Source: an uncultured Bdellovibrionales bacterium
GTDB lineage: Bacteria > Patescibacteriota > Minisyncoccia > Moranbacterales > UBA1568
Assembly (NCBI GenBank): GCA_964398485.1
Contig: CAYNMD010000003.1
Coordinates: forward strand, 1,334 to 65,333
DNA length: 64,000 bases
Direction: 5' to 3'
Made by a program: the position numbers and the translations under genes. How positions within the stretch are numbered: the stretch's first letter is position 1; each line of letters opens with the position of its first letter. Below are positions 1 through 64,000 of the stretch, one piece after another. The notes under the pieces are model-generated. The model had not been told where the DNA came from. It searched no databases and was given only the letters and a program-made list of their open reading frames with translations.

Positions 1-4
1 GGCT

Positions 5-751
5 GTGCGGGATATGGTACCTGATGGTCTCTTTCATCAACTAACTGGAACGAGATATGAATTCCAGGGTGAAAATATTTCTATTGACCCGAACAAGTAC
101 GAACTCGAAGAGAGACAAATTGGCTCTGGTTCTGAGAACAATGTCTACAAGCTTACTTCGCTTGATCCAAACCTTCCTTCACTCGTCATCAAGGTTGATC
201 GAACAGGTACCGAAGATGTCGATGTGCTCCTCGAGCGTGGTAAAGAGGTGCGTCGTGAATGGGAAACGATGAAAGAGTGGTACCAAAGTGTCCCTGGCCT
301 CGTGCCGGATGAGTTTTATTTTATTGGTCGTTCACCTATCGGCGGGAGAAATGCCCTCATTACCATCCAGGAATATTTGGGAACCAAAGATGAACTGCGG
401 GATTTTTTTCGCGATGTTTCTGCAGGACGATTGCATGAACTGCTGACGTCAGACACAGCGTTTCGTCGGGATTTCATTGCTTTTGCTCGGGTGACTATCG
501 AACATGCTGAGAAATATGATGAGATGATTGATACCATTGGCGTAAACAATTTGGTTTTGGCGGAGCGGCCAGAAGGAGCGAGACTGTTTCTTATCGATCC
601 GCATGTTATCAAGCATCCTCGGGGGACAGAGGTAGAAAATGAGCGTCAAGAACTGAGTGAGCAGCTGACTCGTCTCCGCACCATGCTCGCTGAAGCTGAA
701 GCAATAGAAGCGACTACTTCTTCTCCCGACACAGCCAGTATCTCGGCTTGA
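5..751 (+). CDS. atypical protein-kinase-like (RIO/KdoK-like fold) domain protein; 5' end may lie outside window
   Basis: Gly-rich loop-like IGSGSENNVYKL, conserved-Lys-like LVIKV, catalytic-loop-like GVNNLVL and metal-loop-like LIDPH; ORF opens at window edge (GTG at 5, in-frame ATG at 14). Confidence 0.35.
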   Translation: MRDMVPDGLFHQLTGTRYEFQGENISIDPNKYELEERQIGSGSENNVYKLTSLDPNLPSLVIKVDRTGTEDVDVLLERGKEVRREWETMKEWYQSVPGLVPDEFYFIGRSPIGGRNALITIQEYLGTKDELRDFFRDVSAGRLHELLTSDTAFRRDFIAFARVTIEHAEKYDEMIDTIGVNNLVLAERPEGARLFLIDPHVIKHPRGTEVENERQELSEQLTRLRTMLAEAEAIEATTSSPDTASISA

Positions 752-819
752 AAATGGAGGAGAAAAGGAGTAAGTTTGAGATAGAAAGCTCAAACGAGCC
801 TATTTTGGTGTTGTAACGC

Positions 820-3165
820 ATGAATTTATCAGAAAGAGATATCTGCACCAAGTTTATTACTCCATCCTTGACTAAGGCTGGATGGGATTTACATACCCAG
901 ATTCGTGAAGAAGTCTCGTTTACCGCTGGGCCGATCATGATTCGCGGGAAAACAATTTCACGTGGAGAGAGGAAGCGTGCTGACTACATTCTTTATTATC
1001 GAAACAATTTCCCTATTGCTCTCATTGAGGCAAAGGACGATACCCACAGTGTGGGTGACGGGATGCAGCAGGCATTGTCCTACGCAGAAGCACTCGATAT
1101 TCCTTTCGTCTATAGTTCTAATGGTTCTGGCTTTCTCGAACATGATCGATTACAAAATACATCCAATATTGAACAAGAACTCTCTCTCGACGACTTTCCG
1201 TCTCCCACTGATTTGTATGAGCGCTATATAAAGGAAAAGGCATTCAGTGGAGAAGAAGAGAGCATTCTTGCACAAGAGTATTTTGATGATGGTTCTGGAA
1301 AAGCTCCACGGTACTATCAGATCAATGCGATCAATCGTGCAGTCGAAGCAGTAACCAAAGGGAAAGATCGAATTATGCTCGTCATGGCGACGGGTACTGG
1401 CAAGACGTATACAGCGTTTCAAATTATCTGGCGCCTATGGAAAGCGCGAAAGAAACAGCGTATTCTTTTTCTTGTGGATCGGACGGCACTCGCTCAGCAG
1501 ACACTGACAGGAGAATTTCGTCATTTCGGTAATGCTGTGACCAAAATAGATGGCCCAAGTGTTGATAAGGCCTACGAAGTATACATTGCTCTCTATCAAG
1601 GCCTCATGGGCGGCGAAGAGATGGAGAAGTTCAAACAGTTCTCACCAGACTTTTTCGATCTCGTTGTTGTCGACGAGTGTCATCGTGGCAGTGCTAAAGA
1701 CGATGGCCTCTGGCGCTCCATTCTCGAGTATTACAAAAATGCTACGCAAATTGGTCTCACGGCAACGCCCAAGGCAGCTGATGATGCCAATAACTTTGAG
1801 TATTTCGGCGAGCCAGTCTATACCTACTCTCTCAAACAGGGGATTGAAGACGGTTTTCTCGCCCCGTACAAAGTCATTCGCTATCGCTTCAACTACGATG
1901 AATGGCGACCACCGCAAGGCTTCGTGGACAGGTATGGCGAACCGGTTCCTGATGAGATCTTTACTGAGTCGATGTTCGACCGTTCTATTGTTCTTGAGGA
2001 TCGCAATCGGGCTGTAGCCAAGTGTATCGCTGATTTCATGCGCGAGATTGACCCATTCCAAAAGGTGATTGTTTTCTGTGTTGATCAGGACCACGCCGAA
2101 CGGATGCGACGCTTTCTCGTGAACGCTCTCTCTGAATTCTGTTCTGAAAACTCACGCTATGTAGTGCGGATCACTGGAGATGATGCCTTTGGCAAGATGG
2201 AGATTGAACACTTCATCAATCCAGAGTCCAAATATCCCGTCATTGCGACGACTTCCAAACTGCTCTCGACGGGTGTCGATACACAGACGGTCAAACTCGT
2301 GGTACTCGATGCCCCGATGAATTCAATGACAGAGTTCAAACAGGTTATCGGTCGCGGGACACGCATCAATGAGCAGTACGACAAATACTACTTCACCATC
2401 ATGGACTTTCGCAATGTGACCCGGCTTTTTGCGGACCCAGCCTTTGATGGCGAACCGGTCAAAGTGTATGAACAGGATACTACCGATCCGCTCCAAGCTG
2501 CCCGTGCTATCGAAGCAGAAACACAGTCCGAAGCCGAAATTGCAGAGCATCACCCAGGGGAAGAGATTCTCATCGACGGTACTGATGATAATCCGAAACC
2601 CAAGAAAATCCACATTACCGATGGCGTGACGTTTGATGTGATCCAAAAGATCGTTCAGTATATTGATCCAAAAACCGGCAAACTCATTACCACTTCGCTT
2701 GAGGACTATAGCAAGTCAACGATTCGTGGTATATACTCTTCACTTGATGACTTCCTTAATCGTTGGCAAGCAACTGAGCGCAAAGATGCTATCATCACTG
2801 AACTGCGAGAACGCGGTGTACTCTTCGATGAACTCCAGAAAACCGTGGGGCAAGACTGTGATGTCTTTGATCTTATCCTTCATATAGCTTATGGACAGAA
2901 GCCACTCACGCGGAGCGAACGGTTGAAAAAAGTCCGCGAAAGTAATTATTTTGCCAAATACCAGGGAGTAGCGAGAGAAATTATCGATCATCTTCTCGAG
3001 AAATACGCCGAGTATGGTATCGCGGCGATCGATGATGTCGGTGATCTTCAGGTGACGCCGTTTACAGAGTACGGTACGGCGCTTGAAATTCTCGAGATAT
3101 TTGGTGGTCGGGAGCAGTATATGCAGACTGTCCGAGAGATTGAGCGAGAACTCTACCACGTCTAA
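820..3165 (+). CDS. hsdR: type I restriction enzyme R subunit (HsdR)
   Basis: N-terminal MNLSERDICTKFITPSL..., Walker A MATGTGKT, DEAD-box-like VVVDECHRGS, helicase motifs; ATG start verified at 820. Confidence 0.9.
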   Translation: MNLSERDICTKFITPSLTKAGWDLHTQIREEVSFTAGPIMIRGKTISRGERKRADYILYYRNNFPIALIEAKDDTHSVGDGMQQALSYAEALDIPFVYSSNGSGFLEHDRLQNTSNIEQELSLDDFPSPTDLYERYIKEKAFSGEEESILAQEYFDDGSGKAPRYYQINAINRAVEAVTKGKDRIMLVMATGTGKTYTAFQIIWRLWKARKKQRILFLVDRTALAQQTLTGEFRHFGNAVTKIDGPSVDKAYEVYIALYQGLMGGEEMEKFKQFSPDFFDLVVVDECHRGSAKDDGLWRSILEYYKNATQIGLTATPKAADDANNFEYFGEPVYTYSLKQGIEDGFLAPYKVIRYRFNYDEWRPPQGFVDRYGEPVPDEIFTESMFDRSIVLEDRNRAVAKCIADFMREIDPFQKVIVFCVDQDHAERMRRFLVNALSEFCSENSRYVVRITGDDAFGKMEIEHFINPESKYPVIATTSKLLSTGVDTQTVKLVVLDAPMNSMTEFKQVIGRGTRINEQYDKYYFTIMDFRNVTRLFADPAFDGEPVKVYEQDTTDPLQAARAIEAETQSEAEIAEHHPGEEILIDGTDDNPKPKKIHITDGVTFDVIQKIVQYIDPKTGKLITTSLEDYSKSTIRGIYSSLDDFLNRWQATERKDAIITELRERGVLFDELQKTVGQDCDVFDLILHIAYGQKPLTRSERLKKVRESNYFAKYQGVAREIIDHLLEKYAEYGIAAIDDVGDLQVTPFTEYGTALEILEIFGGREQYMQTVREIERELYHV

Positions 3166-3168
3166 TCT

Positions 3169-4596
3169 ATGTCCGAAATTCAAAATATCATCAAAAGCAT
3201 TCAGAATATCATGCGCAAAGACGCTGGAGTGGATGGTGATGCTCAGCGCCTCTCGCAGCTCGTGTGGATGCTCTTTCTCAAGATCTATGATGATCGAGAG
3301 AAAAACCTCGAAGCGATCGACCCGAGCTACCATTCCCCGATACCTGAGGAATTTCGCTGGCGCTACTGGGCTGCCAACCCCGAAGGGATCACGGGGGATG
3401 ATCTTCGCACCTTCATCGATAAAGATCTCTTTCCGGCGCTCAAAAACCTTTCTCTCCATGGGAGCAATCAAAATGCCGCTATCGTCCGGGGAGTCTTTGC
3501 CGACTCCTATAATTACATGAAGAACGGGACGCTCATACGACAAGTGGCCAACAAAATCAATGAAGTGAATTTCAACAAAAAAGCTGATCGTCACCAGTTT
3601 GGTGATATCTATGAAAAGCTGCTCAAGGATTTGCAGAGTGCTGGCAATGCTGGTGAATTCTATACTCCACGGCCACTCACCAACTTTGTGGTAGGGATGG
3701 TTGATCCGAAACTTGGAGAGAAAATCCTTGATCCGGCTTGTGGCACGGGCGGATTTCTCATCTCCACGCTCGAGCATATCCGTGCGCACGAGGTCAAGAC
3801 ACAGGATGACGAATCTGCTCTCGAGTCATTGCTCCATGGCGTCGAGTTGAAACCACTCCCACATCTCCTTGCGACAACCAATTTTCTCTTGCACGATGTT
3901 GGCAATCCGGCGACCATCAGACGCGATGATATGCTCTCGTATCCACTCACCTCGTATGGCCCGGCTGATCGAGTCGATGTGATCGTGGCCAATCCACCCT
4001 TTGGTGGAGTGGTGGCCGATGGGACCCAGGCCAATTTCCCGAGCGACCTCCGCACCAAAGATACTGCCCTTCTCTTTCTCATCCTCTTCATCCATCTCTT
4101 GAAGCCTGGTGGCAGAGCAGGGGTGGTGCTCCCAGATGGTGTTCTCTTTGGTGACAATACTGCTGCCAAGATCAAAGAAAAGCTCCTTGCCGAATGCAAT
4201 GTCCACACGATAGTGCGGCTTCCTGCCGGGGTCTTCAATCCCTATGCGGGGGTCAATACCAATCTCATTTTTTTTGAGAAAGGCCAGCCAACCAAAGAAG
4301 TGTGGTATTACCAGATGCCGCTCCCCGAGGGACTCCGTGCCTATACCAAGACACGGCCGATTACCGATGCTGAATTTGAACCGGTCAAGAAATGGTGGAG
4401 GAAGCGAAAAGAAAATGAATTTGCGTGGAAAGTTTCTATCAATCAAATCCGCGAGCGTAATTGGTCACTCGACTTCAAGAATCCTAACGGTCAAGTAGTT
4501 GAGGAACACAAAACCCCGAAGGAGATTTTGGGAGATATTGAGGACAAGGAAAAAGAAATTTCCAAACTGTTGAATGAGATGCGGCAAGAGATATGA
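3169..4596 (+). CDS. hsdM: type I RM N6-adenine DNA methyltransferase subunit (HsdM)
   Basis: N-terminal HsdM-N region, AdoMet motif DPACGTGGFL, catalytic VANPPFGG; 3 nt after hsdR stop. Confidence 0.9.
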   Translation: MSEIQNIIKSIQNIMRKDAGVDGDAQRLSQLVWMLFLKIYDDREKNLEAIDPSYHSPIPEEFRWRYWAANPEGITGDDLRTFIDKDLFPALKNLSLHGSNQNAAIVRGVFADSYNYMKNGTLIRQVANKINEVNFNKKADRHQFGDIYEKLLKDLQSAGNAGEFYTPRPLTNFVVGMVDPKLGEKILDPACGTGGFLISTLEHIRAHEVKTQDDESALESLLHGVELKPLPHLLATTNFLLHDVGNPATIRRDDMLSYPLTSYGPADRVDVIVANPPFGGVVADGTQANFPSDLRTKDTALLFLILFIHLLKPGGRAGVVLPDGVLFGDNTAAKIKEKLLAECNVHTIVRLPAGVFNPYAGVNTNLIFFEKGQPTKEVWYYQMPLPEGLRAYTKTRPITDAEFEPVKKWWRKRKENEFAWKVSINQIRERNWSLDFKNPNGQVVEEHKTPKEILGDIEDKEKEISKLLNEMRQEI

Positions 4597-5351
4597 ATAA
4601 ACTTGAATTAACAAGAGAGAATTTTCGTTTGCTTGCATCAATTATTTCATCTGCTACATCTGGGACGCTCTTTACTAAATTATTGATGGACGCCGGTTGG
4701 ACACCAGAATCAACGGCTTCACAGGCGTGGCAATTAGCAAGAAAATCCAAAGAAGACTATCTCTTTGATCAATTTGTGCAAATTGCAGAGCAAGGACGTG
4801 AGGACATTGTTGAGTTTGTTGTGGAGAAAACAATCATAAAAAGTAGTGTTTACTTCAAGAAAGGAGATAAAGACTATAAGTTTCCTCGAGATACCTTTAC
4901 GGCTCTAAAGAAAAAAGTTGGTAAAAAAGAAGTTGTTTTACAAAAGAAGGACGTTAAACTTTTTAATGAGAGGAAGTTTCACCCCTCAGTAGTTTTCGCA
5001 AGCAAGAGGCTTTTTTCCGATGGATACTATTCACAAGCAATCTTTGAGGCCTGCAAACTTTTAAATAAAAGAGTACAAGAACGCTCTGGTTCATCAAAAG
5101 ATGGAAAATCTTTGATGCTGGATGTTTTCAGTGTCAATAATCCTAGACTTAAATTCTCTGATATAACAAGTCAGTCAGGAAGAGATGAACAGGAGGGCTT
5201 TATGCATATCTTTGCTGGAGTAATGCAGGGAGTTAGAAACCCAAAGGGTCACGACATTATAGATCTCAGGGATTCGAGTCGTGCCTTGGAGTATATGAGT
5301 ATTGTGAGTCTTCTTTTTAGGAAGTTGGAGGAAATAGATAATGGAAAATAG
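4593..5351 (+). CDS. HEPN/Abi_C-like (TIGR02391-like) protein embedded in hsd operon
   Basis: C-terminal FAGVMQGVRNPKGHDIIDL carries an Rx4H HEPN-type motif (RNxxxH as in Abi_C); start ATG overlaps hsdM stop (ATGA at 4593-4596). Confidence 0.5.
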   Translation: MNKLELTRENFRLLASIISSATSGTLFTKLLMDAGWTPESTASQAWQLARKSKEDYLFDQFVQIAEQGREDIVEFVVEKTIIKSSVYFKKGDKDYKFPRDTFTALKKKVGKKEVVLQKKDVKLFNERKFHPSVVFASKRLFSDGYYSQAIFEACKLLNKRVQERSGSSKDGKSLMLDVFSVNNPRLKFSDITSQSGRDEQEGFMHIFAGVMQGVRNPKGHDIIDLRDSSRALEYMSIVSLLFRKLEEIDNGK

Positions 5352-6138
5352 AACCAAGTTTTTTATTTTTAGTGACGAGTCAGGAAGCTGGCATGATCCA
5401 GCAGATATTTACGTTAGGTCATGGGTCGTAATAACAAGTGAAGAATATAACAAGCTGCTGGCCAAGGTTGATGAAATTGCTAGTTTTATCGGATCAAAAG
5501 AACTATCGTGGAATACTTTAGCAGGCAACAAGAACCTCTTTCACTCATTTGATGGGATTAGTTTTAGGATTTTTATTACGGTCTCTTGTCCAAAAGATAT
5601 TTCATGGGGTACGAAATATCGGCTGACGAAAAATTTTGAAACGAGTATATTAGGTTTTGATTTTGGTGAGCTGGATGAAGGTTTAAGGGCATACATTAAA
5701 GATAGGATTTATAAAGATATAAAGAATGCATTATTTTTAAACTTCTATGAAAGGTATCATATTGAAAATGCAAAAAAGGGGATTGAACGCGTTATCAAAC
5801 CAACTGATTATGATTTGATATATCGTATTGATCCTCCACAGATGCCCCAAGAAGGATGGAAGAATATACTACAGAAAGTTGATAACTCTTCTTCAATTAA
5901 TATAGAATTTCCAAAATCAAGCCGGACACAAGGGATACAATTTGCAGATGTGGTTGCTGGTTGTTTCCGATCCTTGCTTTTAAAGGGTAGAAAGTTTGAA
6001 GAGTCAAAAGAGTTTTTAAAAGTTATTAAAGATCGCATTATACAGAAGAATAAGGAGAACCCAAATCCAAATCTAATATTTTTTGGAGAAATGAACAACG
6101 ATATAAAGTTAAACTGTGCAGATATCTGGAAGTACTGA
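5341..6138 (+). CDS. DUF3800-family protein embedded in hsd operon
   Basis: N-terminal FIFSDESGSW (DES motif) and C-terminal IQFADVVAGC (QxAD motif) typical of DUF3800; GGAGG RBS 9 nt upstream; overlaps previous gene by 11 nt. Confidence 0.5.
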   Translation: MENRTKFFIFSDESGSWHDPADIYVRSWVVITSEEYNKLLAKVDEIASFIGSKELSWNTLAGNKNLFHSFDGISFRIFITVSCPKDISWGTKYRLTKNFETSILGFDFGELDEGLRAYIKDRIYKDIKNALFLNFYERYHIENAKKGIERVIKPTDYDLIYRIDPPQMPQEGWKNILQKVDNSSSINIEFPKSSRTQGIQFADVVAGCFRSLLLKGRKFEESKEFLKVIKDRIIQKNKENPNPNLIFFGEMNNDIKLNCADIWKY

Positions 6139-6142
6139 ATTT

Positions 6143-7324
6143 ATGAACTACCCAACAAAAAAACTTGGAGAGGTTTGTGGAGTTGTTGGTGGGGGGACGC
6201 CATCGACAAAAGTTAGTGAATATTGGGGCAACAAATACCATTGGGTAACACCGAAGGACTTGGGCCAGTTGAAGAGTGTAGAGATTTCCCAGACCAATAA
6301 ACAAATTACCGATAGTGGATTAAGGGACTCTTCGGCAAAACTGCTTCCCGCTGGATCTGTTATCCTCTCATCTCGTGCCCCTATTGGATATGTTGCAATT
6401 AATACTGTGCCAATGGCTACGAATCAAGGATGTCGCAGTTTCGTATGTGGGCCGAAAGTTTTTAATAAGTATCTGTATTACTTTTTGATCGCCTCCCATG
6501 ACTATCTTCAAACATTGGGAGGCGGCTCAACTTTTCTTGAAGTTTCCGGATCACGTCTGAAAGAGATTGAAATCCGGGTTCCGCCTATTAGGGAGCAGGG
6601 GAAGATTGTTGCGAAGATAGAACGGCAATTTGCCAAGATGGACGAGGCCGCGCGGTTGCGCGCGGAGAGTGAGGCTCTTGCCGAAAAACTCCTCCCCGCC
6701 GCCCTCCACGAAATCTTCTCCTCACACAATTGGGATTTGGTCTCTCTCAGTGATGTGGTTACGAGTTTTCAATACGGTAGTTCAAAAAAAGCCTCTGATA
6801 TTGGTGAGGTTGTGTGTGTAAGAATGGGTAACTTACAGAGCGGTGAAATCGATTGGACAAATCTGAAATATGCTCCAGATAATGAAGAATTAGAGAAATT
6901 TTTTCTACGTGATGGTGATGTATTATTTAACCGTACCAACAGTCCTGAGCTTGTGGGCAAGACCGCAATTTATCGGGGTGATAGGCCCGCCATATTTGCT
7001 GGTTATTTGATTCGTATAAACTACGTACGGGATAAAGTGCTAGGACAATATTTAAACTATTGTCTTAATTCTGATTTTGCAAAAGACTTCTGTCAGAGAG
7101 TTAAAACGGATGGAGTAAGTCAGTCTAATATTAATGCGCAGAAGCTTGCAACATTTACCTTCCCACTTCCACCGCTTACAGAACAAAAGAAGATTGTGAA
7201 AAAGTTGGATGCTCTCGCTGAAAAGGTGAAGGCCCTCCGCGAGCTGCAGGCAGCTCAAGCAGCCGATCTCAAAGCCCTCAAGCAATCCATCCTCCATCAG
7301 GCATTCAGTGGAGATGGGAAGTAG
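6143..7324 (+). CDS. hsdS: type I RM specificity subunit (HsdS)
   Basis: Two target-recognition-domain halves separated by conserved coiled-coil repeats (LPPLTEQKKIVKKLDAL...; central AKMDEAARLRAESEALAEKLL); ATG at 6143 verified, 4 nt after DUF3800 stop. Confidence 0.85.
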   Translation: MNYPTKKLGEVCGVVGGGTPSTKVSEYWGNKYHWVTPKDLGQLKSVEISQTNKQITDSGLRDSSAKLLPAGSVILSSRAPIGYVAINTVPMATNQGCRSFVCGPKVFNKYLYYFLIASHDYLQTLGGGSTFLEVSGSRLKEIEIRVPPIREQGKIVAKIERQFAKMDEAARLRAESEALAEKLLPAALHEIFSSHNWDLVSLSDVVTSFQYGSSKKASDIGEVVCVRMGNLQSGEIDWTNLKYAPDNEELEKFFLRDGDVLFNRTNSPELVGKTAIYRGDRPAIFAGYLIRINYVRDKVLGQYLNYCLNSDFAKDFCQRVKTDGVSQSNINAQKLATFTFPLPPLTEQKKIVKKLDALAEKVKALRELQAAQAADLKALKQSILHQAFSGDGK

Positions 7325-7350
7325 ATATTGTCAGGGCGTACAATAGCGAT

Positions 7351-7590
7351 ATGAAAAATCAGTATCCTAATGATGGGAAGCGACATCCTGACCTCTCAGA
7401 TCTCTGGCACGAGATTGTCGAGGCAGCGCGGCCATTGGGAGCGAGCTCCTCTTTTTACCTCTGGGTCTTCGCTGTGGTTGCACTTATGTCGTACCCTGAT
7501 TGGCGGGCCATCGTCGGATGGGGGTTTGCGCTTTTTGGTTTGTGGGGGATTTTGTTCCTTCGCTCCCGGTTTCGTTTACCAATAAAGTGA
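7351..7590 (+). CDS. small membrane protein, hypothetical
   Basis: 79 aa ORF with two hydrophobic helices (FYLWVFAVVALM, GWGFALFGLWGILFL). Confidence 0.3.
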   Translation: MKNQYPNDGKRHPDLSDLWHEIVEAARPLGASSSFYLWVFAVVALMSYPDWRAIVGWGFALFGLWGILFLRSRFRLPIK

Positions 7591-7635
7591 AGGACTGAGT
7601 GCAACAGGGTGACGGACAAAAATTAAACGTACAGT

Positions 7636-8001
7636 ATGCCAAAAAAAGTTGAGACAGTAAGTGAATATATCATGACAGCACCAGCTTGGGCGCGGCCGAC
7701 GCTGCGAGAACTCCGTCGAGTGATTCGTGCCGCCGCTCCCAAGGCGAAGGAATCAATTAGTTATCACATGCCCTACTATGCCGAGGAAGGGCGCGTGGCG
7801 TATTTTGGAGCGTACCGAGATCACTGCAGTTTCCATTGGGTGAGTAGCGAGGACAAGCGAGAACTGAGTGAGGTTCTGAAAAAAGTGAAAGTAGCAGGGA
7901 GTACGCTGCATATTCCGCGCGGGGAGCGGGTACCGGTGAGAGTGATCACTCAATTGGTGCGAGCTCATGTGAAACATAATCTCGCTAAAAAGAGAAGATA
8001 G
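7636..8001 (+). CDS. DUF1801 (YdhG-like) domain protein
   Basis: 121 aa, PAWARPTLRELRRVIRAAAP...YHMPYY pattern typical of DUF1801. Confidence 0.45.
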   Translation: MPKKVETVSEYIMTAPAWARPTLRELRRVIRAAAPKAKESISYHMPYYAEEGRVAYFGAYRDHCSFHWVSSEDKRELSEVLKKVKVAGSTLHIPRGERVPVRVITQLVRAHVKHNLAKKRR

Positions 8002-8062
8002 ACTTTTTCGGAGATGACTCTAAGAGTACTACAATTACTGACTAATCATTCTCTAAAAAAAT

Positions 8063-8548
8063 ATGCATACAGCAGTTTTTACCAAAGATCTCGAACAGGG
8101 GACGCTTCGGGTCGAGCGCATGTTTGATGCCGCACCTGAGAAAGTGTGGCAGGCACATACACAGAGTGAGCTTCTTGGTGAATGGTGGGCACCCAAGCCA
8201 TGGAAAGCCGTGACGGTCTCGATGGATTTTCGTGAGGGAGGGAAGTGGCTCTATTACATGCTCGGGCCCGAGGGTGAGCGGCATTACTGCACGCAGACCT
8301 ATGAAACAATTGAGCCTGGGAAAAGCTTTATGGGTGAAGATTATTTTTGTGATGAAAACGGAGTGAAAAAAGAAGATATGCCCGTCTCTCACTGGACGAT
8401 GCAGCTCGTGCCACAGGAAAATGGTACAGAGATGATAACGACGGTGCGTTATGCCAAAGCGGATGATCTTCGCAAAGTAATTGAGATGGGCATGGAGGAG
8501 GGGTATGCCATGGGACTCAATCAGCTTGAGGCGTTCCTCAATAAATAA
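8063..8548 (+). CDS. SRPBCC / AHSA1-like (activator of Hsp90 ATPase homolog) domain protein
   Basis: FDAAPEKVWQAHTQSELLGEWWAPKPW pattern of AHSA1/polyketide-cyclase START-like fold. Confidence 0.55.
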   Translation: MHTAVFTKDLEQGTLRVERMFDAAPEKVWQAHTQSELLGEWWAPKPWKAVTVSMDFREGGKWLYYMLGPEGERHYCTQTYETIEPGKSFMGEDYFCDENGVKKEDMPVSHWTMQLVPQENGTEMITTVRYAKADDLRKVIEMGMEEGYAMGLNQLEAFLNK

Positions 8549-8565
8549 TTTTCTATCTTTTATAT

Positions 8566-9000
8566 ATGGCCAGAGTCAGTACCTATCTCAATTTTACTAA
8601 TCAAACAGAGCAGGCTTTCCATTTTTATCAAGAAGTGTTTGGGACACAATTGGTTGGCGAAGTGGCTCGTTTTGGAGACATACCACCTGCTGAGGGTATG
8701 CCGCCGCTTTCTGAGGAAGACAAACAGTTAGTCATGCATATGGAGCTCCCGATACTCGGTGGACATGTGCTTATGGGTACCGATGCTCCGGCTTCGATGG
8801 GCTTTGCGGTACAGCAGGGTAATGCTACTCACATCAATCTTGAACCAGATGCTCTAGAGGAAGCGAAGCGCTTGTTTGATGCGCTTTCTCAAGGGGGGAA
8901 AGTGGATATGCCTCTCCAAAAAATGTTTTGGGGTGCTCACTTTGCATCCTTTACGGATCGTTTTGGCGTGCACTGGATGATAAACTGTGCGGGAGCGTAG
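8566..9000 (+). CDS. VOC-family (glyoxalase/PhnB-like) protein
   Basis: YLNFTNQTEQAFHFYQEVFG...MHMELPILGGHVLMGTD...MFWGAHFASFTDRFGVHWMIN typical PhnB-like VOC fold. Confidence 0.55.
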   Translation: MARVSTYLNFTNQTEQAFHFYQEVFGTQLVGEVARFGDIPPAEGMPPLSEEDKQLVMHMELPILGGHVLMGTDAPASMGFAVQQGNATHINLEPDALEEAKRLFDALSQGGKVDMPLQKMFWGAHFASFTDRFGVHWMINCAGA

Positions 9001-9008
9001 GGAAGAGT

Positions 9009-9284
9009 ATGGGCGCGCTGCATCGAGTCCCTCAGGATCTCAAAGCAATTCTCGATAGTCAGTCTGATGTACGAAAGCAGTGGGAGAGTCTCACTCCACT
9101 TGCGCGGAATGAGTGGGTTTGTTATGTCACCATCGTCAAGAAACCTGAAACGAGAGCGAGCCATCTCCAAAGACTCGTGAGTGATCTCCGTGGTGGTAAA
9201 CGTCGTCCCTGCTGTTGGCCAGGCTGCCCACATCGTCGGCCCGAGGCTGCCAAATGGTTTGGTAAAAGAATGGCTAAAGTATAG
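9009..9284 (+). CDS. YdeI/OmpD-associated family protein
   Basis: PQDLKAILDSQSDVRKQWESLTPLARNEWVCYV pattern; ATG at 9009 chosen because the longer ORF overlaps previous gene. Confidence 0.4.
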   Translation: MGALHRVPQDLKAILDSQSDVRKQWESLTPLARNEWVCYVTIVKKPETRASHLQRLVSDLRGGKRRPCCWPGCPHRRPEAAKWFGKRMAKV

Positions 9285-9286
9285 AC

Positions 9287-9826
9287 ATGTTCCAGTACAC
9301 TGTGCGAAAAAGACGAGGGGCCAAGTATCTCCGGTTGAGAGTAGTTCCTCCTGGTGAGATTATTATTTCCGCCCCGACCTGGCTCGGAGGAGAGGCGATC
9401 GAGCAGTTTCTCGAAGAAAAGGCAGCGTGGCTCCGGGCCAAGCTTTCTCTCGTGAAGCATATCCCTCGGCGCCGAACGAAAAGAGAAGAGCGGCGAGACT
9501 ATGAAGAGAAAAAAGAAACAGCAAGAACTCTCGTAGAGGAGTGCGTGGTGAGACTCAATCAGGGCTATCGGTTTCCGGTCGGTCGCATCACGATCCGCAA
9601 TCAGAAAACTCGTTGGGGGAGCTGTTCGAGTCAGGGGAACCTGAGTTTTAATTACCGGATCGTTTATCTTTCGCCGAGAGAACGAGACTATATCGTCGTA
9701 CATGAACTCTGTCATCTCAAAGAAATGAATCACTCGCCTCGCTTTTGGGCGCTGGTGGAGAAAGCTATGCCGGATTACCTGGTGCTGCGGCGACGCTTGC
9801 GAGAACAGGGGAAGCTTTTGTACTAG
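9287..9826 (+). CDS. YgjP-like metal-dependent hydrolase (DUF45/M48-like, HExxH)
   Basis: [46 protein letters not shown] with HELCH zinc motif. Confidence 0.6.
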
Positions 9827-9830
9827 AACT

Positions 9831-10076
9831 ATGTATTTTCTCTATTTGCTCCAGTGCGCTGATGGGACGCTCTACACGGGGATCACAACCGATCTCAAGC
9901 GGCGACTTGCCGAACACAACACTTCGCTTCGAGGGGCAAAATATACACGGGGTCGTCGGCCAGTGGTACTTGTCTACAGTAAGAAGTTCCGCAGCCGCTG
10001 CGCCGCTTCGAGTGCCGAATCCCAAATGAAAAAACTTACTCGGGCGGAAAAGTTAGCTCTCTTTCAGGGTGAATAG
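9831..10076 (+). CDS. GIY-YIG nuclease family protein
   Basis: [30 protein letters not shown] classic GIY-YIG N-terminus. Confidence 0.6.
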
Positions 10077-10105
10077 GGTATACTGAAAAAAAGTATTTTG
10101 TTTTT

Positions 10106-10510
10106 ATGAATGCCAACAATGCATCAATGTGGTATGCGAGTCTGGTAAAGCCCTCCTGGGCACCGCCGGAATGGCTTTTTGGTCCAGTATGGACTGTGCT
10201 GTACGTCATTATTGCCGTCTCATTTGGCTATGTCGCCTGGCGGTATTTTCACAGGGCGCTTCCGGGGATAGTCCTTCTTCCCTTTATACTCAATATAGTC
10301 TTCAACTTGCTCTTTTCGCCGATCCAATTTGGTCTTCGAAATAATGAATTAGCCGCACTGGACATCCTTCTTGTACTTGGGACACTGCTCTGGGCACTCA
10401 TAGCCATCAGACCGTATGTGCCGTGGGTGAGTCTCGTTAATCTCCCGTACCTTATGTGGGTGAGTTTTGCTACGGTTCTCCAACTTACTATCACTTGGCT
10501 TAATCGCTAG
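10106..10510 (+). CDS. tspO: TspO/MBR family tryptophan-rich sensory protein
   Basis: WYASLVKPSWAPPEWLFGPVWTVLY signature, five TM helices. Confidence 0.65.
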   Translation: MNANNASMWYASLVKPSWAPPEWLFGPVWTVLYVIIAVSFGYVAWRYFHRALPGIVLLPFILNIVFNLLFSPIQFGLRNNELAALDILLVLGTLLWALIAIRPYVPWVSLVNLPYLMWVSFATVLQLTITWLNR

Positions 10511-10570
10511 GCCATTTCGAAAAGAGCTCTCATGATATACTGGAGGCGCTGATTTGATAAAGCTAAATGT

Positions 10571-10945
10571 ATGGCAAAATATGTCGATGGATTTGTGCTG
10601 CTGGTACCTAAGAAAAACCTCGAGGCGTACAAGAAAATGGCCAAAGAGGGTGGAAAGCTCTGGAAGGAATACGGAGCGCTTGATTACAAAGAGTGTCTTA
10701 TCGATGACGAGAAGCCTCAAGGGGTAGCCGTAACTTTTCGTAAATTGACTCAGGCGAAGCCAAGCGAAGTAATCGTCTTTTCATTTATCACCTATCGTTC
10801 CAAAAAACAGCGCGATGAGATCAATGCTAAGGTGTGGGCTTATTACGACAAGAAATATGCTGGCGACGAGCATCCGCCCATGCCGTTTGATATGAATCGC
10901 ATGTCTTTTGCTGGTTTCGAAGCCTTTGTGGACATGGCATCATAA
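10571..10945 (+). CDS. DUF1428 family protein
   Basis: MAKYVDGFVLLVPKKNLEAYKKMA...FGGF pattern typical of DUF1428. Confidence 0.45.
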   Translation: MAKYVDGFVLLVPKKNLEAYKKMAKEGGKLWKEYGALDYKECLIDDEKPQGVAVTFRKLTQAKPSEVIVFSFITYRSKKQRDEINAKVWAYYDKKYAGDEHPPMPFDMNRMSFAGFEAFVDMAS

Positions 10946-10984
10946 AATTCCTTTTGAAAGAGAGGCTAGTGCTACAATAAAAGC

Positions 10985-11494
10985 ATGGATACTCTCTCGC
11001 ATGCTTTGTATGGTGGTGTCGCTTTTGGTCGCCGCAGCCGGTGGAGTTATTGGCTGGCTTTCTTTTTTGGGATGGCGCCTGATCTTTTTTCGTTTGGTCT
11101 CTTTTTCCTTACTAATCTCTTCGGTATTACCGAGCGTCCTGATTGGTCAGCGGGGCCGCCACCAGAGTCGCTTATCCCAGGATATGTTCATGGGATGTAC
11201 GACATTACTCATAGTCTGGTCGTTTTTGCTGTAGTTTTTGCTGTAGTCTGGATTATTCGGCACCGACCATTATGGGAAATGCTTGGTTGGCCGCTCCATA
11301 TCCTCGTGGACATCCCGACCCATTCTTCGGAGTTTTTTCCGACACCTTTTCTGTGGCCGATTTCCGACTTTCATGTTGATGGTTATCCATGGAGTCGTCC
11401 AGAAATTTTTATTCCCAATGTTCTGTTGCTCATAGCTCTCTACGTCTGGTTTTGGTGGAAACGAAGGAAACAGCAAGAATCAAAAATGCTATGA
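10985..11494 (+). CDS. membrane-bound metal-dependent hydrolase (DUF457/YdjM-like)
   Basis: MDTLSHALYGG start with histidine-rich TM segments (HSLVVF, PLHILVDIPTHS). Confidence 0.45.
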   Translation: MDTLSHALYGGVAFGRRSRWSYWLAFFFGMAPDLFSFGLFFLTNLFGITERPDWSAGPPPESLIPGYVHGMYDITHSLVVFAVVFAVVWIIRHRPLWEMLGWPLHILVDIPTHSSEFFPTPFLWPISDFHVDGYPWSRPEIFIPNVLLLIALYVWFWWKRRKQQESKML

Positions 11495-11763
11495 AAAGAT
11501 ACTGCTACCTTATTTTGTTTATGGTCCTTGGGTTTCTCGTAGCTACTTTGATTCATGGTGTTCTCGAGATCCCCCTTCTTTTCTGGGTGCAAGCTGATCT
11601 TGAGATGGGTCAAACCAATTGGCTTTGGGAAATTTGGCCAATGACTCATCAAATAGGGGGTGTGTTTTTGTGGCTCAGTGGGACAGTAGTCGGATTTTTC
11701 TTGGGAAAAAAATTTTGGCGCATACTCTATATCGAAAAGCGCTACGGGACTCCGCGGTGGTAG
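11491..11763 (+). CDS. small membrane protein, hypothetical
   Basis: ATG at 11491 overlaps previous stop (ATGA); two to three TM helices. Confidence 0.3.
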   Translation: MKRYCYLILFMVLGFLVATLIHGVLEIPLLFWVQADLEMGQTNWLWEIWPMTHQIGGVFLWLSGTVVGFFLGKKFWRILYIEKRYGTPRW

Positions 11764-11814
11764 CGCTTGAGAAAATATTTTGACCCGAAGCAGTGTTCTG
11801 CAACGGGCCATGGG

Positions 11815-12036
11815 TTAGTTGACGAATTCATCGCCACCCTCGTCAGTCGAGGTGCGATTGACTGCTTTGGGATACTGATCAATCATTCCAACCCCAAAGA
11901 GTCTGGGATGCTGAGCGATTAGCACCCCGAGTGCTTCGCTAGGAGTGCCTCCTTCGTGGCCTGAGTGAGCGTTCTCGTTCTCATGAGCGTAAGCCTGATA
12001 GCCGGTAAGGGTTCGACGTATGATTATTTTGATCAT
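11815..12036 (-). CDS. hypothetical small protein
   Basis: 73 aa ORF, only minus-strand gene in this block; no recognised family. Confidence 0.25.
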   Translation of the reverse strand: MIKIIIRRTLTGYQAYAHENENAHSGHEGGTPSEALGVLIAQHPRLFGVGMIDQYPKAVNRTSTDEGGDEFVN

Positions 12037-12122
12037 CCAGACTCCTCTTCGGGAAGATTTCTGTCAACGTATTCCGCATCTTGCTCGAGCGGGAGAGGGC
12101 AGTGTACAATGACGGCATTCTT

Positions 12123-13112
12123 ATGTCAATTCGAACTGAACGTATCAATTTTTTCCGGCAGACTGTCCTAGATTTTCTCGAGAAATCTGGACGCTCTGAA
12201 CTTCCTTGGCGGAAGAAAAAAATCACTCCTTATGAAGTGTGGGTGTCTGAGGTTATGCTGCAGCAGACCCAGGTATCGCGTGTTATTGACTATTATCGTC
12301 GCTTCCTCAAACGTTTTCCAACGGTAGAGAAACTAGCACAGGCTCATTGGGAAGTATTCCTTCCTTACTATGAGGGGCTTGGCTACTATGCTCGGGGTCG
12401 GAATATGCTCCGAACGGCGAAGGCATTGGTAAAGGAGTACGGAGGACGATTTCCTCGAACAGTGTCAGAGCTGGAGCAGCTACCTGGTATTGGACCATAT
12501 ACAGCAAGGGCTATTGCCAGTTTTGCCTACGATGCCTCAGAGTTAGCGTGGGATACTAACCTCAAGCGAGTGCTTGGACGTTTCTTCTTTGGTGGGAAGG
12601 ATCGAGTGGGAGAGGAAGAGATGATTATGTTGAACAAAACCCTTGGAAAGGGAGCGCGAGAACTCAATGCTGCTCTTATGGATTTTGGGAGCGCCCTCTG
12701 CACGGCTCGGCCAAAATGTGCGAATTGCCCTCTCCAAAAGCGGTGTCAGTATTTCAAAGATCGGGGAAAACAAGAATTAGGGGCTCTTGTAAAAAAGGCA
12801 GCAGGATCTCAGAAGAAGGGGGATCAATCGCTCGTATTTTTACACGAGCGGCATCAACGCTATTTTTCGTCTCAAACAAAGCATTATCGGCCATTTCTTT
12901 TGCCCCCGGGGTATCTTACACGAGCTGCTATCAAAGAATTTTTTTTGAAAGAGTATAACCTTTCGGTGGCGGTACGCCCACCACACAGCGTGGCAATTCT
13001 TGGGGGAGTATCAGTATCCCTGGTCCATGCTCAGATTTTACTTGGAGAGCCCTCTTTCTCTGTTTTTCCCAAATCGGCCGTTGTCGAGTATACTAAAAGG
13101 GAAAAATTATAG
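12123..13112 (+). CDS. mutY: A/G-specific adenine DNA glycosylase (MutY)
   Basis: HhH-GPD motif LPGIGPYTARAIASFAY, [4Fe-4S] cluster loop CTARPKCANCPLQKRC; ATG at 12123 (longer ORF starts with TTG at 12081). Confidence 0.75.
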   Translation: MSIRTERINFFRQTVLDFLEKSGRSELPWRKKKITPYEVWVSEVMLQQTQVSRVIDYYRRFLKRFPTVEKLAQAHWEVFLPYYEGLGYYARGRNMLRTAKALVKEYGGRFPRTVSELEQLPGIGPYTARAIASFAYDASELAWDTNLKRVLGRFFFGGKDRVGEEEMIMLNKTLGKGARELNAALMDFGSALCTARPKCANCPLQKRCQYFKDRGKQELGALVKKAAGSQKKGDQSLVFLHERHQRYFSSQTKHYRPFLLPPGYLTRAAIKEFFLKEYNLSVAVRPPHSVAILGGVSVSLVHAQILLGEPSFSVFPKSAVVEYTKREKL

Positions 13113-13120
13113 GTACGCTT

Positions 13121-14179
13121 ATGCAAGTACGCCAGCTGAATGTGTATTTCTTCTTCTTTCTCCTTATCGGCGGATCAGTGGTGGCGTTTTATATTTTCCA
13201 GCCATTTTTGACAGCTATTCTGGCTGCCGCCATTCTCTCTATTTTGTTCAAGCCACTCTATCGATTCCTTACCCAATCTTTCCGAGGGAGTGAAATCTGG
13301 GGTTCATTTGCTGCCTGTCTCGCGGTTGCTCTCCTGATCGTAACCCCGATTATTGTTACGTTGTCATTGGCAGTAGTTGAGGCCAATAATCTCTACCAAA
13401 CTATTGCTCAGGACCAAACCATTGACGAGCTTATTCACTCAGGTGTTGGTTATCTCAATAGTCAGCCGCTTACTCATTATGTATTTAGCGAGGAAATTCT
13501 CAATCCTGATAAAATCGCGAGTGATATCAAGACTTTTGGAACCAATGCCCTGAGTATTCTTCAGACGGCTTATCAGAGTGTAACGCACTTCTTCTTCTGG
13601 ACGTTTATTATGTTTTTCACCCTGTTTTATCTCTTTATCGATGGAGAGAATGCCTTCCGATATCTCTTGCGGCTGTCGCCACTCAAGAATGAACACGAGA
13701 AGTTGTTGACCGAGAAATTTATCTCTATCAGTCGAGCTACTCTCAAAGGGACATTGGTGGTAGGGACGGTCCAAGGACTTCTCGGAGGGATCGCTTTTTG
13801 GATAGTGGGAGTGCCATCGCCAGCTATTTGGGGCCTTATGATGATTCTTCTTTCGATGATTCCACTGATTGGTTCAGCTCTCATCTGGCTTCCAGCAGCC
13901 CTCTTCCTCCTCTTAATTGGTGATATTTGGCAGGGGGTCTTCCTTTTGGCTGTTGGCTTTGGTGTGATCTCTGTTATCGACAATATTTTACGGCCACGCT
14001 TTGTGGGGAAGGATACACAGATGCATCCTCTGATGATTTTCTTTGCTATTATCGGAGGGATCACTTATTTTGGTCTCCCAGGGTTTGTGATTGGACCCAT
14101 CTTTATTTCCCTTTTCCTCGCTCTGTGGGAAATCTATGCTGTTGAGTTCAAGACCCAGCTTGAGCAGTTTAACGCTTAA
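13121..14179 (+). CDS. AI-2E family transporter (UPF0118/PerM-like)
   Basis: 8 TM helices, conserved GxxGGxxxFW-like segments typical of AI-2E family. Confidence 0.65.
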   Translation: MQVRQLNVYFFFFLLIGGSVVAFYIFQPFLTAILAAAILSILFKPLYRFLTQSFRGSEIWGSFAACLAVALLIVTPIIVTLSLAVVEANNLYQTIAQDQTIDELIHSGVGYLNSQPLTHYVFSEEILNPDKIASDIKTFGTNALSILQTAYQSVTHFFFWTFIMFFTLFYLFIDGENAFRYLLRLSPLKNEHEKLLTEKFISISRATLKGTLVVGTVQGLLGGIAFWIVGVPSPAIWGLMMILLSMIPLIGSALIWLPAALFLLLIGDIWQGVFLLAVGFGVISVIDNILRPRFVGKDTQMHPLMIFFAIIGGITYFGLPGFVIGPIFISLFLALWEIYAVEFKTQLEQFNA

Positions 14180-14190
14180 GCCCATTTCTT

Positions 14191-15012
14191 ATGATTGAGT
14201 GGTGGCAGACGCTTCCTCAGTTTATTGATCCAGTTGCCTTTTCTCCGTTTGGGTTTCCAATTCCTTGGTACACCATCTGTTATCTTCTGGGGGTTATTTT
14301 TGCAACCATTTTTTTTGTGAGTCTTTTGAGGCGCAAGGGGCTAGTGATTTCCGAAGATGGAACCATAGAGCTCATCGTTTCAGTACTCTGGGGAGTAATT
14401 ATTGGAGCTCGACTTGGCTATGTGCTCTTCTATGGAGATAGTAGTTATTGGGAGGAACCATGGAGGATTATTTCCCCATACGACTTTACTCTGGGTGAAT
14501 GGATAGGTATCCGGGGACTCAGTTTTCATGGTGGACTTATCGGAGGAGCAATTGGTTTGTGGCGATTCACTCGTGAAGGAAACAGGGATTTTTGGGGAAT
14601 AGCGGATGCTTTGGTACAAGCGGTACCTATTGGGATTTTATTTGGCCGGTTGGGGAATTTTTTGAATCATGAAATTCCGGGCAAAATTACGGAACTCGCT
14701 ATAGGCATGCAGTGGTTTTTAGAGGAGGGGGTATTGCGCCATCCCGTGACGCTCTATGAGGCACTTGCTGAAGGAGGGTTACTCTTTTTCTTCTTGGTGC
14801 TGGTCAATCGATTACAGGCGAGGTCTGGTAACGTTACAGCCCTCTTTCTTATTGGATATGGAGTGATTCGGTTTGTTATGGAATTTTTTCGTGAGGTAAG
14901 CATCATTCAGAGTCTGGGTATTACTGCAGGCCAGGCACTATCAACAGTACTTGTTTTATGGGGAGTACTCCTTCTTTTTAGGCAATCTCGCCAACCGCTT
15001 GTGGTACAATAG
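14191..15012 (+). CDS. lgt: prolipoprotein diacylglyceryl transferase
   Basis: Lgt signature GRLGNFLNHE and YGxxxG-containing TM pattern. Confidence 0.8.
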   Translation: MIEWWQTLPQFIDPVAFSPFGFPIPWYTICYLLGVIFATIFFVSLLRRKGLVISEDGTIELIVSVLWGVIIGARLGYVLFYGDSSYWEEPWRIISPYDFTLGEWIGIRGLSFHGGLIGGAIGLWRFTREGNRDFWGIADALVQAVPIGILFGRLGNFLNHEIPGKITELAIGMQWFLEEGVLRHPVTLYEALAEGGLLFFFLVLVNRLQARSGNVTALFLIGYGVIRFVMEFFREVSIIQSLGITAGQALSTVLVLWGVLLLFRQSRQPLVVQ

Positions 15013-15058
15013 AAGGGTATAGTTTCTCGAGATCTTCTCTATAGAGCACGCTTCTATC

Positions 15059-16057
15059 ATGCGTCGATCATACCAAAATCAACATCACGAACCATTATCT
15101 ACTCGCCGTATTCTTGATGGTGTAGTACGGGGTGTTTTTGACACACCGAAGCCAGTTCATTTTGAGAACAAGCCACTGGTTACTCCACCAATGGTACGAG
15201 CCAGGAGACAGCTTGATGCTGTGCTGCTTCGAGAAAAAGAAAAGCGGGGCTGGTCATATCGAACGTCTCGAGTGGCGAGAGTGCTCTTTTTTCGTCGGCT
15301 TCAGATATGGAATCGAAGATTTATGCGACGCCTGGGCCGTTTTCTCCCTGATTTTGACGGTATCCCGCCTAAAAAAGCTCTGTATGCATCCCTTATTGGA
15401 GGGGTAAGTTTTGGCATGGTAGCCATGTCAATGTTTCAGGGTTTTACCGATAAAAATGCCGAGGCTATGCCGGTAGCCACTGTTGCAGAACCTGCTTCTC
15501 AAGAAGTGATTAGTCGCGAGCTTGGTATCGAAAATCAAAGGTATAATCCAGATAATGATATTTTCCTTCAATTCTTCACTGAATCTGAAAAAGAGGAGTA
15601 CGGTGAGCAAATTCGTTCACTGGTGGCTGGGTATCCAATCGAGGACATGCTCCCTTATATTTTGGAAAAGGATCGGGTAGTAGCTGCTTTTTTGGTTGGT
15701 ATCGCCAAGAAAGAGTCTAACTGGGGGAAACGTGTACCAGTCTTGGATGGTCAGGATTGCTTTAACTATTGGGGCTACCGAGGTGTGCGGCGACTGATGG
15801 GTACGGGTGGACATACCTGCTTTAATAGTCGTAAAGATGCTGTTGATACGGTAGCTAGTCGTTTGGAAAAACTCATCCATTCTAACAAACTGGATACTCC
15901 GGCTAAGATGATTATCTGGAAGTGTGGGTATAGTTGTGATGGACATAGTCGTGAGAGTGTTCGCAAGTGGATCGCTGATGTTGATATGTATTTCCAGGAG
16001 CTTCAGGGAACGGATGAAGAGGATGGTTTAGTGATGAATCCAGCAGTTACTCCATAG
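15059..16057 (+). CDS. membrane-anchored protein with C-terminal GH73 (glucosaminidase)-like domain; paralog of 16401..17210
   Basis: TM segment ALYASLIGGVSFGMVAMSMF; C-terminal FLVGIAKKESNWGKR...FNYWGYRG resembles ESGWG/NxFGIKG motifs of FlgJ/Atl glucosaminidase domains; four conserved Cys. Confidence 0.4.
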   Translation: MRRSYQNQHHEPLSTRRILDGVVRGVFDTPKPVHFENKPLVTPPMVRARRQLDAVLLREKEKRGWSYRTSRVARVLFFRRLQIWNRRFMRRLGRFLPDFDGIPPKKALYASLIGGVSFGMVAMSMFQGFTDKNAEAMPVATVAEPASQEVISRELGIENQRYNPDNDIFLQFFTESEKEEYGEQIRSLVAGYPIEDMLPYILEKDRVVAAFLVGIAKKESNWGKRVPVLDGQDCFNYWGYRGVRRLMGTGGHTCFNSRKDAVDTVASRLEKLIHSNKLDTPAKMIIWKCGYSCDGHSRESVRKWIADVDMYFQELQGTDEEDGLVMNPAVTP

Positions 16058-16097
16058 GTGTTCGGTCGAGAGAGGGTTTTATAGAGAAAAAAACAAT

Positions 16098-16190
16098 ATG
16101 CAAGAAATGAAACTTGATCTTAGGCGGGTGGCCCCACTCGCGTTAGGGCTTACTACATTGGCTGTGATGGCGGCTTTTCTTTTGGCCTAA
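16098..16190 (+). CDS. possible 30-aa hydrophobic micro-protein between the paralogs
   Basis: ATG ORF MQEMKLDLRRVAPLALGLTTLAVMAAFLLA followed by terminator-like hairpin; below ORF-track size cutoff. Confidence 0.2.
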   Translation: MQEMKLDLRRVAPLALGLTTLAVMAAFLLA

Positions 16191-16223
16191 CTCTTCTTTT
16201 GAACCGAGTCTGGCTGGTTTTTA

Positions 16224-16252
16224 CCGAGACCCTTCGGGGGGCTCTGTTTTTA
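16224..16252 (+). terminator. rho-independent terminator-like hairpin plus T-run
   Basis: GAGaCCC-ttcg-GGGgGCTC stem followed by TGTTTTTATT. Confidence 0.4.
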
Positions 16253-16400
16253 TTATATTGACATTATTTAAATTTTATTGTTTAAATTTAAATTTAAAAT
16301 ATTCAAAATAATGCTTTATATAAGCCAAAATTTTTTAAAAAGTGGTGAAAATTGATTGACGGGAGGGTATTTTTTTGGTAGGATTGAGCTTGTGTCTTTT

Positions 16401-17210
16401 ATGATACATTCTCCCTACAATTGCTTTCCAGGTCGTCAGGCCTTAGTGGTTTCCTCCCTTCAGAAGCGAGTCTTCTTGAGGAGTGCCTCTCTTTTCCTCC
16501 TGATTTCTCTCCTTGGTTTTTCTTTCTTCGTCCCTCCTTCGGTGATGGCGGCAGAGGCTCCTTCCCTAGAAAAAGAGGAGACTTTGGAGTTTTCGTTAGA
16601 TGATTTTGAACAGCGGTTTTCATTGGGTAATCAAACCAAGGATCTTTGTGCATGGGAACGTGATTTGGGGTTTTTCCTCTCTCGTGAGCGCGCTACCGAA
16701 AGTAGGGTTGAGACTATTGATTGTACCGAAAGACTACAGAATACTGCTTTGCGTGAAATGAAACCGGAGTATCAATCTGGCGATAGCGAGCTCAAGCAGG
16801 AGATTCAAGAACTTGCCAAAGGATTCCCTCTTGAGGAAATGGCAGGAGCTATTGCTCGCTATGATAGAGAAATTGCTGGTCTTATAGTTGGTATCGGAAA
16901 GAAAGAATCAAACTGGGGAAAGCGAACTCCTAAGCTTCTCGGTGAGGAATGCTATAACTATTGGGGCTATCGAGGAGTGGGTACGCGCGGGTTTACCCCG
17001 GATGGTTATGGTTGCTGGGAGAAGCCTGAAGAAGCCGTCAAGGCTATTGGTGACCGATTGGTGAAACTACGTGAAATCAGGCTTAGTGCTGAACCAGCTC
17101 GGATGATTGTCTGGAAATGTGGTAATTCCTGTGCTGGACATAGCGACGAGAGTGTTCGCAAGTGGATTGCTGATGTGAACTTTTATTTCCAAGAAATCGC
17201 GAGAAATTAA
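16401..17210 (+). CDS. secreted protein with GH73 (glucosaminidase)-like domain; paralog of 15059..16057
   Basis: Signal-peptide-like LFLLISLLGFSFFVPPSVMAAEA; IVGIGKKESNWGKRTP...YNYWGYRG...KCGNSCAGHSDESVRKWIADVNFYFQE is a near-copy of the C-terminus of the upstream gene. Confidence 0.4.
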   Translation: MIHSPYNCFPGRQALVVSSLQKRVFLRSASLFLLISLLGFSFFVPPSVMAAEAPSLEKEETLEFSLDDFEQRFSLGNQTKDLCAWERDLGFFLSRERATESRVETIDCTERLQNTALREMKPEYQSGDSELKQEIQELAKGFPLEEMAGAIARYDREIAGLIVGIGKKESNWGKRTPKLLGEECYNYWGYRGVGTRGFTPDGYGCWEKPEEAVKAIGDRLVKLREIRLSAEPARMIVWKCGNSCAGHSDESVRKWIADVNFYFQEIARN

Positions 17211-17226
17211 TTTGGACTATCATCTG

Positions 17227-17262
17227 AAAACACCTCGAGAAAGTGGGGGTGTTTTTTATTTT
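17227..17262 (+). terminator. terminator-like hairpin
   Basis: AAAACACC-loop-GGTGTTTT followed by TTATTTTT. Confidence 0.4.
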
Positions 17263-17316
17263 TCAGTATAGTCCAAAGGGGGTGGTATACTAAAAATATA
17301 AGTCTTGTCTTGAGAT

Positions 17317-18255
17317 ATGAGTTGGCTCGCATACGCCCTTGGTGGTTATCTTTTCAATGCGGTAACAGCAATTTTTGATAAGTTTCTTCTCTCTGATCGA
17401 GTCAAGGAGCCGTGTGTGTATGCTTTTTTTGTGGCCGTACTTTCCCTTTTTGCCATTGTATTTGTACCGTTTGGAGTACAGTGGATTCCTTGGCAAACGA
17501 TCGTGGTATTTGTGATTTCTGGTGTTTTGTTTCTGTACGGCTTGGTTGCTTTTTACAATGCCGTAAAACGTAGTGAAATTTCACGAGTGGCCCCATTAGT
17601 AGGGATTGCTATTTCAGTGATTGCTGGAGTGGCTTCACTCGCCTTTGGACCAGCGGCTACGATGTCGTTTTCACCGCTCAATTTTCTTTCCTTGTTTCTT
17701 CTTTTGGGAGGTGCCTTTTTGGTCGCTTTTGATTTGCCACTCAAACCCAATGATGCACTCATGAAGTCGACGCTGCTGGCAGGTGCTTTGATGGCTCTCT
17801 CACTCATTTTTCTCAAGACCGGCTATCGTAATGCTGATTTTATCAATGGTTTAGTTTGGTCGAGACTTGGTTTTGTGCTGGGGGGATTTTCTCTCTTTAT
17901 TATTCCGCAATACCGCAATGCTATCCTGGAGAGCACGCACGCTATGACGGTGGCAAGTAAAGATAATTTTGTAACTGGATCACTGTTTGTTCTCAATAAG
18001 GTATTTGGTGCGGTGGCTACTTTTCTTCTAACCTATGCTGCTTATCTAGGTCCCATTACCTTTATTCAGGCGCTCAACGGCATTCAATATGCTTTTGTTT
18101 TACTTTTGGCTTTACCACTTTCTTTTTACTTCCCTCATATTTTTGAGGAGAAATTATTATTTTGGGATTGGGCCCAGAAAGTTTTTGCTGTGCTACTGAT
18201 CATTTTGGGGATGTGGCTTGCTGTTCATTCGGGAGTGGATTTTCTTTTTCTCTAA
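17317..18255 (+). CDS. polytopic membrane protein (about 10 TM, DMT/EamA-like topology)
   Basis: Ten hydrophobic helices in two halves; no catalytic motif recognised. Confidence 0.4.
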   Translation: MSWLAYALGGYLFNAVTAIFDKFLLSDRVKEPCVYAFFVAVLSLFAIVFVPFGVQWIPWQTIVVFVISGVLFLYGLVAFYNAVKRSEISRVAPLVGIAISVIAGVASLAFGPAATMSFSPLNFLSLFLLLGGAFLVAFDLPLKPNDALMKSTLLAGALMALSLIFLKTGYRNADFINGLVWSRLGFVLGGFSLFIIPQYRNAILESTHAMTVASKDNFVTGSLFVLNKVFGAVATFLLTYAAYLGPITFIQALNGIQYAFVLLLALPLSFYFPHIFEEKLLFWDWAQKVFAVLLIILGMWLAVHSGVDFLFL

Positions 18256-18258
18256 CCT

Positions 18259-19287
18259 ATGCAGAACTGGAAAGGGGTACTTAAGGTAATCACTATCACA
18301 CTACTCAGCCTTCTTTTGTGTATTGGGACAGTGTTTTTGTATTTTAATCTACCTGGCCCCATGCCCCGTGAAGATGTTCATCTCGGCATGACCTTTTCTT
18401 CTCGCTATGCGACCGATCTTGGTCTTGATTGGCAAGAAACATATCGAGCGCTTCTCTACGATATGGGAGTCAAGAAACTACGTATACCGGTGTATTGGGA
18501 TTTGGTGGAGTCAGAGCCCGGGAAAACTTATTATGCTGACGTTGATTGGCAGATAGAAGAAGCAAAGAAGGCTGGGGCAGAAGTTATTCTCTCTGTTGGT
18601 CAACGGGTCCCGCGCTGGCCAGAATGCCATATTCCAGGTTGGGCTAAAGAAAAAAGCGATGAAGAGCGCCAGCAGGCACTCAAGGGATTTCTTGCTGAAA
18701 CTGTAAATCGCTATAAACACGAATCAGTAATTACAACTTGGCAAGTAGAGAACGAGCCCTTTCTTGTTTTCTTTGGTGAGTGTCCACCACTTGATGTGGG
18801 CTTTCTTGAAGAAGAGGTGGCTCTCGTAAAGGCGCTCGATGGAGAGAGACAGCGACCAGTGCTTTTGACTGATAGCGGTGAACTTTCTATTTGGACAAGA
18901 GCGGCCAAACGGGGTGATATTTTTGGGACGACCATGTATCGCATGATTTATAAAGGCGGGTGGGGATATGTTACCTATCCAATTGGGCCAAATTTTTTCC
19001 GAGCCAAGGAATGGCTGGTGAGGCTTGTCACTGATCAGGAACACTTTATGGTTATCGAACTTCAGGCGGAGCCCTGGGCTAATGGTTGGGTGGGAAATGT
19101 TTCGCTTCCCGAACAATTTATTACGATGAATGAAAAACTCCTCGAAGAAAATGTGACGTACGCGAGAAGGGTAGGATTTCAGGATATCTATCTGTGGGGT
19201 GGGGAATGGTGGTACTGGCTTAAAACTAAAAAAGACTATCCAGCTGTGTGGGAAAAGGGGAATGAGTTGTTTGAAAAGTATCGATAA
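18259..19287 (+). CDS. membrane-anchored glycoside hydrolase, clan GH-A (GH5/GH42-like)
   Basis: N-terminal TM anchor, catalytic acid/base motif QVENEP, (beta/alpha)8-like pattern. Confidence 0.5.
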   Translation: MQNWKGVLKVITITLLSLLLCIGTVFLYFNLPGPMPREDVHLGMTFSSRYATDLGLDWQETYRALLYDMGVKKLRIPVYWDLVESEPGKTYYADVDWQIEEAKKAGAEVILSVGQRVPRWPECHIPGWAKEKSDEERQQALKGFLAETVNRYKHESVITTWQVENEPFLVFFGECPPLDVGFLEEEVALVKALDGERQRPVLLTDSGELSIWTRAAKRGDIFGTTMYRMIYKGGWGYVTYPIGPNFFRAKEWLVRLVTDQEHFMVIELQAEPWANGWVGNVSLPEQFITMNEKLLEENVTYARRVGFQDIYLWGGEWWYWLKTKKDYPAVWEKGNELFEKYR

Positions 19288-19298
19288 TTTATTACGAT

Positions 19299-19715
19299 AT
19301 GAATTTGAATAAAGAGATGGTCATTAAAATTGTGCATAGTATCAACATTCTATTGATGGTATGCTTTTCCCCTATCATGTTATTCGTATTTCTTTTTGCT
19401 TTATCTGATGTAGTAGATCGTTCGAACTTCACTAGTCCACTGGTTATTGAAGCTTTCGGATATCTACTGGTAGTGGTATTTGGTTTGCTCGCTTTAAAAA
19501 AGCGACATTTGCTTTTTATCAGCCTGTTAGGGTGGGTGCTTTTGTGGTGGGGGAACTATATGGATATAGACAATGCTCAGAAGGGAGAGCAGTTCGCTTG
19601 TGTGACGATGAGACAAGATCCGCTTTGTGTCGAAAGAGATGATGGGACTATGGAGTGTAGCGGGGGCACTTTAGCTGGTGTGTATCCACAGGTCTGTAAT
19701 GGAATCTCAAAATGA
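19299..19715 (+). CDS. membrane protein, hypothetical
   Basis: Three TM helices then Cys-containing tail; stop overlaps next start. Confidence 0.3.
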   Translation: MNLNKEMVIKIVHSINILLMVCFSPIMLFVFLFALSDVVDRSNFTSPLVIEAFGYLLVVVFGLLALKKRHLLFISLLGWVLLWWGNYMDIDNAQKGEQFACVTMRQDPLCVERDDGTMECSGGTLAGVYPQVCNGISK

Positions 19716-20200
19716 TTCTTATACTCGACAATATTCGGAGTGCTCACAATGTGGGAGCAATATTTCGGACGGCGGATGGAGCTGGTATTGAGAAGCTGTA
19801 TTTGGTTGGGATTACTCCTCAGCCAACCGCAAAAAAGCTGTATCTAACCGATGCCGAAAAAACACTTCGAAAAACAGCGTTGGGAGCAGAGGAGAACGTT
19901 TCCTGGCAATCAGTGAAGACGATTGGGCCGCTCCTGAAAAAACTCAAGGAGGAAGGGTATATTTTGGTAGCTCTCGAGCAATCAGAACAGAGTGTCGACT
20001 ACCGATCATGGCAACCTCCTCGGGGTGGTTTGGTGGCGCTCATTGTGGGCAATGAAATAGAGGGGGTATCGACCAATGCTCTCAAACAATGCGATGTGAT
20101 TATTGAACTTCCGATGCGAGGAAAGAAGAATTCCCTTAATGTATCGGTAGCAGCTGGTATTGCCATGTATCACCTGTCAGCTACAATGGAGAAGCAGTGA
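19712..20200 (+). CDS. SpoU/TrmH-family RNA 2'-O-methyltransferase
   Basis: MILILDNIRSAHNVGAIFRTADGAG and IVGNEIEGV motifs of SPOUT class. Confidence 0.7.
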   Translation: MILILDNIRSAHNVGAIFRTADGAGIEKLYLVGITPQPTAKKLYLTDAEKTLRKTALGAEENVSWQSVKTIGPLLKKLKEEGYILVALEQSEQSVDYRSWQPPRGGLVALIVGNEIEGVSTNALKQCDVIIELPMRGKKNSLNVSVAAGIAMYHLSATMEKQ

Positions 20201-20222
20201 CCTGATCTAAGTAACAGTATGA

Positions 20223-20945
20223 ATGTCTATGAAAGAAAAGAAGATTGCCGTGTTTGATATTGATGGGACCATTTTTCGAAAAAATCTGCATTTTGAACTT
20301 ATTAATGAGTTAGCTTGGATGAACATCTTTCCGCATGAGGTTCGGAGGAAGTTGACTGAGGTATATACGAATTGGCTTGAGCACGAAGGAACATATGAGG
20401 ACTACCGAAAGGCGCTCGTGGAGCTTTATGCAAAACATATCAAAGGGGTCTCCGAAGAACAGGTAAAAGAGGCGGCCAAGATTGTTATCCCATTTCAGGC
20501 CAAGCGTACCTATATTTTTGCTGAAGAACTTATTCAAAAGTTACGCTCGGAAGATTATCATTTCTTGGCTGTTTCTGGATCGCCACAGGAAATTGTAGAG
20601 GAGTACAATCGCCATTACCTTCATTTTGATCATGTTTTTGGAAGCGTCTACGAACGAGATAAGGATGGAATATATACTGGAAGGGCAGAGTTCGAGCCAT
20701 CTCTTAACAAAGGGGAGGTAGTGAAACAGTATGTGTATGAACATGGGCTTACCCTCGAAAATTCTTATGGTGTCGGTGATACTGAATCAGATGGGGGATT
20801 CCTTAGGTTAGTGACCTATCCGATTGCGTTTAACCCAAATCAAAATCTCAAAGGGCTTGCAGAGAGAGAGGGTTGGCGTATGGTAGTAGAGAAAAAAGAT
20901 GTTGTCTATGAGTTCGGCAGTACCACTCAGGCAGTAGTTTCGTAG
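20223..20945 (+). CDS. HAD-superfamily hydrolase (HAD-IB, phosphoserine-phosphatase-like)
   Basis: Motif I FDIDGTI, motif III K...GVGDTESDGGF. Confidence 0.65.
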   Translation: MSMKEKKIAVFDIDGTIFRKNLHFELINELAWMNIFPHEVRRKLTEVYTNWLEHEGTYEDYRKALVELYAKHIKGVSEEQVKEAAKIVIPFQAKRTYIFAEELIQKLRSEDYHFLAVSGSPQEIVEEYNRHYLHFDHVFGSVYERDKDGIYTGRAEFEPSLNKGEVVKQYVYEHGLTLENSYGVGDTESDGGFLRLVTYPIAFNPNQNLKGLAEREGWRMVVEKKDVVYEFGSTTQAVVS

Positions 20946-21094
20946 GTTATTTAAACAAGATCAATATTATTTATGAATCTTAACTCAAAGTTGGATGATT
21001 TTCTCAAGTCAACCGTCTGGCTCTGGCTCCCGTTCTATGCTTTTTTTGCCCTCTTGAAGGAGTGGCGGGAGCATGTCAATAAAGAGTAAGGGGT

Positions 21095-21478
21095 GTGCAC
21101 CGGTTGTCTGTAGCGTGGCGTTGGGGTTTTATGCTGTTCTTGTGGATGGGCGTTATTTTTCTTTTCTCCCATCAGCCAGGGAGTGGTAAAGACTGGGAGC
21201 CACCGCTATGGTATGTACTCGAGAGGAAATCAGCCCACGTGGTTGAATACGCTATTTTGATGGCTCTAGCTCTTCGGTGGTTTTCCTTCTTGTATCCGCA
21301 GGAGTCTTGGAAAAAAGTGAGCTTGGTAAGTTTTCTTTTTGCAGTTACCTATGGATTTTTTGATGAGATACACCAGTCGTTTATTTTTGGTCGTGGAGCA
21401 AGATTATCTGATGTTCTGATTGATGCTGGAGGAGCATTTTTGATTGGCCTTTTATATACTGCCTGGAAGAGGAGGTAA
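21095..21478 (+). CDS. VanZ-family membrane protein
   Basis: GFFDEIHQSFIFGRGARLSDVLIDAGGAFLIGL VanZ signature. Confidence 0.6.
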   Translation: MHRLSVAWRWGFMLFLWMGVIFLFSHQPGSGKDWEPPLWYVLERKSAHVVEYAILMALALRWFSFLYPQESWKKVSLVSFLFAVTYGFFDEIHQSFIFGRGARLSDVLIDAGGAFLIGLLYTAWKRR

Positions 21479-21486
21479 AAAGCGAT

Positions 21487-23037
21487 ATGAGTCTTTCCAA
21501 TAATCTTTTGCAAAAGCTGAGAGAGTGGCGTGATCGTCAGGCTCGGATTGAAGGGGTCGAGGGGTACCGCGTTCTTCCCAATCAGACACTGGAGTTTATT
21601 GCTACAACACTGCCTCATTCCAAAGAGGAACTTTGCGATATCAAGGGGATTAAGGATGCAAAATTTCGTAAATACGGGAAGGAGATTCTCAAAATTGTAA
21701 GTGAAGAAGATAGAGAAATTCACACAGAAACAGGCCTCACTCATATCAATGAACCATCTTCTGAACAGAATACTCCCGGGTCTAGAGCATTAACGGTATC
21801 TCAGTTTTTGGATGGTCTCAATCTGGAACTCTCAGGGATGGCGGCCCGCATTCGGGGTGAAGTGACAAGTGTCGATGTCCGTGAGCGAGTAGTATACTTT
21901 AGTCTTAAGGATAAACAGGATGAGAGCGTTCTGAGCTGTCTTATATTTCGGTACCAGTATGATTTGAGTGGAGTATCAATTGAAGTGGGGATGGAAATTA
22001 TCGTGGAAGGGGCACCTGATATCTATAAGCCATCAGGTCGTCTGAGTGTTCGAGCTGGTTCTATCGAGTATGCCGGTGAGGGAGCGCTGAAGCAGGCATA
22101 TCTTAAACTCTACCAATTACTCACGGATGAAGGAGTATTTTCTCCAGAAAATAAGGAACCAATACCTACTTTTCCTCGGAGGATAGCCTTGATCACTTCG
22201 CAGGATGGCGCTGCTATTGGTGACTTCACTTCCAATCTTGTTCGAGCTGGCATAAAGGTAGATTTTTACCCAACTTTAGTTGAGGGAAAGAAAGCAGTTT
22301 TTGATATCATTCGCGCTTTAGAATATTTTAATCAAAAGCCGGATCAGTATGATGTGCTGGTACTCATCCGTGGTGGTGGCAGCTTGGAGAGTTTACAGGC
22401 ATTCAATACAGAGTCACTGGTAAGAGCCGTTTATCATTCCAAGATACCTGTACTAGCTGGCATTGGCCATGAGCGAGACATTTCTTTGGCTGCTTTGGCA
22501 GCAGATAAGATGGTGTCAACTCCTACAGCAACAGCCAAAGAGTTATCGCGAGGTTATGATATGGCAAGAGAGAATCTGGAAAAGATCCAGGCTTGGCTAC
22601 TGATGGTCTCGGGAAGAGTCATGCTTCAAGGGAGTGCACTTCTTGACGAACAAGAAAGACTGCTTCGAGGTAGTTTTGATGAAGTGTTTGAGCATTTTAT
22701 GGATGCCAAGCAATCTTTTGAGCAGAAAGCATTATTTTTGCCAGAGTATATAAGGATGACTCGTACTTTACTGGCTCAACGGTCAGCTGCTCTCATAATG
22801 AAGCTGCAGGATGCCCTGAGTCATACCAATCTGTGGATAGAACATCAGACAAGACAATTAACTCAGTATGATCCCGTTCGGGTTTTACAACTTGGATACA
22901 GTCTTGTACGGAAGAATGGTCAGATAATCCGCCAATCTAGTGATCTTAGTGTGGGGGACAGAGTCCGTATACAACTTGGGAGAGGTGCGCTAGAATCAGA
23001 AGTAAAGCAAATTTATCCCGAGGGGGAACTATTATAG
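21487..23037 (+). CDS. xseA: exodeoxyribonuclease VII large subunit with N-terminal HRDC domain
   Basis: N-terminal 70 aa LLQKLREWRDRQARIEGVEGYRVLPNQTLEFIATTLP...KFRKYGKEILKIV is HRDC-like; followed by OB-fold RIRGEVTSV and ExoVII catalytic region. Confidence 0.8.
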   Translation: MSLSNNLLQKLREWRDRQARIEGVEGYRVLPNQTLEFIATTLPHSKEELCDIKGIKDAKFRKYGKEILKIVSEEDREIHTETGLTHINEPSSEQNTPGSRALTVSQFLDGLNLELSGMAARIRGEVTSVDVRERVVYFSLKDKQDESVLSCLIFRYQYDLSGVSIEVGMEIIVEGAPDIYKPSGRLSVRAGSIEYAGEGALKQAYLKLYQLLTDEGVFSPENKEPIPTFPRRIALITSQDGAAIGDFTSNLVRAGIKVDFYPTLVEGKKAVFDIIRALEYFNQKPDQYDVLVLIRGGGSLESLQAFNTESLVRAVYHSKIPVLAGIGHERDISLAALAADKMVSTPTATAKELSRGYDMARENLEKIQAWLLMVSGRVMLQGSALLDEQERLLRGSFDEVFEHFMDAKQSFEQKALFLPEYIRMTRTLLAQRSAALIMKLQDALSHTNLWIEHQTRQLTQYDPVRVLQLGYSLVRKNGQIIRQSSDLSVGDRVRIQLGRGALESEVKQIYPEGELL

Positions 23038-23046
23038 TTTTGTACT

Positions 23047-23256
23047 ATGACAAAGGAAAAGGAAATGTCGCTTGGTGAATCCTTGAAGCAACTTGAGGCT
23101 ATTACTGAATGGTTTGATCAGCAGGAGGCGATCGATGTCGAACGTGCCTTGGAAAAAGTGAAGGAGGGTGCAAAGCTTCTTCGCTCGAGTCGAGAGAAGT
23201 TAAAACAGGTAGAAAATGAATTTCAGGTTATTCGCCAGGAACTTGAACAGGAGTAG
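23047..23256 (+). CDS. xseB: exodeoxyribonuclease VII small subunit
   Basis: 69 aa coiled-coil, LEAITEWFDQQEAIDVERALEKVKEGAKLL typical XseB. Confidence 0.75.
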   Translation: MTKEKEMSLGESLKQLEAITEWFDQQEAIDVERALEKVKEGAKLLRSSREKLKQVENEFQVIRQELEQE

Positions 23257-23307
23257 TTTTTTGCCTCTCTTGATCCAGTGGTATACTAAAAGAAACACAA
23301 ATACTCA

Positions 23308-25008
23308 ATGCATCGGTTTGTCGGAGATATTTCTATTGTTTTAGGTGGAGCAGCTGGCCAAGGGGTCCAGACTGTTGAGTCTTTGCTTGTACAAATTCTC
23401 AAGCGAGAGGGATATTTTGTTTTTGCTTGTAAAGAATACATGTCGCGTATACGTGGCGGCTCTAACTCCACTGAGATCAGAATTACCAATAAAAAACGAA
23501 GGGCGTTTGTAAAGAAGATTGATCTTCTCTTTGCTCTTGATAAAGAAGTGGTTCCTCATCTCAAGCATCGGATTACGAGTAAAACAGTGATTGTTGGAGA
23601 GAAATCAAAAGTGTGTGAAACGAATTGTAGTGTAGTGGATATTCCCTTTAGCCGCTTTGCCTCCGAACTTGGACATCCGATATATACCAGTACAGTTGCC
23701 GTTGGGGTGGTGCTCGGTCTGCTCCAGGCAGATGAGGAGACGTTCCACGCTTATTTGCGGACGCATTTCTCTCGCAAGGGCGATGAAGTAGTTGCAAAAA
23801 ATATAGAAGCAGCCAAGAAGGGTTTTGCTCACGGGAGACACATCGCTTTTGTAGAGGGCATAGAGATTGCTTTACCTCGAAATAATCAGGGAAGTGACAA
23901 GGAGCTTCTGTTGGAGGGGATAGATGCAGTAGGGATGGGAACTTTGGCTGCTGGCTGCAATTACATCTCTTCATATCCTATGTCTCCAGGGACAGGACTC
24001 TTGACCTATCTCGCGCAGCATAGTAAGGAATTTGGTGTAGTTGTTGATCAGGCCGAAGATGAAATTGCTGCCGTAAATCAGGGAATTGGAGCCTGGTATG
24101 CGGGGGCACGAGCGATCGTTACTACTTCAGGAGGTGGTTTTTCGCTTATGACCGAAGGAGTGAGTCTCTCCGGTATGATCGAGACGCCAGTTGTTATCCA
24201 TATTGGACAGCGACCAGGGCCAGCGACGGGACTTCCGACGAGGACCGAGCAAGCTGATCTGAATCTGGCTCTGTATGCGGGACATGGTGAATTTCCACGA
24301 GCTATTTTCGCACCCGGGTCTCCGGAGGAGGCATATTTGTGTATGCAGCAAGCTTTTGAGATGACTGATCGGTTTCAGGTGCCAGTGATGGTGCTTACGG
24401 ACCAATATTTATTGGACAGTATCACTACTGTTGCATTACAAGAACTCGTGAGTGTACGTTGGAAAAATCATGTTGTCAAAACAACTCGTGATTATCAACG
24501 CTATGCCATGACCAAAGATGGAGTGTCTCCAAGAGGTATTCCGGGGTATGGTACTGGTTTAGTGGGAGTGGACAGTGATGAACACGATGCTGACGGCCAC
24601 ATTACCGAGAGTCATGTTGTTCGCCTAGAGCAGCATGAAAAACGCTTGAGAAAATTGGATGGTCTTCTTGAGGAAACACTTCCGCCAGTAGTAAGAGGTA
24701 ATATTAAAAAAGCTAAGACCGTAGTAGTTACTTGGGGATCAAATCTTGGGCCAGCAGAAGAAGCTCTTGAGATTTTTGGTAATCCGGAGTTTGCCCAAGT
24801 GCATTTTTCCCAGGTCTATCCTTTGTCACCAGTTGGGAAAAAATTACTCGAAAAGAAGCAGATAGTAGTTGTTGAAAATAATGCCACTGGCCAATTTGCT
24901 CATCTCCTGGAGCGTGAGTATGGGGTAGAGGTTGGTAAAAGGATACTTCAGTACGATGGCAATCCCTTTGCTGTGGAGGATTTGGTGAATAGATTGAGAA
25001 AAATATAG
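23308..25008 (+). CDS. 2-oxoacid:ferredoxin oxidoreductase alpha subunit (fused gamma-alpha)
   Basis: Gamma-domain LGGAAGQGVQT at N-terminus, then alpha-domain with GHGEFPRAIFAPGSPEEA. Confidence 0.8.
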   Translation: MHRFVGDISIVLGGAAGQGVQTVESLLVQILKREGYFVFACKEYMSRIRGGSNSTEIRITNKKRRAFVKKIDLLFALDKEVVPHLKHRITSKTVIVGEKSKVCETNCSVVDIPFSRFASELGHPIYTSTVAVGVVLGLLQADEETFHAYLRTHFSRKGDEVVAKNIEAAKKGFAHGRHIAFVEGIEIALPRNNQGSDKELLLEGIDAVGMGTLAAGCNYISSYPMSPGTGLLTYLAQHSKEFGVVVDQAEDEIAAVNQGIGAWYAGARAIVTTSGGGFSLMTEGVSLSGMIETPVVIHIGQRPGPATGLPTRTEQADLNLALYAGHGEFPRAIFAPGSPEEAYLCMQQAFEMTDRFQVPVMVLTDQYLLDSITTVALQELVSVRWKNHVVKTTRDYQRYAMTKDGVSPRGIPGYGTGLVGVDSDEHDADGHITESHVVRLEQHEKRLRKLDGLLEETLPPVVRGNIKKAKTVVVTWGSNLGPAEEALEIFGNPEFAQVHFSQVYPLSPVGKKLLEKKQIVVVENNATGQFAHLLEREYGVEVGKRILQYDGNPFAVEDLVNRLRKI

Positions 25009-25011
25009 CGT

Positions 25012-25869
25012 ATGATCGACAAGAAATTGTATGATATGCCCCATAAGACGGATATAGCCTGGTGTCCAAGCTGTGGCAATTTTCCTATCCTCAATATTGT
25101 AAAAACCGCTCTTGCAGAACTCGATATTCCACCAACAGAAGCTGTTATTTGTTCGGGTATCGGTCAGGCTGCCAAGGCCCCTCACTATCTGCGAGTAAAT
25201 TACTTTAATGGTCTTCATGGGAGGGCCTTACCTCCAGCAACGGCTATCAAAATCGCTAATCCAAAACTCACGGTTATTGCTGAGTCAGGTGATGGTGACA
25301 CCTATGGGGAAGGAGGTAATCATTTTCTGCACACCATACGGAGAAACCCTGATATCACCAATATTGTTCATAACAACATGATTTACGGCCTCACTAAGGG
25401 ACAGGCTTCACCAACGAGTGAAAGAGGTATGGTGACGCCAGTTCAGACAACTGGAGTAATTATAGAGCCCTTTAATCCAATAGCTGTTGCCCTTTCTTGT
25501 GGAGCCACTTTTGTGGCGAGAGCTTTTTCTGGTGACGTTGTCCAGGCAGTCAAAATTGTAAAAGAGGCTATACAGCATAAAGGATATGCTTTGGTAGATA
25601 TTTTCCAGCCGTGTGTAGTATTTAATAAACAGAATACCTACCAGTGGTTTAAGCAGAATACCTACTACCTCAATGAAGAGCATGATCAATCTAATCGCTC
25701 GAAAGCTTTTGAAATTGCGTTTGACATGTCTAAATTGGCTCTAGGAGTTATTTATCAAGAAACTGGCCGAAAAACATATGAGCAATTGATTCGTGACACA
25801 GATGAGTCTCTTCATCAAATCCGTTCAGGAGTTTCCTTGAAGGACTTTTTTATGAGAAACTATAAATGA
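25012..25869 (+). CDS. 2-oxoacid:ferredoxin oxidoreductase beta subunit (TPP-binding)
   Basis: AWCPSCGNF and TPP-binding [15 protein letters not shown]; 4 nt after alpha subunit. Confidence 0.8.
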
Positions 25870-25984
25870 TCAGGAGTTGGCGGCGGGGTGATGTTCTTGT
25901 GCTCTTCTATTTTAAATGGGTAGTTTTTATAAAAATAAAATGCATTTTTATGTGGCAGAAGTGGCGTGAGTATTCCTTATTTTT

Positions 25985-28501
25985 TTGCTTGACCTTTTTT
26001 GTTCCTTGTTTTTCTTTCCTGCACAAGTTGATGCCGCATGTAGCTTTGACGGAAATTTAACTTGGGGGGGAGGGAATTGCAGTGCCAATATGAGCGTAAC
26101 TGCTGAAGACGGTCAATCCAGGTCAGCTAATAACACTAATCAGGGTTATACTGGCCGAATAACGTATGTTTGTAACGGAAGTGATTGGGCAAAAGTAAGT
26201 GAAACATGTACTCAGTCAAGCGGTCTTTCGGTTGCAGCTAACCTTAGTCCAAGTACGGTTTCTCCAGGAGGGACTTTTAGTGCGGAGTGGTCTATTAGTG
26301 GAGCTACGTCGTGTAGTCTTCATACTCAGATTTCTAAGAGCGGTGGTGAAGTTACTGATGACACTGTAAATTTTCCAACAACAAGTGGGAGAAGTAGTTA
26401 TACTTTCAAGGCTGGTGAGGTAGCCGCTTTTTACACCCTTACCTGTTCTGGTGGGGGAGAAACAAAATCTGCTTCTGATTCAGTGCTTGTTACTCCAACG
26501 ATTAATTCAGTTACAGTGAGTCCAACTACAATCTCAGCTGGTTCATCAGCTACAGTTACGGTAGTTTCTACGAATGCAGGTAGTTGCCATATTGCCAATA
26601 CAGCCGTTGTTTTCCCTAGTCCTAATAGTTCGGTAAGCTTTTCTCCTACGCGATCTGGTTCTTATACAGTAATTTGTTCATTGCCTGGGGGTAGAGGAGG
26701 GACGGCTCAAAAAAGTTTTTCTATCACTGTTACTTCTGCTTCTCCTACCGCGCCAACGGCCACTATATCTGCCAACGGTACGGAGGGAAGAAACACGAGT
26801 GCCCCAGGGTCTCTTCCGGCAGCTGTTATCACAAGCAGCGGCAGTGCAACGGTCTCTTGGTCATCAACACAGGCCACAAGTTGTAAGTTGGGTGGAACAA
26901 ACAAAGTAACTGGTTGGAATGCCGGGACAGTGGAGACTTCGGGGAGTAAATCTTTCGCAGCGAGTGATTTTACTACCGGTGCTGGTTACTATACATTTAC
27001 CGTTCAGTGCACCAATGCTGCGGGAGAGTGGTCATCTACCATTGGGGTTGATGTAGTACTACAGGGTGGTACAGGGGGTGGTGATAATCCTCCTCCCGGT
27101 GGTGGGGGCTCGGCTCCGGGGGTGCCAACGGGTTTGGCGGCTACACCTGGGGACTGTAATACCGGGAAGATTGTACTAACCTGGAATGCGGTAACTGGGG
27201 CTACTTCATATCAACTACGTGATGGAACCACTCAGATTTACAATAGTTCAGCACGGACTTTCACACATACCAATCTTGCAGCTGGATCGACTCATAATTA
27301 TACGGTCAGAGCAAGGAATAACAGTGGCGACTCGGCATTTTCTTCACCGGCAGTAGTGGCCACTGCTCCTATGACGGTTTGTTCACCTGTAATTAATGCT
27401 TTTTCTACGGACAAGGCGACGTTAGCTACTCCTGGACCAGTTACTTTGAGTTGGCAAACTACTCGAACAGCGAGTTGTACTGCTTCAGGCGACTGGAGCG
27501 GCTCGGTAACTCCACTGACAGGTTCGCGAGTAGTCACTGTCAATAGTACGAGTACTTACTACCTGGTCTGTATGGATACCAATGGTAATACCACTGAAGA
27601 AAAGTCAGTTACTGTGACCGTGGGTAACTCCTCTTGTACTCCAAATAATTCCTGTGCAGCGAGTCGCTGTACGTTTGAACAGTGCTCTGACGGCTGTGGG
27701 GGATTTATTGGTGGGACACAGGACTGTGATGACTCACTCTGTATCCCAGATAATAGTTGTATCCTCACCACCCCAGTTGGTTCCTACTGTACTAATAATT
27801 GTGGCCAACAGGTTCCCGGAGGAATGAGTACGGGCGGTGGTGATAATCCAAATCAATGTACGCCAACTATTAGCTGTAACCCCGCTGAAACGTGTACGGG
27901 AGCTACCTGCTGGAATGGCTGTGCCAATATTGCTGGTACTAAAGATTGTAGTACTACTCCCATTATTGTTTCCACCTCCCCCGTCCTCTTCCAGAATCCA
28001 CTCAAATTCAATAATCCTCACGATCTCCTTACTACGCTCCTTACCTTCTTCCAGGGGATTATAGTAATACTCTCCCTCATCATGATTATCATCGGAGCCT
28101 TCCTCTACATTACCTCAGCTGGAGATGAAGGAAGAATGACTCAAGGAAAAAAAGCTATCTTAGCCGCCCTCATAGGTCTCGCCTTAGGTATCGCTGCCCC
28201 TGCCTTCCTCAGAGAGATAGCTTCTATCCTCGGTTGGGGTACCCCCAATCTCCCCAGTGGAGTAGGCACTTCCCTCACTCTCATTCAGATAGCGACCAAT
28301 GTCCTCAACTTTCTTCTGACGATCATTGGTATCCTCGCTATCATCATGCTCGTGATTGGAGGCATTATGTACCTTACCGCAGCTGGAAATGAAGATACTC
28401 TTGATAAAGGCAAAAGAATCGTAAAATACTCTCTCATTGGCATTACGATTGCCTTAGCTTCTCTTGTTCTCGTAAAGGCGGTAGCGGGGCTGCTATCGTA
28501 G
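25985..28501 (+). CDS. large Ser/Thr/Cys-rich surface protein with Fn3-like domains and two tandem C-terminal pilin-like TM hairpins
   Basis: Signal-like N-terminus, Ig/Fn3-like repeats (fibronectin-III pattern LTWNAVTGATSYQLRDGT...YTVRARNNSGDS), Cys-rich module, then twice TM-AG(D/N)E-basic loop-TM (…FLYITSAGDEGRMTQGKKAILAALIGLALG… and …IMYLTAAGNEDTLDKGKRIVKYSLIGITIAL…). Confidence 0.6.
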   Translation: MLDLFCSLFFFPAQVDAACSFDGNLTWGGGNCSANMSVTAEDGQSRSANNTNQGYTGRITYVCNGSDWAKVSETCTQSSGLSVAANLSPSTVSPGGTFSAEWSISGATSCSLHTQISKSGGEVTDDTVNFPTTSGRSSYTFKAGEVAAFYTLTCSGGGETKSASDSVLVTPTINSVTVSPTTISAGSSATVTVVSTNAGSCHIANTAVVFPSPNSSVSFSPTRSGSYTVICSLPGGRGGTAQKSFSITVTSASPTAPTATISANGTEGRNTSAPGSLPAAVITSSGSATVSWSSTQATSCKLGGTNKVTGWNAGTVETSGSKSFAASDFTTGAGYYTFTVQCTNAAGEWSSTIGVDVVLQGGTGGGDNPPPGGGGSAPGVPTGLAATPGDCNTGKIVLTWNAVTGATSYQLRDGTTQIYNSSARTFTHTNLAAGSTHNYTVRARNNSGDSAFSSPAVVATAPMTVCSPVINAFSTDKATLATPGPVTLSWQTTRTASCTASGDWSGSVTPLTGSRVVTVNSTSTYYLVCMDTNGNTTEEKSVTVTVGNSSCTPNNSCAASRCTFEQCSDGCGGFIGGTQDCDDSLCIPDNSCILTTPVGSYCTNNCGQQVPGGMSTGGGDNPNQCTPTISCNPAETCTGATCWNGCANIAGTKDCSTTPIIVSTSPVLFQNPLKFNNPHDLLTTLLTFFQGIIVILSLIMIIIGAFLYITSAGDEGRMTQGKKAILAALIGLALGIAAPAFLREIASILGWGTPNLPSGVGTSLTLIQIATNVLNFLLTIIGILAIIMLVIGGIMYLTAAGNEDTLDKGKRIVKYSLIGITIALASLVLVKAVAGLLS

Positions 28502-28509
28502 GAAGGGGA

Positions 28510-28545
28510 ACAACAAAAAACCACCCAAATAGGATGGTTTTTTAA
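28510..28545. terminator. bidirectional terminator-like hairpin between surface-protein gene and rpmA
   Basis: AAAAACCACC-caaata-GGATGGTTTTTT. Confidence 0.35.
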
Positions 28546-28564
28546 TCTAAGTTTGAGGAGAGAT

Positions 28565-28849
28565 CTACTTTGTCTCAGGTAAGACGTGAACAAACATTCT
28601 TTTAGCAAGTTTTCCGGTGAAGGCCTTTACTTTGCGTTCTTCAAACTTCACCACGCCGTCAATGAGTGAAAAGAGAGTATCATCGGCGCCGCGCTCTACG
28701 TTTTTTCCAGCATGAAACTTGGTACCACGCTGTCTGACAATGATGTTGCCTTCGTCGGCTCGCTGTCCACCAAAAATCTTTACTCCAAGACGCTTGGAAA
28801 TTGAATCGCGGCCAAGACTGGTTGATCCACCGGCTTTTCTGGTTGCCAT
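28565..28849 (-). CDS. rpmA: 50S ribosomal protein L27
   Basis: [16 protein letters not shown]...FHAGKNV hallmark L27 sequence. Confidence 0.9.
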
Positions 28850-28911
28850 ACAAGTAGAGTTCTAGTACACTAAGGGGTCAAATAATATGCTTTGAGGAGT
28901 ATAACATATCC

Positions 28912-29325
28912 GTGTTAACTGTCAACAGTCCTATGCAAAGAATGGGGGAATATAGGGATAGTCTAATAAATTGGCTTAAACAAAGCAAAAATAAGCTTCT
29001 TTTGGGATCAAGTTATCTTGTAATTGGAGTTCTTTGTTTTGAGGCGGGATGGCTTCAAAAAAGCCTTGTTGCGAGCGAGTCTTTTGAATTTACTATAGAG
29101 ACAAAAACTCTTCAAATAGCTCCTCAGGTTGAAGAAATTCAATTGGCAGTTCCCCCTAAGACTACTGATCAGGTATGTCGATTTATTGGCAGTAAGAAAT
29201 CAAATAAGTATCATCACCCGCAGTCTCGTTGTGCTAAACAAATTAAGCAGGAGAATCAGATTTGTTTTTCTTCTGTAGAAGCAGCACAAGCTCGGCATTA
29301 TGTGCCCGGATGTTTGGAATTGTAG
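28912..29325 (+). CDS. membrane-anchored protein with Ada-like zinc-binding domain
   Basis: TM helix LLLGSSYLVIGVLCF; C-terminal KYHHPQSRCAKQIKQENQICFSSVEAAQARHYVPGC matches Ada_Zn_binding pattern (Cys...eN..F.s.eeA...Gy.PC). Confidence 0.45.
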   Translation: MLTVNSPMQRMGEYRDSLINWLKQSKNKLLLGSSYLVIGVLCFEAGWLQKSLVASESFEFTIETKTLQIAPQVEEIQLAVPPKTTDQVCRFIGSKKSNKYHHPQSRCAKQIKQENQICFSSVEAAQARHYVPGCLEL

Positions 29326-29339
29326 TGAGAGTAGTATGA

Positions 29340-30551
29340 ATGTGGCATAATGGGGCTATGTCACATCAATATCAAAAGCAATATCAGGAACTGTTTAATC
29401 GAAATAAAGTAAGATTCCTTTCAGGCCTCTCCTTTGGTATTGGTTTTCTTGATGCCCTTCTTCTCTATATTCTATCTTCGTATTTTATTCAGGTGGCTGG
29501 CGAAGAAAATATCGGCTGGTTTTACTTTTTTGCTTTTGCTCTGGTGCTCTGGTGGCTTATTCGACTACAGCCCTTGGTCCGTCGTTTTGGATCAGCGCGG
29601 CTTCTCCTTTTTCTTTTAACTAATCTCATTGCCTTGAGTGTTATTCTCAGTCTCGATGGGCCTTCTTGGTTTGGAGCTGGACTCCTTCTGTTTTTCATAG
29701 TGTGCAGCAATCTTGTTTGGTCAGTGATGGACGTGTTGGTTGAAGACTTTTCTGCCGACCATGTTTCTGGGAGGGTGCGGGGATTTTATCTTACCGTATT
29801 AAACCTTGGTCTCTTGATGGCGCCTTGGCTTTCGACAAAAGTTCTGAGTCAATTTGGATACTCTGGTGTTTTCTCTCTCCTTACTTTTGGCTATACTCTC
29901 GTGTTTCTTGCTGCTCTCCTTGGTCTGAGATCGCACAAAACAAAACCACTTGTTCGTATTTCTTTTTCTACAACTCTAATTAAGGCCTGGAAAAACCGAA
30001 ATATTCGCATTATTTATCTCTTGTCGTGGATGCTCGAGTTTTTTTATGCCATTATGATTGTTTACGCACCAATCCTCCTTATAGAGCAACAGCTTGATTG
30101 GCAAGATATTGGAGTAGTGTTTACTATTATGCTCCTGCCTTTCGTATTGATACAGTATCCACTTGGGATTTTGGCAGACAAAAAATATGGTGAACGCGAG
30201 CTTCTTTTTCTCTCCCTTGTCATTATGGGGATAGCCACCTTGTTTTTTGCTATGAGCCATCACCTTTCTCTAGTTGAGTGGGGAGCCATTCTGTTTCTTA
30301 CTCGTGTAGGTGCCGCGGCTCTTGAGGTCCTTCGAGACTCATTTTTTTACAAGCAAATTGGCCCTCAAGATACAGATATGGTGGCATTTTTCCGTACGGC
30401 AAGACCAGTGGCGAATATTGTTGGGGCTGGTATGGCGGTGCTTTTTCTCGCTTATTGGGATACTGCCGCCCTCTTTCTTCTGGTAGGGGGGCTTTCCCTT
30501 CTTTTTGCTGGCAGCAGCCTTTTTCTCAAAGATACTCAGCCTACAGCTTAG
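29340..30551 (+). CDS. MFS transporter
   Basis: 12 TM helices in 6+6 arrangement. Confidence 0.6.
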   Translation: MWHNGAMSHQYQKQYQELFNRNKVRFLSGLSFGIGFLDALLLYILSSYFIQVAGEENIGWFYFFAFALVLWWLIRLQPLVRRFGSARLLLFLLTNLIALSVILSLDGPSWFGAGLLLFFIVCSNLVWSVMDVLVEDFSADHVSGRVRGFYLTVLNLGLLMAPWLSTKVLSQFGYSGVFSLLTFGYTLVFLAALLGLRSHKTKPLVRISFSTTLIKAWKNRNIRIIYLLSWMLEFFYAIMIVYAPILLIEQQLDWQDIGVVFTIMLLPFVLIQYPLGILADKKYGERELLFLSLVIMGIATLFFAMSHHLSLVEWGAILFLTRVGAAALEVLRDSFFYKQIGPQDTDMVAFFRTARPVANIVGAGMAVLFLAYWDTAALFLLVGGLSLLFAGSSLFLKDTQPTA

Positions 30552-30617
30552 CCTTTATTTTGGCTGTTTTGCGAGGGATGGTATGATAAAAAAGGGGAAA
30601 TTCTCCCATTTTACTCT

Positions 30618-31334
30618 ATGGTTTACGCCGTTCGGTTAGAGCAGTTTGAAGGACCGCTCGAAATTTTGTTGTCACTTATTGAAAAAGAGAAACTGGATAT
30701 TACCCGGGTCTCTTTGGCACAGGTGGCTGATCAATACCTAGAGTATCTCGAACGAGAACAAGATTTGCCCCTGGAGTCGCTTTCACGCTTCCTTTCCATT
30801 GCAGCAAGATTGATTTTGCTCAAATCACGGGCATTGCTGCCACTGCTTGTCTTTACTGATGATGAAGAAGAATCCATAGTGGATCTTGAGTGGCAGTTGC
30901 GAGAGTATAAACGTTATCGTGAGGCTGGGCTACACTTGGGTCAGCTCCTCACAAGGAAACGTTATTCCTATGTTCGAGATCGATCAGTTCAGATGGAGAC
31001 AGGTATGTTTTTCCCGCCAGCACACCTAGGGGTAATAGATTTGCGCCAGGCTTTTGAGGCGGTTCTTGGAGAAATACCAATATTTGAAAAGCTTGAAGAG
31101 GTTGAATTACAGCAAATTGTCCGACTAGAAGAGAAGATGGCTTTTTTTCGGGAAACGCTAACAGAAAGAATGGAGACTTCTTTTCGTGCAATGACTCAAA
31201 AAGTGGAGAGTCGCGTAGAGCTTATTGTTTCATTTCTTGCCTTGTTGCAATTAATAAAAGAGAAGTTTATTGTTGTTGAACAACGAGAACGTTTTGGTGA
31301 TATTGCTATTCGTCATCGTTCCGAAGTTGTCTGA
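30618..31334 (+). CDS. scpA: segregation and condensation protein A
   Basis: FEGPLEILLSLIEKEKLDITRVSLAQVADQYL ScpA N-terminus. Confidence 0.8.
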   Translation: MVYAVRLEQFEGPLEILLSLIEKEKLDITRVSLAQVADQYLEYLEREQDLPLESLSRFLSIAARLILLKSRALLPLLVFTDDEEESIVDLEWQLREYKRYREAGLHLGQLLTRKRYSYVRDRSVQMETGMFFPPAHLGVIDLRQAFEAVLGEIPIFEKLEEVELQQIVRLEEKMAFFRETLTERMETSFRAMTQKVESRVELIVSFLALLQLIKEKFIVVEQRERFGDIAIRHRSEVV

Positions 31335-31343
31335 TTTATCATT

Positions 31344-31931
31344 ATGTCCATCTCCTCTCAGCAAGTAGCACAGCTTGAAGCGCTCCTCTATGTGAGCGGT
31401 GAAGCCTTAGAAAAAAAGAAGATTGAAGAACTTCTTGATGTGAGCGCAGAGGAGCTTGCTTCCGTTATAGCAGTGCTTCATGAGCGGTATCAGGACAGCC
31501 ATTCTGGTCTTATGCTTATTGAACATGGTAGTGTCCTTGAAATTGCTACCAAGCCAGATCATGCTACTGTAATTGAGAAATTTACTAAAAGTTTTTTGCA
31601 GGAAAATCTCTCTAAGGCAGCCCTTGAAGTATTGGCTATTATTGCCTACCGAGGGCCGATTACTCGGGCTGCTATTGAATCAATTCGAGGGGTGAATTGC
31701 AGTTTTACTTTACGTAATCTTTTGATTCGGGGACTGATCACTCGGGAAGAGAATCCAGAAGATAACCGAGAGTATGTCTATACAGCTTCACTGTCTTTAC
31801 TTGAAAAACTTGGTATTGCCTCCCAAAATGAGCTACCTGATTTTTCAACACTTTCTCAGGACGTGAGATTGCAAGAGTCGAAGTCGGTGGAGGATACAGC
31901 AAGTCAAAATACTACTCAAACTGTTTCATGA
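31344..31931 (+). CDS. scpB: segregation and condensation protein B
   Basis: LEALLYVSGEAL...winged-helix repeats typical of ScpB; immediately follows scpA. Confidence 0.8.
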   Translation: MSISSQQVAQLEALLYVSGEALEKKKIEELLDVSAEELASVIAVLHERYQDSHSGLMLIEHGSVLEIATKPDHATVIEKFTKSFLQENLSKAALEVLAIIAYRGPITRAAIESIRGVNCSFTLRNLLIRGLITREENPEDNREYVYTASLSLLEKLGIASQNELPDFSTLSQDVRLQESKSVEDTASQNTTQTVS

Positions 31932-32965
31932 TGATACGATTTCTTTTTTTGTTACTCATGATAGGTGTTACTTGGGGGGCGTGGATTTTAAAGGAACGTC
32001 CGCAGTTTCTTTTGGATATTGCTCTTGGTGAATGGGGAATACTCAGTAAATGGGTTGCTCCTCCTGCACCGTCCGCAGTACCAGAAGCTCCTTTTGCGTC
32101 TATTCCTTTTATTGCTGAGAATCGGGGAGCCTCGGCAGTTTTTCAGCCACATCTGCGAGATTTTGCACCCCGTCTTTCGGTGCCAACAGCTCATGCCGCT
32201 ATTCTGCTTGATGCCGAGACAGGAAAGGAACTCTATGCTCGAAATGCTCACGACCGACGTCAGGTAGCCTCTCTTACCAAACTTTTTACCGCGCTCATTG
32301 TAGCAGAACAAATTAAAGATTTGGAGACACTTGTGACTATTGATGAAGAAGCAGTTTATGCTGATGGTACGCGAGTGGGTTGTCCCCGATCTGGCTTTTG
32401 TAATGGAGTAAGACTTCAAGTGGGTGAACAGATAACAGTTCGTAACCTTCTTAAGGCGGCTCTTATGAATAGTGCGAATGACGCCGCCACAGCGCTAGGA
32501 AAACATCTCGGAGGATCAGTATCGGGTTTTGCTGTCATAATGAACAAGCGAGCAGTTGAACTTGGTCTTACTGATTCTCATTTTTGCACCCCGTCAGGAT
32601 TGGAGATAGATGGCCAAGAGTCTGAATGTTATTCTAGTGCTACTGATATGGCTAAAGTGGCTGCTGCTAGTTTGAAACACCCTATTTTGTGGGATATTAT
32701 GCAGTTGAAAGAGACCATTATTACCTCCCATGATGGTTCCCGAGAGCATGAGCTTTTTAACACTAATCAACTTTTAGGTTCGATGCCCAACCTCCTTGGG
32801 ACAAAAACTGGATTTACCCCTATGGCTGGGTATTCACTGCTAGCGGTTGCTAATCATCCTGATGGAAATCATCCAGTAGTTGCGGTAGTGCTCAATGATC
32901 CATATCGTTGGGAGAGTATCCAATCTATGTTTTCTTGGAGTTTTCAGGCTTATGATTGGATATGA
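31928..32965 (+). CDS. D-alanyl-D-alanine carboxypeptidase (S11 peptidase, PBP5-like)
   Basis: SxxK (ASLTKLFT), SxN (NSANDAA), KTG (GTKTGFT) motifs; N-terminal TM. Confidence 0.75.
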   Translation: MMIRFLFLLLMIGVTWGAWILKERPQFLLDIALGEWGILSKWVAPPAPSAVPEAPFASIPFIAENRGASAVFQPHLRDFAPRLSVPTAHAAILLDAETGKELYARNAHDRRQVASLTKLFTALIVAEQIKDLETLVTIDEEAVYADGTRVGCPRSGFCNGVRLQVGEQITVRNLLKAALMNSANDAATALGKHLGGSVSGFAVIMNKRAVELGLTDSHFCTPSGLEIDGQESECYSSATDMAKVAAASLKHPILWDIMQLKETIITSHDGSREHELFNTNQLLGSMPNLLGTKTGFTPMAGYSLLAVANHPDGNHPVVAVVLNDPYRWESIQSMFSWSFQAYDWI

Positions 32966-32974
32966 TGATGTCTC

Positions 32975-34123
32975 TTGTTTGCTACTTTAGTTTTAGTGTA
33001 TAGAAATACTTCTATGGATTCTCTTGCTCTAGCTCAGTTTCAGAATTTACCAGTCGTGATGAATGTCGTTAAGGTGCTCATGACAGGGCTTCTTTCATTT
33101 ATTCTTGCTTTTCTTCTGACCCCTCTCTGGACCCATATCTTGTATAAGTACAAAATTGGTATTCGAATTAAAGAGAATGGGGTGAGTGGTGACAAACTTA
33201 CTTTTGTTTCAAAGCTTCACGCCTGGAAGGCTGGTACTCCAACAATGGGAGGCCTTATTGTGTGGGCTACGGTTCTTATTTTAGCTCTGGCATCAGAGTG
33301 GATATTCCCTTGGGTGGCTCAACTTTTGGATATAAATTTCATTGCTAGACTTGATTTCCTGAAGCGTTCACAGACTTGGCTACCGCTTTTCACCTTAGTT
33401 ATGGCTGGTCTTCTGGGACTTTTGGATGATTACATGAGTGTGCGAGGTAAGGGGACAAATAAAGGCGGGGGAATGCGGTTCCTATTTCGATTTTGGTGGT
33501 TGTTTGCCATTGCTGGATTAGGCGCCTGGTGGTTTTATTCCAAGCTTGGCTGGGATACTCTGCATCTCCCTGCAATTGGTGACTTTACTATTGGTTGGTG
33601 GTATATCCCACTCTTCTTATTTGTGATTCTTTTTACGGCTATTTCTTCCAATGAAACTGACGGTCTGGATGGTCTCAATGGCGGAGTACTGCTTATGGCC
33701 TTTAGTTCTTTTGCTCTTCTTGCTTTTATGCATAACAAGGTTGATTTGGCGAGTTTCTGTGCGGCGGTAGCCGGAGCACTTATGGCTTTCCTTTGGTTTA
33801 ATGTGTATCCAGCTCGTTTCTTTATGGGTGATACGGGCGCTATTTCACTTGGAACTACTCTTGGGGTAGTGGCAATGCTGACAAATTCTGCTCTCGTTCT
33901 TTTTATTATCGTCTTTGTGTATCTTCTGGAGTCAGGTAGTGTTGCTCTACAGCTTTTTTCGAAGCGTTTTTTGGGAAGAAAGATATTCTTGGCGGCGCCA
34001 CTCCATCATCACTTTGAAGCTAGGGGTTGGCCAGAACCAAAAGTGGTTATGCGGGCTTGGATTTTTACCGCACTGACAGCTTTACTTGGAGTTATTGTGG
34101 GGATTGTTGGTATGGGACAATGA
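32975..34123 (+). CDS. mraY: phospho-N-acetylmuramoyl-pentapeptide transferase
   Basis: NVYPARFFMGDTGAISLG and HHHFE motifs; TTG at 32975, alternative ATG at 33014. Confidence 0.85.
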   Translation: MFATLVLVYRNTSMDSLALAQFQNLPVVMNVVKVLMTGLLSFILAFLLTPLWTHILYKYKIGIRIKENGVSGDKLTFVSKLHAWKAGTPTMGGLIVWATVLILALASEWIFPWVAQLLDINFIARLDFLKRSQTWLPLFTLVMAGLLGLLDDYMSVRGKGTNKGGGMRFLFRFWWLFAIAGLGAWWFYSKLGWDTLHLPAIGDFTIGWWYIPLFLFVILFTAISSNETDGLDGLNGGVLLMAFSSFALLAFMHNKVDLASFCAAVAGALMAFLWFNVYPARFFMGDTGAISLGTTLGVVAMLTNSALVLFIIVFVYLLESGSVALQLFSKRFLGRKIFLAAPLHHHFEARGWPEPKVVMRAWIFTALTALLGVIVGIVGMGQ

Positions 34124-34144
34124 AATAAATAACAATTGTATATT

Positions 34145-35200
34145 ATGGCGTTGCGCGAGTTAGCTACCCTAGATGTTTCAGGGAAAAAAGTATTAGTGAG
34201 AGTTGATTTCAACGTTGAATTGAAGGATGTTGCTCATGTTCAGGAGGGCTACAAACTTGAGGTGGCGAAAAAAACAATTGATACCCTGTTCAAACTTGGA
34301 GCGAAACAAGTAGCTCTCCTTACTCATTTTGGAAGACCAAAGGGTGATCGTGACCCTGCTCATTCAACGCAACAGATTGTTTCAGAGGTCGCTCGTGTCC
34401 TGGATCGCGAGGTTGTTTTTGTTCCCGATTGTATTGGTGATGAGGTCTCAAAAGCACTCGTTGTGGTACCAAGTAATGCAGTGCTCCTTTTAGAAAATGT
34501 ACGTTTTTATTCTGAAGAAGAGGCTAATGATGAATTATTTGCTCAAGCATTGGCTAAACCATTTGATGTTTATGTCAATGAGGCTTTTGGGGTATGCCAT
34601 CGAGCCCATGCCTCAGTAGTGCGTCTCCCAGGACTTCTTCCGAGCGCAGCAGGCCTTCATCTTATGGAGGAGCTGACTCGATTGGATGCTATTAAAGAAT
34701 CTCCTGCTCGACCAGCAGTGGCTATTATTGGAGGGGCAAAGATTGAGACAAAGCTTCCTTTGATCCAGGCTTTTGCAGAAAGTTATGATTGTGTTTTAGT
34801 AGGTGGAAAAATTGCTAATGAAGCCTTGGATCAGAACCTTTCGTTTAATGATAAGGTTCTTTTGCCAAAAGATTTTGACTCACCAAATCGTTTTGATATA
34901 GGACCGACGACAGCGGCTTATTACGCTCAGATAATTAAAAAGGCCAAAACTATTGTTTGGAATGGTCCAATGGGAAAGTTTGAGGAAAAACCTTATGATA
35001 TTGGTACGAAGCTTGTTTTGGAGGCTATTCTTGAAAGTGAGGCAAATGTAGTGATTGGTGGAGGTGAGTCATTAGCGATTCTTGAAGAGGTTGGTGTGTT
35101 CCATAAAATTGGCTTTGTTTCGAGTGGTGGTGGGGCTATGCTGGAGTATCTTTCAGGGCATGCTTTACCAGGGTTGGAAGCGCTCCGCATGACACAATAA
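34145..35200 (+). CDS. pgk: phosphoglycerate kinase
   Basis: KKVLVRVDFNV, LLENVRF, GGGA motifs; ATG at 34145 (TTG at 34136 possible). Confidence 0.9.
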   Translation: MALRELATLDVSGKKVLVRVDFNVELKDVAHVQEGYKLEVAKKTIDTLFKLGAKQVALLTHFGRPKGDRDPAHSTQQIVSEVARVLDREVVFVPDCIGDEVSKALVVVPSNAVLLLENVRFYSEEEANDELFAQALAKPFDVYVNEAFGVCHRAHASVVRLPGLLPSAAGLHLMEELTRLDAIKESPARPAVAIIGGAKIETKLPLIQAFAESYDCVLVGGKIANEALDQNLSFNDKVLLPKDFDSPNRFDIGPTTAAYYAQIIKKAKTIVWNGPMGKFEEKPYDIGTKLVLEAILESEANVVIGGGESLAILEEVGVFHKIGFVSSGGGAMLEYLSGHALPGLEALRMTQ

Positions 35201-35224
35201 TTTTATCCTTTTTACGTTTGATGT

Positions 35225-36511
35225 ATGTCAAAGATTCAGATGGTGCAAGCTCGTGAAATTCTTGACTCTCGTGGAAACCCAACCGTGGAAGCTTTCGTCT
35301 CTCTTGAAGATGGCACAAAAGCGAGTGCTTCGGTACCATCTGGGGCTTCAACTGGCACCCATGAGGCTTGGGAACTTCGAGATGGAGATTTGGGCCGTTA
35401 CCGTGGTCAAGGGGTGTTACGGGCGGTGAACTATATTAATACAGAGATAGCTGAGCGCGTAAAAGGAATGGAGGCCGCGGAACAATTTTTGATTGATACT
35501 GCCATGAAAGAACTTGATGGCACTGAAAATAAATCTCGTTTAGGAGCGAATGCTATTCTAGGGGTTTCCCTAGCGGTGTGCCGGGCTGCAGCTCACAGCG
35601 CTAAAATTCCTCTCTACCAACATATTGCTATGCTTACAGAGAGAGAGCTAAAGAGCTTATCTTTACCGATGCCCATGTTTAATATTGTGAACGGTGGGAA
35701 GCATAGTAATTCTGGATTATCTGTCCAAGAATTTAAAGTGGTTCCAATGGGGGTTGTTGGGTATCGTGAGCAACTTCGAGCAGGTAGCGAGATTTTTCAT
35801 GCGTTGGCTGACATTCTTGATGAGGCGGGATTTCAGACGAGCGTTGGTGATGAGGGTGGTTTTGCTCCACGACTAGAAAGTCATGAGCGTCAACTGGAGA
35901 TGATTAGTCAAGCTATTGAAAAAGCAGGCTATACACGTGGGAAGGAGATATTTCTCGATCTCGATGTTGCTGCTCAATCATTTTACGACAAAGAAAAGGA
36001 GAGTTATGTTCTTCTGCCAGAAGGGGTGGTTTTGTCTCGAGATAATCTTATCAATCTCTACCGTGAATGGATCGACCGTTTTGATATTATCTCACTTGAA
36101 GATGGTCTTCATGAGGAGGACTGGTCCGGTTGGGCGGTTATGAAAGAAAAACTTTTAGCTCAGCCAACCAAACTGGGTAGCGAAGTGATGCTGGTAGGTG
36201 ATGATCTTTTAGTGACTAATTCTCAGCGGCTCGCACGGGCTATTGAAGCGGATGCTTGCAATGCGGTTCTTATCAAAGTTAACCAAATTGGTACTGTTAC
36301 AGAGACTCTCGAATGCATGAAGTTGGCTGAAGAGCATGGGTTTCGTCGAGTTATTTCTCATCGGTCAGGAGAAACAACCGATGATTTTATAGCCGACCTT
36401 GCTGTTGGTGCTGGTGCTGAATATATTAAAACAGGATCCCTTGCCCGCGGAGAACGTCTTGTAAAATATAATCGATTGCTTGTTATTGATGAGGAACTTA
36501 AATCCTTGTAG
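35225..36511 (+). CDS. eno: enolase
   Basis: AREILDSRGNPTVEA N-terminus, SHRSGETED-type motif (SHRSGETTDDF). Confidence 0.95.
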   Translation: MSKIQMVQAREILDSRGNPTVEAFVSLEDGTKASASVPSGASTGTHEAWELRDGDLGRYRGQGVLRAVNYINTEIAERVKGMEAAEQFLIDTAMKELDGTENKSRLGANAILGVSLAVCRAAAHSAKIPLYQHIAMLTERELKSLSLPMPMFNIVNGGKHSNSGLSVQEFKVVPMGVVGYREQLRAGSEIFHALADILDEAGFQTSVGDEGGFAPRLESHERQLEMISQAIEKAGYTRGKEIFLDLDVAAQSFYDKEKESYVLLPEGVVLSRDNLINLYREWIDRFDIISLEDGLHEEDWSGWAVMKEKLLAQPTKLGSEVMLVGDDLLVTNSQRLARAIEADACNAVLIKVNQIGTVTETLECMKLAEEHGFRRVISHRSGETTDDFIADLAVGAGAEYIKTGSLARGERLVKYNRLLVIDEELKSL

Positions 36512-36552
36512 GATACAAAGAGGGTTTTAAAAGTCAAAACAAACATTGATGT

Positions 36553-37563
36553 ATGCGAAGAGTGACTTGTGTTGGCTCGGCTTCGAAAGATATTTTTTTT
36601 CCTACTGCCGAAGGAGTGATTTTTAACACCCCAGAAGATCTTACTTCACAAGTCAAAGTGGCTTTTGAGTTGGGTGGAAAGTTTCGAGTAGATGATCGAT
36701 ATGAGGGAGTTGGCGGCGTAGCTGCCAACGTAGCGGTTGGCCTTGCCCGGTTGGGTATTGAATCACACTGTTATAGCCACCTCGGAGCAGATGATATCGG
36801 AAGGGGGATAAAAAAACTCCTTGAACAAGAGGGGGTAGGGACGGATCTCCTTGAGCTCGATCAGCATGTTCAATCAGATCTCTCAGCTATTGTGGTTATT
36901 ACCCAGACGGGTGATAGGATTATATTTCACAATCGTGATGCTAATGAGAAACTTCAGATTGAACCTGAAAAATTGACTCATACTGACTGGCTCTATATTA
37001 GTTCGCTCAATGGTGATTGGCGAAAAAATTTGGCCAAACTTAGGAAAGTTGCTCAGGAGCGTGGTTTGCGAATGGCGTGTAACCCCGGTCAACATAATAT
37101 CAAGGATGATCCTGCATTAATTTGGGATTGGCTTAGCGAGGTACATGCTTTGTTTTTAAATAAAGATGAGGCTATTGAAATTTTGCTTGCTAATCAAGTC
37201 GAAACGCAATCAGAAAAACTTCAGGATGAGCGGCATTTGCTCGAACTGTTGCGCCAACAAGGACCAGAAGTAGTCGTAATCACCGACGGTAAACGGGGAG
37301 CTTGGGCTGCTGATTACAAGTCAATTTGGCACGCAGAGAGCTTTGAGCCGAATGGGCTTGTTGACACCACTGGTGGTGGAGATGCCTTTGGGTCAGGCTT
37401 TTTTGCTGCATATCTCAAGGGATTTCCTTTGGAAACGTGTATTCAGTACGGGATATGCAACGCTGGTAATGTGGTGGGGTATTATGGCGCAACCCCTGGA
37501 TTATTGGATGAGCAACGGATGCTCCAGTTTATTGATAAAGTTAAACGAACGAAACTCATTTAG
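36553..37563 (+). CDS. PfkB-family carbohydrate kinase (ribokinase-like)
   Basis: C-terminal DTTGGGDAFGSGFFAAYL PfkB signature 2. Confidence 0.7.
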   Translation: MRRVTCVGSASKDIFFPTAEGVIFNTPEDLTSQVKVAFELGGKFRVDDRYEGVGGVAANVAVGLARLGIESHCYSHLGADDIGRGIKKLLEQEGVGTDLLELDQHVQSDLSAIVVITQTGDRIIFHNRDANEKLQIEPEKLTHTDWLYISSLNGDWRKNLAKLRKVAQERGLRMACNPGQHNIKDDPALIWDWLSEVHALFLNKDEAIEILLANQVETQSEKLQDERHLLELLRQQGPEVVVITDGKRGAWAADYKSIWHAESFEPNGLVDTTGGGDAFGSGFFAAYLKGFPLETCIQYGICNAGNVVGYYGATPGLLDEQRMLQFIDKVKRTKLI

Positions 37564-37591
37564 TGGTATACTGAAAGTACGTACAAAAAGT

Positions 37592-38860
37592 ATGGGTTTT
37601 TTCTCTCGTTTTGGATGGGGTCAGCGTGAAAATCTTTTTCTCGCACTCGATATTGGTACCGAGGTGGTCAAAGCCCTCGTTTTTCGGGTTGATTCTGAAA
37701 CTCGTACAGGTCAGGTTATCGGTGTTGGAAGAGCCCCACAACGTGTAGGCAATATGCAAAGTGGTGCCGTCTCGGATATTAATGGTGTTATTCTCTCATC
37801 GCGAGAAGCTATAGAGCTTGCCAAAGAGCATGCTCAGGTGAAACATGTTGAAAAAAGTATCATTGGTGTTGCTGGAGAACTTGTGAAAGGAACTACTACA
37901 ACTGTGCATTATGAGCGAGTAAATCCCGAAGTTAAGATCGGTATTCCCGAATTAAAAATGATCATCGGTAAGGTGCAAGAAAAAGCCTATGAGCGTATCA
38001 AAAAACAACTTGCCTGGGAAACTGATCAACAAGATATAGAGGTGAAGCTCATTAATGCGGCGTTGGTGGATGTACGGATTGATGGTTATCACGTAGTGAA
38101 CCCATTTAACTTTCAAGGGAAAGATGTATCGATGAGTGTTTTTAATGCTTATGCACCGATGGTTCATCTTGGAGCACTACAGACAATAGCTGATGAACTT
38201 GATCTCGACCTGCTTTCTATTGTAGCGGAGCCATTTGCGGTGGCGCGATCGGTAGAGGTGGAAGACATGCTTGATTTCAGTGCTATCTTTATCGATATTG
38301 GCGGCGGAACAACTGATATTGCTGTAGTGCGGAACGGGGGATTGGAGGGAACGAAAATGTTTGCTCTTGGAGGAAGAGCTTTTACAAAACGCATTGCTCA
38401 GGAATTTTCAATCAAGTATGAACAAGCGGAGCAGATGAAGCTTGACTATTCATCACGTCGTCTCAAGCCAGAGGATACTGATCGGATCAAGGCTCTTTTT
38501 ACCGATGACTGTCGCGTGTGGCTCGGTGGGGTAGAACTTTCCCTGGTTGAATTTGCAGAAACAGATCTCTTGCCATCAAAAATCTATCTCTGTGGTGGTG
38601 GGTCGGCCCTTCCTGAAATCAAACAAGCTCTCCTTTCCCAAGATTGGTTTAAACACCTCCCTTTTGCCCGACCACCGGAAGTTTCTTTTCTTCAGCCAAA
38701 AGATATTCGTCGGGTAGAAGACCTTACCGGTCAACTAGTTACCCCGCAGGATGTTACTCCGCTTGGATTAGCTCACCTAGCTCTTATTGAGGCGCTCGAA
38801 GAAGAGAAAATGCTGGCGGGGATTCTTCAGGATAGTATGCACTCGCTTGAACGAAGATAG
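37592..38860 (+). CDS. ftsA: cell division protein FtsA
   Basis: LALDIGTEVVKALVF actin-fold start, IDIGGGTTDIAVV phosphate-2 motif; ATG at 37592 chosen (longer ORF overlaps PfkB gene). Confidence 0.8.
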   Translation: MGFFSRFGWGQRENLFLALDIGTEVVKALVFRVDSETRTGQVIGVGRAPQRVGNMQSGAVSDINGVILSSREAIELAKEHAQVKHVEKSIIGVAGELVKGTTTTVHYERVNPEVKIGIPELKMIIGKVQEKAYERIKKQLAWETDQQDIEVKLINAALVDVRIDGYHVVNPFNFQGKDVSMSVFNAYAPMVHLGALQTIADELDLDLLSIVAEPFAVARSVEVEDMLDFSAIFIDIGGGTTDIAVVRNGGLEGTKMFALGGRAFTKRIAQEFSIKYEQAEQMKLDYSSRRLKPEDTDRIKALFTDDCRVWLGGVELSLVEFAETDLLPSKIYLCGGGSALPEIKQALLSQDWFKHLPFARPPEVSFLQPKDIRRVEDLTGQLVTPQDVTPLGLAHLALIEALEEEKMLAGILQDSMHSLERR

Positions 38861-38877
38861 TCCGATATCATAAACAT

Positions 38878-40845
38878 ATGCGTGAAACGCACTATATAGA
38901 TATTGATGAGGAAATAATTACCGCGGTAAGTCGCCTGCGACATTCGAACCAGGTGGAGAACGTTTTTGTTTTCCCTAAGCGAGCCCTGATTCTCCAAAGC
39001 ATTGTAAATCTACGTCTTTTGGAAAGAGAGGCTCAAAAACTTGGAAAAAAAATCATTATTACTACTCAGGATGAGGCTGGGAAAAAGCTAGCCGAGCGAG
39101 CGGGATTAATGGTTGAGGCTTACAGTGAAAGAGTCCCTCTCGAGCACATTATTCCTCAGCAGAAAATTACGAGTGAGCCAATACCTGTAAACGGAGCTGC
39201 TAAATCATCCCTAATGAGTCCTGCTTCGATTCCTGTTACGAGCGAGACATTAGGGAGTTCCGATTTCTATGCCCCTCCTCAGGTTATTTCACCATCAGAT
39301 CAAGGAATGCCACTCACCCAGGAATCAGCTTCCATTCGTCAGACAATGCCATTACCTCGACCTATTCGAGTTCGCAATTCTAATCCCTCCACTCTTACGA
39401 GCCTCAACTCTATGCGAAGCGACGGGGTAGTAGCGCGACCACCAATCAATCCAGTAACACGGCAGGCGCCAACATCTCCGGTGACTCGTCCAATCCCGAT
39501 GGTTCAAGAGGAAAAAAGTCACGCTGCACCACTTCAGACACCAGTATCAATTCGCCAGGGACGCCTAGAAAGATTCATGGGGGGCAATAATCAATCAATA
39601 GCAAAGAGTGTACCTCCAACCAAGGAACGAGAAGTATCTACGGAAAGATATTCTTCATCAAGTAAACGAGGTGGCGACAGCACCTCATTTCGTTGGGCAA
39701 TTCCTTTCGGGATAATGCTTTTTATTGGAGGTATCGGTTTCTTGGGCTGGTATGTTTTCTTTCCAAAAGTTGTTATTACGCTTACCCCTCAATCTGCTGA
39801 ACAGGTCGTAAAATTACAAATATCGGCTGCTGCTGGATCTGGTGACGCTGCTACCGTTGCTGCTCGGGTGATAAGTTTTGAAAAAACGTTTCAGACAAAG
39901 GATTCGGCAACGGGCACAGCTGCTGCTGGTGATGCGAGTAAGGCTCGGGGGAGTATCCGTATTTATAATGATTTTAGTAGTGATAGCCAACCCTTGGTAG
40001 CAACAACGCGATTTGAAACTGCTGATGGAAAAATATTTCGTCTGGTCCAAAGTGTTGTGGTCCCTGGGGTAAAGGAGAAGGATGGGAAGCGTGAACGAGG
40101 AGTAGTAGAGGCGGTTGTGGTAGCTGATCAGGCTGGGTCTCAGTATAATGTTTCTCCAACCAAATTTACTATCCCTGGATTTAAAGGAGGGTCAAAGTAT
40201 GAAAAATTTAGCGCTGAATCAGTTCAAAAATTTAATGGAGGGAGTGATGGCGGGGTCGGTGGAGGTACGACGCAAAAACTGGTTTCAAATGACGACAAAG
40301 AGCGAGCGGCTAAAAAAACAATCGATGAATCTCGCTCACATGTTCTTGAAGAGGTGAGAAAGCAGCTTGGAGAGGAAGAAGAGCTTCTTGAAGATTCTCT
40401 TTTGATTGAGAAGATTTCTGATACCGTTACACCGACGGTAGGGAGTGCGGCGGCAGAATTTACTTACGAAGGACGTTATTTAGTTAAGGTTTTTGTTATC
40501 AATGAAACCGAAGTGAAAAAAAGAATTGAGGCAGAAAGAGTGAATGCCTCCGGGGTAAGTCTCTCTCCGAAAGCATATACTAAAAAATACACGGCACTCC
40601 TTCCAAAGTATGAAACCAGCCAGGTGGATATGACCGTGGAGAGTACCATTCTCTTTGAAGCACCCATTGATATAGCAATGGTTCGTCAAAATCTCTTGGG
40701 TAGGAATGAGGCTGGAATCAAAGAATTTCTAGGATCTCACCCAGAAATTGAGCGGCTTCAGGTAGAGTTTAAACCGCAACTTCTCGTCTCCACTATCCCC
40801 GAAGATGCAGATCGGGTTGAGGTGGAGCTACTTACAGCTCAGTAG
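38878..40845 (+). CDS. bitopic membrane protein of unknown function in division-gene position
   Basis: About 80-aa N-terminal domain, Pro/Ser-rich linker, single TM (WAIPFGIMLFIGGIGFLGWYVFF), about 370-aa extracytoplasmic domain; no ftsZ follows ftsA. Confidence 0.4.
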   Translation: MRETHYIDIDEEIITAVSRLRHSNQVENVFVFPKRALILQSIVNLRLLEREAQKLGKKIIITTQDEAGKKLAERAGLMVEAYSERVPLEHIIPQQKITSEPIPVNGAAKSSLMSPASIPVTSETLGSSDFYAPPQVISPSDQGMPLTQESASIRQTMPLPRPIRVRNSNPSTLTSLNSMRSDGVVARPPINPVTRQAPTSPVTRPIPMVQEEKSHAAPLQTPVSIRQGRLERFMGGNNQSIAKSVPPTKEREVSTERYSSSSKRGGDSTSFRWAIPFGIMLFIGGIGFLGWYVFFPKVVITLTPQSAEQVVKLQISAAAGSGDAATVAARVISFEKTFQTKDSATGTAAAGDASKARGSIRIYNDFSSDSQPLVATTRFETADGKIFRLVQSVVVPGVKEKDGKRERGVVEAVVVADQAGSQYNVSPTKFTIPGFKGGSKYEKFSAESVQKFNGGSDGGVGGGTTQKLVSNDDKERAAKKTIDESRSHVLEEVRKQLGEEEELLEDSLLIEKISDTVTPTVGSAAAEFTYEGRYLVKVFVINETEVKKRIEAERVNASGVSLSPKAYTKKYTALLPKYETSQVDMTVESTILFEAPIDIAMVRQNLLGRNEAGIKEFLGSHPEIERLQVEFKPQLLVSTIPEDADRVEVELLTAQ

Positions 40846-40926
40846 TACTGAGAATAGCTGATTGATAAAAATATGATTTTTTGGTAAGCTGTCTTCGCTT
40901 CGGATTTTCTCTATTAAAGAATTCTT

Positions 40927-41196
40927 ATGGCTAGTGAACCATCACAAGAAGAGCTCGATAGACGCCAGAGCCGAAGGAGAATTGAGAGTGACCTGTTTGC
41001 TCTTGAAGCTGAAAGTTCTGGTATGGTTCGTCGTCGTGATGATCAGATAGTCTTACTACAAAATTTGCGTCAAAAAGAACGTTTGGCTCAGGCTCAAGTT
41101 ACTGAGGCTGAAACTGAACTTGAGAGATTTGAAGCAAGAATTCTTGAGAAGCAGGGGGAAATCGACCGTCTAAAGAAGAAACTTCGTCTTTTATGA
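40927..41196 (+). CDS. coiled-coil protein, hypothetical
   Basis: 89 aa, heptad-rich, no TM. Confidence 0.3.
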   Translation: MASEPSQEELDRRQSRRRIESDLFALEAESSGMVRRRDDQIVLLQNLRQKERLAQAQVTEAETELERFEARILEKQGEIDRLKKKLRLL

Positions 41197-41411
41197 CTCA
41201 GGATACCTATCTTCGTATAGTAAAGCAGGTATTAGCAACCGATTCGAGTGTTCGGGTCTATGATTCTCATCAATCAAAACTCAATTCTTTAGCGAGGCGC
41301 GTTGCTCGGGGGGAGTGCTCTCCAAAAGATACTATTGCTGATATCGAGAGTATTTTTCATCCTTGGATAAGCCGATCGCTTAAAGAGAGTCTTGAAAGAG
41401 CTCTTCGTTAA
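41193..41411 (+). CDS. hypothetical protein
   Basis: 72 aa, start overlaps previous stop. Confidence 0.3.
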   Translation: MTQDTYLRIVKQVLATDSSVRVYDSHQSKLNSLARRVARGECSPKDTIADIESIFHPWISRSLKESLERALR

Positions 41412-41429
41412 TCTATACCACTACCAGTT

Positions 41430-43196
41430 ATGCTGACATCACAAGAATTACGAGAGAAATACCTGGCTTTTTTTAAAGAACGTAGCCACGCGGTTATTCC
41501 CTCTGCTCCACTCGTGCCAGAAAATGATCCCTCGGTACTGTTTAACACCGCTGGAATGCAGCCACTTGTTCCCTATCTCCTCGGGAAGCCACACCCAATG
41601 GGAAAGCGCATCGTAGACGTTCAAAAATGTGTCCGTACAGGAGATATTGATGATGTGGGTGATGATACCCATCTTACTTTTTTTGAAATGCTTGGTAATT
41701 GGTCTCTTGGAGATTATTTTAAACAGGATTCAATAGAATGGTCTTGGGAGTTTTTGACAAGCAAAGAGTGGCTTGGCCTTGATCCAAAAATGCTCTCAGT
41801 AACTGTTTTTGAGGGGGATGCTAATGCTCCGCGAGATGAAGAATCTGCATCGATTTGGAAATCACTGGGAGTCCCAGAAAATCGCATCGCTTATCTTCCT
41901 GCTGAAGATAACTGGTGGGCAGCTGGACCAACTGGTCCTTGTGGTCCAGATACAGAAATATTTTATTGGGTTGGAGCAGGAGAACCTCAGGGTAATAAAG
42001 GATCCCATTCCAGGGAGTGGATGGAGATTTGGAATAATGTTTTCATGCAATATAACCGTATTGATGAGAAGACTCTCGAAAAGCTTCCTGCCCCCTGTGT
42101 CGATACGGGTATGGGACTTGAGCGCACGATTGTGACTTTGAATGGACTGAAACATGTCTATGAAACAGATGCTTTTTCTGATGCTTTGCGGAATATCAGA
42201 GAGAAGGTAGGAGAGGGAAGCTATCAGGAGCGTTCAGCTCGTATTATCGTCGATCATCTCAGAGCAGCTACGCATATGATTGCTGATGGGGTGGTGCCAA
42301 AAAATGTTGACCAAGGGTATATTCTTCGTCGTCTCATCCGTCGGGCTATTCGAGAGTTCTACAAAATGGGTTATGAAAAACCAGTTGTTGCTGATATCGC
42401 CGAACTCTTTATTGCTAAGTTTGAAACAGTGTATACAACAGTAAAAGAACGTAAAGCAACCATTCTAGAGGAGCTTATTCGTGAGGAGACCAAATTTAGG
42501 AATACTCTTGCCAAGGGTCTAAAAGAATTTGAACAACGTATCAAAGCAGAAGACTTTTCCGGTAAAGATGCCTTTGATCTTTTTTCTACGTACGGTTTTC
42601 CATTAGAAATGACCCAAGAACTCGCGCGAGAAAAGAATATTTCTATTGACCCATCCTCCTTTCGGGAAGAATTCAAAAAACATCAAGACCTTTCCCGAAC
42701 TGCAGCTGCTGGAAAATTTAAGGGCGGATTAGGCGGGGATAGTCCTAAAATTACTGCTTTTCATACAGCAACCCATCTCATGCTCGCAGCGCTCAGGAAA
42801 GAGCTCGGAACTCATATCCATCAGGCTGGATCAAATATTACCGAAGAGCGCACTCGTTTTGATTTTACTCATCCAGAAAAGGTATCCCGGGAAGTATTGG
42901 ATCGAGTGGAAAACTATGTCAATGAGGCTATTACGGCTGGGGCAGAAGTTACTATTACGGTCATGCCCAAAGAAGAGGCCAAGGCTCAGGGGGTAGAGGG
43001 AAGTTTTTGGGAAAAATACCCAGATAAAGTCAATGTGTATCAGGTAAAGAGTCGTGATACGATCTATTCACAAGAGCTTTGTGGTGGTCCTCATGTTGCC
43101 AACACCCAAGAGATAGGACATTTTGGTCGGTTTCGAATCATCAAAGAAGAGGCTTCTTCAGCTGGTGTGCGTCGTGTCAAAGGTATATTTGAGTAA
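41430..43196 (+). CDS. alaS: alanine--tRNA ligase, compact form (catalytic plus editing domain, no C-Ala domain)
   Basis: Class II motifs (FFEMLGNWSLGDYFK, GMGLERT), editing-domain HTATHLMLAAL...ERTRFDF; only 588 aa. Confidence 0.85.
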   Translation: MLTSQELREKYLAFFKERSHAVIPSAPLVPENDPSVLFNTAGMQPLVPYLLGKPHPMGKRIVDVQKCVRTGDIDDVGDDTHLTFFEMLGNWSLGDYFKQDSIEWSWEFLTSKEWLGLDPKMLSVTVFEGDANAPRDEESASIWKSLGVPENRIAYLPAEDNWWAAGPTGPCGPDTEIFYWVGAGEPQGNKGSHSREWMEIWNNVFMQYNRIDEKTLEKLPAPCVDTGMGLERTIVTLNGLKHVYETDAFSDALRNIREKVGEGSYQERSARIIVDHLRAATHMIADGVVPKNVDQGYILRRLIRRAIREFYKMGYEKPVVADIAELFIAKFETVYTTVKERKATILEELIREETKFRNTLAKGLKEFEQRIKAEDFSGKDAFDLFSTYGFPLEMTQELAREKNISIDPSSFREEFKKHQDLSRTAAAGKFKGGLGGDSPKITAFHTATHLMLAALRKELGTHIHQAGSNITEERTRFDFTHPEKVSREVLDRVENYVNEAITAGAEVTITVMPKEEAKAQGVEGSFWEKYPDKVNVYQVKSRDTIYSQELCGGPHVANTQEIGHFGRFRIIKEEASSAGVRRVKGIFE

Positions 43197-43218
43197 AATA
43201 TTTTCCCATAAAATAATG

Positions 43219-43258
43219 CAGCCCGCTGATATTCTTGTTGGAATAAGCGGGCTGTTTT
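43219..43258. terminator. bidirectional rho-independent terminator
   Basis: Perfect CAGCCCGCT / AGCGGGCTG stem with 17-nt loop, followed by TTTT. Confidence 0.6.
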
Positions 43259-43301
43259 CATGATGACTTGGTGCGAGAGTAACTTGCTGGAGCTACTCGT
43301 G

Positions 43302-43862
43302 CTAGCCTGCCTTGCGCAGTGCTGTAGCAGGTACCCGAGCTTGAGTGCCCTTTACTCTCCCGCGGATGAGGACCCTCTCATCCGTCTCAATGGTTGATGG
43401 TTGTCCTGGCGTGAGATGGAGTGGTGACTCGACGATCGTATCGCGCGGGTCTTCTACTACTACCCAGGGAGGCGGACCTAGATGCTGCTCAAGTTGAGCA
43501 TGTGTTTGAGCCTCGATCCCTAACACAAGGGTAACGAGCTCGCCGTTATCGAAGATGCTCTCCATGGAAGTCGGTTGGGTTGATACAGGAACTGGAGCAA
43601 TCCCTTCTTGTAGCGACTCGAATCCAGCTGTCACTCTATCCATGAGCGCCTGGGTTTCGTGAAACTCCAAGTTTGTAGTTAGCATATATGCTTCCTCTGG
43701 ATATTTTGTGTACTTCCCCGGGTAAGGGGACACAAGATTCAAACCAAGCTCCACGGGCGCATCCAGACTTGTTGTTAAAGTCCTAAACGCCCGAGTGTAC
43801 TCCGAAAGTATACTTGAGTCAAGAGCGCTGGTCAAAGGCTTATACAAGCCAAAAGTTGACAA
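43302..43862 (-). CDS. hypothetical protein (GC-rich ORFan)
   Basis: 186 aa ORF on minus strand, GC-rich relative to neighbours; no family recognised. Confidence 0.35.
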   Translation of the reverse strand: MSTFGLYKPLTSALDSSILSEYTRAFRTLTTSLDAPVELGLNLVSPYPGKYTKYPEEAYMLTTNLEFHETQALMDRVTAGFESLQEGIAPVPVSTQPTSMESIFDNGELVTLVLGIEAQTHAQLEQHLGPPPWVVVEDPRDTIVESPLHLTPGQPSTIETDERVLIRGRVKGTQARVPATALRKAG

Positions 43863-43906
43863 AATAACGGGAGTGCGCTAGAGTAGTCAGGTATCAAAAA
43901 CTATCT

Positions 43907-44212
43907 ATGATTGCTATTATCCAAACCGGTGGCAAGCAGTACCAGGTGACTGTCGGCACCAAACTCAAAATCGAGAAGCTGGAGGCTGCTGTTGGTGAAA
44001 CGGTGACCTTTCCTGCCCTCTTTGTTGGTGATGAAAAGAAGGTTGCGGTAGGTATTCCCGAACTCAAAGAAAAGGTATCAGCTACCGTTCTCGCTCACGG
44101 GAAAATGGCTGAAGTAAAAGGTATTCGTCATAAGGCTAAAAAGCGAGAGCTTACTCGTTATGGGCACCGCCAGCCTTGTACTGAAGTAGAAATCACTCAG
44201 ATTGGCGCCTAG
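43907..44212 (+). CDS. rplU: 50S ribosomal protein L21
   Basis: MIAIIQTGGKQYQVTVG hallmark L21 start. Confidence 0.9.
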   Translation: MIAIIQTGGKQYQVTVGTKLKIEKLEAAVGETVTFPALFVGDEKKVAVGIPELKEKVSATVLAHGKMAEVKGIRHKAKKRELTRYGHRQPCTEVEITQIGA

Positions 44213-44220
44213 TAAAATAA

Positions 44221-44250
44221 AAACCCGCTCACCGGAGCGGGTTTTTTGTT
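44221..44250. terminator. bidirectional rho-independent terminator (rplU / recR)
   Basis: AAACCCGCTC-accg-GAGCGGGTTT followed by TTTTGTT. Confidence 0.65.
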
Positions 44251-44260
44251 GTCCTCTTTT

Positions 44261-44854
44261 TCAGAGTGTTTGACGATTATTGAGCGAAGAAGAGAGAGTG
44301 AGCTCATCAACGTATTCGATATCACCACCGGTAGCCATACCACGGGCAATACGAGTTATCTTGGTAGGCAGGTCTTTAAGTTTTGTTTTCAGGAAAAGGG
44401 AGGTGAGATCTCCTTCAGTAGTTGGGTTAAGCGCTAATATGACCTCTTTGATATGCTCACTTTCAATACGAGAAAGAAGCTCGCTTATATGAAGCTCTTG
44501 TTCCTTGGCGTTATTACTACCTTCAAGTACTCCGCCAAGCACATGATATCTTCCCTCAAAACTTCCTGTCCGTTCAATGGCGATCACATCAAGTGGTTCT
44601 TCTACGACACAGAGAACGCCATTTGATCGCTTTGCATCATTACAGAAGACACATAGGTGATTCTCTGTGATGTAGAAACATCGTTCACAGGGTTTAAGTC
44701 CGCTGAGATTTTCTAGGCACTCCGCAAAAGCAGTGAGTTTTGACGCATCTTGTTTGAAGAGATAGAGCACGAGTCGCTCGGCCATTTTTGGACCTATGGA
44801 TGGAAGACTGGAGAAGTGGGCGATCAAGTTCTGAAAGGCCTTTGGATACTGCAT
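44261..44854 (-). CDS. recR: recombination protein RecR
   Basis: HhH LPSIGPKMAERL, C4 zinc finger CERCFYITENHLCVFC, Toprim. Confidence 0.9.
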   Translation of the reverse strand: MQYPKAFQNLIAHFSSLPSIGPKMAERLVLYLFKQDASKLTAFAECLENLSGLKPCERCFYITENHLCVFCNDAKRSNGVLCVVEEPLDVIAIERTGSFEGRYHVLGGVLEGSNNAKEQELHISELLSRIESEHIKEVILALNPTTEGDLTSLFLKTKLKDLPTKITRIARGMATGGDIEYVDELTLSSSLNNRQTL

Positions 44855-44882
44855 AACCTAATAGATCTCTATTTTTTATGTA

Positions 44883-46265
44883 TTATTCGTGAGTACCCAT
44901 GGGGGGCTGATGAATTTTTTCGAGACTCTTGTAGCTCGCTGAGTTTTCCTCAAAGAAGAGGGTTACTTGGCCTACGGGACCATTACGATGTTTGGCAATA
45001 ATAACCTCAACAATGCCTTTGTTAGGGGTGTCTGGTCTTACTCTATCTTCACGATACAGGAACATAACAACGTCAGCATCTTGTTCGATACTTCCTGATT
45101 CACGGAGATCGGAAAGTTTTGGTCTTTGATCTGGTCTTGATTCTACTGCACGAGAAAGCTGGGAAAGAGCTACGATAGGAATATTGAGTTCACGAGCAAG
45201 TTGTTTCAGTCCTCGAGAAATTTCGGAAATTTCCTGAACGCGGTTGTCGCCTGAACGCGCTCGCCCTTCCATAAGCTGGAGATAGTCGATGATAATAAGT
45301 CCGAGATTATGTTCAGCTTGGAGACGTCTTGCCATAGTACGCATTTCCATGATGTTGAGCGATCCGGAGTCATCGATAAAAATAGGGGCTTCAGAGAGTA
45401 CTCCCATGGCATCGGAGAGTTTCTCAAAGTCATTGTCAGGTCCTTCGCTTTTGAGTTTACCTGTACGAAGGCGCCAAAGGTCTACTCCTGCCTGAGCGGC
45501 AAGCATACGGTCAATAAGTTGATCAGAACCCATTTCAAGAGAGAAAATACCAACCGGTACTTTGGCATGGATACCTACTTGGCGAGCAATATCAAGAGCG
45601 AAAGAGGTTTTACCAACCGATGGCCTAGCAGCCAAAATAACAAGATCTGACTTTTGGAGGCCAGCCAGAATATTATCAAGATCAGGAAAGTGGGTGGGGA
45701 CACCGCGCATAGCCCCACTGTTTTTATGGAGCTCGTCAATACGGTCAAAGGCTGATTCCAAAACACTGCGAATAGAGATGAAATCTTGCTTGATGTATTT
45801 TTGAGAAATTTGAAAAAGCTTTTGCTCAGCTTCATCGAGCACTTTTTGGACATCTTCAGAGTCGTCATATCCCATCTCGACGATTTCTGAAGCTGCTCCG
45901 ATGAGTCTCCGAAGAAGGGCTTTTTTCTGTACAAGTTTGGCGTAATGAACGATGTTGGAGGCTGAAGGGACAGAGTTTACCAGAGAAGCAAGGTAGCCTG
46001 ATCCACCCACTCGTTCGAGTTCTTTTTTCTCTTCGAGACGGTTGGCGAGAGAAAGTACATCAATTGGCTCGCGTTCCTCGTAGAGCGCGAGCATGGATTC
46101 ATAGATACGGTTGTGATCTTCCTTGTAGAAATCACCCACCTTCACGAGGTCAGCCACTTTAATAATGGCGTCTTTTTCAAGCATGAGGGCTCCCAAAACT
46201 GATTGCTCGGCCTCGATTGAATGCGGGGGAATGCGGATATGAGTCGCGGTAGATTTTTCTGGCAT
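44883..46265 (-). CDS. dnaB: replicative DNA helicase DnaB
   Basis: Walker A ARPSVGKTSFAL, helicase motifs H1a-H4, N-terminal DnaB domain. Confidence 0.9.
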   Translation of the reverse strand: MPEKSTATHIRIPPHSIEAEQSVLGALMLEKDAIIKVADLVKVGDFYKEDHNRIYESMLALYEEREPIDVLSLANRLEEKKELERVGGSGYLASLVNSVPSASNIVHYAKLVQKKALLRRLIGAASEIVEMGYDDSEDVQKVLDEAEQKLFQISQKYIKQDFISIRSVLESAFDRIDELHKNSGAMRGVPTHFPDLDNILAGLQKSDLVILAARPSVGKTSFALDIARQVGIHAKVPVGIFSLEMGSDQLIDRMLAAQAGVDLWRLRTGKLKSEGPDNDFEKLSDAMGVLSEAPIFIDDSGSLNIMEMRTMARRLQAEHNLGLIIIDYLQLMEGRARSGDNRVQEISEISRGLKQLARELNIPIVALSQLSRAVESRPDQRPKLSDLRESGSIEQDADVVMFLYREDRVRPDTPNKGIVEVIIAKHRNGPVGQVTLFFEENSASYKSLEKIHQPPMGTHE

Positions 46266-46422
46266 AAGCAGGACTCGTTCAAAGATTGCAGTTTGTAGTA
46301 TATCGACTTTCTGAGGAGAGCGCTATGTGGACGGAGTGTTCATAAATCACTGATATTCTCTACTATTGACAAAATTAATGATTTATAATAAAGTCAAACT
46401 TCGTACCTTACCAGGAGATCCT

Positions 46423-46770
46423 ATGAATATGCCACGACCGGAGTTCATCCGTGGCATATTGCCTCGGGAGCTCATAGATGATCCGAGCATTGTCATGCTC
46501 AGTCCCAAGCCGTGTCAGCTGCATCGTCACACACCCATATTTGAGACGGTGTCGCATGGTGCTGGTGGTGCTGAGCGATTCGTCATTCTTCCCTCACCAG
46601 GAGTCTTGCAGGATCGCACGGTGCTGCACTATTTCACGAGCCCGCAGATCTATCGCTGGTGGATGAAGCATTGTGGTCGGGGCTTGCGTGGTGCCATCAT
46701 CTATCCGACCCTCTACAACGTCCAGGGAGAGAGAGTCTCTGGTGCTCTCCTTCTTGTAGCTTACGGCTGA
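46423..46770 (+). CDS. hypothetical protein (GC-rich ORFan)
   Basis: ATG at 46423 preceded by AGGAGATCC; 115 aa; higher GC than flanks. Confidence 0.3.
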   Translation: MNMPRPEFIRGILPRELIDDPSIVMLSPKPCQLHRHTPIFETVSHGAGGAERFVILPSPGVLQDRTVLHYFTSPQIYRWWMKHCGRGLRGAIIYPTLYNVQGERVSGALLLVAYG

Positions 46771-46807
46771 TGTCCATCGCGATGTCAGCCGTGAATTATT
46801 TCTAAAC

Positions 46808-48217
46808 TTACTTTCGTCTTACTTTTTGACCCTGTGGCGTGTCCTCTACCATAAAACCAAGCTTAAGAAATTCATCACGCAGTTCATCTGATCGATGGAA
46901 ATCTTTATTAGCCCGAGCTTGAGCTCGTTCATCGAGTAATGCCTGGACTTCACCAGGTATTTCTATAGCCTCCTCTCGGAGACCGAAAAGATCGTTTATT
47001 TTTTGGAAAAATGCAATGTGACGATCGGCATCAATAGGGGCACTTGTATCTAGAGCGAGATTGAGCTGTTGGCAGAGTTTTAGCGTTAAAGCCAAAACTT
47101 TGGGGGTATTGAGGTCATCATGAATAGCGGTGGTGACTTCAGTATCAATTTCGGAACCAAGGGTGTCTTGGGAATTTTGTTGGTTGGTGTAATTTTGCAG
47201 ACGTTCCACTACAGCAAAAATTGTTTCTTTGTTTTTCCGAGCCTGTGCCAATGCTTCCCAGGTGAAGTTCATTTGTGAACGGTAGTGGGCCGAAAGATAA
47301 AGCAATCTGAGATCCATAGCAGAATAACCACGCTCCTCGATATCTTCGAGTCGATAGAAATTCCCTTTGGACTTGGACATTTTTTCTCCATTGACGAGGA
47401 GGTGACGGGTATGGACCCAGTAGCGGACAAAGGGAGCGTCATTACCGCATTCACTCTGAGCAATCTCAGCTTCATGGTGAGGGAAGATATTGTCCTCACC
47501 GCCGGTATGAATATCGATCGTCGGGCCAAGGGTGGCGAGATTCATAGCCGAGCATTCGATATGCCAGCCTGGATAGCCGGTACCCCAGGGTGACTCCCAA
47601 TGCATCAGGTGTCCTTCGGGGCTTTTAAGCCAGAGAGCGAAGTCCCAAGGGTTTTTCTTATCGGGGTGTTCTTCGAGTCTGGCTCCAACTTTGAGTTTTT
47701 CCAAGGTGTTGCCTGAGAGCGCCCCGTATTGTTTGAACTGAGTCACATCAAAGAATACGTTGCCATTTTTTTCGTAAGCGAAACCTTTCTCAATGAGCCC
47801 TTGAATGAACTCGATCATCTGCGCTACATACGCTGTCGCTCGAGGTTCCTGATGAGCCCGTTTGATATTGAGCTTTTCTTCGGTGGTGTGATAATAGTCA
47901 GTGTAGAAACGAGCGATTTCTTCTGGTGTCCTTCCTTCTTTGGTAGCTTTTCTGACGAGTTTGTCTTCACCACTATCACCCTGACCGAGATCGTCGGCCG
48001 TGAGATGACCAACATCGGTGATGTTTTTGACATGCTCTACCGTGAGGCTATTGCTTTCGAGAGCGCGCCGCAAGGTGTCCGCCATTACATAGGACCTCAA
48101 ATTGCCGATATGGACATAATCATACACGGTTGGACCACAAGTATACATTTTTACTTGACCAGCCGTGAGCGGTTCAAAAACTTCTTTCTGTTTAGTGAGG
48201 GTATTGTAGAGTTCCAT
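46808..48217 (-). CDS. cysS: cysteine--tRNA ligase
   Basis: HIGH-type motif HIGN, KMSKS motif KMSKSKGN, class I catalytic core. Confidence 0.9.
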   Translation of the reverse strand: MELYNTLTKQKEVFEPLTAGQVKMYTCGPTVYDYVHIGNLRSYVMADTLRRALESNSLTVEHVKNITDVGHLTADDLGQGDSGEDKLVRKATKEGRTPEEIARFYTDYYHTTEEKLNIKRAHQEPRATAYVAQMIEFIQGLIEKGFAYEKNGNVFFDVTQFKQYGALSGNTLEKLKVGARLEEHPDKKNPWDFALWLKSPEGHLMHWESPWGTGYPGWHIECSAMNLATLGPTIDIHTGGEDNIFPHHEAEIAQSECGNDAPFVRYWVHTRHLLVNGEKMSKSKGNFYRLEDIEERGYSAMDLRLLYLSAHYRSQMNFTWEALAQARKNKETIFAVVERLQNYTNQQNSQDTLGSEIDTEVTTAIHDDLNTPKVLALTLKLCQQLNLALDTSAPIDADRHIAFFQKINDLFGLREEAIEIPGEVQALLDERAQARANKDFHRSDELRDEFLKLGFMVEDTPQGQKVRRK

Positions 48218-48267
48218 GACAAAAATGTTGTAGCTTTGCCTCTAGCATAGGGGTGAATGACGGTAAA

Positions 48268-48299
48268 ATCAAGAAAATCCCTGAACGGAGGGATTTTTG
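48268..48299. terminator. hairpin between corA and cysS
   Basis: AAATCCCT-gaacgg-AGGGATTT followed by TTGATTC. Confidence 0.3.
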
Positions 48300-48339
48300 A
48301 TTCTTCTGTTTTTAATGAGTATAGGGTGGCGGAGAGGAA

Positions 48340-49251
48340 TCAGATCCACTTTTTCCATTTGAAAATAAAGAGAGTGGAGAGGGAAAGGACGATCATGACA
48401 ATAAAGTGAATCCAAAATCCCAAGGGGCTCCCATCAAAGGGGAGATTGACCACGTTCATTGACATGGCATTGGAGTAGACAGAAAGGGGAAGAATGACCG
48501 CCGAAAACACCGTCAGCACCTTCATTGTTTGGTCCAGCTTATTGGAGAGAAGAGAGTTGTTGGTAGCCTCGAGCGCTTCGATTGTTTCTTTGCTTGACTC
48601 GAGCATGTTCCAGATACGGATATTGGTGCTGATGAGGTCTTGAAAATATACCCGCAATTCTTTGGGGATGAATGGCTGATCAAGGAGCGCAATAGATTCG
48701 AGGAGTGACCGTTGTGGCTTGAGGGTACGGCGGAAATTGAGAATATCTCGTTTGACCACGGAAATTTCAGCTACCATTTCTTTCTCGAGGCCAGCAAACA
48801 CCTTGGTTTCAATAGAGTCGAGTTTTTCTGAAATATGTTTCAGTTTGGGGAAACAGGATTCGAGAAGAATTTGGAGTAGTCTATAGAGAGTATGCGCTGG
48901 CGTAGCCTCAAGGTATTCGTGGCGTAGCGAAGGCCGACTTTCGAGATCATCAAAGAATTTATCAATTTGATAAATATGGTGTCGATGACCAGTAATGAGG
49001 TGATCCTTGGTGAGGATAATATCAAGCTCTCCAGGGTACGTCGTTCGCTCCTTGACATCAAACAGTGGGACATGGAGCGAAAAGAAGAGGCAGTTCGAAT
49101 ACCGGAGTACCCGAGGCTGATAGCTCGGGGTGACAAGCTCTTCGATGACCAGCGGATGAATATCGAAATGTTCACTGAGGTAATCGATATCGTCCTTTCC
49201 AGGAGTCTCAAAATCGATCCAGGTCAAATCTTTATGTTCGAGGATGCGCAT
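48340..49251 (-). CDS. corA: CorA-family magnesium transporter
   Basis: Two C-terminal TM helices with MSMN (GMN-like) loop; start set to MRILEHKDLTWIDF (49251) because the longer ORF overlaps yidD. Confidence 0.7.
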   Translation of the reverse strand: MRILEHKDLTWIDFETPGKDDIDYLSEHFDIHPLVIEELVTPSYQPRVLRYSNCLFFSLHVPLFDVKERTTYPGELDIILTKDHLITGHRHHIYQIDKFFDDLESRPSLRHEYLEATPAHTLYRLLQILLESCFPKLKHISEKLDSIETKVFAGLEKEMVAEISVVKRDILNFRRTLKPQRSLLESIALLDQPFIPKELRVYFQDLISTNIRIWNMLESSKETIEALEATNNSLLSNKLDQTMKVLTVFSAVILPLSVYSNAMSMNVVNLPFDGSPLGFWIHFIVMIVLSLSTLFIFKWKKWI

Positions 49252-49327
49252 TTTCTGTTGATTTTTTTCTAGTATATCAGGCCACTCTCTAGTTGACAAA
49301 GCAAGAGGGGAGGCGTATCCTCGTCCT

Positions 49328-49585
49328 ATGTTCCGCAAGCTCCTTTTGGCTCTCATCCGGCTCTATCAAAAGACACTTTCTCTCAACCATGGTCTCATAG
49401 GCTATGTAGTGTCCGAACGTTTTTGCCGGTTTCATCCAACTTGCTCTGAGTACACCTACCAGGCTATAGAACGCTGTGGCGTATTCCGAGGTAGCTGGAT
49501 GGGATGCAAACGCATCCTCCGCTGCCACCCATGGTCCGAAGGCGGTTACGACCCAGTCGTTCCATCTGAGGAAAAAGATCGTTAA
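49328..49585 (+). CDS. yidD: membrane protein insertion efficiency factor YidD
   Basis: [19 protein letters not shown] signature of YidD. Confidence 0.7.
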
Positions 49586-49604
49586 GAGTCACTAGGAGTC
49601 AAAC

Positions 49605-49805
49605 TTGAACCAAGTGTTGGAAAGACATGTGGTGCCCCAGCGCTCTTGCGCTGGTCTCGTGTTTCCTGCAGAGCCGGTGCGCAAGGTGTTCTGCCACCGT
49701 GTCGAACGCCCGGTGAGTCCGAGCATGGCACACTCCTACTTCAAGTCGGGGGATCCGAAATGTGGGGGCTGCAGCCACGCCCAGCTGTGCCAGAACGACA
49801 ACTAG
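49605..49805 (+). CDS. small Cys-containing ORF A in GC-rich island (TTG start)
   Basis: AGGAG 6 nt upstream of TTG; 66 aa; CGGCSHAQLC cluster; about 60% GC. Confidence 0.2.
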   Translation: MNQVLERHVVPQRSCAGLVFPAEPVRKVFCHRVERPVSPSMAHSYFKSGDPKCGGCSHAQLCQNDN

Positions 49806-49818
49806 GGAGGGAATCCAG

Positions 49819-50091
49819 ATGATTCATGACCTTCATGGTATGCGTCGTCCGCAGGCCTATGGCCGGCGACGGCGCGAACATCAGCAGGGCTTCGCTCTGT
49901 TGACTCCCGCTGTCGAGGCTCACCTGACCGAAGCGGCCACCGATCAACATCCACCGGTGCTGCGCTTCGAGTGCGCTCGCAACCCACAAGGTGGTACGGT
50001 GACGGTCGCCACGGCCCGGCGTCTCTATGCCCGCGGAAGCGGTGAGTGCAGCGCCTGTCGTCACCAACGTGACTGCAGCAACATCACCTGA
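49819..50091 (+). CDS. small ORF B in GC-rich island
   Basis: GGGAGGG RBS 7 nt upstream of ATG; 91 aa; ECSACRHQRDC. Confidence 0.25.
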   Translation: MIHDLHGMRRPQAYGRRRREHQQGFALLTPAVEAHLTEAATDQHPPVLRFECARNPQGGTVTVATARRLYARGSGECSACRHQRDCSNIT

Positions 50092-50105
50092 AGAAGGAGT
50101 GCACC

Positions 50106-50321
50106 ATGGTCACGGTATCGTCACCACAAGGTCAACGTCTGCGGCAATCTGGCGCTGCGCCCATTTATGGCGTGGCCACCAACATCTACTGCCGGCGAGT
50201 CCAACGTGAACTCCCTGTCGGTCAGATTCGCCAGACGCTGTTCGAGCCCAAGAACTCGAGCTGCACCTTGTGCAAGGAAGGGAACGGCGGTCAGTTCCCT
50301 TGCCAGGCCAAGCAGACGTAG
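50106..50321 (+). CDS. small ORF C in GC-rich island
   Basis: GAAGGAG RBS upstream of ATG; 71 aa; C-x-x-C pairs. Confidence 0.25.
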   Translation: MVTVSSPQGQRLRQSGAAPIYGVATNIYCRRVQRELPVGQIRQTLFEPKNSSCTLCKEGNGGQFPCQAKQT

Positions 50322-50337
50322 GAGCGAGCACGGATCT

Positions 50338-50577
50338 ATGAGTATTCTCCGCAAGGACGGACGCTCTGGCTTCGAGGTCGTGTCCTGCATCAACCCAGGC
50401 TGCTCCCACACCTATCTCCTCGGTCAACCCTATGGGAGACACACCTCTCCCGAGGGCAAAGAGGGTGGTACCTGTTCCAAAGCTTGTGAAGACGCCTTTA
50501 CGGCTCTCATGAGAAGGAAGCAGGAGGAAGCGCTTCGTGCTGATAGCCGGTGGCAAGATCTCATGCCTGCAACCTGA
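50338..50577 (+). CDS. small ORF D in GC-rich island (zinc-ribbon-like)
   Basis: 79 aa; CINPGCSH...CSKAC four-Cys arrangement. Confidence 0.25.
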   Translation: MSILRKDGRSGFEVVSCINPGCSHTYLLGQPYGRHTSPEGKEGGTCSKACEDAFTALMRRKQEEALRADSRWQDLMPAT

Positions 50578-50649
50578 ACATCTTCCATCTTCGAGGGACT
50601 GTCACTCAACGAGTGGTGGTCCCTCGCAACATATCTGGAGGGAAAATTA

Positions 50650-50940
50650 GTGGACAGAATCATTTCGGCCGAGCTTCGGCTCACCCTGGTAGTGATCTTT
50701 ATGGGTGACCCGGACCCACTTCAGACGCTCGTGAGTAGCGACGTGCTTTTCTTGGCGAGAGAAGATCCCTTCGCTGAGACACTCTTCGATCAGGAGCGGT
50801 ATACATTGCCACAGCCGATGATTCGTTTGGTCGAGCTGCCAAGGCCGCATGGCTTCTCGTCCTATGGTCCGCCGCACTATCGGCGCTGGCCACTCAATCG
50901 TTCCACCCGTCGCCATCAACGCGGCAAACACTCGAGGTAA
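50650..50940 (+). CDS. small ORF E in GC-rich island (GTG start)
   Basis: GGAGGG upstream of GTG; 96 aa. Confidence 0.2.
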   Translation: MDRIISAELRLTLVVIFMGDPDPLQTLVSSDVLFLAREDPFAETLFDQERYTLPQPMIRLVELPRPHGFSSYGPPHYRRWPLNRSTRRHQRGKHSR

Positions 50941-50943
50941 ACC

Positions 50944-51150
50944 ATGCGAGAAAATAAGTTCGGCCCTTTCTTTCCGGGCACCCGTGTCCTGTGCCTTGCC
51001 GCCAGTCCACTTGGGGGCGGCGCTCGAATCCTTCTTTCGGAAGCAGCCAGGAGGTACAACCGCTACGAGGATGGATCAAGTAGCCCTTGCCTTTGCTGTG
51101 GTGACCCCAAGATGCCGTGCCGTGCCCTACGCCAAGCCATGAGGCAGTGA
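50944..51150 (+). CDS. small ORF F in GC-rich island
   Basis: 68 aa; PCLCCGDPKMPC cluster; 3 nt after ORF E stop. Confidence 0.2.
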   Translation: MRENKFGPFFPGTRVLCLAASPLGGGARILLSEAARRYNRYEDGSSSPCLCCGDPKMPCRALRQAMRQ

Positions 51151-51290
51151 GGGGGACACATATCCGCAATGTCCACTTGTGGATGCGTTTGTTTCATCAG
51201 AACACTGCCAAGCATCCCGAAGAGTAGGACAACCGGCCCAGGAGGGGAATACCTCACCTGGGCCGTAACATTTTTCTACAGACACTCTTA

Positions 51291-51317
51291 TTAGCACTCT
51301 ACTTGACAGAGTGCTAA
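51291..51317 (+). promoter_or_regulatory. CIRCE heat-shock operator (HrcA binding site)
   Basis: Perfect TTAGCACTC-N9-GAGTGCTAA inverted repeat immediately upstream of hrcA. Confidence 0.85.
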
Positions 51318-51331
51318 TGCATTTTTATAAT
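51303..51331 (+). promoter_or_regulatory. sigma-70-type promoter overlapping CIRCE, predicted leaderless hrcA transcript
   Basis: TTGACA (51303-51308, inside CIRCE spacer) -17 nt- TATAAT (51326-51331); predicted TSS about 7 nt later coincides with A of hrcA ATG at 51338. Confidence 0.45.
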
Positions 51332-51337
51332 AGGGAT

Positions 51338-52087
51338 ATGAATAGTCGTCAACGCGAAGTCCTCGCCGCTATCGTCGAACTCTATACCAAGACCGCCGAG
51401 CCCGTAGGTTCGGAGGCACTTTTGGAACGGCATCATTTCCCGGTGAGTTCTGCGACTCTCCGGAATGATATGCTCTCGCTCGAAGAAGCGGGGTACCTCT
51501 ATCAGCCACACACGAGTGCCGGCCGCATCCCGACCGATGAGGGGTACCGCTACTATGTCGAAGAAATGATGGGGGACAAACCGCTCAGTAAGCGTGACCA
51601 GCTCCATCTCCAAGAAGAATTCCTCAAACTCCAAGCCAAGCATACCCGGACCGTCCGCACCACGGCCAAACTTCTCTCGGCTCTCTCAGGTAATTTGGCT
51701 GTCTCGGGAGTCATTGGGAAAGATGAAGTCTATGATTTTGGGATGAAGTCACTTATCGAAAAACCAGAGTTTCAAGAAATGGATGAGCTGTGTCGCCTCG
51801 TCGAAACGATGGATACGCTCGATGAGCGCATCGACATGCTTCTCGAAAGTGTGGCTGATGGTGAGACCAAAATTTTTATCGGGAAAGAAAATCCGCTCGC
51901 GGGTGCCGAGAACTGTGCCATGGTGGTCTCGCCCTATCGTGATTCATCCGGCGAGCGCGGTATCCTCGCTATCATCGGTCCCAAACGTATGGAATACGCC
52001 AAGAACAAATCCCTCATTGAGCACATGAAAAAACTCCTCTCCTCATCGCTTATCGTTATCATCATTCCATGGAATCTCCTCAGCTAA
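51338..52087 (+). CDS. hrcA: heat-inducible transcription repressor HrcA (short form)
   Basis: N-terminal wHTH MNSRQREVLAAIVELYTKTAEPVGSEAL...SSATLRNDMLSLEEAGYL; CIRCE upstream; grpE-dnaK downstream. Confidence 0.8.
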   Translation: MNSRQREVLAAIVELYTKTAEPVGSEALLERHHFPVSSATLRNDMLSLEEAGYLYQPHTSAGRIPTDEGYRYYVEEMMGDKPLSKRDQLHLQEEFLKLQAKHTRTVRTTAKLLSALSGNLAVSGVIGKDEVYDFGMKSLIEKPEFQEMDELCRLVETMDTLDERIDMLLESVADGETKIFIGKENPLAGAENCAMVVSPYRDSSGERGILAIIGPKRMEYAKNKSLIEHMKKLLSSSLIVIIIPWNLLS

Positions 52088-52221
52088 CCGAGCAAACTTC
52101 TCCCGAGGAAGAAACAAAGGATTCTTTGGATGAAGCGATGCTCACCGAAGCCGAACGCGCCGCTCAGTTTGAACTCATTAAATCAGCCATCTCACGTAGT
52201 TCGTAAATTTCAACAACTCAT

Positions 52222-52773
52222 ATGACACAGAAATCATCATCCACACCGCAGCCAATCGATGAAACGCTCGTATCTGAAGAGGTTACTCGAGAAGCAGGAG
52301 GAGAAATGCCTGACGCTGAAGTTGAGTCAAAAAGTGAGTGGCAGGAAAAAGCGGAAGAATATCTCACTGATCTCCAACGCCTCCAAGCTGACTTCGAGAA
52401 TTACAAGAAGCGCCAGCAGGCAGAAAGCAAAGAATTTTCCGCTCACCTTGCCAAAGCAATCGTCTCCGATCTTATCCCTGTGCTCTCTAATCTCCAAGCA
52501 GCGGCCGATCATGTGCCAGCTGACCTCCGTGAGAGTCCTTGGGTCATGGGTATCACCTATATCGAAAAACAATTCGAAGACGCTCTCAAAAATTACGGCG
52601 TCACCCCAATCGAAGTAAAGCCGGGCGACCCATTCAACCCCACCGAACACGAAGCGGTTGATCAGCAAACCAAAGACGGAGAAGAAAGTGAACACAAGAT
52701 AGAAAAGGTAGTCCAGAAAGGTTACAAAATGGGCGAACGAGTAATCAAAGCAGCGAGGGTGATAGTTTCCTAA
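52222..52773 (+). CDS. grpE: nucleotide exchange factor GrpE
   Basis: [14 protein letters not shown] coiled coil, C-terminal beta-domain; between hrcA and dnaK. Confidence 0.85.
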
Positions 52774-52808
52774 CGTTAATAATCGTAAATCACAATAACT
52801 ACAAGTAT

Positions 52809-54743
52809 ATGGCAAAAATTCTTGGTATCGACCTCGGAACCACCAACTCGGCAATGTCAATTGTCGAAGGTGGGAGTCCATCGGTCATTGAAAACAAGGA
52901 GGGGAATCGCACCACTCCATCGATGGTAGCGATCAGTAAAACGGGGGAGCGTCTCGTGGGACTCCTTGCCAAGCGGCAAGCCGTCACCAATCCCGAGAAC
53001 ACTCTCTTCTCAGTCAAGCGCCTCATCGGTCGCCGTTTTGAGGACGACGAAGTGCAGCGTGACATGAAGACTCTTCCCTACAAAGTGATCAAGGCCGAGC
53101 ATGGCGTCAAAGTTGTGATGGGTGGCAAGGAATACAGTCCACAGGAAATCTCGGCTATGGTCCTCCAAAAGCTCAAGAGTGATGCCGAAGAAAAGCTTGG
53201 TGAGAAAATTACCGACGCCGTGATTACGGTCCCAGCGTATTTCGATGATGCCCAGCGCAAAGCTACCAAAGAAGCTGGGGAAATTGCTGGTCTCAATGTC
53301 CGTCGTATCATCAATGAACCAACTGCCGCCGCGCTCGCCTATGGCTTCAACAAGAAGAAAGACGAGAAGATCGCCGTCTATGACCTCGGTGGTGGTACGT
53401 TTGATATCTCTATCCTCGAAGTATCCGAAGATACCGTCGAAGTGAAATCAACCAATGGCGATACCCATCTTGGTGGTGATGACTTTGATCAGAAAATCAT
53501 TCACTGGATCTTGGATGAGTTCAAGAAACAAGAAGGACTCGACCTCTCAAAGGATCCACTCGCTCTCCAGCGTATCAAGGAGTCAGCTGAAAAGGCCAAG
53601 ATCGAGCTTTCGACTGCCATGGAGACCGAAATCAATCAGCCATTTATTACGAGTGGTGCCGATGGTCCCAAGCACCTCGTCATGAAACTCACCCGCGCCA
53701 AACTCGAAGAGCTCGTCCATGAGCTCGTGCAGGGGACGCTCGAACCAGTGAAGAAAGCCCTCGCCGATGCCAAGCTCAGCGCCAGTGACATCAATGAAGT
53801 AGTCATGGTGGGTGGTATGACCCGAATGCCCTTGGTTCTCGCGACCGTGGAGAAATTCTTTGGGAAGAAACCCAATATCTCGGTGAATCCGGATGAAGTC
53901 GTCGCTGTCGGTGCCGCTATCCAGGGAGGAGTCTTGGAGGGATCGGTCAAAGACGTGCTCCTTCTCGATGTGACTCCACTGACCTTTGGGATCGAGACTC
54001 TTGGTGGCGTACGGACACCCCTCATCGAGCGCAACACCACTATTCCTGCGAGCCGCTCTCAGGTTTTCTCGACGGCTGCCGACAATCAGCCGCAGGTCGA
54101 GATCCACGTGCTCCAGGGTGAGCGTGAAATGGCTGCCGATAACAAGTCTCTCGGCCGTTTTGTCCTCGATGGTATCCCACCAGCGCCTCGTGGCATCCCA
54201 CAGATCGAAGTCTCCTTTGATATCGATGCTAGTGGCATCCTCTCGGTCACGGCCAAAGACAAAGCTAGTGGCAAAACCCAGTCGATCCGTATCGAAAGCT
54301 CGACCGGTCTCTCCAAAGAAGAAGTGGAACGCATGAAAAAAGATGCCGAGCTCCACGCCGAGGAAGATAAGCGCAAGAAAGAGTTGATCGAGGCTCGCAA
54401 TATGGCCGATACGCTTGCCTACAGTACCGAAAAGGCTATGCGTGATGCCGGAGACAAAATTACGGCCGATGAGAAGAAACCAGTCGAAGAAGCCATCACC
54501 GCGCTCAACGCTGTGAAGAATGGTGATGACCTGGAGGCTATCAAGAAAGCGACTGAAAATCTCTCACAGGCCGCTCAGAAAATTGGTGAGAAACTCTACA
54601 GGGCTGCCCAAGAAGCCCAGGCTGCTCAGACAGGAGCTACTGGTGCTGATACTCCCAAGGCAGATGAGGAAAATGCTCCAAAGGACGCGGAAGTGGAGGA
54701 GAAGCCAAAGGATGAGGGTGCCAGTGAACAACCGAAACAGTAA
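52809..54743 (+). CDS. dnaK: molecular chaperone DnaK
   Basis: [19 protein letters not shown], full Hsp70 NBD+SBD. Confidence 0.95.
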
Positions 54744-54748
54744 TGACC

Positions 54749-54778
54749 AAGCGGGGCCTGAGTGCCCCGCTTTGATTA
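54749..54778 (+). terminator. rho-independent terminator after dnaK
   Basis: AAGCGGGGC-ctgagt-GCCCCGCTT then TGATT. Confidence 0.6.
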
Positions 54779-54792
54779 GAATAAAAATAAAT

Positions 54793-55392
54793 ATGTCGCA
54801 AGTTGATCCGTATTATTGGTTTGTCCAGGGGCGTCAATATTTGATCGCTGCTGAGACATTATTAGATCGAATAATAAAAAATGGAAATCAATTATCTTAT
54901 GTTGGCAAACCATTGAAAGATAAGGCCATTGAGAAAAGACTAGATAGTAATGATGCTTATTTATTTTTTCCATTGATGCTGTTGTTCTACCACGGTATTG
55001 AGCTATTCTTAAAAGCACTGTACATAATCGAAAATGGTAAAAGATACAAAAATGATCACGAAATTACCTCAATTTTAAATGCAGTAGACAAGAATACGGA
55101 TTTCAAGGTAATTGTTGATGAGGTTAAAAAATATACTTATTTCCTAGACAAAAATTTCCCAGAGTTTCATCAATGGTTAACTCTCAATAAATTTACGATC
55201 GATTCCTTCTACTTGTTTCTAAGGTATCCATCTACCACGATAGGTAAACGTCCGGGAATTGAAATTTTTCAAATCGAAGTACTGGGTCTAGAAACTAAAA
55301 CATTACCCCATTATCGTAAATTAAGAGCCGCAATTAGAAGCATTATCAAAGGTGGAGTAATAGTACTTCGTAAACATAAAGGTGTTAAATAA
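54793..55392 (+). CDS. hypothetical protein, strongly AT-rich ORF (possible HEPN-like Rx4H motif)
   Basis: 199 aa, about 30% GC versus about 46% host; GKRYKNDHEITSIL contains R-x4-H; ATG at 54793 just after dnaK terminator. Confidence 0.4.
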   Translation: MSQVDPYYWFVQGRQYLIAAETLLDRIIKNGNQLSYVGKPLKDKAIEKRLDSNDAYLFFPLMLLFYHGIELFLKALYIIENGKRYKNDHEITSILNAVDKNTDFKVIVDEVKKYTYFLDKNFPEFHQWLTLNKFTIDSFYLFLRYPSTTIGKRPGIEIFQIEVLGLETKTLPHYRKLRAAIRSIIKGGVIVLRKHKGVK

Positions 55393-55465
55393 ACATGGTT
55401 TTATGTCTCAACAAATCTTCATCATCTACATCACCCACTTTAGTCTGGCTGAAGCCAAGCGGGGG

Positions 55466-55510
55466 TAAAAAATTCAAACGGCGACACCTAGGTGGGGTCG
55501 CCGCTTTGTT
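55466..55510 (-). terminator. repeat hairpin copy 1 (minus-strand terminator of 55533..56177)
   Basis: + strand AAAAAATTCAAACGGCGACACC-taggt-GGGGTCGCCG; on minus strand reads hairpin then TTTGAATTTTTT. Confidence 0.55.
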
Positions 55511-55532
55511 TGCTGGCTGTTGCCAGATTGGA

Positions 55533-56177
55533 TCAGGCGCGGCGATAGCGTCGCGTCTGGATGGGCGCTTCCGAGAAGTTGCGCTCGAAGAAGTTGGTGA
55601 GCCAGGTGGCGATCATGAAGCCGCCGATGAAGGAGAAGGCGACTGCCGCCAAGAGGAGGAACAGGATGAAGATTCGTCCATCACGACTCTCGGAGAGCGT
55701 TTCACTCACGAACTCACCCACTTCGCTGGCGGCTTTGCCGGTGTGTTGGATGGCACCCCAGGTGTTGTGGAGCTGTGCTCCCACGTTGTACACCGCCGAA
55801 CCGACCGAAGCGAAGTCGCGCCGCTCGAACGCAGCCTTGACCGAGTGAATGGTGATGGCCAATCCTGTTCCGAGCAGGGGAATGATGATTGCCACGTACC
55901 AGAGATCGAAGATAGCCTTCATGAACTGCTTGGCTTCTTCGGGTGTCAGTTTCGGCTCTTCACCAGTCGTGAGCCAGGCAGTGGCCAGAAACGCGAACAG
56001 GATGAGGAGCGGCATCGAAAAGCCGATACCAGCCTGGAACTTGGCGCTCCAGAGAACGAAACGGAGGAAGGCACCACCCTGAGCTCGCACCACTTGGCGC
56101 GACACGCCCACCACATAGCAGTTCCAGGTCGCGATCGCGATGTTGAGAGCGAGCAGGAAGAAAACCAATGCGCTCAT
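55533..56177 (-). CDS. polytopic membrane protein (cassette gene 1, GC-rich)
   Basis: 214 aa, 5-6 TM helices; AAGGTGA RBS 7 nt upstream of ATG; flanked by the repeat promoter module and repeat terminator. Confidence 0.45.
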   Translation of the reverse strand: MSALVFFLLALNIAIATWNCYVVGVSRQVVRAQGGAFLRFVLWSAKFQAGIGFSMPLLILFAFLATAWLTTGEEPKLTPEEAKQFMKAIFDLWYVAIIIPLLGTGLAITIHSVKAAFERRDFASVGSAVYNVGAQLHNTWGAIQHTGKAASEVGEFVSETLSESRDGRIFILFLLLAAVAFSFIGGFMIATWLTNFFERNFSEAPIQTRRYRRA

Positions 56178-56240
56178 AGATCGGTCACCTTTGCAAAGGA
56201 CTCGATACGGATGCAGCCGATCCTGGTTGGAGAAAATCTA

Positions 56241-56290
56241 CCAACGAGATATTAAAGCATTTTATCGGATAAAAATCAAGGGTGTATAAT
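56241..56290. repeat. promoter module copy 1 (bidirectional)
   Basis: CCAACGAGATATTAAAGCATTTTATCGGATAAAAATCAAGG shared with 57540..57582; minus-strand reading gives TTGATT-17-TTTAAT; plus strand has TGTATAAT extended -10 (56283-56290) before DUF3467 gene. Confidence 0.5.
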
Positions 56291-56322
56291 AAGCAGTATA
56301 ATGAGTAAAGAAAATTCGTTGT

Positions 56323-56619
56323 ATGACTCAACCACAAACAAATCAAATTCAAATCAAGGCGAGTGATGACAAGGTAAAGGGGGAGTATGCCAACATGATG
56401 CAGGTGATGCACACCCAAGAAGAATTTGTCGTTGATTTCCTCAATGTGTTTCCGCCAGCAGGGACTCTCAACGCTCGTGTTATCGTCAGTCCTGGCCATA
56501 TGAAGCGCATCGTGGCAGCACTCGCGGACAATCTCGCTAAGTATGAAAAGCAATTCGGAGCGGTGAAGCCCAGTGATGCTCCTACTCAGAACCCCATCGG
56601 TTTTACAGATAGGGGGTAG
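56323..56619 (+). CDS. DUF3467 family protein
   Basis: 98 aa; GEYANMMQVMHTQEEFVVDFLNVFPP...ARVIVSPGHMKRIVAALADNLAKYEKQFG pattern of DUF3467. Confidence 0.45.
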   Translation: MTQPQTNQIQIKASDDKVKGEYANMMQVMHTQEEFVVDFLNVFPPAGTLNARVIVSPGHMKRIVAALADNLAKYEKQFGAVKPSDAPTQNPIGFTDRG

Positions 56620-56825
56620 TATCTATGTTGACAGAAATTTAATTTAATGATATTTTTTTGGTGCCCTCGGCTCATCAAGAGCTTAGCGTCATGAAAGGTG
56701 GGGGATGGTTGGTTGCATACGCTAGTGACCCAAAACCGCAATAGAGAGTTGGACGTCTCTATTGGCTATCGTCTAACGGAATAGCTCGGTCTCCATGTGG
56801 GACGCGGGCTTTTCATTTTTTTGGT

Positions 56826-56870
56826 CTATAAATTCAAACGGCGACCTTGTGGTGGGGTCGCCGCTTTGTT
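56826..56870 (-). terminator. repeat hairpin copy 2 (minus-strand terminator of 56890..57486)
   Basis: ATAAATTCAAACGGCGACC-ttgtggt-GGGGTCGCCG, same element as copies 1 and 3. Confidence 0.55.
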
Positions 56871-56889
56871 TCCGGTGTTCCGGATGGGG

Positions 56890-57486
56890 TCAATCAAAGG
56901 TGCTGTCGGGTCCTGTAGCGGCAGTCTCGATGGCACCTCCGCCGGAGTCTCCGCTGCGGGCAACGGGTTCGGCCAGAGTATCAGCCGACGCTGCGCTCTG
57001 CTGCGGTCGTGCGTAGCAGGCGGCTCCAGAGTCTTGTGGTTTGATGGGCTCGCCCGTAGCGTCAACAGCATCAGCTTTCGGGTCGCAGGGACGACCATCT
57101 GTCTCCAAACTCTCGGGACGAATCGCGTCACGGATGACCTCGACGACCACTGCGCCAGCCTGGACCACATCGGCGATGTCATCGAGATCAATGTCGACCT
57201 CATCACCGTTAGGCTGGACGGAGGGAGCGGCACGCCGTTCCGATTGTGGGTGGAGTTGGCGAGTCGACGTTGGTCTGGAGGTCGCTTGGGCAGACGGTCG
57301 CCCAAATGGGTACTGGATCTCTTCGGCAGTCAGTTCCCTGATACCAGTTGACCGAGCACGCCGAGCGAGCCGCTGCCGCTCTTCCTCTGCTTCCTGCTTG
57401 CTCTTGCGGCGCGACCAGAGCAGGCCAACGATGGCGAACAGCAGAATGACACAGCCTAAAGCCCACAACAGGGTTTCGATGGACAT
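56890..57486 (-). CDS. N-terminally TM-anchored protein (cassette gene 2, GC-rich)
   Basis: 198 aa; TM LLWALGCVILLFAIVGLLW then charged/acidic Ala/Pro-rich domain; AGGAGA RBS 5 nt upstream. Confidence 0.4.
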   Translation of the reverse strand: MSIETLLWALGCVILLFAIVGLLWSRRKSKQEAEEERQRLARRARSTGIRELTAEEIQYPFGRPSAQATSRPTSTRQLHPQSERRAAPSVQPNGDEVDIDLDDIADVVQAGAVVVEVIRDAIRPESLETDGRPCDPKADAVDATGEPIKPQDSGAACYARPQQSAASADTLAEPVARSGDSGGGAIETAATGPDSTFD

Positions 57487-57539
57487 GGGTTCTCCTGAAA
57501 GGTGCTGTTTCTCAGCTTTTTGAGCTGGCTGGTGAGCAA

Positions 57540-57598
57540 TTCACCAACAGAGTATTAAAGCATTTTATCGGATAAAAATCAATGGCTACTGTATAACT
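57540..57598. repeat. promoter module copy 2
   Basis: CCAACAGAGTATTAAAGCATTTTATCGGATAAAAATCAATGG (about 90% identical to copy 1), followed by TGTATAAC. Confidence 0.5.
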
Positions 57599-57619
57599 TA
57601 AAAAATCTAAAATTAAGTA

Positions 57620-57660
57620 TAAAAAAATTCAAACGGCGACACCTGGGTAGGGTCGCCGTC
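57620..57660 (-). terminator. repeat hairpin copy 3 (minus-strand terminator of 57715..57954)
   Basis: AAAAAATTCAAACGGCGACACC-tgggt-AGGGTCGCCG. Confidence 0.55.
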
Positions 57661-57714
57661 GTAGTTGTGGCTGCTGCCAAATTTGAAGCCCTGACGCAAT
57701 GGTAGCGTGACCAT

Positions 57715-57954
57715 CTACCATGGATCATCCTTGGATGGACAAACAATTTGAGTAGAGGCGAAGTCGCCAACGTCCTGGCCTATCCATTCGGGTGGACAGG
57801 GTGTCCATTGGCCATCGTCAGCATCGAAGACATCACCCCGCTTGACCGTCTCTGGTGATCGGCGAAGTTTCCCGTAACACCAGTTGTGATCATTTCTAGA
57901 GTGAGTGTGAAACTCATCACTTGTTTGGGAATTTCCCCTAAAAGGAAATGACAT
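57715..57954 (-). CDS. small Cys-containing protein (cassette gene 3)
   Basis: 79 aa; GGGAGA RBS 6 nt upstream; own TTGACA-17-TAAATA promoter (rc of about 58011-58045). Confidence 0.35.
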   Translation of the reverse strand: MSFPFRGNSQTSDEFHTHSRNDHNWCYGKLRRSPETVKRGDVFDADDGQWTPCPPEWIGQDVGDFASTQIVCPSKDDPW

Positions 57955-58447
57955 GCTGATCTCCCGTGATCAGATCTTCAACAAGGGACCCCTTGCTGAT
58001 TGCTGGTATATTTACAGGCTTTGAGCGTAAATGTCAACGAAACTTCCCTTTACAAGCGCTCTTTTTGTGCTAGGCTAGAGCCGGATCAAGGCGCCAAGGG
58101 GGCGTAGTACACTGCTCAGTCCGATCCGTTTTTTCGTTCGTTTCGTGTTTTTCTTTACGTGTACTTGAGCAAAGACCCGTCATCTCATGTGGCGGGGAGC
58201 GGGGCAGTAGCGCCCTGCATTCGTGTTTCCTTGTGGCGATCCCCGGCGGATCTGGCATCGACGCCTGTCGAGCCTGCCCTCCGACGGGGCGACGGGGACC
58301 CGGCTGTCCAATGAAAGCCACCCCCACGCAGCCCGGGTTCCGTGCGACCTGTTGCAGCTTTTGGCTGCGAGCCTGACCGACGGTGAGCCCCCTTGGCCAA
58401 CGTACGGAAATTTGGTTCTTTTCAACTCATTCTCTCGGGAGTATGCC
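57955..58447 (+). ncRNA. GC-rich structured non-coding region upstream of RT (candidate retron msr-msd or DRT-type ncRNA)
   Basis: About 490 nt without credible ORF (only overlapping GC-frame ORFs), multiple hairpins (CGGATC...GATCCG + T-run at 58095-58160; GCAGC-tttt-GCTGC at 58365-58380; GGGACCCGG...CCCGGGTTCC), ends at RT RBS. Confidence 0.35.
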
Positions 58448-59530
58448 ATGCTTGACATGATACTGCACCCGAGAACAATCGCGGTGCTCTGTGGTGGCTG
58501 GCCCACTATCGAATTTCACGAGAAGCTTGTCCGTGGGAAAAAACGGCTAATCGGCTCACCCAATCGAGCGATGAAAAGGCTCCACGAGCTCTTTGGCCAA
58601 TACCTCAAGCAAGCTATCAGCGCGACCAGAAGCGATGGCTATGGGGTGCGCAAGCTTCCTTCATCATTTGGTTGTGTACCGGGTTCGAACCCGATGAAAA
58701 ATGCCAACGAGCATGCCAAAGGTCAGTGGTGCTTCTATATCACTGACCTTTTTGACGCTTATGGCCACGTTTCGCTAGAGCGACTGGCACGTTTAGTGAC
58801 CTTCATCCTTCGTTATGAGGACTACGCTGATGAGGTTTCGCTTGGCTGGTTTGGTCTCGATGATCGCACAGAGTATCTGACACGTGACTCCGCGTATGCG
58901 CCTACGCTAAGTTTTCTGCGGGCTCACTTTGCTGGGCAATACGGAAGAGGATTGGCTATTGGGGGACCGCTATCGCCGTACCTCATGAACCTCTACTGCG
59001 AAGTGTTTGTTGACATGCCGCTCCGCAAACTCTGCGAACGACGTGAAATTACCTACACTCGCTATGTTGATGACCTGGTTTTTTCGGCCAATCAGTTCAT
59101 TGGAAGAGAGACAAGAAGGAGAATTCGGGCCATCATTGAGCGTGGCGGCTTTAGCGTCAATCACAAGAAGTCGTGGGTGAGACTCCACTCAATGGGTCAG
59201 GCGAGCGTGACCAAGTGGGGTATCGAACGCCAAGCTAACGATGGGCGGGTACTACGTATCACCTACCCTCAGCGCAAGCGGCGACTCCTCCACGGCATCA
59301 TCCACAGTTATCTCACCCAACAAATGGACTGGCCGGAAAAGGTAAGTGGCTGCGTAGCAGAGTTCCTCTACTACTACAAACAAGCGGAGCGGAGCGGGAT
59401 GCTCACTGCTACCGACCACAAGACAATGGAGCTGTGCCTACAGTTCAAGACTGAGTGGGACAAGTACGGTGGGCCCAAGTACCAATTGGGTCGACGCTAT
59501 CAGGCAAAACTTCGTGCGAGAAAGCGCTGA
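58448..59530 (+). CDS. reverse transcriptase (retron/DRT-type, RT domain only)
   Basis: RT motifs: ITDLFDAY (motif A), GLAIGGPLSPYLMNLY (QGxxxSP-type motif B'), YTRYVDDLVFS (YxDD motif C), VNHKKS (motif D/E); NANEH resembles retron NAxxH; 361 aa, no maturase/endonuclease domain; ATG at 58448 with GGGAG RBS. Confidence 0.8.
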   Translation: MLDMILHPRTIAVLCGGWPTIEFHEKLVRGKKRLIGSPNRAMKRLHELFGQYLKQAISATRSDGYGVRKLPSSFGCVPGSNPMKNANEHAKGQWCFYITDLFDAYGHVSLERLARLVTFILRYEDYADEVSLGWFGLDDRTEYLTRDSAYAPTLSFLRAHFAGQYGRGLAIGGPLSPYLMNLYCEVFVDMPLRKLCERREITYTRYVDDLVFSANQFIGRETRRRIRAIIERGGFSVNHKKSWVRLHSMGQASVTKWGIERQANDGRVLRITYPQRKRRLLHGIIHSYLTQQMDWPEKVSGCVAEFLYYYKQAERSGMLTATDHKTMELCLQFKTEWDKYGGPKYQLGRRYQAKLRARKR

Positions 59531-59647
59531 GATAGAGACAATGGTCTTACTCGGCGCTTGTTTTTTATTTGAAATCAATGCCACAGAAGCCATAGCCAAG
59601 AAGAGGAGAAAAGGGTAGGATGGAGGTGAACGTATACTCTTTATCCT

Positions 59648-60613
59648 ATGCTCGAAAAACTCAAGAACATCTTCTATCGACCAGACTTTTTTCGAAGACA
59701 AGAATTTACTACTGGTCAGGCGCTCTCATTTTATTCCCTCTCCGTTTTCTTTCTCGTTCTTGGTCTTTCACTGATCCTTATCCCAGCCGCCTGGGGGATA
59801 AACCGTTTTTTTGAGTCAGCCCAGTGGCAAGAACAAAAGCAAATTATCGAGACACTCTATCCAGCTGGTCTCGTGCTTACTTTGGAACATGGCAAACTGA
59901 CTACCAATCAAGCTGCCCCCGTTGTTATTCCCTTTCCCAAGGAATGGGTAAAAAATGGTGCCTGCAACAAAAAGAAACATTGTGAACAGCGCGAACTTCC
60001 AGTGAATCTCTTGGTGATAGATAAAAGTGCTGAGCTCTCTCGCAAAGCTATCGAGTCTCGTGATACCCTCGTTCTCGCAAGTGAAACCGAAATTGGCATG
60101 AGCAACCCTCGTCGAGGTGAAACCAGAATATTTAGTACGGCTGAATTCAACTTTGATCAAAAGATTGTCGTAAATAAGGACTCCTTCGTTTACTGGATAA
60201 ATCGAGGAGCGAGTATAGTTCAAACAGCTATCCTTTTTCTCCTTGCTGTGCTCCCACTCATCATGTTTGTGGTGCTTTGGGTAGGGTACATCATGTACAG
60301 TCTCTTGGGCGCACTCGTGGTATGGCTCGCTGCTCATATCAGAAATCACCGGCTTACGTATGGGCGGGCATATCTTTCGACACTCTATTTGCTCCCAGCC
60401 TCATTTCTTATGATGGTGGTTATGTCAGCAATGAGTTATCGTATCCCGCTTCTCTTTACGATTATTCTCTTTGGTATGGCGCTCCTCAATTTTGACCGGC
60501 GGGCCAAGGAAAAAGTTCTTCCAGGGCCATTTACTGATACTCATGCAGCTGTAATCCAAGAGGCCCCAACCACTCCTGCACGACCAACTTCTGAGAATAA
60601 AGAGATCTCATAG
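59648..60613 (+). CDS. polytopic membrane protein (DUF1189-like), host-like composition
   Basis: 321 aa; N-terminal TM, about 150-aa soluble segment, then four TM helices; AT-rich like host. Confidence 0.4.
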   Translation: MLEKLKNIFYRPDFFRRQEFTTGQALSFYSLSVFFLVLGLSLILIPAAWGINRFFESAQWQEQKQIIETLYPAGLVLTLEHGKLTTNQAAPVVIPFPKEWVKNGACNKKKHCEQRELPVNLLVIDKSAELSRKAIESRDTLVLASETEIGMSNPRRGETRIFSTAEFNFDQKIVVNKDSFVYWINRGASIVQTAILFLLAVLPLIMFVVLWVGYIMYSLLGALVVWLAAHIRNHRLTYGRAYLSTLYLLPASFLMMVVMSAMSYRIPLLFTIILFGMALLNFDRRAKEKVLPGPFTDTHAAVIQEAPTTPARPTSENKEIS

Positions 60614-60639
60614 CAAGTAATACGTTTAATAACATTGTT

Positions 60640-60804
60640 ATGGACAAAGTGAAAGTAGAAAATCATAGTTTTACAGCGTTCTCATGGTGCGCAGGTTGGC
60701 TCTTCACGGTCGGTTTTCTTGGTCTTTCTTTTTGGAAGGGAGTCTTGGCTATCGCTATCTGGCCATACTATATCGGGGAATACGTAAGTAGTCTCATAAG
60801 ATAG
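60640..60804 (+). CDS. possible 54-aa small membrane protein
   Basis: ATG ORF MDKVKVENHSFTAFSWCAGWLFTVGFLGLSFWKGVLAIAIWPYYIGEYVSSLIR, below track cutoff. Confidence 0.2.
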   Translation: MDKVKVENHSFTAFSWCAGWLFTVGFLGLSFWKGVLAIAIWPYYIGEYVSSLIR

Positions 60805-60829
60805 GAAAATAAAACCGTTTATACCCAAA

Positions 60830-61261
60830 ATGGATCGTATGGCTGAACTGAAGACCAAGGTAAATAACAAAAGTCCATTGGCTTTTATCAAGACTATTGC
60901 TAATGAAGAGAAACGTAAGGATGCAGAGCAGTTACTCAGGATTTTTACTGAAGTAACTGGAGAGAAACCAAGGATGTGGGGTGAGAGTATTATTGGCTAC
61001 GGGCAATATCACTACGAATCAGAACGAAGCAGTCAAAAGGGCGATTGGCCACTGACTGGTTTCTCGCCACGCAAAGCAGCATTGACGATATATATCATGC
61101 CTGGTTTTGAGGCCTACGCTGATCTCATGAAGGATCTCGGCGCATGTAAGACGAGTCGATCTTGCCTCTACGTAAAACATCTCTCTGATCTTCATATCCC
61201 TACGCTCAAAAAACTCATCAAATGCTCCGTGACTGATATGCGCCGTAAATATAACGCCTGA
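60830..61261 (+). CDS. DUF1801 (YdhG-like) domain protein
   Basis: FIKTIANEEKRKDAEQLLRIFTEVTGEKPRMWGESIIGYGQYHY typical DUF1801. Confidence 0.5.
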   Translation: MDRMAELKTKVNNKSPLAFIKTIANEEKRKDAEQLLRIFTEVTGEKPRMWGESIIGYGQYHYESERSSQKGDWPLTGFSPRKAALTIYIMPGFEAYADLMKDLGACKTSRSCLYVKHLSDLHIPTLKKLIKCSVTDMRRKYNA

Positions 61262-61342
61262 TGTTTGCAGGTGACTTTGTTGACGCAGTTTCTTTTTTCG
61301 TATACAACAGCAGTATCATAGCTATCTCTTGGAGAGGGACCT

Positions 61343-61714
61343 ATGTCCAAGTCGCTTTTATTGGCTTGTCTCGTGGCAGCTATCGCGCTCGCCACTTGCA
61401 GCGGAAAGAAGGCTCACTCACAGGCAAGATCAATTCCGACCGTTCCGGACTATGAGATCAAAGCGGTCGAAGCCGCCTGTGAACATGGGGGGACAGTACT
61501 CCATTTCCTTCTTCGAGAAACTGAGGGGGAGAAACAGCCGATCACCAAGAAGATGTACTGCATCGATAAACAAGGGCGGCGGGTGCTCCGTATCGAATGC
61601 AGTCACCAACGCTCTCGCTGCGAAACGCCAGTGGTGACCGAGGATTCAGTCGAGGGATTCAGACAGCTCCTTCGTGTTATGGAGGGCAATCCCAACACTG
61701 GTATCGATACCTGA
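61343..61714 (+). CDS. lipoprotein, hypothetical (GC-rich)
   Basis: Signal peptide with lipobox LATC (MSKSLLLACLVAAIALATCSG). Confidence 0.4.
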   Translation: MSKSLLLACLVAAIALATCSGKKAHSQARSIPTVPDYEIKAVEAACEHGGTVLHFLLRETEGEKQPITKKMYCIDKQGRRVLRIECSHQRSRCETPVVTEDSVEGFRQLLRVMEGNPNTGIDT

Positions 61715-61843
61715 GTTATGTTCAATCCTGGGCCACGTCCACATGTCTGGAGGTGGCCCAAGCTTTTTATAAAAAGAAGGCCCACCGACCGGTCTCAGTC
61801 AGGTGGGTTCCTTATTTGGCCAAGTTTGGCCGTTGCACTGTTC

Positions 61844-62203
61844 TCAGGTAGCAGCGTTCACATCAGCGGGCGTGAGCTGAATACTTCCATCCGGATGCAG
61901 CAGGACGAGATAGCTCGGCCGCTCCTTATTGGCATCGAGATCAGGCCGATTTGGCACTCTCAAACGAGGAAAGATGTCCAGATGACCACCCGAAGCAGTG
62001 GGGTAGAACTGTCCTTCAGCATGAGTGACGTACCGCACGCCATCCTGCGTCACCCACTTGAGACGAAGACTGTCTCCATCACGATCCTTGATGTCTTCAG
62101 TGATGATGGCATCGTTCGCCGGTACCCGGCAATCGAAACACTGTCTCAGAGCCAAGGCAAAGGCATTGCGAGCCAGCTGGGCAACTTCTTGAGAAAATGA
62201 CAT
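61844..62203 (-). CDS. hypothetical protein (GC-rich)
   Basis: 119 aa minus-strand ORF, no family recognised. Confidence 0.3.
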   Translation of the reverse strand: MSFSQEVAQLARNAFALALRQCFDCRVPANDAIITEDIKDRDGDSLRLKWVTQDGVRYVTHAEGQFYPTASGGHLDIFPRLRVPNRPDLDANKERPSYLVLLHPDGSIQLTPADVNAAT

Positions 62204-62364
62204 GGCGAATCTCCTGTGGATGAGAATCAGGGAGAGCGATGCTACCCATCACTCATGGCGCTACCTTGGCATACTCCTTGTTTTTGGTCAAGAAAAAGAA
62301 GAGCAGCAGACCCTCGGTGAGAATCTACTGCTAAAGCAGTCCGCCCAGCGCCAGTCCCTGATGA

Positions 62365-62550
62365 CTAGACGCCGTGCTTGACCTCGTCGGGCATATGGGT
62401 GGTCATCCCATTCATGGTGTCATCATCACCATCGAGGAGGCTGTCATAGGGAACGGGATCACCTCGAAAGCGCTTGAACACTGACACGATGATGAGTCCC
62501 GCCACCAGGACCAAAAGTCCGAGGAGAAGGGTGGTAAACCAGGTGGGCAT
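62365..62550 (-). CDS. small single-TM protein
   Basis: ATG at 62550 with GGAGGT RBS; TM TLLLGLLVLVAGLIIVSVF then acidic tail. Confidence 0.3.
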   Translation of the reverse strand: MPTWFTTLLLGLLVLVAGLIIVSVFKRFRGDPVPYDSLLDGDDDTMNGMTTHMPDEVKHGV

Positions 62551-62665
62551 CGAGTACCTCCAGGGCGTCAGTTGACGATACTTTATCCCTACCATAATCT
62601 CTCGAAACGAGCAAATGTAATTTGGTTCTTTGTCAAAGAGCAGTATACTCAAAAGAAAACATCCT

Positions 62666-63670
62666 ATGTTTAAAACATTGACGCTGGTTGCTGTAGCTAT
62701 TGGACTCTTTGGAGTGGTGTATTTCTTTTCTCTCTACCAAAAAGACCAGCAAAGATTACAAGAGGAAGCAAGACAATTGATACTAGAGAAAAATCAACAA
62801 AAGATCACGCCTCGATATGAGGGTGAAATTTTGACTCACGAGGAGTCTGCTTATCCAGGAACTCTTCCTGTAAAAAATTCTTCAGGAGTAGCTTTTCCAC
62901 TCCAAGGGAAGGATAATTCTCCTCAGGATACTCAAAAGAAAATTCTTCCTGATACTACTTCAACCCTGGAGAGTCCAGTCAAAGTAGCTACCAAGGATGG
63001 GAAGCAATATTTTTTAGTTGGCCAACCAATGGGCCAAAATGGAGAGGAACCTCGGAAAATAATCTTTTCTCTCCCGGGTCATGGATCTACTGCCGAACAG
63101 GATTATGCTGCCTGGAAGCCGCAGCTGATTGAGAATGGAACCTATGCACTGGCTAGTCTCAATTGGTGGGATGGCGAAGGGGAAAAAATCAATGATTATT
63201 ACCGGCCCGATGAGGTGCTGGCGCAAATAAAGGCTTTTCTTGAGACCTATGGATATACTGCTGATGATAGAGTGATACTTTCTGGTTTCTCTCGCGGAAG
63301 TACCAATACCTATCCAGTCAAAGCTTACGATGGAGTAAGTGGGACACCTATTATTGACGCGGTTATTTCTGCTTCTGGGAAATATCAGTCGGATTTTCCT
63401 CTCACGCCGCATCAGTCAAATTCACTTGATGGAAAGATCTACCAAGGAGTACCCTGGGTACTCGTCTGTGGGGAACGAGATGATAATCCTGAACGCGATG
63501 GTTGTATTGGTATGGAAGAAACAAGGAGTTACTTAACCCAAGCTGGCGCAGAAGTTCTCGCTCTCCTCAAAGATCCACAGGGTGGTCACGGGTCTTTCCA
63601 TCAAAGCCCACTCAAACTGGCTCGTCAAGCTCTCGAGCTTCTCGATGCCAAATTCGTTCAGAAGAAGTGA
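62666..63670 (+). CDS. secreted alpha/beta-hydrolase (esterase/lipase-like)
   Basis: N-terminal TM/signal, nucleophile elbow GFSRGS (GxSxG), catalytic His near C-terminus (GGHGSFH). Confidence 0.5.
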   Translation: MFKTLTLVAVAIGLFGVVYFFSLYQKDQQRLQEEARQLILEKNQQKITPRYEGEILTHEESAYPGTLPVKNSSGVAFPLQGKDNSPQDTQKKILPDTTSTLESPVKVATKDGKQYFLVGQPMGQNGEEPRKIIFSLPGHGSTAEQDYAAWKPQLIENGTYALASLNWWDGEGEKINDYYRPDEVLAQIKAFLETYGYTADDRVILSGFSRGSTNTYPVKAYDGVSGTPIIDAVISASGKYQSDFPLTPHQSNSLDGKIYQGVPWVLVCGERDDNPERDGCIGMEETRSYLTQAGAEVLALLKDPQGGHGSFHQSPLKLARQALELLDAKFVQKK

Positions 63671-63684
63671 TATAATGGAAATAT

Positions 63685-64000
63685 ATGGGAAAAAATAGTC
63701 TCCGCATAGCTTCATTTCTCTTCTCTGGCGCTCTCTTGGTAGTTGCCTGGTTTTGGGTACTCTATAGTGAGGAAAATCGCAGGCTCGCGCAAGCAGCCAA
63801 ACGAGAGACCGAGTACCTCGATGAACTCCGTGCCATCGACAGTGATCGAAAGGCTTATTTTGAGAGTATTGCTGCTACTCGCAAGGAGCAGCTCGAAGCT
63901 ATGGAGGCAGCCAAAGCCCAATATGAGGCGCTTTTAAAAAGTCAGGCTGATCAAGTCAAAGCACAAACCAAGGCTACTACTCAAGTGGTAAGTAAGCCAG
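63685..64000 (+). CDS. membrane-anchored coiled-coil protein, 3' partial (runs off window)
   Basis: ATG at 63685, TM FLFSGALLVVAWFWVLY, then Ala/Gln/Lys-rich coiled coil; no stop before window end. Confidence 0.35.
   Translation, partial: MGKNSLRIASFLFSGALLVVAWFWVLYSEENRRLAQAAKRETEYLDELRAIDSDRKAYFESIAATRKEQLEAMEAAKAQYEALLKSQADQVKAQTKATTQVVSKP

What the first reader, a model, noticed from the sequence alone, without database searches (positions are those of the whole stretch)
3169..7324. Type I RM operon with an embedded HEPN(Abi_C)-like + DUF3800 gene pair between hsdM and hsdS
hsdR-hsdM are followed not by hsdS but by two translationally coupled genes before hsdS resumes: (i) 4593..5351, whose C-terminus carries an Rx4H motif (VRNPKGHD) in the context typical of the Abi_C/TIGR02391 HEPN family; and (ii) 5341..6138, with the DES (FIFSDESG) and QxAD (IQFADVV) motifs of DUF3800. 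Start/stop overlaps (ATGA; 11-nt overlap; 4-nt gap) imply co-transcription with the hsd genes. Type I hsd loci are a known landing site for abortive-infection and anticodon-nuclease modules (e.g. prrC inside an hsd locus). A HEPN RNase-type toxin partnered with a DUF3800 protein inside an intact hsd operon looks like a two-layer defence unit: restriction plus an Abi-type backup, possibly controlled by the RM complex.
Basis: partly seen in the sequence, partly recalled or inferred. Interest (0 to 1): 0.7.

Follow-up and report, generated by a model that had tools for sequence, protein, structure and literature searches.

The report
Restriction operon carrying two independent nuclease genes
An intact Type I restriction-modification operon of an uncultured Patescibacteria (CPR) bacterium carries two extra predicted nuclease genes between its methylase and specificity genes, but each is a separate mobile passenger found alone in related operons, so this is a new example of a known habit, not a new two-gene defence system.

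Summary

The "gene pair" reading does not hold. Outside this organism's own contig, no close homologue of either gene has the other beside it. The closest DUF3800 homologue sits in R-M-DUF3800-S. The closest Ymh homologues sit in M-...-Ymh-S. Both genes are better conserved than the hsd genes around them and have lower GC3, so they look like separately mobile cargo. The hsdM-hsdS slot in related operons also holds Fic, Bro-N, Schlafen/AlbA_2 and unknown genes.

Ymh "in operon with R-M" was catalogued in 2013. DUF3800 immediately downstream of Type I, II and III methyltransferase genes was not found described in the papers searched. A PrrC-like back-up role is plausible but untested. Interest is modest.

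The parts
820..3165 (+). hsdR, Type IB (EcoAI/EcoEI family) restriction subunit, 781 aa
   Evidence: NF046051 restrict_EcoAI 1077 bits (cut-off 550) over residues 3-780; Pfam ResIII, EcoEI_R_C, HSDR_N; PADLOC REase_I. The DECH helicase motif and an N-terminal D...EAK nuclease motif are visible in the translation.
3169..4596 (+). hsdM, N6-adenine methyltransferase subunit, 475 aa
   Evidence: Pfam N6_Mtase 237 bits plus HsdM_N; PADLOC MTase_I 669 bits. The NPPF motif is visible in the translation.
4593..5351 (+). Ymh/TIGR02391-family HEPN protein, 252 aa: a lineage-specific helical N-terminal domain (4593..4967) followed by a C-terminal HEPN domain (about 4968..5351)
5235..5252 (+). codons for the R215-N-P-K-G-H220 (Rx4H) predicted catalytic motif of the HEPN domain
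   Evidence: H220 is invariant and R215 is conserved in at least 90% of 27 homologues down to 52% identity. D198-E199-Q200 upstream is invariant.
5341..6138 (+). DUF3800 protein, 265 aa, RNase H2-like fold, predicted nuclease
6143..7324 (+). hsdS, specificity subunit with two target-recognition domains, 393 aa from the ATG at 6143 (a GTG at 6116 is also open)
   Evidence: Pfam Methylase_S, two stretches, 140.9 bits; PADLOC Specificity_I 233.6 bits over 10-400. The homologous loci call the same ATG start.
4500..6250 (.). low-GC segment that coincides with the two cargo genes
   Evidence: GC is 0.34-0.38 here against 0.47-0.50 in the flanks. GC3 is 0.33 (ymh) and 0.31 (DUF3800) against 0.48 (hsdR), 0.56 (hsdM) and 0.42 (hsdS). 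The same deficit is seen in eight other hsd loci that carry one of the two genes.

Best explanation
This is an intact Type IB restriction-modification operon (hsdR-hsdM-[ymh]-[duf3800]-hsdS) in a Patescibacteria/Parcubacteria-type bacterium. Its hsdM-hsdS slot has picked up two unrelated, separately mobile accessory genes.

Shown: gene order and tight coupling, family membership, folds, conserved catalytic-type residues, independent distribution of the two genes, and their foreign base composition.

Inferred: all five genes are made from one transcript, so the cell produces the R2M2S restriction enzyme together with two extra nucleases. The Ymh protein is a latent HEPN endoribonuclease. Its clade-specific N-terminal domain, or contact with the Hsd complex, keeps it off until infection (for example, inhibition of restriction by a phage) releases it to cut cellular and phage RNA and stop growth. 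This is the PrrC/EcoprrI logic. The DUF3800 protein is a metal-dependent RNase H-like nuclease that acts as a second, separate effector on nucleic acid. Its habitual place directly after DNA methyltransferase genes of Type I, II and III systems ties it to RM systems in general, not to the HEPN gene. Their side-by-side position here is stacking of two cargo genes in a hotspot, not an obligate two-component system.
For: Architecture and junctions. Families. Folds. Conserved residues.

Independence of the two genes: P0123 (71% DUF3800) sits in R-M-DUF3800-S. P0125 and P0126 sit in R-(Fic)-M-DUF3800-x-S. L044 is R(58%)-M(65%)-DUF3800(63%) with no Ymh. P0002 and P0006 (73% and 70% Ymh) sit in M-...-Ymh-S-R. 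P0033 sits in M-Ymh-S-R.

Mobility: cargo is more conserved than its frame. L005 has Ymh at 69% but HsdM at 35% and HsdR at 34%. L033 has DUF3800 at 65% but HsdM at 33% and HsdR at 37%. The GC3 deficit of the cargo is seen in every locus examined.

RM linkage of DUF3800: of 40 immediate upstream neighbours, 14 are DNA methyltransferases (8 N6_N4 including 3 Type III mod, 5 N6_Mtase, 1 C5) and about 5 more are other RM or nuclease components.

Literature: Ymh listed as 'in operon with R-M' (PMC3710099). PrrC as an RM guardian (PMC12707154). tgvAB and rloF embedded in Type I operons (PMC11411939). DUF3800 as an RNase H-like domain in type VII retrons and Cas12a2/a3 loci (PMC7736814, PMC10910872, PMC13594972). 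PD-lambda-3, whose B subunit model matches this HEPN domain, is an experimentally used Abi system (PMC13190303).
Against: No experiment or expression data exist for this locus. RNase or nuclease activity, toxicity, the trigger, and any contact with Hsd proteins are all inferred. Unlike PrrC, the Ymh protein has no ATPase domain, so the PrrC analogy covers only location and HEPN chemistry. Confirmed HEPN genes of other families (AbiV twice, DUF4145 once, PF05168 once) lie immediately next to DUF3800 genes elsewhere, and the 11-nt overlap here implies translational coupling, so some functional cooperation cannot be excluded. The locus survey covers only what pattern-based scans returned (24 + 62 loci plus 9 look-ups) and is not exhaustive.
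Confidence: 0.6

Rival explanations
1. One reading: Ymh-HEPN and DUF3800 form one two-component module (toxin plus partner, or sensor plus effector) that works as a unit, backing up restriction and possibly controlled by the RM complex.
For: The 11-nt overlap with a Shine-Dalgarno sequence inside the upstream gene implies translational coupling. Close DUF3800 homologues in L032 and L034 are immediately followed by HEPN_AbiV genes, and distant ones by DUF4145 and PF05168 HEPN genes. PD-lambda-3 is a validated Abi pair of a nuclease (PD-(D/E)XK) and a protein whose model matches this HEPN domain.
Against: Each gene occurs without the other in its closest relatives, inside otherwise equivalent operons. 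Only this organism's own contigs have both. Ymh more often travels with two small ~131 and ~136-aa genes. The DUF3800 protein does not match PD-Lambda-3_A. The unannotated DUF3800 neighbours that carry RNxxxH motifs could not be shown to be HEPN.
Confidence: 0.12
2. The two genes are selfish hitch-hikers (addiction-type or neutral mobile cassettes) that exploit the stable, hard-to-lose RM operon for their own maintenance and give the host no defence benefit.
For: Consistently foreign GC3. Cargo is more conserved than its frame. The same slot holds very varied unrelated cargo. Some Ymh homologues sit next to serine recombinases with no RM genes.
Against: Catalytic-type residues are conserved across homologues down to 52% (Ymh) and 31% (DUF3800) identity, which indicates selection on activity. 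Relatives of both domains are components of validated or strongly predicted defence systems. No transposase, integrase or flanking repeats lie at the insert.
Confidence: 0.15
3. The cargo proteins modulate the RM system itself, for example by processing the polycistronic hsd mRNA to set the M:S:R ratio, or by restriction alleviation after DNA damage, and are not independent antiviral effectors.
For: Their position between hsdM and hsdS, and DUF3800's strong preference for the position directly after methyltransferase genes in three RM types, are compatible with a role tied to methylase expression or function.
Against: Most Type I operons, including close relatives, work without either gene. 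Both families also occur away from any RM genes. No precedent was found in the papers searched.
Confidence: 0.08
4. The DUF3800 gene is simply the organism's housekeeping RNase H2-type enzyme that happens to lie in the operon.
For: Best structural matches are RNase HII, H2A and HIII.
Against: Only 13-16% identity to those enzymes. No RNase HII family HMM hit. Patchy distribution, foreign GC3, and defence or RM neighbourhoods in nearly all loci.
Confidence: 0.03

Closest known systems
Ymh (PF09509/TIGR02391) HEPN genes in R-M operons, catalogued by Anantharaman et al. 2013 (PMC3710099)
   Same: Same Pfam family, same Rx4H motif, and the same habit of lying inside R-M operons. That paper also proposed the multilayer defence idea.
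   Different: The 2013 examples emphasised paraMORC, AbiJ-NTD and AbiTii fusions. This protein has a different ~125-aa N-terminal domain restricted to a narrow, mostly Patescibacteria clade.
PrrC anticodon nuclease in the EcoprrI Type IC locus
   Same: A HEPN-type RNase gene embedded in and co-expressed with a Type I hsd operon. It is the model for an RM guardian activated when restriction is inhibited.
   Different: PrrC has an N-terminal ABC-type ATPase domain and sits in a Type IC system. Here there is no NTPase domain, the HEPN family is different, the system is Type IB, and no trigger is known.
Embedded cargo in Type I operons: C. jejuni rlo genes and V. cholerae tgvAB
   Same: Extra defence genes inserted between hsd genes and transcribed with them; variable content between strains.
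   Different: Those cargos are GmrSD-like Type IV restriction enzymes, ATPases and others, not Ymh or DUF3800. tgvAB is a true obligate pair, whereas the two genes here are not.
PD-lambda-3 (Vassallo et al. 2022), a two-gene abortive-infection system
   Same: Its B-subunit model matches the HEPN domain here (E=7e-17). It pairs that protein with a nuclease and acts by abortive infection.
   Different: The match covers only the C-terminal HEPN half. The partner there is a PD-(D/E)XK nuclease, not DUF3800. It is not embedded in an RM operon.
DUF3800 effectors of type VII retrons and TPR-DUF3800 genes next to Cas12a2/Cas12a3
   Same: Same Pfam domain with DE and QxxD motifs and a predicted RNase H(2)-like fold. 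Recurrent attachment to different immune systems.
   Different: Here the protein is stand-alone (no TPR or RT fusion), sits in an RM operon, and lacks the DUF3800-associated RNA motifs. The RM association was not found described in the papers searched.

Membership tests
Ymh / TIGR02391 (PF09509), HEPN superfamily | Family HMM score above the curated cut-off | tested here: met
   PF09509 111.8 bits (cut-off 25); TIGR02391 83.7 bits (cut-off 39.45).
Ymh / TIGR02391 (PF09509), HEPN superfamily | Conserved Rx4-6H motif | tested here: met
   R215-NPKG-H220. H220 is invariant and R215 at least 90% conserved in 27 homologues.
Ymh / TIGR02391 (PF09509), HEPN superfamily | All-alpha HEPN helical bundle fold | tested here: met
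Ymh / TIGR02391 (PF09509), HEPN superfamily | Endoribonuclease activity | not testable with these tools
   Needs biochemistry.
   No PF14355 hit at E<=0.1. The only Pfam hit is PF09509.
DUF3800 (PF12686) | Family HMM score above the curated cut-off | tested here: met
   36.9 bits (cut-off 21), profile positions 1-147 of 149. The match is modest, so this is a divergent subfamily.
DUF3800 (PF12686) | N-terminal DE motif and C-terminal QxxD motif | tested here: met
   D12-E13 and Q200-F-A-D203; D12, E13 and D203 are invariant in 29 homologues.
DUF3800 (PF12686) | RNase H-like fold | tested here: met
Canonical RNase H2 (RnhB) family | Sequence-family membership and the DEDD active site in equivalent positions | tested here: inconclusive
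Type IB restriction-modification system | HsdR of the EcoAI/EcoEI family, plus HsdM with N6_Mtase and HsdM_N, plus HsdS with two target-recognition domains, all full length | tested here: met
   NF046051 1077 bits (cut-off 550); PF08463 EcoEI_R_C; N6_Mtase 237 bits; Methylase_S in two stretches. Restriction and methylation activity are not testable here.
PrrC/RloC-type anticodon nuclease | N-terminal ABC/NTPase domain fused to the HEPN nuclease | tested here: not met
   No NTPase family hit. The N-terminal 125 aa are a small helical domain unique to this clade.
PD-lambda-3 system | Both subunits present (A, a PD-(D/E)XK nuclease, and B) | tested here: not met
   Only the B model matches, and only over the HEPN half (E=7e-17). 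No protein in the operon matches PD-Lambda-3_A.
Obligate two-gene module (Ymh + DUF3800) | Conserved co-occurrence and adjacency across homologues | tested here: not met
   The two genes are adjacent only in this organism's own contigs. About 16 other close DUF3800 loci and about 10 other close Ymh loci lack the partner.

The most novel reading that the evidence does not exclude
DUF3800 RNase H-like nucleases may be a widespread, so far unrecognised class of accessory effectors attached to restriction-modification systems. They are inserted directly after the methyltransferase gene in Type I, II and III operons and repeatedly sit beside HEPN RNases of different families (Ymh here, AbiV, DUF4145). 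In this operon the HEPN and DUF3800 proteins would then cooperate as a nucleic-acid-sensing back-up that fires when restriction fails.
Probability: 0.2. Interest if true: 0.6.

Novelty: new member of a known kind. Interest (0 to 1): 0.35.

Why it matters
Patescibacteria have tiny genomes, and restriction-modification is among the most widespread prokaryotic defences, so the accessory genes inside their RM operons may add meaningfully to their immunity. This locus shows that the hsdM-hsdS junction of their Type IB operons behaves like a miniature defence island that collects single-gene nuclease cassettes. It also gives a clean natural series for testing what each cargo gene adds: R-M-S, R-M-DUF3800-S, M-Ymh-S-R and R-M-Ymh-DUF3800-S. 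The link between DUF3800 and methyltransferase genes, if confirmed by a full census, would give this uncharacterised RNase H-like domain a third immune context besides retrons and Cas12. It does not reveal a new principle.

Tried and rejected
- **Abi_C assignment:** no HMM hit.
- **Conserved Ymh+DUF3800 pair:** rejected by the locus surveys.
- **Solved-structure relatives by sequence:** none for either protein.
- **Foldseek of the Ymh model against the PDB:** no significant match. The afdb50 library was unavailable, so the N-terminal domain stays unassigned. A phmmer search of that domain over 1.84 billion representatives found only its own small family.
- **DUF3800-associated RNA motifs or any Rfam family:** none in the window.
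- **tRNA genes as integration targets:** none.
- **Flanking direct or inverted repeats at the insert:** only short chance-level matches.
- **Internal promoters or terminators:** fewer consensus sites than in shuffled sequence.
- **Viral contigs:** no Ymh relatives and only two distant DUF3800 relatives.
- **Plasmids:** no DUF3800 relatives. TIGR02391 HEPN domains on plasmids are stand-alone and not in hsd operons.
- **Are the unannotated DUF3800/Ymh neighbours with RNxxxH motifs HEPN proteins?** hhalign probabilities were below 1%, with no Pfam hit and only weak matches (E about 1e-4 to 1e-3) to two uncharacterised PADLOC candidate families, so this is unproven.
- **One bioRxiv paper that mentions DUF3800** could not be read.


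Full report

Yes. Five co-directional ORFs lie at 820..3165, 3169..4596, 4593..5351, 5341..6138 and 6143 (or 6116)..7324. Direct reading of the junctions gives:
- a 3-nt gap between hsdR and hsdM;
- an ATGA stop/start overlap between hsdM and the 252-aa ORF;
- an 11-nt overlap between the 252-aa and 265-aa ORFs, with a GGAGG ribosome-binding site 9 nt before the second ATG;
- a 4-nt gap before the hsdS ATG.

Consensus promoter and terminator scans find fewer sites than in shuffled sequence, so nothing argues against a single transcript. The same DNA is 100% identical in contigs assembled from four different samples, which excludes an assembly chimera. GC falls to 0.34-0.38 exactly over the two inserted genes, against about 0.47-0.50 on either side.

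**2. What are the five genes?**

- **HsdR** matches the EcoAI/FtnUII Type IB model end to end (1077 bits, cut-off 550) and carries the EcoEI_R_C domain.
- **HsdM** has HsdM_N and N6_Mtase.
- **HsdS** has two Methylase_S target-recognition domains. The DECH and NPPF motifs are visible in the translations. The RM system looks intact.
- **The 252-aa protein** matches Pfam Hypoth_Ymh (PF09509, E=2.4e-32, residues 127-245) and TIGR02391. In PADLOC it matches an Argonaute-associated HEPN model and PD-Lambda-3_B. It does not match Abi_C.
- **The 265-aa protein** matches DUF3800 (PF12686, 36.9 bits against a cut-off of 21) over nearly the whole profile.

**3. Structures and residues**

With 27- and 29-sequence alignments, AlphaFold2 gives pLDDT 82 for the Ymh protein and pLDDT 91 with pTM 0.90 for the DUF3800 protein.

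In the Ymh family, H220 and D198-E199-Q200 are invariant and R215 is at least 90% conserved. In the DUF3800 family, D12, E13, E137, H140, D164, Q167 and D203 are invariant down to 31% identity. Both therefore look like active enzymes, although activity is inferred.

The first 125 residues of the Ymh protein form a helical domain with a short β-hairpin. A search of 1.84 billion representatives found only five proteins with this domain, all of the same family. It is a clade-specific domain of unknown role. Foldseek against the PDB gave nothing useful.

**4. Are the two genes a pair?**

No. I collected:
- 24 genome loci with Ymh relatives;
- 62 metagenome loci with DUF3800 relatives;
- the contigs that encode the closest homologues of each.

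I annotated these with profiles built from the window's proteins and with Pfam. The two genes are adjacent only in this organism's own contigs.

| Protein | Homologue (identity) or locus | Arrangement |
|---|---|---|
| DUF3800 | P0123 (71%) | R-M-DUF3800-S, the window's layout minus ymh |
| DUF3800 | P0125 (69%) | HTH-R-M-DUF3800-x290-S |
| DUF3800 | P0126 (68%) | R-Fic-M-DUF3800-x347-S |
| DUF3800 | L044 | R(58%)-M(65%)-DUF3800(63%) |
| Ymh | P0002 (73%) | HTH-M-x131-x136-Ymh-S-R |
| Ymh | P0006 (70%) | Fic-M-BroN-...-x131-x137-Ymh-S-Fic-R |
| Ymh | P0033 (69%) | M-Ymh-S-R |
| Ymh | P0014 (69%) | after a Type IIG-like methylase |
| Ymh | P0027 (69%) | next to a serine recombinase, no RM genes |

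Counting independent loci with close homologues:
- **DUF3800:** about 11 of 17 are in Type I operons, 3 are next to other DNA methyltransferases, and 3 are in helicase/nuclease loci.
- **Ymh:** 5 of about 11 are in the hsdM-hsdS slot, 3 are in a Type III plus GmrSD island, 1 follows a Type IIG-like enzyme, and 2 have no visible RM.

**5. Evidence for separate mobility**

The cargo is much better conserved than its frame. Ymh is 69% identical between the window and L005, while HsdM and HsdR are 35% and 34%. DUF3800 is 65% identical between the window and L033, while HsdM and HsdR are 33% and 37%.

In the window and in eight other hsd loci, the cargo gene has clearly lower GC3 than the neighbouring hsd genes. 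In the window the values are 0.33 and 0.31 against 0.48, 0.56 and 0.42. GC3 is not set by amino-acid content, so this is the signature of genes that move between hosts.

No repeats, integrase or transposase mark the insert. Homologous recombination through the conserved hsdM and hsdS ends is the likely route, but that is an inference.

**6. Wider pattern for DUF3800**

Of 40 co-directional immediate upstream neighbours:
- 8 are N6_N4 methylases (3 with the Type III mod domain);
- 5 are Type I HsdM;
- 1 is a C5 methylase;
- about 5 more are other restriction components.

RM genes make up only a small fraction of a typical genome (general knowledge; no background rate was computed here), so this looks like a strong association, and I did not find it described in the papers searched.

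Downstream neighbours include HsdS (3), ResIII (2) and four confirmed HEPN proteins of other families: AbiV twice, DUF4145 once and PF05168 once. That recurring HEPN adjacency is the one fact that keeps the cooperation hypothesis alive. Further neighbours with RNxxxH motifs could not be confirmed as HEPN.

**7. How it most likely works**

Shown: one tightly packed operon; an intact Type IB RM system; one HEPN-fold and one RNase H-fold protein with conserved catalytic-type residues; independent, mobile distribution of the two genes.

Inferred, by analogy with PrrC/EcoprrI, with the 2013 proposal for Ymh in RM operons, and with PD-lambda-3, a validated abortive-infection system whose B subunit model matches this HEPN domain: the Ymh protein is a latent RNase. 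It is held off by its own N-terminal domain or by the Hsd complex, and is released when infection or anti-restriction disturbs that state, which stops translation. No antitoxin gene or intergenic RNA is present here or in L005, which fits control by the protein's own domain or by Hsd proteins.

The DUF3800 protein is a separate metal-dependent nuclease, as in type VII retrons and Cas12a2/a3 loci. It is linked to RM systems in general. I put about 0.6 on this overall picture, and about 0.3 on the specific PrrC-like trigger.

**8. Comparison with what is known, and novelty**

Extra defence genes inside Type I operons are well known: prrC, the Campylobacter rlo genes, and tgvAB. Ymh "in operon with R-M" is in the 2013 HEPN catalogue. 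This locus is therefore a new member of a known kind.

The new elements are modest:
- a DUF3800 nuclease as RM cargo;
- a clade-specific N-terminal domain on the Ymh protein;
- the view of the hsdM-hsdS junction in Patescibacteria as a cargo hotspot, which also holds Fic, Bro-N, Schlafen/AlbA_2, a ClpP-like gene and several unknowns.

**Verdict.** Interest is 0.35.

Noticed in passing
L007:7195-8747; L106:2906-4471; L109:4184-5750: A conserved three-gene cassette. Two small proteins (~131 and ~136 aa, 54-73% identical between loci, no Pfam, PADLOC or PHROG hit, winged-helix-like C-termini) immediately precede the Ymh gene in three different contexts, one of them without any hsd genes. They are absent from the window. 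They may be the usual regulators or antitoxins of this Ymh clade.
   Followed up: partly
L008:1593-2387; L024:258-803; L099:4994-5866; L102:2442-3575 and 5801-6844; L109:2568-3859: The hsdM-hsdS slot (and the hsdR-hsdM slot) of related Type IB operons carries very varied cargo: Schlafen/AlbA_2, a ClpP-like protein, Fic, Bro-N, and unknown 157-, 290- and 347-aa proteins. It behaves like a small defence island inside the operon.
   Followed up: partly
L032:7094-8436; L034:7352-9383; L035:7316-9693: Close DUF3800 homologues in helicase/nuclease loci are followed by Pfam HEPN_AbiV genes (L032, L034). In L034 and L035 they are preceded by 218/231-aa proteins that are 80% identical to each other and carry an RNRVVH motif, and in L035 DUF3800 is followed by a 300-aa protein with RNRIMH. 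None of these three has a Pfam or confident family hit, so they are possible undescribed HEPN-like families.
   Followed up: partly
L074-L080 (e.g. L076:2768-8868): Distant DUF3800 homologues (29-31% identity) lie between a large methyltransferase-sized gene (about 640-790 aa; Pfam N6_N4_Mtase and TypeIII_RM_meth hits occur among the pooled upstream neighbours, but were not assigned to individual loci) and a ResIII-type helicase, sometimes with an extra ~250-aa gene. This looks like the same embedding habit in Type III-like RM operons.
   Followed up: partly
window 5879..5908: A sigma-70-like site (TTGATA, 18 nt, TAGAAT; 10 of 12 matches) inside the 3' part of the DUF3800 gene, about 235 nt upstream of hsdS. 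It could give hsdS its own promoter, but the AT-rich insert makes chance matches likely, and the region has fewer sites than shuffled sequence.
   Followed up: no
L001:1-3020 (just upstream of the window's 5' end); window 5..751: About 5 kb upstream of hsdR the same contig encodes a DUF8128 protein and a TrwB/TraG-like coupling protein, hinting at a conjugative element nearby. The ORF that ends at window 751 (309 aa in full) has no family hit.
   Followed up: no
window 5341..6138, residues 167-184: A weak, sub-threshold NCBIfam hit (LIC12628_fam, 22.9 bits, cut-off 65) over an 18-residue stretch around the PPQ motif of the DUF3800 protein. It is probably a shared short motif and not homology.
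   Followed up: no

Follow-up and report, generated by a model that had tools for sequence, protein, structure and literature searches.

The window, the whole 64 kb stretch of DNA that was analysed, contains an intact ORF of 838 codons (25985..28501, +) whose product is most likely an N-out surface stalk or adhesin held on a VirB2-like double-pilin anchor, and comparison of related genomes firmly indicates that its ectodomain has been exchanged by recombination at domain borders with retention of the pilin module. The ORF itself is present and intact as the original prediction had it. The best named matches of the AlaRS come from Candidatus Moranbacteria (76-79% identity), and the organism is, on sequence grounds, a CPR bacterium of this group (Patescibacteria). 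A large part of bacterial diversity belongs to the Patescibacteria, many of which live attached to other cells.

The anchor lies at the C-terminal end of the protein and includes the following features:
27974..28030 (+): conserved lead-in to helix 1, aa 664-682, with the NPLKF motif
28022..28234 (+): pilin-like hairpin 1, aa 680-750, predicted helices aa 678-710 and 715-748, turn SAGD
28235..28276 (+): inter-hairpin linker, aa 751-764, extracellular in the predicted topology
28277..28498 (+): pilin-like hairpin 2, aa 765-838, predicted helices aa 766-798 and 803-837, turn AAGN

Hydropathy delimits four hydrophobic segments (aa 680-714, 722-746, 763-802 and 811-838) with hairpin turns that read SAGDEGRMTQGKK and AAGNEDTLDKGKR, AlphaFold2 folds the region into two hairpins with long helices, four in all (pLDDT 82.5), and hairpin 1 shares 36% identity with hairpin 2 over 67 aa (E 5e-15), far beyond chance, all of which bears out the two consecutive helix-loop-helix copies that had been predicted. 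The protein matches Pfam T4SS_pilin (PF18895) in two stretches with 69.2 bits (cut-off 26.6), and the best stretch aligns aa 681-742 to positions 8-68 of the 71-position profile. Both hydropathy and the AlphaFold2 model agree with the design of this family, a pair of long hydrophobic helices with a short charged turn between them, but its typical form (~90-150 aa, a signal peptide and one hairpin) is not that of an 838-aa protein with two hairpins and a 660-aa ectodomain. The proposed VirB2/TrbC/T4SS-pilin architecture holds in so far as T4SS_pilin is matched and relatives match the TrbC/VIRB2 profile (PF04956), but the 838-aa protein itself has no PF04956 match at E<=1. Among 34 long relatives, 4 match PF04956 (best 1.1e-8) and such matches are recorded for many short relatives; neither profile search nor Foldseek linked the module to solved VirB2 or TraA pilins. 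The T4SS_pilin match distinguishes the hairpins from the generic TM anchors that the original prediction had named as the contrary outcome, and the pilin reading is supported at the family level, where sequence comparison identifies the hairpins as T4SS_pilin domains.

The lead-in also bears on a reading in which the ectodomain would be a giant pro-region, cut near NPLKF so that an Ig-like protein is secreted and a mature double pilin stays behind. Residues N671 and P672 do not vary in the 34 long relatives, the segment directly before helix 1 is conserved in all of them, short relatives start almost at the motif, and the long leader peptides of TraA and TrbC provide an analogy. However, the known leaders of TraA and TrbC comprise tens of residues rather than 660, a protease or cleavage site is not known for the double-pilin family, and NPLKF is equally well read as the start of the pilin fold. 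We consider such processing highly improbable.

Double pilins of this kind form a Moranbacteria subfamily, which we delimited here by its layout (an NPLxF lead-in, hairpin 1, a short linker and a C-terminal hairpin 2) and whose layout the 838-aa protein shares from the lead-in through to hairpin 2. The double-hairpin module is found in 262 representative clusters at E<=1e-30, and the 178-aa module is 55-95% identical to hundreds of proteins. Fusion to a large ectodomain, which had been thought unusual, is recurrent in the lineage, since the best 150 representatives include 19 proteins of 500-1005 aa in which the module occupies the extreme C-terminus. Across 34 proteins, identity is 59% between first hairpins, 65% between second hairpins and 34% between first and second hairpins, and the 34 long relatives share 19 invariant module columns (N671, P672 and 17 more, turn residues among these). 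Such alignments clearly support the hairpin pair as an ancient, strongly conserved module of Candidatus Moranbacteria. The ectodomains of the long relatives, by contrast with the module, are very diverse, one of them consisting of LamG and sulfatase domains. This diversity, together with the lack of a specific match to solved pilins in profile and fold searches, would suit a passive anchor, in which the hairpins are simply a four-helix membrane tether for assorted ectodomains with no filament and no link to a T4SS; indeed, the LamG and sulfatase ectodomain fits a general display anchor as well as it fits a pilus tip. However, such identity within each hairpin and so many invariant columns, turns included, would be rare in a passive anchor when the rest of the protein is replaced. 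The module is also far more conserved than array pilins, whose mean identity is ~25% (PMC12102498), a difference more readily expected of a module with specific partners than of a passive anchor.

In outline, both the family and its gene clusters have been described before, and 441 arrays of 2-11 VirB2-like pilin genes are reported from Patescibacteria (PMC12102498). The canonical home of the double-pilin module is the last gene of a cluster in which a lysozyme-like gene is followed by several single-hairpin pilin genes (90-214 aa in the L083 array), the single-hairpin pilins resembling the hairpin 2 type. Across 80 loci from species-representative genomes, arrays contain 71 of the 83 double-pilin genes and the other 12 are orphans; the N-terminal extension has a median length of 42 aa in the former and about 440 aa in the latter. 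Long forms are mostly stand-alone genes in species-representative genomes, as is the 25985..28501 gene, which is not the last gene of an array, has housekeeping genes as neighbours and falls into the orphan long-ectodomain class. A phmmer search of the window's six-frame translation with the 178-aa module as query returned no second module copy. The gene is evidently a stand-alone paralogue of the array double pilins.

The first array gene has profile matches to goose-type lysozyme and to the lytic transglycosylases MltC and EmtA (best E 3.1e-7), and its membrane anchor is a single hairpin; judged by these matches, the arrays set a VirB1-like function beside VirB2-like genes. A hairpin that anchors a lysozyme-like protein can also be counted in favor of the passive anchor. 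The same applies to the absence of nearby genes for the T4SS machinery, for which a search of the neighborhood had been proposed. None of VirB4, VirB6, VirD4 or VirB3 was present among 40 window ORFs of >=120 aa scanned against Pfam (covering 5-7324, 12081-25869 and 28912-60613), and full Pfam annotation within 10 kb of the L083 array revealed housekeeping neighbors and no VirB4, VirB6 or VirB3 machinery. Moranbacteria arrays adjoin infB, not virB4, and 23 large ORFs (>=520 aa, Walker A) from within 10 kb of related arrays included 18 IF-2 and one T2SS/type IV pilus ATPase, but no VirB4 or VirD4. We know of no pilus of the double-pilin type that has been seen in Moranbacteria. Against the passive anchor stand the canonical place of the module, at the end of a cluster of lysozyme-like and pilin genes, and the situation in another Patescibacterium, Southlakia epibionticum (Saccharibacteria lineage). 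Its pilin array lies inside a T4SS cluster (PMC10633639) and is essential for epibiotic growth (PMC10633639; PMC12857230), and genome-wide mutagenesis of this species, the sole member of the Patescibacteria studied in this way, found both type IV secretion genes and the pilin cluster to be needed for growth on the host (PMC10633639). We therefore hold a purely passive role of the hairpins to be unlikely, albeit deserving of appreciable weight.

Four Ig-like sandwiches, an Fn3 domain and a stretch rich in Cys make up the ectodomain, in the following arrangement:
26216..27064 (+): three Ig-like beta-sandwich modules, aa 78-360 (pLDDT mostly 80-95, Foldseek, repeat consensus)
27065..27118 (+): Gly/Pro-rich linker, aa 361-378 (pLDDT <50)
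27119..27373 (+): fibronectin type III domain, aa 379-463 (profile, PDB match, model)
27374..27625 (+): fourth Ig-like module, aa 464-547 (similarity to protein P0219 starts at aa 467)
27626..27952 (+): Cys-rich region, aa 548-656 (16 Cys in aa 551-655)

AlphaFold2 places confident beta-sandwiches at aa 78-362, 378-462 and 467-547, and a W...SC...Y.C pattern recurs in each of the three Ig-like modules of aa 78-360. Pfam fn3 (PF00041) scores 19.7 bits with the whole protein, under its cut-off of 25, and 26.6 bits with the excised aa 376-463, which exceeds it; the same segment matches solved Fn3 domains (3mpc, E 3.4e-5) and its strands are confidently modelled at aa 382-460. Residues 1-660 contain 15.3% Thr and 14.2% Ser. 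Composition, models and the Pfam and 3mpc matches all agree with the Ser/Thr-rich Ig/Fn3-like modules of the original prediction. Its Cys-rich module is likewise real, but 'at least 20 Cys in about 150 aa' was an overstatement, there being 16 Cys in the 105 aa of 551-655, 18 in aa 498-655 and 31 in the entire protein. The Cys-rich region, which is common to P0219 and P0220, has two sub-modules separated by a Gly-rich linker and lacks a confidently predicted fold. Foldseek with the ectodomain model returned strings of Ig/MG/Fn3 domains, and a search for enzyme matches by Pfam, PDB profiles and Foldseek yielded Ig/Fn3 folds only, so that the ectodomain appears as a string of such folds and not as the known enzyme that would have spoken against the prediction. 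The sequence contains no LPXTG motif and its C-terminus is hairpin 2, a pattern distinct from that of sortase anchors, in which a C-terminal LPXTG precedes a single hydrophobic segment and a basic tail.

In related strains the same locus retains the module (88-98% nt identity) beside unrelated ectodomains, with breaks at domain borders. In one form (L003) the genes upstream (87-90% nt) and the module (94.9% aa) are preserved around an unrelated ectodomain; in another (L002) both ectodomain and upstream gene differ, and the module is shared along with the genes downstream (97.7% nt from 27973 on). L100 and L101 are further recombinant forms. Two sites on the window are relevant here:
27150 (no strand): shared end of three independent assemblies (L086, L087 and L088), aa 389, at the Fn3 start
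27973..28240 (no strand): zone of recombination and assembly breaks within the pilin module

Matches to other contigs begin or end at 27973, 28070, 28120 and 28240, and position 27150 probably marks a branch between strains. No fewer than 13 independent contigs terminate in or at the gene (27150, 28120, 28240, 28388, 28460 and nearby), and in one sample the locus is split over two contigs with a gap at 28121-28239. A conserved module with fast-changing ectodomains explains such assembly breaks. They could also be signs of a silent, phase-variable or mis-assembled gene, which would be off in most cells, require a slip in a T tract or be an assembly chimera. The features of the 5' end are pertinent to this possibility:
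25950..25986 (+): ATG in the -1 frame coding MWQKWREYSLFF, a basic n-region, and entering the T7 tract (25980-25986)
25985..28501 (+): whole ORF, 838 aa and stop, TTG being the first in-frame start codon
25985..26035 (+): hydrophobic signal-like peptide, aa 1-17, MLDLFCSLFFFPAQVDA, lacking a basic n-region
26036..26215 (+): N-terminal segment, aa 18-77, containing 4 Cys, unmatched to any family and modelled with low confidence

The signal-like N-terminus that had been predicted is thus present as a hydrophobic peptide, but the peptide from the TTG start lacks the basic n-region, since the canonical one (MWQKWRE...) lies in the -1 frame 5' of the T7 tract, from the ATG at 25950. A -1 slip at the T7 tract would fuse this n-region to the ORF and create a canonical signal peptide of ~29 aa; alternatively, one extra T in the T7 or T6 tract (25995-26000) would make the same join. 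In public assemblies, gene callers place the start at the ATG at 26090 (M36). The displaced n-region would favor a silent gene, and the weak signal in the annotated frame also counts against the surface-stalk reading. However, the T tracts and 5' region are identical in 4 independent assemblies from four samples, which argues against a random indel, and the frame is open over all 838 codons. Furthermore, one contig (L085) is 100% identical to window 19012-28120, so that an independent assembly also shows the ectodomain reading through in frame to hairpin 1. The same architecture also recurs in the 19 long proteins among the best 150 representative clusters. A silent or chimeric gene is improbable in our estimation.

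Based upon these features, several proposals can be made regarding the function of the protein. Firstly, its predicted topology would have a Sec-type N-terminus lead a ~660-aa ectodomain outside the cell, with the C-terminal 175 aa placed in the membrane as two VirB2-like helical hairpins, both short basic turns in the cytoplasm and the inter-hairpin linker and C-terminus facing outward. Secondly, the module would be the part recognised by a pilus or secretion machinery, and hence a constant adaptor that holds a variable binding stalk at the cell surface. Within a VirB2-type filament made of single-hairpin pilins, the stalk would most likely be a minor or tip subunit and not the repeating one, because the filament could not accommodate a 660-aa domain at each position. 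Thirdly, the ectodomain may bind host or particle surfaces, its rapid exchange altering the binding specificity, and the surface protein may have a role in attachment or episymbiosis. Taken as a whole, the explanation of a recombining surface stalk that docks through its module as a minor or tip subunit seems to us reasonably probable. A bolder extension, which we put forward tentatively and regard as rather doubtful, is that the double-pilin module is a universal docking adaptor on a T4SS pilus tip. Its swappable cassettes would be Ig-like binding stalks, Cys-rich modules or even a sulfatase, and these would be exchanged across loci and strains by homologous recombination, for which the near-identical modules of paralogues would be the substrate. 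If true, this would amount to a pilus-based surface variation setting the host or substrate range of ultrasmall bacteria.

In any case, the architecture points to a way in which such bacteria may present binding proteins that can be exchanged at their surface, and the double-pilin protein is a defined target for antibodies, proteomics and cryo-tomography. Should the module be merely a membrane anchor, it would still be of use as a rule for annotating several hundred surface proteins now called 'hypothetical'.

When compared with known systems, the protein is closest to the pilin arrays of Patescibacteria, with which it shares the Pfam family (PF18895), the phylum, the helix-turn-helix design and an N-terminal secretion signal, and its short double-pilin paralogues are the last genes of such arrays. 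It differs in fusing two diverged hairpins behind a 660-aa ectodomain and in being encoded alone among housekeeping genes, and we found no mention of double or ectodomain-fused pilins in the papers that we consulted. The classical VirB2/TrbC/TraA pilins of diderm bacteria are single hairpins of about 70-120 aa encoded beside virB3 and virB4. They likewise have two hydrophobic helices, a short basic loop and outward N- and C-termini, and some double-pilin relatives score on PF04956, although for the 838-aa protein the searches gave neither a match to this profile nor a link to solved pilins. A more distant analogy exists with FimH, the tip adhesin of type 1 fimbriae, which joins a binding domain to a pilin domain, and with GspK, the large cap subunit of the type II pseudopilus. 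In both, a constant pilin-type module docks in a filament, and the binding domain that it bears at the tip is variable or bulky, but the folds and assembly machines are unrelated and the tip location of our protein is a proposal. The ectodomain model also aligns with GhpA, the grappling-hook protein of Aureispira, and with long Ig-repeat surface proteins (Foldseek E 1e-11 to 5e-10), a likeness of generic beta-sandwich repeats on a different anchor. Lastly, the PrgB adhesins of monoderm conjugation have a role similar to the one proposed here, partner-cell contact for a monoderm-type T4SS, despite the lack of any sequence relation and the fact that PrgB is wall-anchored and our protein is devoid of LPXTG. 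A systematic survey of Patescibacteria turned up no adhesin for their T4SSs, PrgB homologues included (PMC12102498), and a conserved pilin module with fast-changing Ig-like ectodomains is a concrete candidate for the missing contact element.

The window protein consists of an ectodomain of roughly 660 aa followed by a 178-aa C-terminal module, the double pilin, which is formed by two helix-turn-helix hairpins. The features of the gene and its product are as follows.

25985..28501, + strand: window ORF, 838 uninterrupted codons; TTG is the first start codon past the upstream stop
25980-25986: T7 tract, inside which the window ORF begins
25995-26000: T6 tract, 3' of the T7 tract
aa 78-362 (three modules), 378-462 (Fn3) and 467-547 of the window protein: confident beta-sandwiches (AlphaFold2)

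At the level of sequence profiles, our results show that the window protein is a member of the T4SS_pilin family. Pfam T4SS_pilin (PF18895), the family named in the original prediction, matches two stretches with 69.2 bits (cut-off 26.6), and the NCBIfam model for Mycoplasma ICE pilin-like protein reaches 37.7 bits, slightly below its cut-off of 40. Four hydrophobic stretches are present (aa 680-714, 722-746, 763-802 and 811-838), the turns of the two hairpins read SAGDEGRMTQGKK and AAGNEDTLDKGKR, and the hairpins share 36% identity across 67 residues (E 5e-15), as befits the two consecutive copies originally proposed. The 188 C-terminal residues, modelled with AlphaFold2 from 30 relatives, likewise form the four long helices that this proposal implied (aa 678-710, 715-748, 766-798 and 803-837; mean pLDDT 82.5). 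Structural comparisons were indecisive, as the helical hairpin fold is too simple: Foldseek against the PDB returned generic helical bundles alone (E>0.6), and a profile search with the module over all PDB sequences found no pilin. The putative VirB2/TrbC link rests on profiles, with PF04956 (TrbC/VIRB2) being recorded for many short relatives of the module and matched in 4 of 34 long relatives (best E 1.1e-8), but not by the window protein itself in the Pfam scan. An N-terminal signal would place the ectodomain outside the cell and the basic turns in the cytoplasm, while the 14-residue linker and the C-terminus would again be outside. VirB2/TraA pilins adopt the same topology in the membrane, with the turn in the cytoplasm and the ends outside.

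The module belongs to a conserved family. Searched against 1.84 billion representative proteins, it yielded 16,782 matches with E<=1e-3, of which 262 had E<=1e-30. A word-indexed search gave 361 matches, and all of the named ones are from Candidatus Moranbacteria or Moraniibacteriota, with 55-98% identity over nearly the entire module length. The best named relatives of the window alanyl-tRNA synthetase are also from Candidatus Moranbacteria (76-79% identity), which indicates that the organism is a Moranbacteria-lineage member of the Patescibacteria. Based upon this synthetase and the 87-90% nucleotide identity of the window to L003, the contig of the nearest species representative, the Bdellovibrionales label is probably a taxonomic mis-assignment. 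The title "uncultured Bdellovibrionales bacterium" is carried by many MAGs with Moranbacteria-type pilin loci (L003, L004 and ~30 more). Among 34 proteins compared, identity is 59% between hairpins 1 and 65% between hairpins 2, whereas hairpin 1 and hairpin 2 share just 34%, irrespective of whether they come from the same or different proteins; hence, the duplication is old and each half has been separately constrained. The module has nineteen invariant columns, among them N671 and P672 of the NPLKF motif immediately before helix 1. A few relatives have 3-6 tandem hairpins per protein; P0243, P0253 and P0266, proteins of 552-606 aa, carry four to six and have no large ectodomain.

We called ORFs in 80 loci of species-representative genomes and searched them with the module profile, which shows the module to be a conserved component of arrays composed of a lysozyme-like gene and pilin genes. 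Of the 83 complete double-pilin genes, 71 belong to same-strand arrays of pilin genes, which they usually close, preceded by three to five single-hairpin pilins (90-150 aa); the N-terminal extension of these 71 is short, with a median of 42 aa. In the 12 stand-alone genes, the extension is long (median about 440 aa). The first array gene usually encodes a protein of roughly 300-400 aa with one hairpin, and its profile matches goose-type lysozymes as well as the lytic transglycosylases MltC, EmtA and EtgA (best E 3.1e-7), which points to a VirB1-like function adjoining VirB2-like genes. At L083, one such locus, the gene at 5839-6663 encodes one pilin-like hairpin and then a lysozyme/transglycosylase-like domain; first array genes of the same type occur at L008, L015, L019, L022, L026, L030, L035, L048, L061, L066 and L076, and Pfam assigns the first array gene nothing beyond a weak T4SS_pilin match. 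The predicted product of such hairpin-bearing genes is a membrane-anchored VirB1-like enzyme. Array flanks are housekeeping genes, and none of the 23 large Walker-A ORFs near arrays encodes VirB4 or VirD4 (18 encode IF-2 and another a type II/IV pilus ATPase).

The double hairpin could conceivably be a purely passive four-helix anchor. Such a role would accommodate both the absence of machinery genes nearby, bearing in mind that the window spans 64 kb and T4SS genes may be elsewhere in the genome, and P0321, a 1005-aa relative with LamG and sulfatase domains ahead of the same module (Sulfatase profile, 171 bits), from which it follows that the module also carries enzymes. However, a passive anchor fits poorly with how strongly the module is conserved and with its place in arrays, and we regard it as rather unlikely.

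The ectodomain of the window protein was shown to be a replaceable Ig-like stalk. Nineteen of the best 150 representatives are relatives of 500-1005 aa with the module at the C-terminal end, and unannotated Ig-like and Cys-rich modules make up most of their ectodomains; the 670 residues before N671 in the window protein are the fourth longest of 34 compared. The Ig-like modules share the consensus '...TLxWSSTNATSCTASGxWxG...TYTLTCxGxGG...'. As originally described, the ectodomain is Ser/Thr-rich (aa 1-660: Thr 15.3%, Ser 14.2%, Gly 11.7%) and includes a fibronectin-III domain, the excised segment of which scores 26.6 bits (Pfam cut-off 25) and matches solved Fn3 domains. The anticipated Cys-rich module is present as well, although it holds 16-18 Cys and not at least 20 (31 in the whole protein, 16 within aa 551-655), which is the sole correction that the description of the protein required. 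In the AlphaFold2 model of aa 18-665 (mean pLDDT 73), the Cys-rich part (aa 548-665) and the first 60 residues lack a confident fold. With Foldseek, strings of Ig, Fn3 or macroglobulin domains align to this model, from alpha-2-macroglobulin, the GhpA grappling-hook protein and receptor ectodomains; an enzyme match, which would contradict an adhesin-like reading, was not found.

Replacement of the ectodomain is evident from related loci. In L003, the genes upstream, as far as the pyruvate:ferredoxin oxidoreductase beta subunit, are 87-90% identical to the window in nucleotides and the pilin module is 88% identical (94.9% in amino acids), whereas its 637-aa protein lacks similarity before aa 664 of the window protein and its downstream genes are unlike those of the window. 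L002, another related contig, matches the module and the downstream L27, MFS and ScpA genes at 97.7% nucleotide identity from exactly 27973 (aa 663), but has another ectodomain and another upstream gene. The related proteins P0219 and P0220 share 75% identity from aa 467 on and 62% from aa 551 on, respectively, while everything before differs. Thus, the joins are located where one domain meets the next.

Within the window gene, or just 3' of it, lie the ends of at least 13 independent contigs. Three assemblies stop at exactly 27150, where the Fn3 domain starts, one stops at 28120 and eight stop at 28240-28562, the last two slightly beyond the stop codon at 28501. L002, counted with these contigs, continues into its own upstream gene. 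About ten assemblies have contig ends in or just past the module (27973-28562), sample ERZ27283041 has the locus in two contigs with a gap at 28121-28239, and short contigs from other samples with an identical L27 gene part from the window at 28070 (L100) or 27973 (L101). Such a pile-up is expected from a multi-copy, recombining module in assembly graphs, and the link of the window ectodomain to the downstream genes could be assembly-dependent. L085, an independent assembly, is nevertheless 100% identical to the window from 19012 to 28120, and thus also has the ectodomain continuing in frame into hairpin 1.

The peptide read from the TTG start, MLDLFCSLFFFPAQVDA, combines a hydrophobic core with an A-x-A-like end but lacks a basic n-region, while the -1 frame from ATG 25950 encodes MWQKWREYSLFF... 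(MWQKWRE...), a canonical basic signal-peptide n-region, leading into the T7 tract. A -1 slip or one extra T would create a textbook 29-residue signal peptide (end ...FFFPAQVDA, then A). Public gene calls begin at M36 (ATG 26090) and consequently miss any signal. The 5' region (25940-26001) is the same in four assemblies of four samples, so the arrangement is not a random sequencing error; slippage during translation or transcription, or else phase variation, may account for it. A window gene that is silent, phase-variable or chimeric is improbable, and an ectodomain serving as a giant cleavable leader is more improbable still.

We consider it fairly probable that the ectodomain is displayed outside the cell, that the module, as the constant part, contacts partner pilins or an assembly machine, and that ectodomain exchange changes what is bound. 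The protein would most plausibly be a minor or tip subunit, since a VirB2-type lattice would not accommodate a 660-aa domain on each of its subunits. Within this proposal, the surface-anchored stalk stands on far firmer ground than the pilus.

Several other loci of the window merit mention. A 435-aa reverse transcriptase at 58223-59530 has a retron-type score (PADLOC RT_II-A, 7.2e-21), and a conserved stem-loop element (AAAAATTCAAACGGCGAC...GTCGCCG) occurs three times upstream of it (55467-55532, 56828-56892 and 57622-57686); a diversity-generating retroelement was ruled out, as mismatches among the repeats show no specificity for adenine. In a type I restriction-modification operon (HsdR, HsdM, HsdS; 820-7324), hsdM and hsdS are separated by two additional genes, encoding a Hypoth_Ymh/HEPN-like protein (PADLOC Aga_HEPN, 2.4e-18) and a DUF3800 protein. 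Adjacent paralogous ORFs at 15059-16057 and 16356-17210 (332 and 284 aa) share a conserved C-terminal domain (...KKESNWGKR...NYWGYRG...WKCGxSCxGHSxESVRKWIADV...) without a Pfam match and are 75-78% identical in nucleotides over two ~100-base stretches (15683-15787/16875-16979 and 15899-15999/17094-17194). A 138-aa ORF without a family match (19299-19715) is missing from the otherwise collinear L003, the alignment of which flanks 19290-19711 on both sides. Neither tRNA genes nor Rfam families at gathering threshold were found across 1-64000.

A published survey (PMC12102498) counted 1,948 Patescibacteria assemblies with VirB2-like pilins (PF18895 and PF04956) and described 441 arrays, each of 2-11 genes; its dataset yielded VirB4 in about 2,400 of about 3,030 assemblies and no PrgB-like adhesin. 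The T4SS cluster of Southlakia epibionticum contains the pilin genes, which are essential (PMC10633639), a recent review treats the possible pilus of Patescibacteria monoderm systems as an open question (PMC12857230), and PF18895 is the commonest Pfam domain among freshwater-specific structure clusters (bioRxiv 10.1101/2025.04.23.650224). These four sources make no mention of a tandem double pilin or of a pilin with a large ectodomain, and a full-text literature search on Moranbacteria pilins and CPR VirB2 adhesins, the coverage of which excludes most subscription-journal papers, added no such fusion. The fusion of a double pilin with an ectodomain is a variation on the known VirB2-like pilin theme rather than something categorically new.

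Follow-up and report, generated by a model that had tools for sequence, protein, structure and literature searches.

The interval between yidD and the CIRCE-hrcA operon of an uncultured Moranbacteria genome, analysed here within a 64,000-nt stretch of DNA (the window), carries six small ORFs (o1 to o6), and four of these (o1, o2, o3 and o6) have a common C-terminal domain of about 45 aa with four cysteines. This protein family is new: it is absent from known families and was found only at the yidD-hrcA spot in one group of uncultured Moranbacteria. The stretch is, with high confidence, a real coding operon of this new Cys4 family. Taken as a whole, a lineage-specific operon of small basic metal-cluster proteins with a WhiB-like role was the explanation that we favoured, with modest confidence. 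The features of the locus are:

49293..49321, + strand: promoter-like site TTGACA-17-TATCCT upstream of yidD, detected by consensus scan
49328..49585, + strand: yidD, 85 aa, membrane protein insertion efficiency factor (TIGR00278, E = 8.5e-23), first gene of the presumed operon
49605..49805, + strand: o1, 66 aa, TTG start with AGGAG 7 nt upstream; four-cysteine domain (...VFCHRVERPVSPSMAHSYFKSGDPKCGGCSHAQLCQNDN); family HMM E = 7e-15
49819..50091, + strand: o2, 90 aa, internal ATG; basic N-terminus (GRRRREHQQGFALLTPAV) and four-cysteine domain (C52, C77, C80, C86); family HMM E = 3e-15
50106..50321, + strand: o3, 71 aa; four-cysteine domain with a longer last loop (CTLCKEGNGGQFPC, Cx2Cx9C); family HMM E = 1.4e-9
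50338..50577, + strand: o4, 79 aa; separate small Cys4 protein, C17-x4-C22 ... C45-x3-C49, then a charged helix-like tail
50650..50940, + strand: o5, 96 aa, GTG start, Cys-free; second small family with the conserved motif YGPPHYRRWP
50944..51150, + strand: o6, 68 aa; four-cysteine domain, 'PxYPGTRVLC' subfamily; family HMM E = 5e-10
51161..51185, + strand: terminator-like hairpin and T-rich tract directly 3' of the o6 stop
51234..51277, + strand: presumed intrinsic terminator, a hairpin with 14-bp arms (GGCCCAGGAGGGG...CCTCACCTGGGCC) followed by TAACATTTTTCT; z = -3.8 for the 3' region
51291-51317, + strand: CIRCE, TTAGCACTC-N9-GAGTGCTAA; downstream border, outside the array
51303-51331, + strand: hrcA-grpE-dnaK promoter, a perfect TTGACA-17-TATAAT that overlaps CIRCE

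The layout given by the initial annotation was confirmed in most respects. The array does lie between yidD, identified with TIGR00278, and the CIRCE-hrcA operon (hrcA matched TIGR00331 at 1.5e-64), and it consists of six co-directional + strand ORFs of 66-96 aa at the proposed starts, two of which are TTG (o1) or GTG (o5), with good Shine-Dalgarno sequences (AGGAG, GGGAGGG, GAAGGAG or GGAGGG-like) ahead of them. The cysteine clusters attributed to most of the ORFs were present in five of the six and exceeded chance: a six-frame motif count over the 64 kb found the pattern C...CxxC(x4-9)C near an ORF C-terminus at four places, each in the island and on the + strand.

Spacers from o1 to o6 were 13, 14, 16, 72 and 3 nt long, and promoter-like sites preceded yidD and hrcA only, the consensus scan yielding none inside 49586-51290. 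A yidD-o1..o6 transcript presumably starts from the site at 49293..49321, the sole sigma-70-like + strand match upstream of the array; as judged from this arrangement, o1-o6 are probably co-transcribed with yidD. The transcript would run from the yidD promoter to the hairpin at 51234-51277, whose sequence is kept in the related loci L007, L004 and L001 (blastn), and would encode six small, basic and soluble proteins. Predicted pI values ranged from 7.7 to 10.0 in the array proteins (8.8-9.7 in the four domain paralogues), and none contained a window sufficiently hydrophobic for a membrane span.

The length of the ORFs alone proves nothing, because the - strand of the same stretch contains ORFs that are as long or longer (91-148 aa), and the case for coding rests on conservation. 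All six ORFs were unbroken in four other assemblies from different samples, at 93.6-97.6% nucleotide identity; the same island with the same junctions in these assemblies led us to reject an assembly chimera. In-frame dN/dS was 0.11-0.41 for the informative ORFs and about 1 or more in nearly all shifted frames, the proposed frame giving the lowest value for o1, o2, o3, o5 and o6. For o1, compared with its L007 orthologue (86% identity), dN/dS was 0.35 in frame and 0.60-1.38 in the other five frames; this ORF, unbroken in L083 and L084, was the weakest of the six, the gene callers having missed it in L083. The o2 comparison with L007 gave 0.27 in frame versus 0.49-1.51 in the other frames, and those of o3 with L083-L086 gave 0.11-0.16, with only 3-4 substitutions per comparison and 0.36 in the second shifted frame. 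Against L083, o5 yielded 0.41 in frame and 1.2-1.3 out of frame, and o6 yielded 0.19 (dS 0.59, dN 0.11) versus 0.97-1.31. The o4 frame was unbroken in L083-L086, with too few substitutions for a meaningful dN/dS.

A non-coding stretch, either structured RNA or decaying DNA whose ORFs are open only since GC-rich DNA has few stops, would agree with the equally long - strand ORFs and with the folding of the first 900 nt, which was better than that of shuffled sequence (z = -3.4, from only 20 shuffles). Its probability was nonetheless judged to be minimal, given the dN/dS minima in the proposed frames, four cysteines that stay invariant at 25% protein identity, family HMM matches confined to one strand and frame-specific tblastx matches that connect distant relatives. 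Rfam returned no structured RNA at the gathering threshold over the whole window, and at E <= 10 on 49300-51400 it returned one chance snoRNA match and nothing else. The two - strand ORFs (148 aa, 50110-50556; 108 aa, 49741-50067) had no family or HMM matches and dN/dS of 0.5-1.35, and were rejected as by-products of GC-richness. The decayed foreign fragment that had been proposed as an alternative was thus refuted, as the six ORFs were unbroken in four other assemblies and under purifying selection in their frames. For annotation, the GC-rich small ORFs at this place are genes, and o1 is missed by some gene callers.

The composition of the stretch is deviant. GC content was 0.586 for 49586-51265 versus 0.460 for the rest of the window, and this was the maximum among 1680-nt windows across the 64 kb (mean 0.463, sd 0.035); GC3 of the small ORFs was 0.65 versus 0.45 in host genes. 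The jump had been placed exactly at the yidD stop; the higher GC stood, and the boundary proved less sharp, the climb starting in the 3' half of yidD (0.505-0.56 in 200-nt windows, 49300 to 49699). The return to host values shortly ahead of CIRCE was located, as described, between 51200 and 51400. These figures are what would be expected of a recently acquired foreign island of phage or plasmid early genes or anti-defence genes beside a stress operon, as the initial annotation saw it, and the strongly variable content among relatives and a mosaic divergence between strains, suggestive of recombination, point the same way. Marks of mobility were nevertheless missing, with no tRNA, no integrase among the ORFs and no flanking or direct repeats, and no tRNA or tmRNA gene was found. 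Arrays were at least 4 GC points above their own contig in 6 of 11 relatives, so the bias is a property of the gene family rather than of one transfer into this genome.

Searches of phage, plasmid, defence and viral-fold collections gave nothing significant either: the best PHROGs match had E = 0.075, PADLOC had none, blastn against INPHARED phages and PLSDB plasmids gave no match, IMG/VR held no relative, and the best viral fold in BFVD (Foldseek) had E = 0.83. The attribution to phage or plasmid early genes or to anti-defence genes was therefore dropped. Of the description as a foreign operon of small Cys proteins, the operon and its deviant composition stood, and recent horizontal acquisition did not, syntenic arrays being present in relatives; a recent foreign island is very unlikely. 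The raised GC3 is not accounted for by the explanation that we favour.

Comparison with related genomes, which had been suggested as a check, revealed the array at the same site. The order corA / yidD / small ORFs / CIRCE-hrcA-grpE-dnaK recurred in L002-L012 (HrcA 78-85% identical) and in five further metagenome arrays (L081, L082, L083, L087/L088 and L091), with homologous small ORFs in all; L001, a contig without yidD, also had an array with homologous small ORFs. In 56 of 80 related loci yidD stood beside corA and upstream of hrcA. In more distant Moranbacteria, a gap of about 100 nt without ORFs was found and the array was absent. Homologous arrays in the same syntenic slot point to a locus that is passed on vertically and turns over locally; it is neither a phage or anti-defence insertion nor debris.

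Array content differed strongly between relatives, with one to four domain copies per array and up to six small ORFs. Between the window and L083, 0-3 differences per 100 nt were counted across o1-o4, and 30-40 per 100 nt in the 3' half of o6. Growth, shrinkage and reshuffling of the array may proceed via tandem duplication and homologous recombination between strains. A diversity-generating retroelement was also considered, a reverse transcriptase being located 7 kb downstream, and was rejected, as no repeat of the template/variable type was found between the reverse transcriptase region and the island. The only repeat to recur near the reverse transcriptase was a 42-nt hairpin repeat.

The relatives of the individual ORFs were unevenly distributed. 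Orthologues of o2 (P0001-P0004, P0006, P0014 and P0015) had 51-99% identity; o3 was one residue apart from P0011, a called gene in JGI and Logan assemblies; and the o6 subfamily included P0007, P0012, P0013 and P0018. The near-orphan o4 had a near-identical database match, P0032 (95%), and a 74% identical homologue in L081. For o5, the database search gave one match (P0031, 80%), and homologues were found in the arrays of L004 (49%), L009 (38%), L082 (60-88%, in two frames) and L088/L089 (35%). Database searches with o4 and o5 recovered nothing beyond near-identical sequences.

The domain of o1, o2, o3 and o6 is defined by its cysteines. In an alignment of 30 sequences from 13 genomes (mean column identity 25%) the four cysteines were the only invariant columns, as they were in a full-length alignment of 28 sequences. 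Their spacing, C-x(20-31)-C-x2-C-x(5-9)-C, sets one distal cysteine apart from a Cx2Cx5-9C triad. Among 45 distinct members, Cys1 and Cys2 were mostly 20-31 residues apart, the Cys3-Cys4 loop was x5 in 31 and x6 in 8, and the tail beyond Cys4 had 2-6 aa in 26. In o6 the ligand candidates are C17, C49, C52 and C59, the extra cysteine of its CLCC not being conserved. An AF2 model of o2, built with 28 sequences and no cofactor, had pLDDT 72-85 in the C-terminal domain (whole-model mean 69) and a beta-beta-alpha-alpha-alpha order of elements (E49-51, E60-62, H63-69, H75-79, H83-88); the N-terminal parts are variable and basic, and were modelled with low confidence.

A family HMM run on the six-frame translation of 1.31 Mb of Moranbacteria DNA gave 61 domain matches at E <= 0.01, all on the + (hrcA) strand. 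Iteration included 57 and then 59 segments, again all on the + strand, and converged after gaining two members. With the exception of those in L001 and of a single one at E = 0.088, the 65 matches listed in the first run (E < 1) fell within the yidD-hrcA interval. A search of a 5.8-billion-sequence index yielded 13 family proteins, and an exhaustive scan of 1.84 billion representatives yielded 20 matches (18 small proteins and 2 repeat-protein false positives). Database family proteins had 61-162 aa, nearly all less than 130 aa, and their genomic context was the same locus wherever look-up was possible; L090 consists of five small ORFs in an array whose 2-kb contig lacks flanking genes. Nothing significant was returned by Pfam, NCBIfam, PHROGs or PADLOC for the six ORFs and the two - strand ORFs, nor by a PDB sequence profile search and Foldseek for the family; scans of JGI metagenome contigs with the o2 subfamily and with P0005 gave no confirmed relatives. 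In distant Moranbacteria, ORFs with a Cys-rich C-terminus were enriched at the same site, with endings of the type Cx2-3Cx2-3C; as the HMM iteration had converged after two additions, their homology could not be demonstrated.

Tandem small ORFs with cysteines in their last 10-15 residues, variable sequence between them and a copy number that differs between strains also recall multi-precursor RiPP loci, in which each ORF would be a precursor peptide with a leader and a C-terminal Cys-rich core for a ribosomally synthesised, cysteine-modified natural product; both show fast sequence turnover. Unlike in such loci, no modifying enzyme (maturase), protease or exporter was found within about 10 kb to either side of those arrays for which flanking sequence was available; the neighbours there (window, L081, L082, L083, L087 and L091) were RecR, DnaB, CysS, CorA and YidD at one end and HrcA, GrpE, DnaK and DUF3467 at the other. 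The conserved element includes the distal cysteine 20-31 residues upstream, within the predicted folded domain, which resembles a fold and not a leader/core junction; the would-be N-terminal leader is variable and not shared between paralogues, a pattern contrary to that of most RiPP families. We give little credence to a RiPP locus.

The four domain proteins are better described as diverged tandem paralogues, each with a variable basic N-terminus and the C-terminal domain, whose four cysteines would ligate one metal centre. That these invariant residues bind metal is probable. One distal plus three clustered cysteines are typical of cubane clusters, and structural Zn sites usually have two CxxC pairs; a Cx6Cx2Cx5C cluster loop is present in EndoIII/MutY, and a Cys...Cx2Cx5C 'iron staple' in AddB/Cas4. 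Wbl proteins are defined by a CxnCx2Cx5C motif that ligates a [4Fe-4S] cluster (PMC7363131), the cysteines of WhiB1 being C9, C37, C40 and C46 (PMC6282962), and the N-terminal CX13CX2CX5C motif of NUBP1 also binds a [4Fe-4S] cluster (PMC10108433). A [4Fe-4S] centre is our tentative assignment, slightly likelier than Zn(II); four cysteines in a small domain can equally well hold Zn. The variation of the last loop (x5-x9) and the distant Cx2-3Cx2-3C endings fit a tolerant metal site and no specific assignment.

A structural Zn(II) site would make these proteins small basic zinc-finger proteins that bind nucleic acid or protein constitutively, without redox or cluster switching. This agrees with four invariant cysteines in a 45-aa domain, with the basic pI of the four paralogues, with a last loop of variable length, which Zn sites tolerate well, and with the 2+2 layout of o4; Pfam gave weak, non-significant matches to zf-HC5HC2H (0.009), Zn_ribbon_RPB9 (0.014) and Zn_ribbon_DnaG (0.1), each in 1 of 30 members. 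Small prokaryotic zinc-finger or zinc-ribbon proteins are known, such as the CPxCG micro-proteins of haloarchaea. Like those here, they have less than 100 aa, four cysteines and basic character, they lack an enzymatic domain, and many of them are lineage-specific and without annotation; they differ, o4 excepted, in the two CxxC knuckles on which a zinc ribbon is built. The earlier label of zinc-ribbon-like is imprecise: only o4 (Cx4C...Cx3C) resembles a ribbon, and the 1+3 layout of o1, o2, o3 and o6 departs from the usual CxxC knuckle pair. No zinc-finger or zinc-ribbon model was significant, o4 included, and Foldseek gave no zinc-finger fold. Moreover, the Cx2Cx5C triad with one further cysteine has been described as a [4Fe-4S] motif both in Wbl proteins and in NUBP1 (PMC7363131, PMC10108433). 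Constitutive zinc-finger proteins were on this evidence considered possible and rather unlikely.

The [4Fe-4S] assignment, which we prefer, invites comparison with known cluster proteins. The triad plus one further cysteine is shared with NUBP1/Nbp35, EndoIII/MutY and AddB/Cas4, where, however, it lies within large enzymes (P-loop NTPase, glycosylase or nuclease), whereas here a stand-alone domain of 45 aa consists of little else; no similarity to these enzymes in sequence was detected (Pfam, PDB), nor any sequence, profile or fold similarity to other Fe-S proteins (Pfam, PDB, Foldseek). The likeness to Wbl proteins (PF02467; WhiB1 is PDB 5OAY) goes further. Both are small and soluble (60-115 aa here, about 80-140 aa in Wbl) and occur as several paralogues per genome, and both have four invariant cysteines in a CxnCx2Cx5C arrangement (x27/x2/x5 in WhiB1, x24/x2/x5 in o2). 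On the other hand, the G[V/I]WGG turn that follows the last cysteine in Wbl, and the basic C-terminal helix after it, are absent from all family members, because the proteins stop right after Cys4, and the Wbl fold is all-helical, unlike the predicted beta-beta-alpha-alpha-alpha order, for which a cofactor-free AF2 model of a small apo protein is weak evidence. The host is, in addition, a CPR bacterium, and to our knowledge Wbl proteins have been reported only from Actinobacteria and their phages. Wbl proteins are further characterised by an O2/NO-sensitive [4Fe-4S] cluster and by binding to region 4 of the primary sigma factor.

Homology to Wbl was rejected on four negative searches: Pfam Whib matched none of 30 members at E <= 10; the PDB profile search gave no Wbl match, in a database that contains WhiB1, WhiB, WhiB3, WhiB4 and WhiB7; hhalign against a WhiB1/WhiB/WhiB3 alignment gave a probability of 0.4% (E = 0.15) over 15 columns, the CxxCx5C segment only; and Foldseek against the PDB gave a best E of 5.7 and no Wbl match. 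The family is at most a functional analogue of Wbl, not a member of it.

As such an analogue, the proteins would be small cluster-dependent binding partners or regulators acting in the manner of WhiB, in which the state of the cluster (redox, NO or iron status) might switch the binding of a partner, either RNA polymerase/sigma, nucleic acid or the chaperone system; o4 and the Cys-free o5 ('PPHYRRWP') would be accessory members of the array. A WhiB-like regulatory role, considered by itself, is doubtful. More speculative, and improbable in our estimate, is that Moranbacteria independently evolved minimal WhiB-like stand-alone [4Fe-4S] sensors of about 45 aa in a rapidly diversifying tandem array, with different paralogues linking transcription or the control of chaperones to redox, NO or iron status in organisms that are otherwise poor in regulators.

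The genomes of CPR bacteria are tiny; they encode few regulators that can be recognised, and many of their small genes lack annotation. The family described here is cleanly delimited and hitherto undescribed, and occupies one fixed position beside the main heat-shock operon with quick turnover between strains. With a bound Fe-S cluster, the domain would rank among the smallest stand-alone cluster domains known and would represent convergence on WhiB-type sensors in a group other than Actinobacteria. With zinc instead, this would still be a lineage-specific family of small proteins whose expansion at a single hotspot needs explaining.

The segment at 49586-51265, between yidD and the CIRCE-hrcA-grpE-dnaK operon, was the GC-richest 1.7-kb segment in the 64 kb (58.6% GC vs 46.0% in the remaining window; about 3.5 standard deviations over the mean of such windows), and the six co-directional small ORFs that the initial annotation had described in this GC-rich island were all found on the + strand, with Shine-Dalgarno-like sequences. 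The island and its borders are made up as follows:

49328-49585, yidD, upstream border of the island (TIGR00278 at 8.5e-23)
49605-49805, + strand, small ORF o1
49819-50091, + strand, small ORF o2
50106-50321, + strand, small ORF o3
50338-50577, + strand, small ORF o4
50650-50940, + strand, small ORF o5
50944-51150, + strand, small ORF o6
51338-52087, + strand, hrcA, which with its CIRCE element and promoter forms the downstream border (TIGR00331 at 1.5e-64)

Start codons in the array include one TTG and one GTG, and successive spacers measure 13, 14, 16, 72 and 3 nt. ORFs of 91-148 aa also occur on the - strand of the island, as expected of GC-rich DNA, so that ORF length alone is uninformative about coding. 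The GC excess has two sources, namely amino-acid composition (Arg 11.3% vs 5.6%, Pro 7.7% vs 4.5% and Cys 4.7% vs 1.0% in the array, with few Lys and Ile) and synonymous sites (GC3 of 0.65 in the array vs 0.45). A stem-loop spotted by eye (GAGGGAC...GTCCCTC, 50590-50625, + strand) lies in the only long spacer, the 72 nt between o4 and o5, near where between-strain divergence begins to rise.

A reverse-transcriptase domain (RVT_1, 1e-13) is encoded by the 435-aa ORF at 58223-59530 (+ strand), some 7 kb downstream of the island, and upstream of this ORF are three copies of a 42-nt hairpin-containing repeat (55470-55511, 56830-56871 and 57625-57666) and two of a 48-nt repeat (56235-56282 and 57538-57585). 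Only the hairpin was common to the copies, and no long repeat of the template/variable type was seen in this region; the part at 55.5-58.5 kb is the second GC-richest of the window (0.54-0.55).

The same island was present, with all six ORFs intact and at 93.6-97.6% nucleotide identity, in four assemblies from other samples (JGI 3300045379, JGI 3300045396, and runs DRR685533 and SRR23702475), which excludes an assembly chimera, a possibility that the initial annotation had raised. Where substitutions sufficed, dN/dS was low only in the proposed frame: 0.19 for o6 (0.97-1.31 out of frame) and 0.41 for o5 (1.2-1.3 out of frame), with 0.11-0.16 for o3 resting on only 3-4 substitutions. Against the next relative, L007, the values for o1 (0.35) and o2 (0.27) were each the lowest among the six frames, and tblastx matches to more distant relatives fell mostly in the ORF frames. 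An Rfam search found nothing. The six island ORFs are genes, and the suggestion of a decayed foreign fragment was refuted. Automatic gene calls were inconsistent at the array locus: in L083, one of those carrying the same island, a 44-aa - strand ORF (2539-2673) was called in place of o1, and the 162-aa database protein P0022, by sequence inspection, appears to cover yidD in a shifted frame and then continue into a homologue of o1.

A C-terminal domain of about 45 aa is shared by four of the ORFs (o1, o2, o3 and o6) and by the majority of those in related arrays; in it, a hydrophobic strand carrying Cys1 is followed by a short 'h-x-h-x-x-A' strand/helix, by C-x2-C-x5-C and usually by only 2-6 further residues. 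When 30 sequences from 13 genomes were aligned, columns averaged 25% identity and none but the four cysteines were invariant, which also held for a full-length alignment of 28 sequences. Cys3 and Cys4 were separated by x5 in 31 of 45 distinct members, by x6 in eight and by x8-9 in six, and the Cys1-Cys2 spacing was mostly x20-31. A strain variant of o6 has PCNRCGDPKMPC where o6 has PCLCCGDPKMPC, which shows the additional Cys to be no ligand. The AF2 model of o2, built on the 28-sequence alignment, gave two short strands and three short helices in the C-terminal domain (pLDDT 72-85), and the N-terminal half was of low confidence. As for the two remaining ORFs, o5 has no Cys and represents another small family, marked by the motif YGPPHYRRWP, with members in the arrays of L004, L009, L082 and L088/L089, and o4 carries Cx4C...Cx3C followed by a charged tail, its sole homologue below 95% identity being in L081 (74%).

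The four-cysteine family proved both rare and specific to this locus. In the 64-kb window, translated in six frames, its motif had four occurrences, each of them in the island and on the + strand, and the domain profile yielded 61 matches at E <= 0.01 in 1.31 Mb of Moranbacteria DNA (six frames), all on the hrcA strand. Among the 65 matches listed in the first profile run (~23,600 segments), all lay in the yidD-hrcA interval except one (E = 0.088) and those of L001; HMM iteration gained two members and then converged. A protein index of 5.8 billion sequences gave 13 family matches, and scanning 1.84 billion cluster representatives exhaustively with HMMER produced 20, two of which were long repeat proteins and were discarded as false positives; the others are 61-162 aa long and share the C-terminal motif. 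Wherever genomic context could be retrieved, it was this locus again, its array numbering at most six small ORFs; the 2-kb contig of L090 carries an array and no flanking genes.

Scanning GTDB species genomes with HrcA gave 80 loci, virtually all of them from Candidatus Moranbacteria/Moraniibacteriota (CPR). In 56/80, yidD and hrcA were on one contig with order and orientation kept, and in nearly all of those a divergent corA adjoined yidD; the yidD-hrcA distance ranged from ~92 nt to ~3.6 kb across loci. Gaps of 450-1700 nt with one to five small + strand ORFs were found in L002-L012 (HrcA 78-85% identical), and small ORFs were present too in L001 (HrcA 89%), whose contig lacks yidD. The array locus is conserved by descent within the clade and bears no mobility marks, which speaks against the horizontal acquisition initially proposed, and searches of PHROGs, PADLOC, phage, plasmid, IMG/VR and BFVD data found no phage, plasmid or anti-defence link. 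The initial reading is upheld for the small Cys proteins, which are real and deviate in composition, and not for their foreign origin. At least 4 points of GC excess over their own contig were found in 6/11 related arrays, indicating that the composition bias belongs to the gene family; Moranbacteria that differ in GC content may exchange such genes.

In more distant Moranbacteria, Cys-rich tails (e.g. Cx2Cx2C or Cx3Cx3C) were found in 25/149 + strand gap ORFs vs 103/5173 in the background, from which the yidD-hrcA site seems a general home for small Cys-tailed genes; the family HMM no longer matches these gap ORFs, and their homology to the family could not be shown. A distal Cys precedes Cx2Cx2C, Cx3Cx3C or Cx2Cx3C C-termini in the gaps of L015, L017-L022, L027, L033, L036, L043, L044, L046, L049 and others. 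HrcA itself is short, at ~249 aa in the window and 247-256 aa in called genes across Moranbacteria loci, and matched TIGR00331 (338 positions) in two stretches, the best covering model positions 2-122.

Arrays hold one to four domain copies, and subfamilies are only partly common to related arrays. Compared with L083, the window shows 0-3 differing sites per 100 nt across o1-o4 and 30-40 per 100 nt, with a dN/dS of 0.19, in the 3' UTR and 3' half of o6, a divergence that, judging from these values, marks an older allele acquired by recombination. A strain mosaic at 51000-51260, seen against L083, L084 and L086, suggests allelic recombination within the array; o5 differs at 6-13 per 100 nt.

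No significant match was obtained with Pfam, NCBIfam, PHROGs or PADLOC models, a profile search of all PDB sequences returned nothing relevant, and Foldseek with the o2 model detected no similar fold (best E = 5.7 in PDB and 0.83 in BFVD). The cysteine arrangement is the same as CxnCx2Cx5C, the defining Wbl motif that ligates a [4Fe-4S] cluster (C9, C37, C40 and C46 in WhiB1; PMC7363131, PMC6282962), and is also that of the N-terminal [4Fe-4S] site of NUBP1, CX13CX2CX5C (PMC10108433). Protein size and paralogue multiplicity resemble Wbl as well, but the other hallmark motif of Wbl proteins, G[V/I]WGG, is missing along with everything after it, hhalign against WhiB1, WhiB and WhiB3 aligned only the 15-residue Cys segment (probability 0.4%), and the predicted topology is not all-helical, so the family was not filed under Wbl. 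The resemblance is a cofactor lead, not evidence of homology.

The four cysteines would ligate one metal centre, with [4Fe-4S] only slightly favoured over zinc. The array is compact and operon-like (spacers of 3-72 nt), the only promoter-like sites precede yidD and hrcA, and o6 is followed by two terminator-like hairpins, the second kept in L007, L004 and L001; o1-o6 would be co-transcribed with yidD. Their products are basic (pI 7.7-10.0), with no membrane-span-like hydrophobic windows, and may bind a partner, acting as small cluster-dependent regulators or adaptors. Position alone, adjoining hrcA-grpE-dnaK, suggests a connection with the stress response. That CPR bacteria evolved, by convergence, a minimal class of WhiB-like Fe-S sensors in this family is improbable. 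On present evidence the family does not amount to a new type of system; it is an undescribed, clade-restricted family of small proteins with a clear metal-ligand signature and an unusual tandem organisation at a fixed locus.
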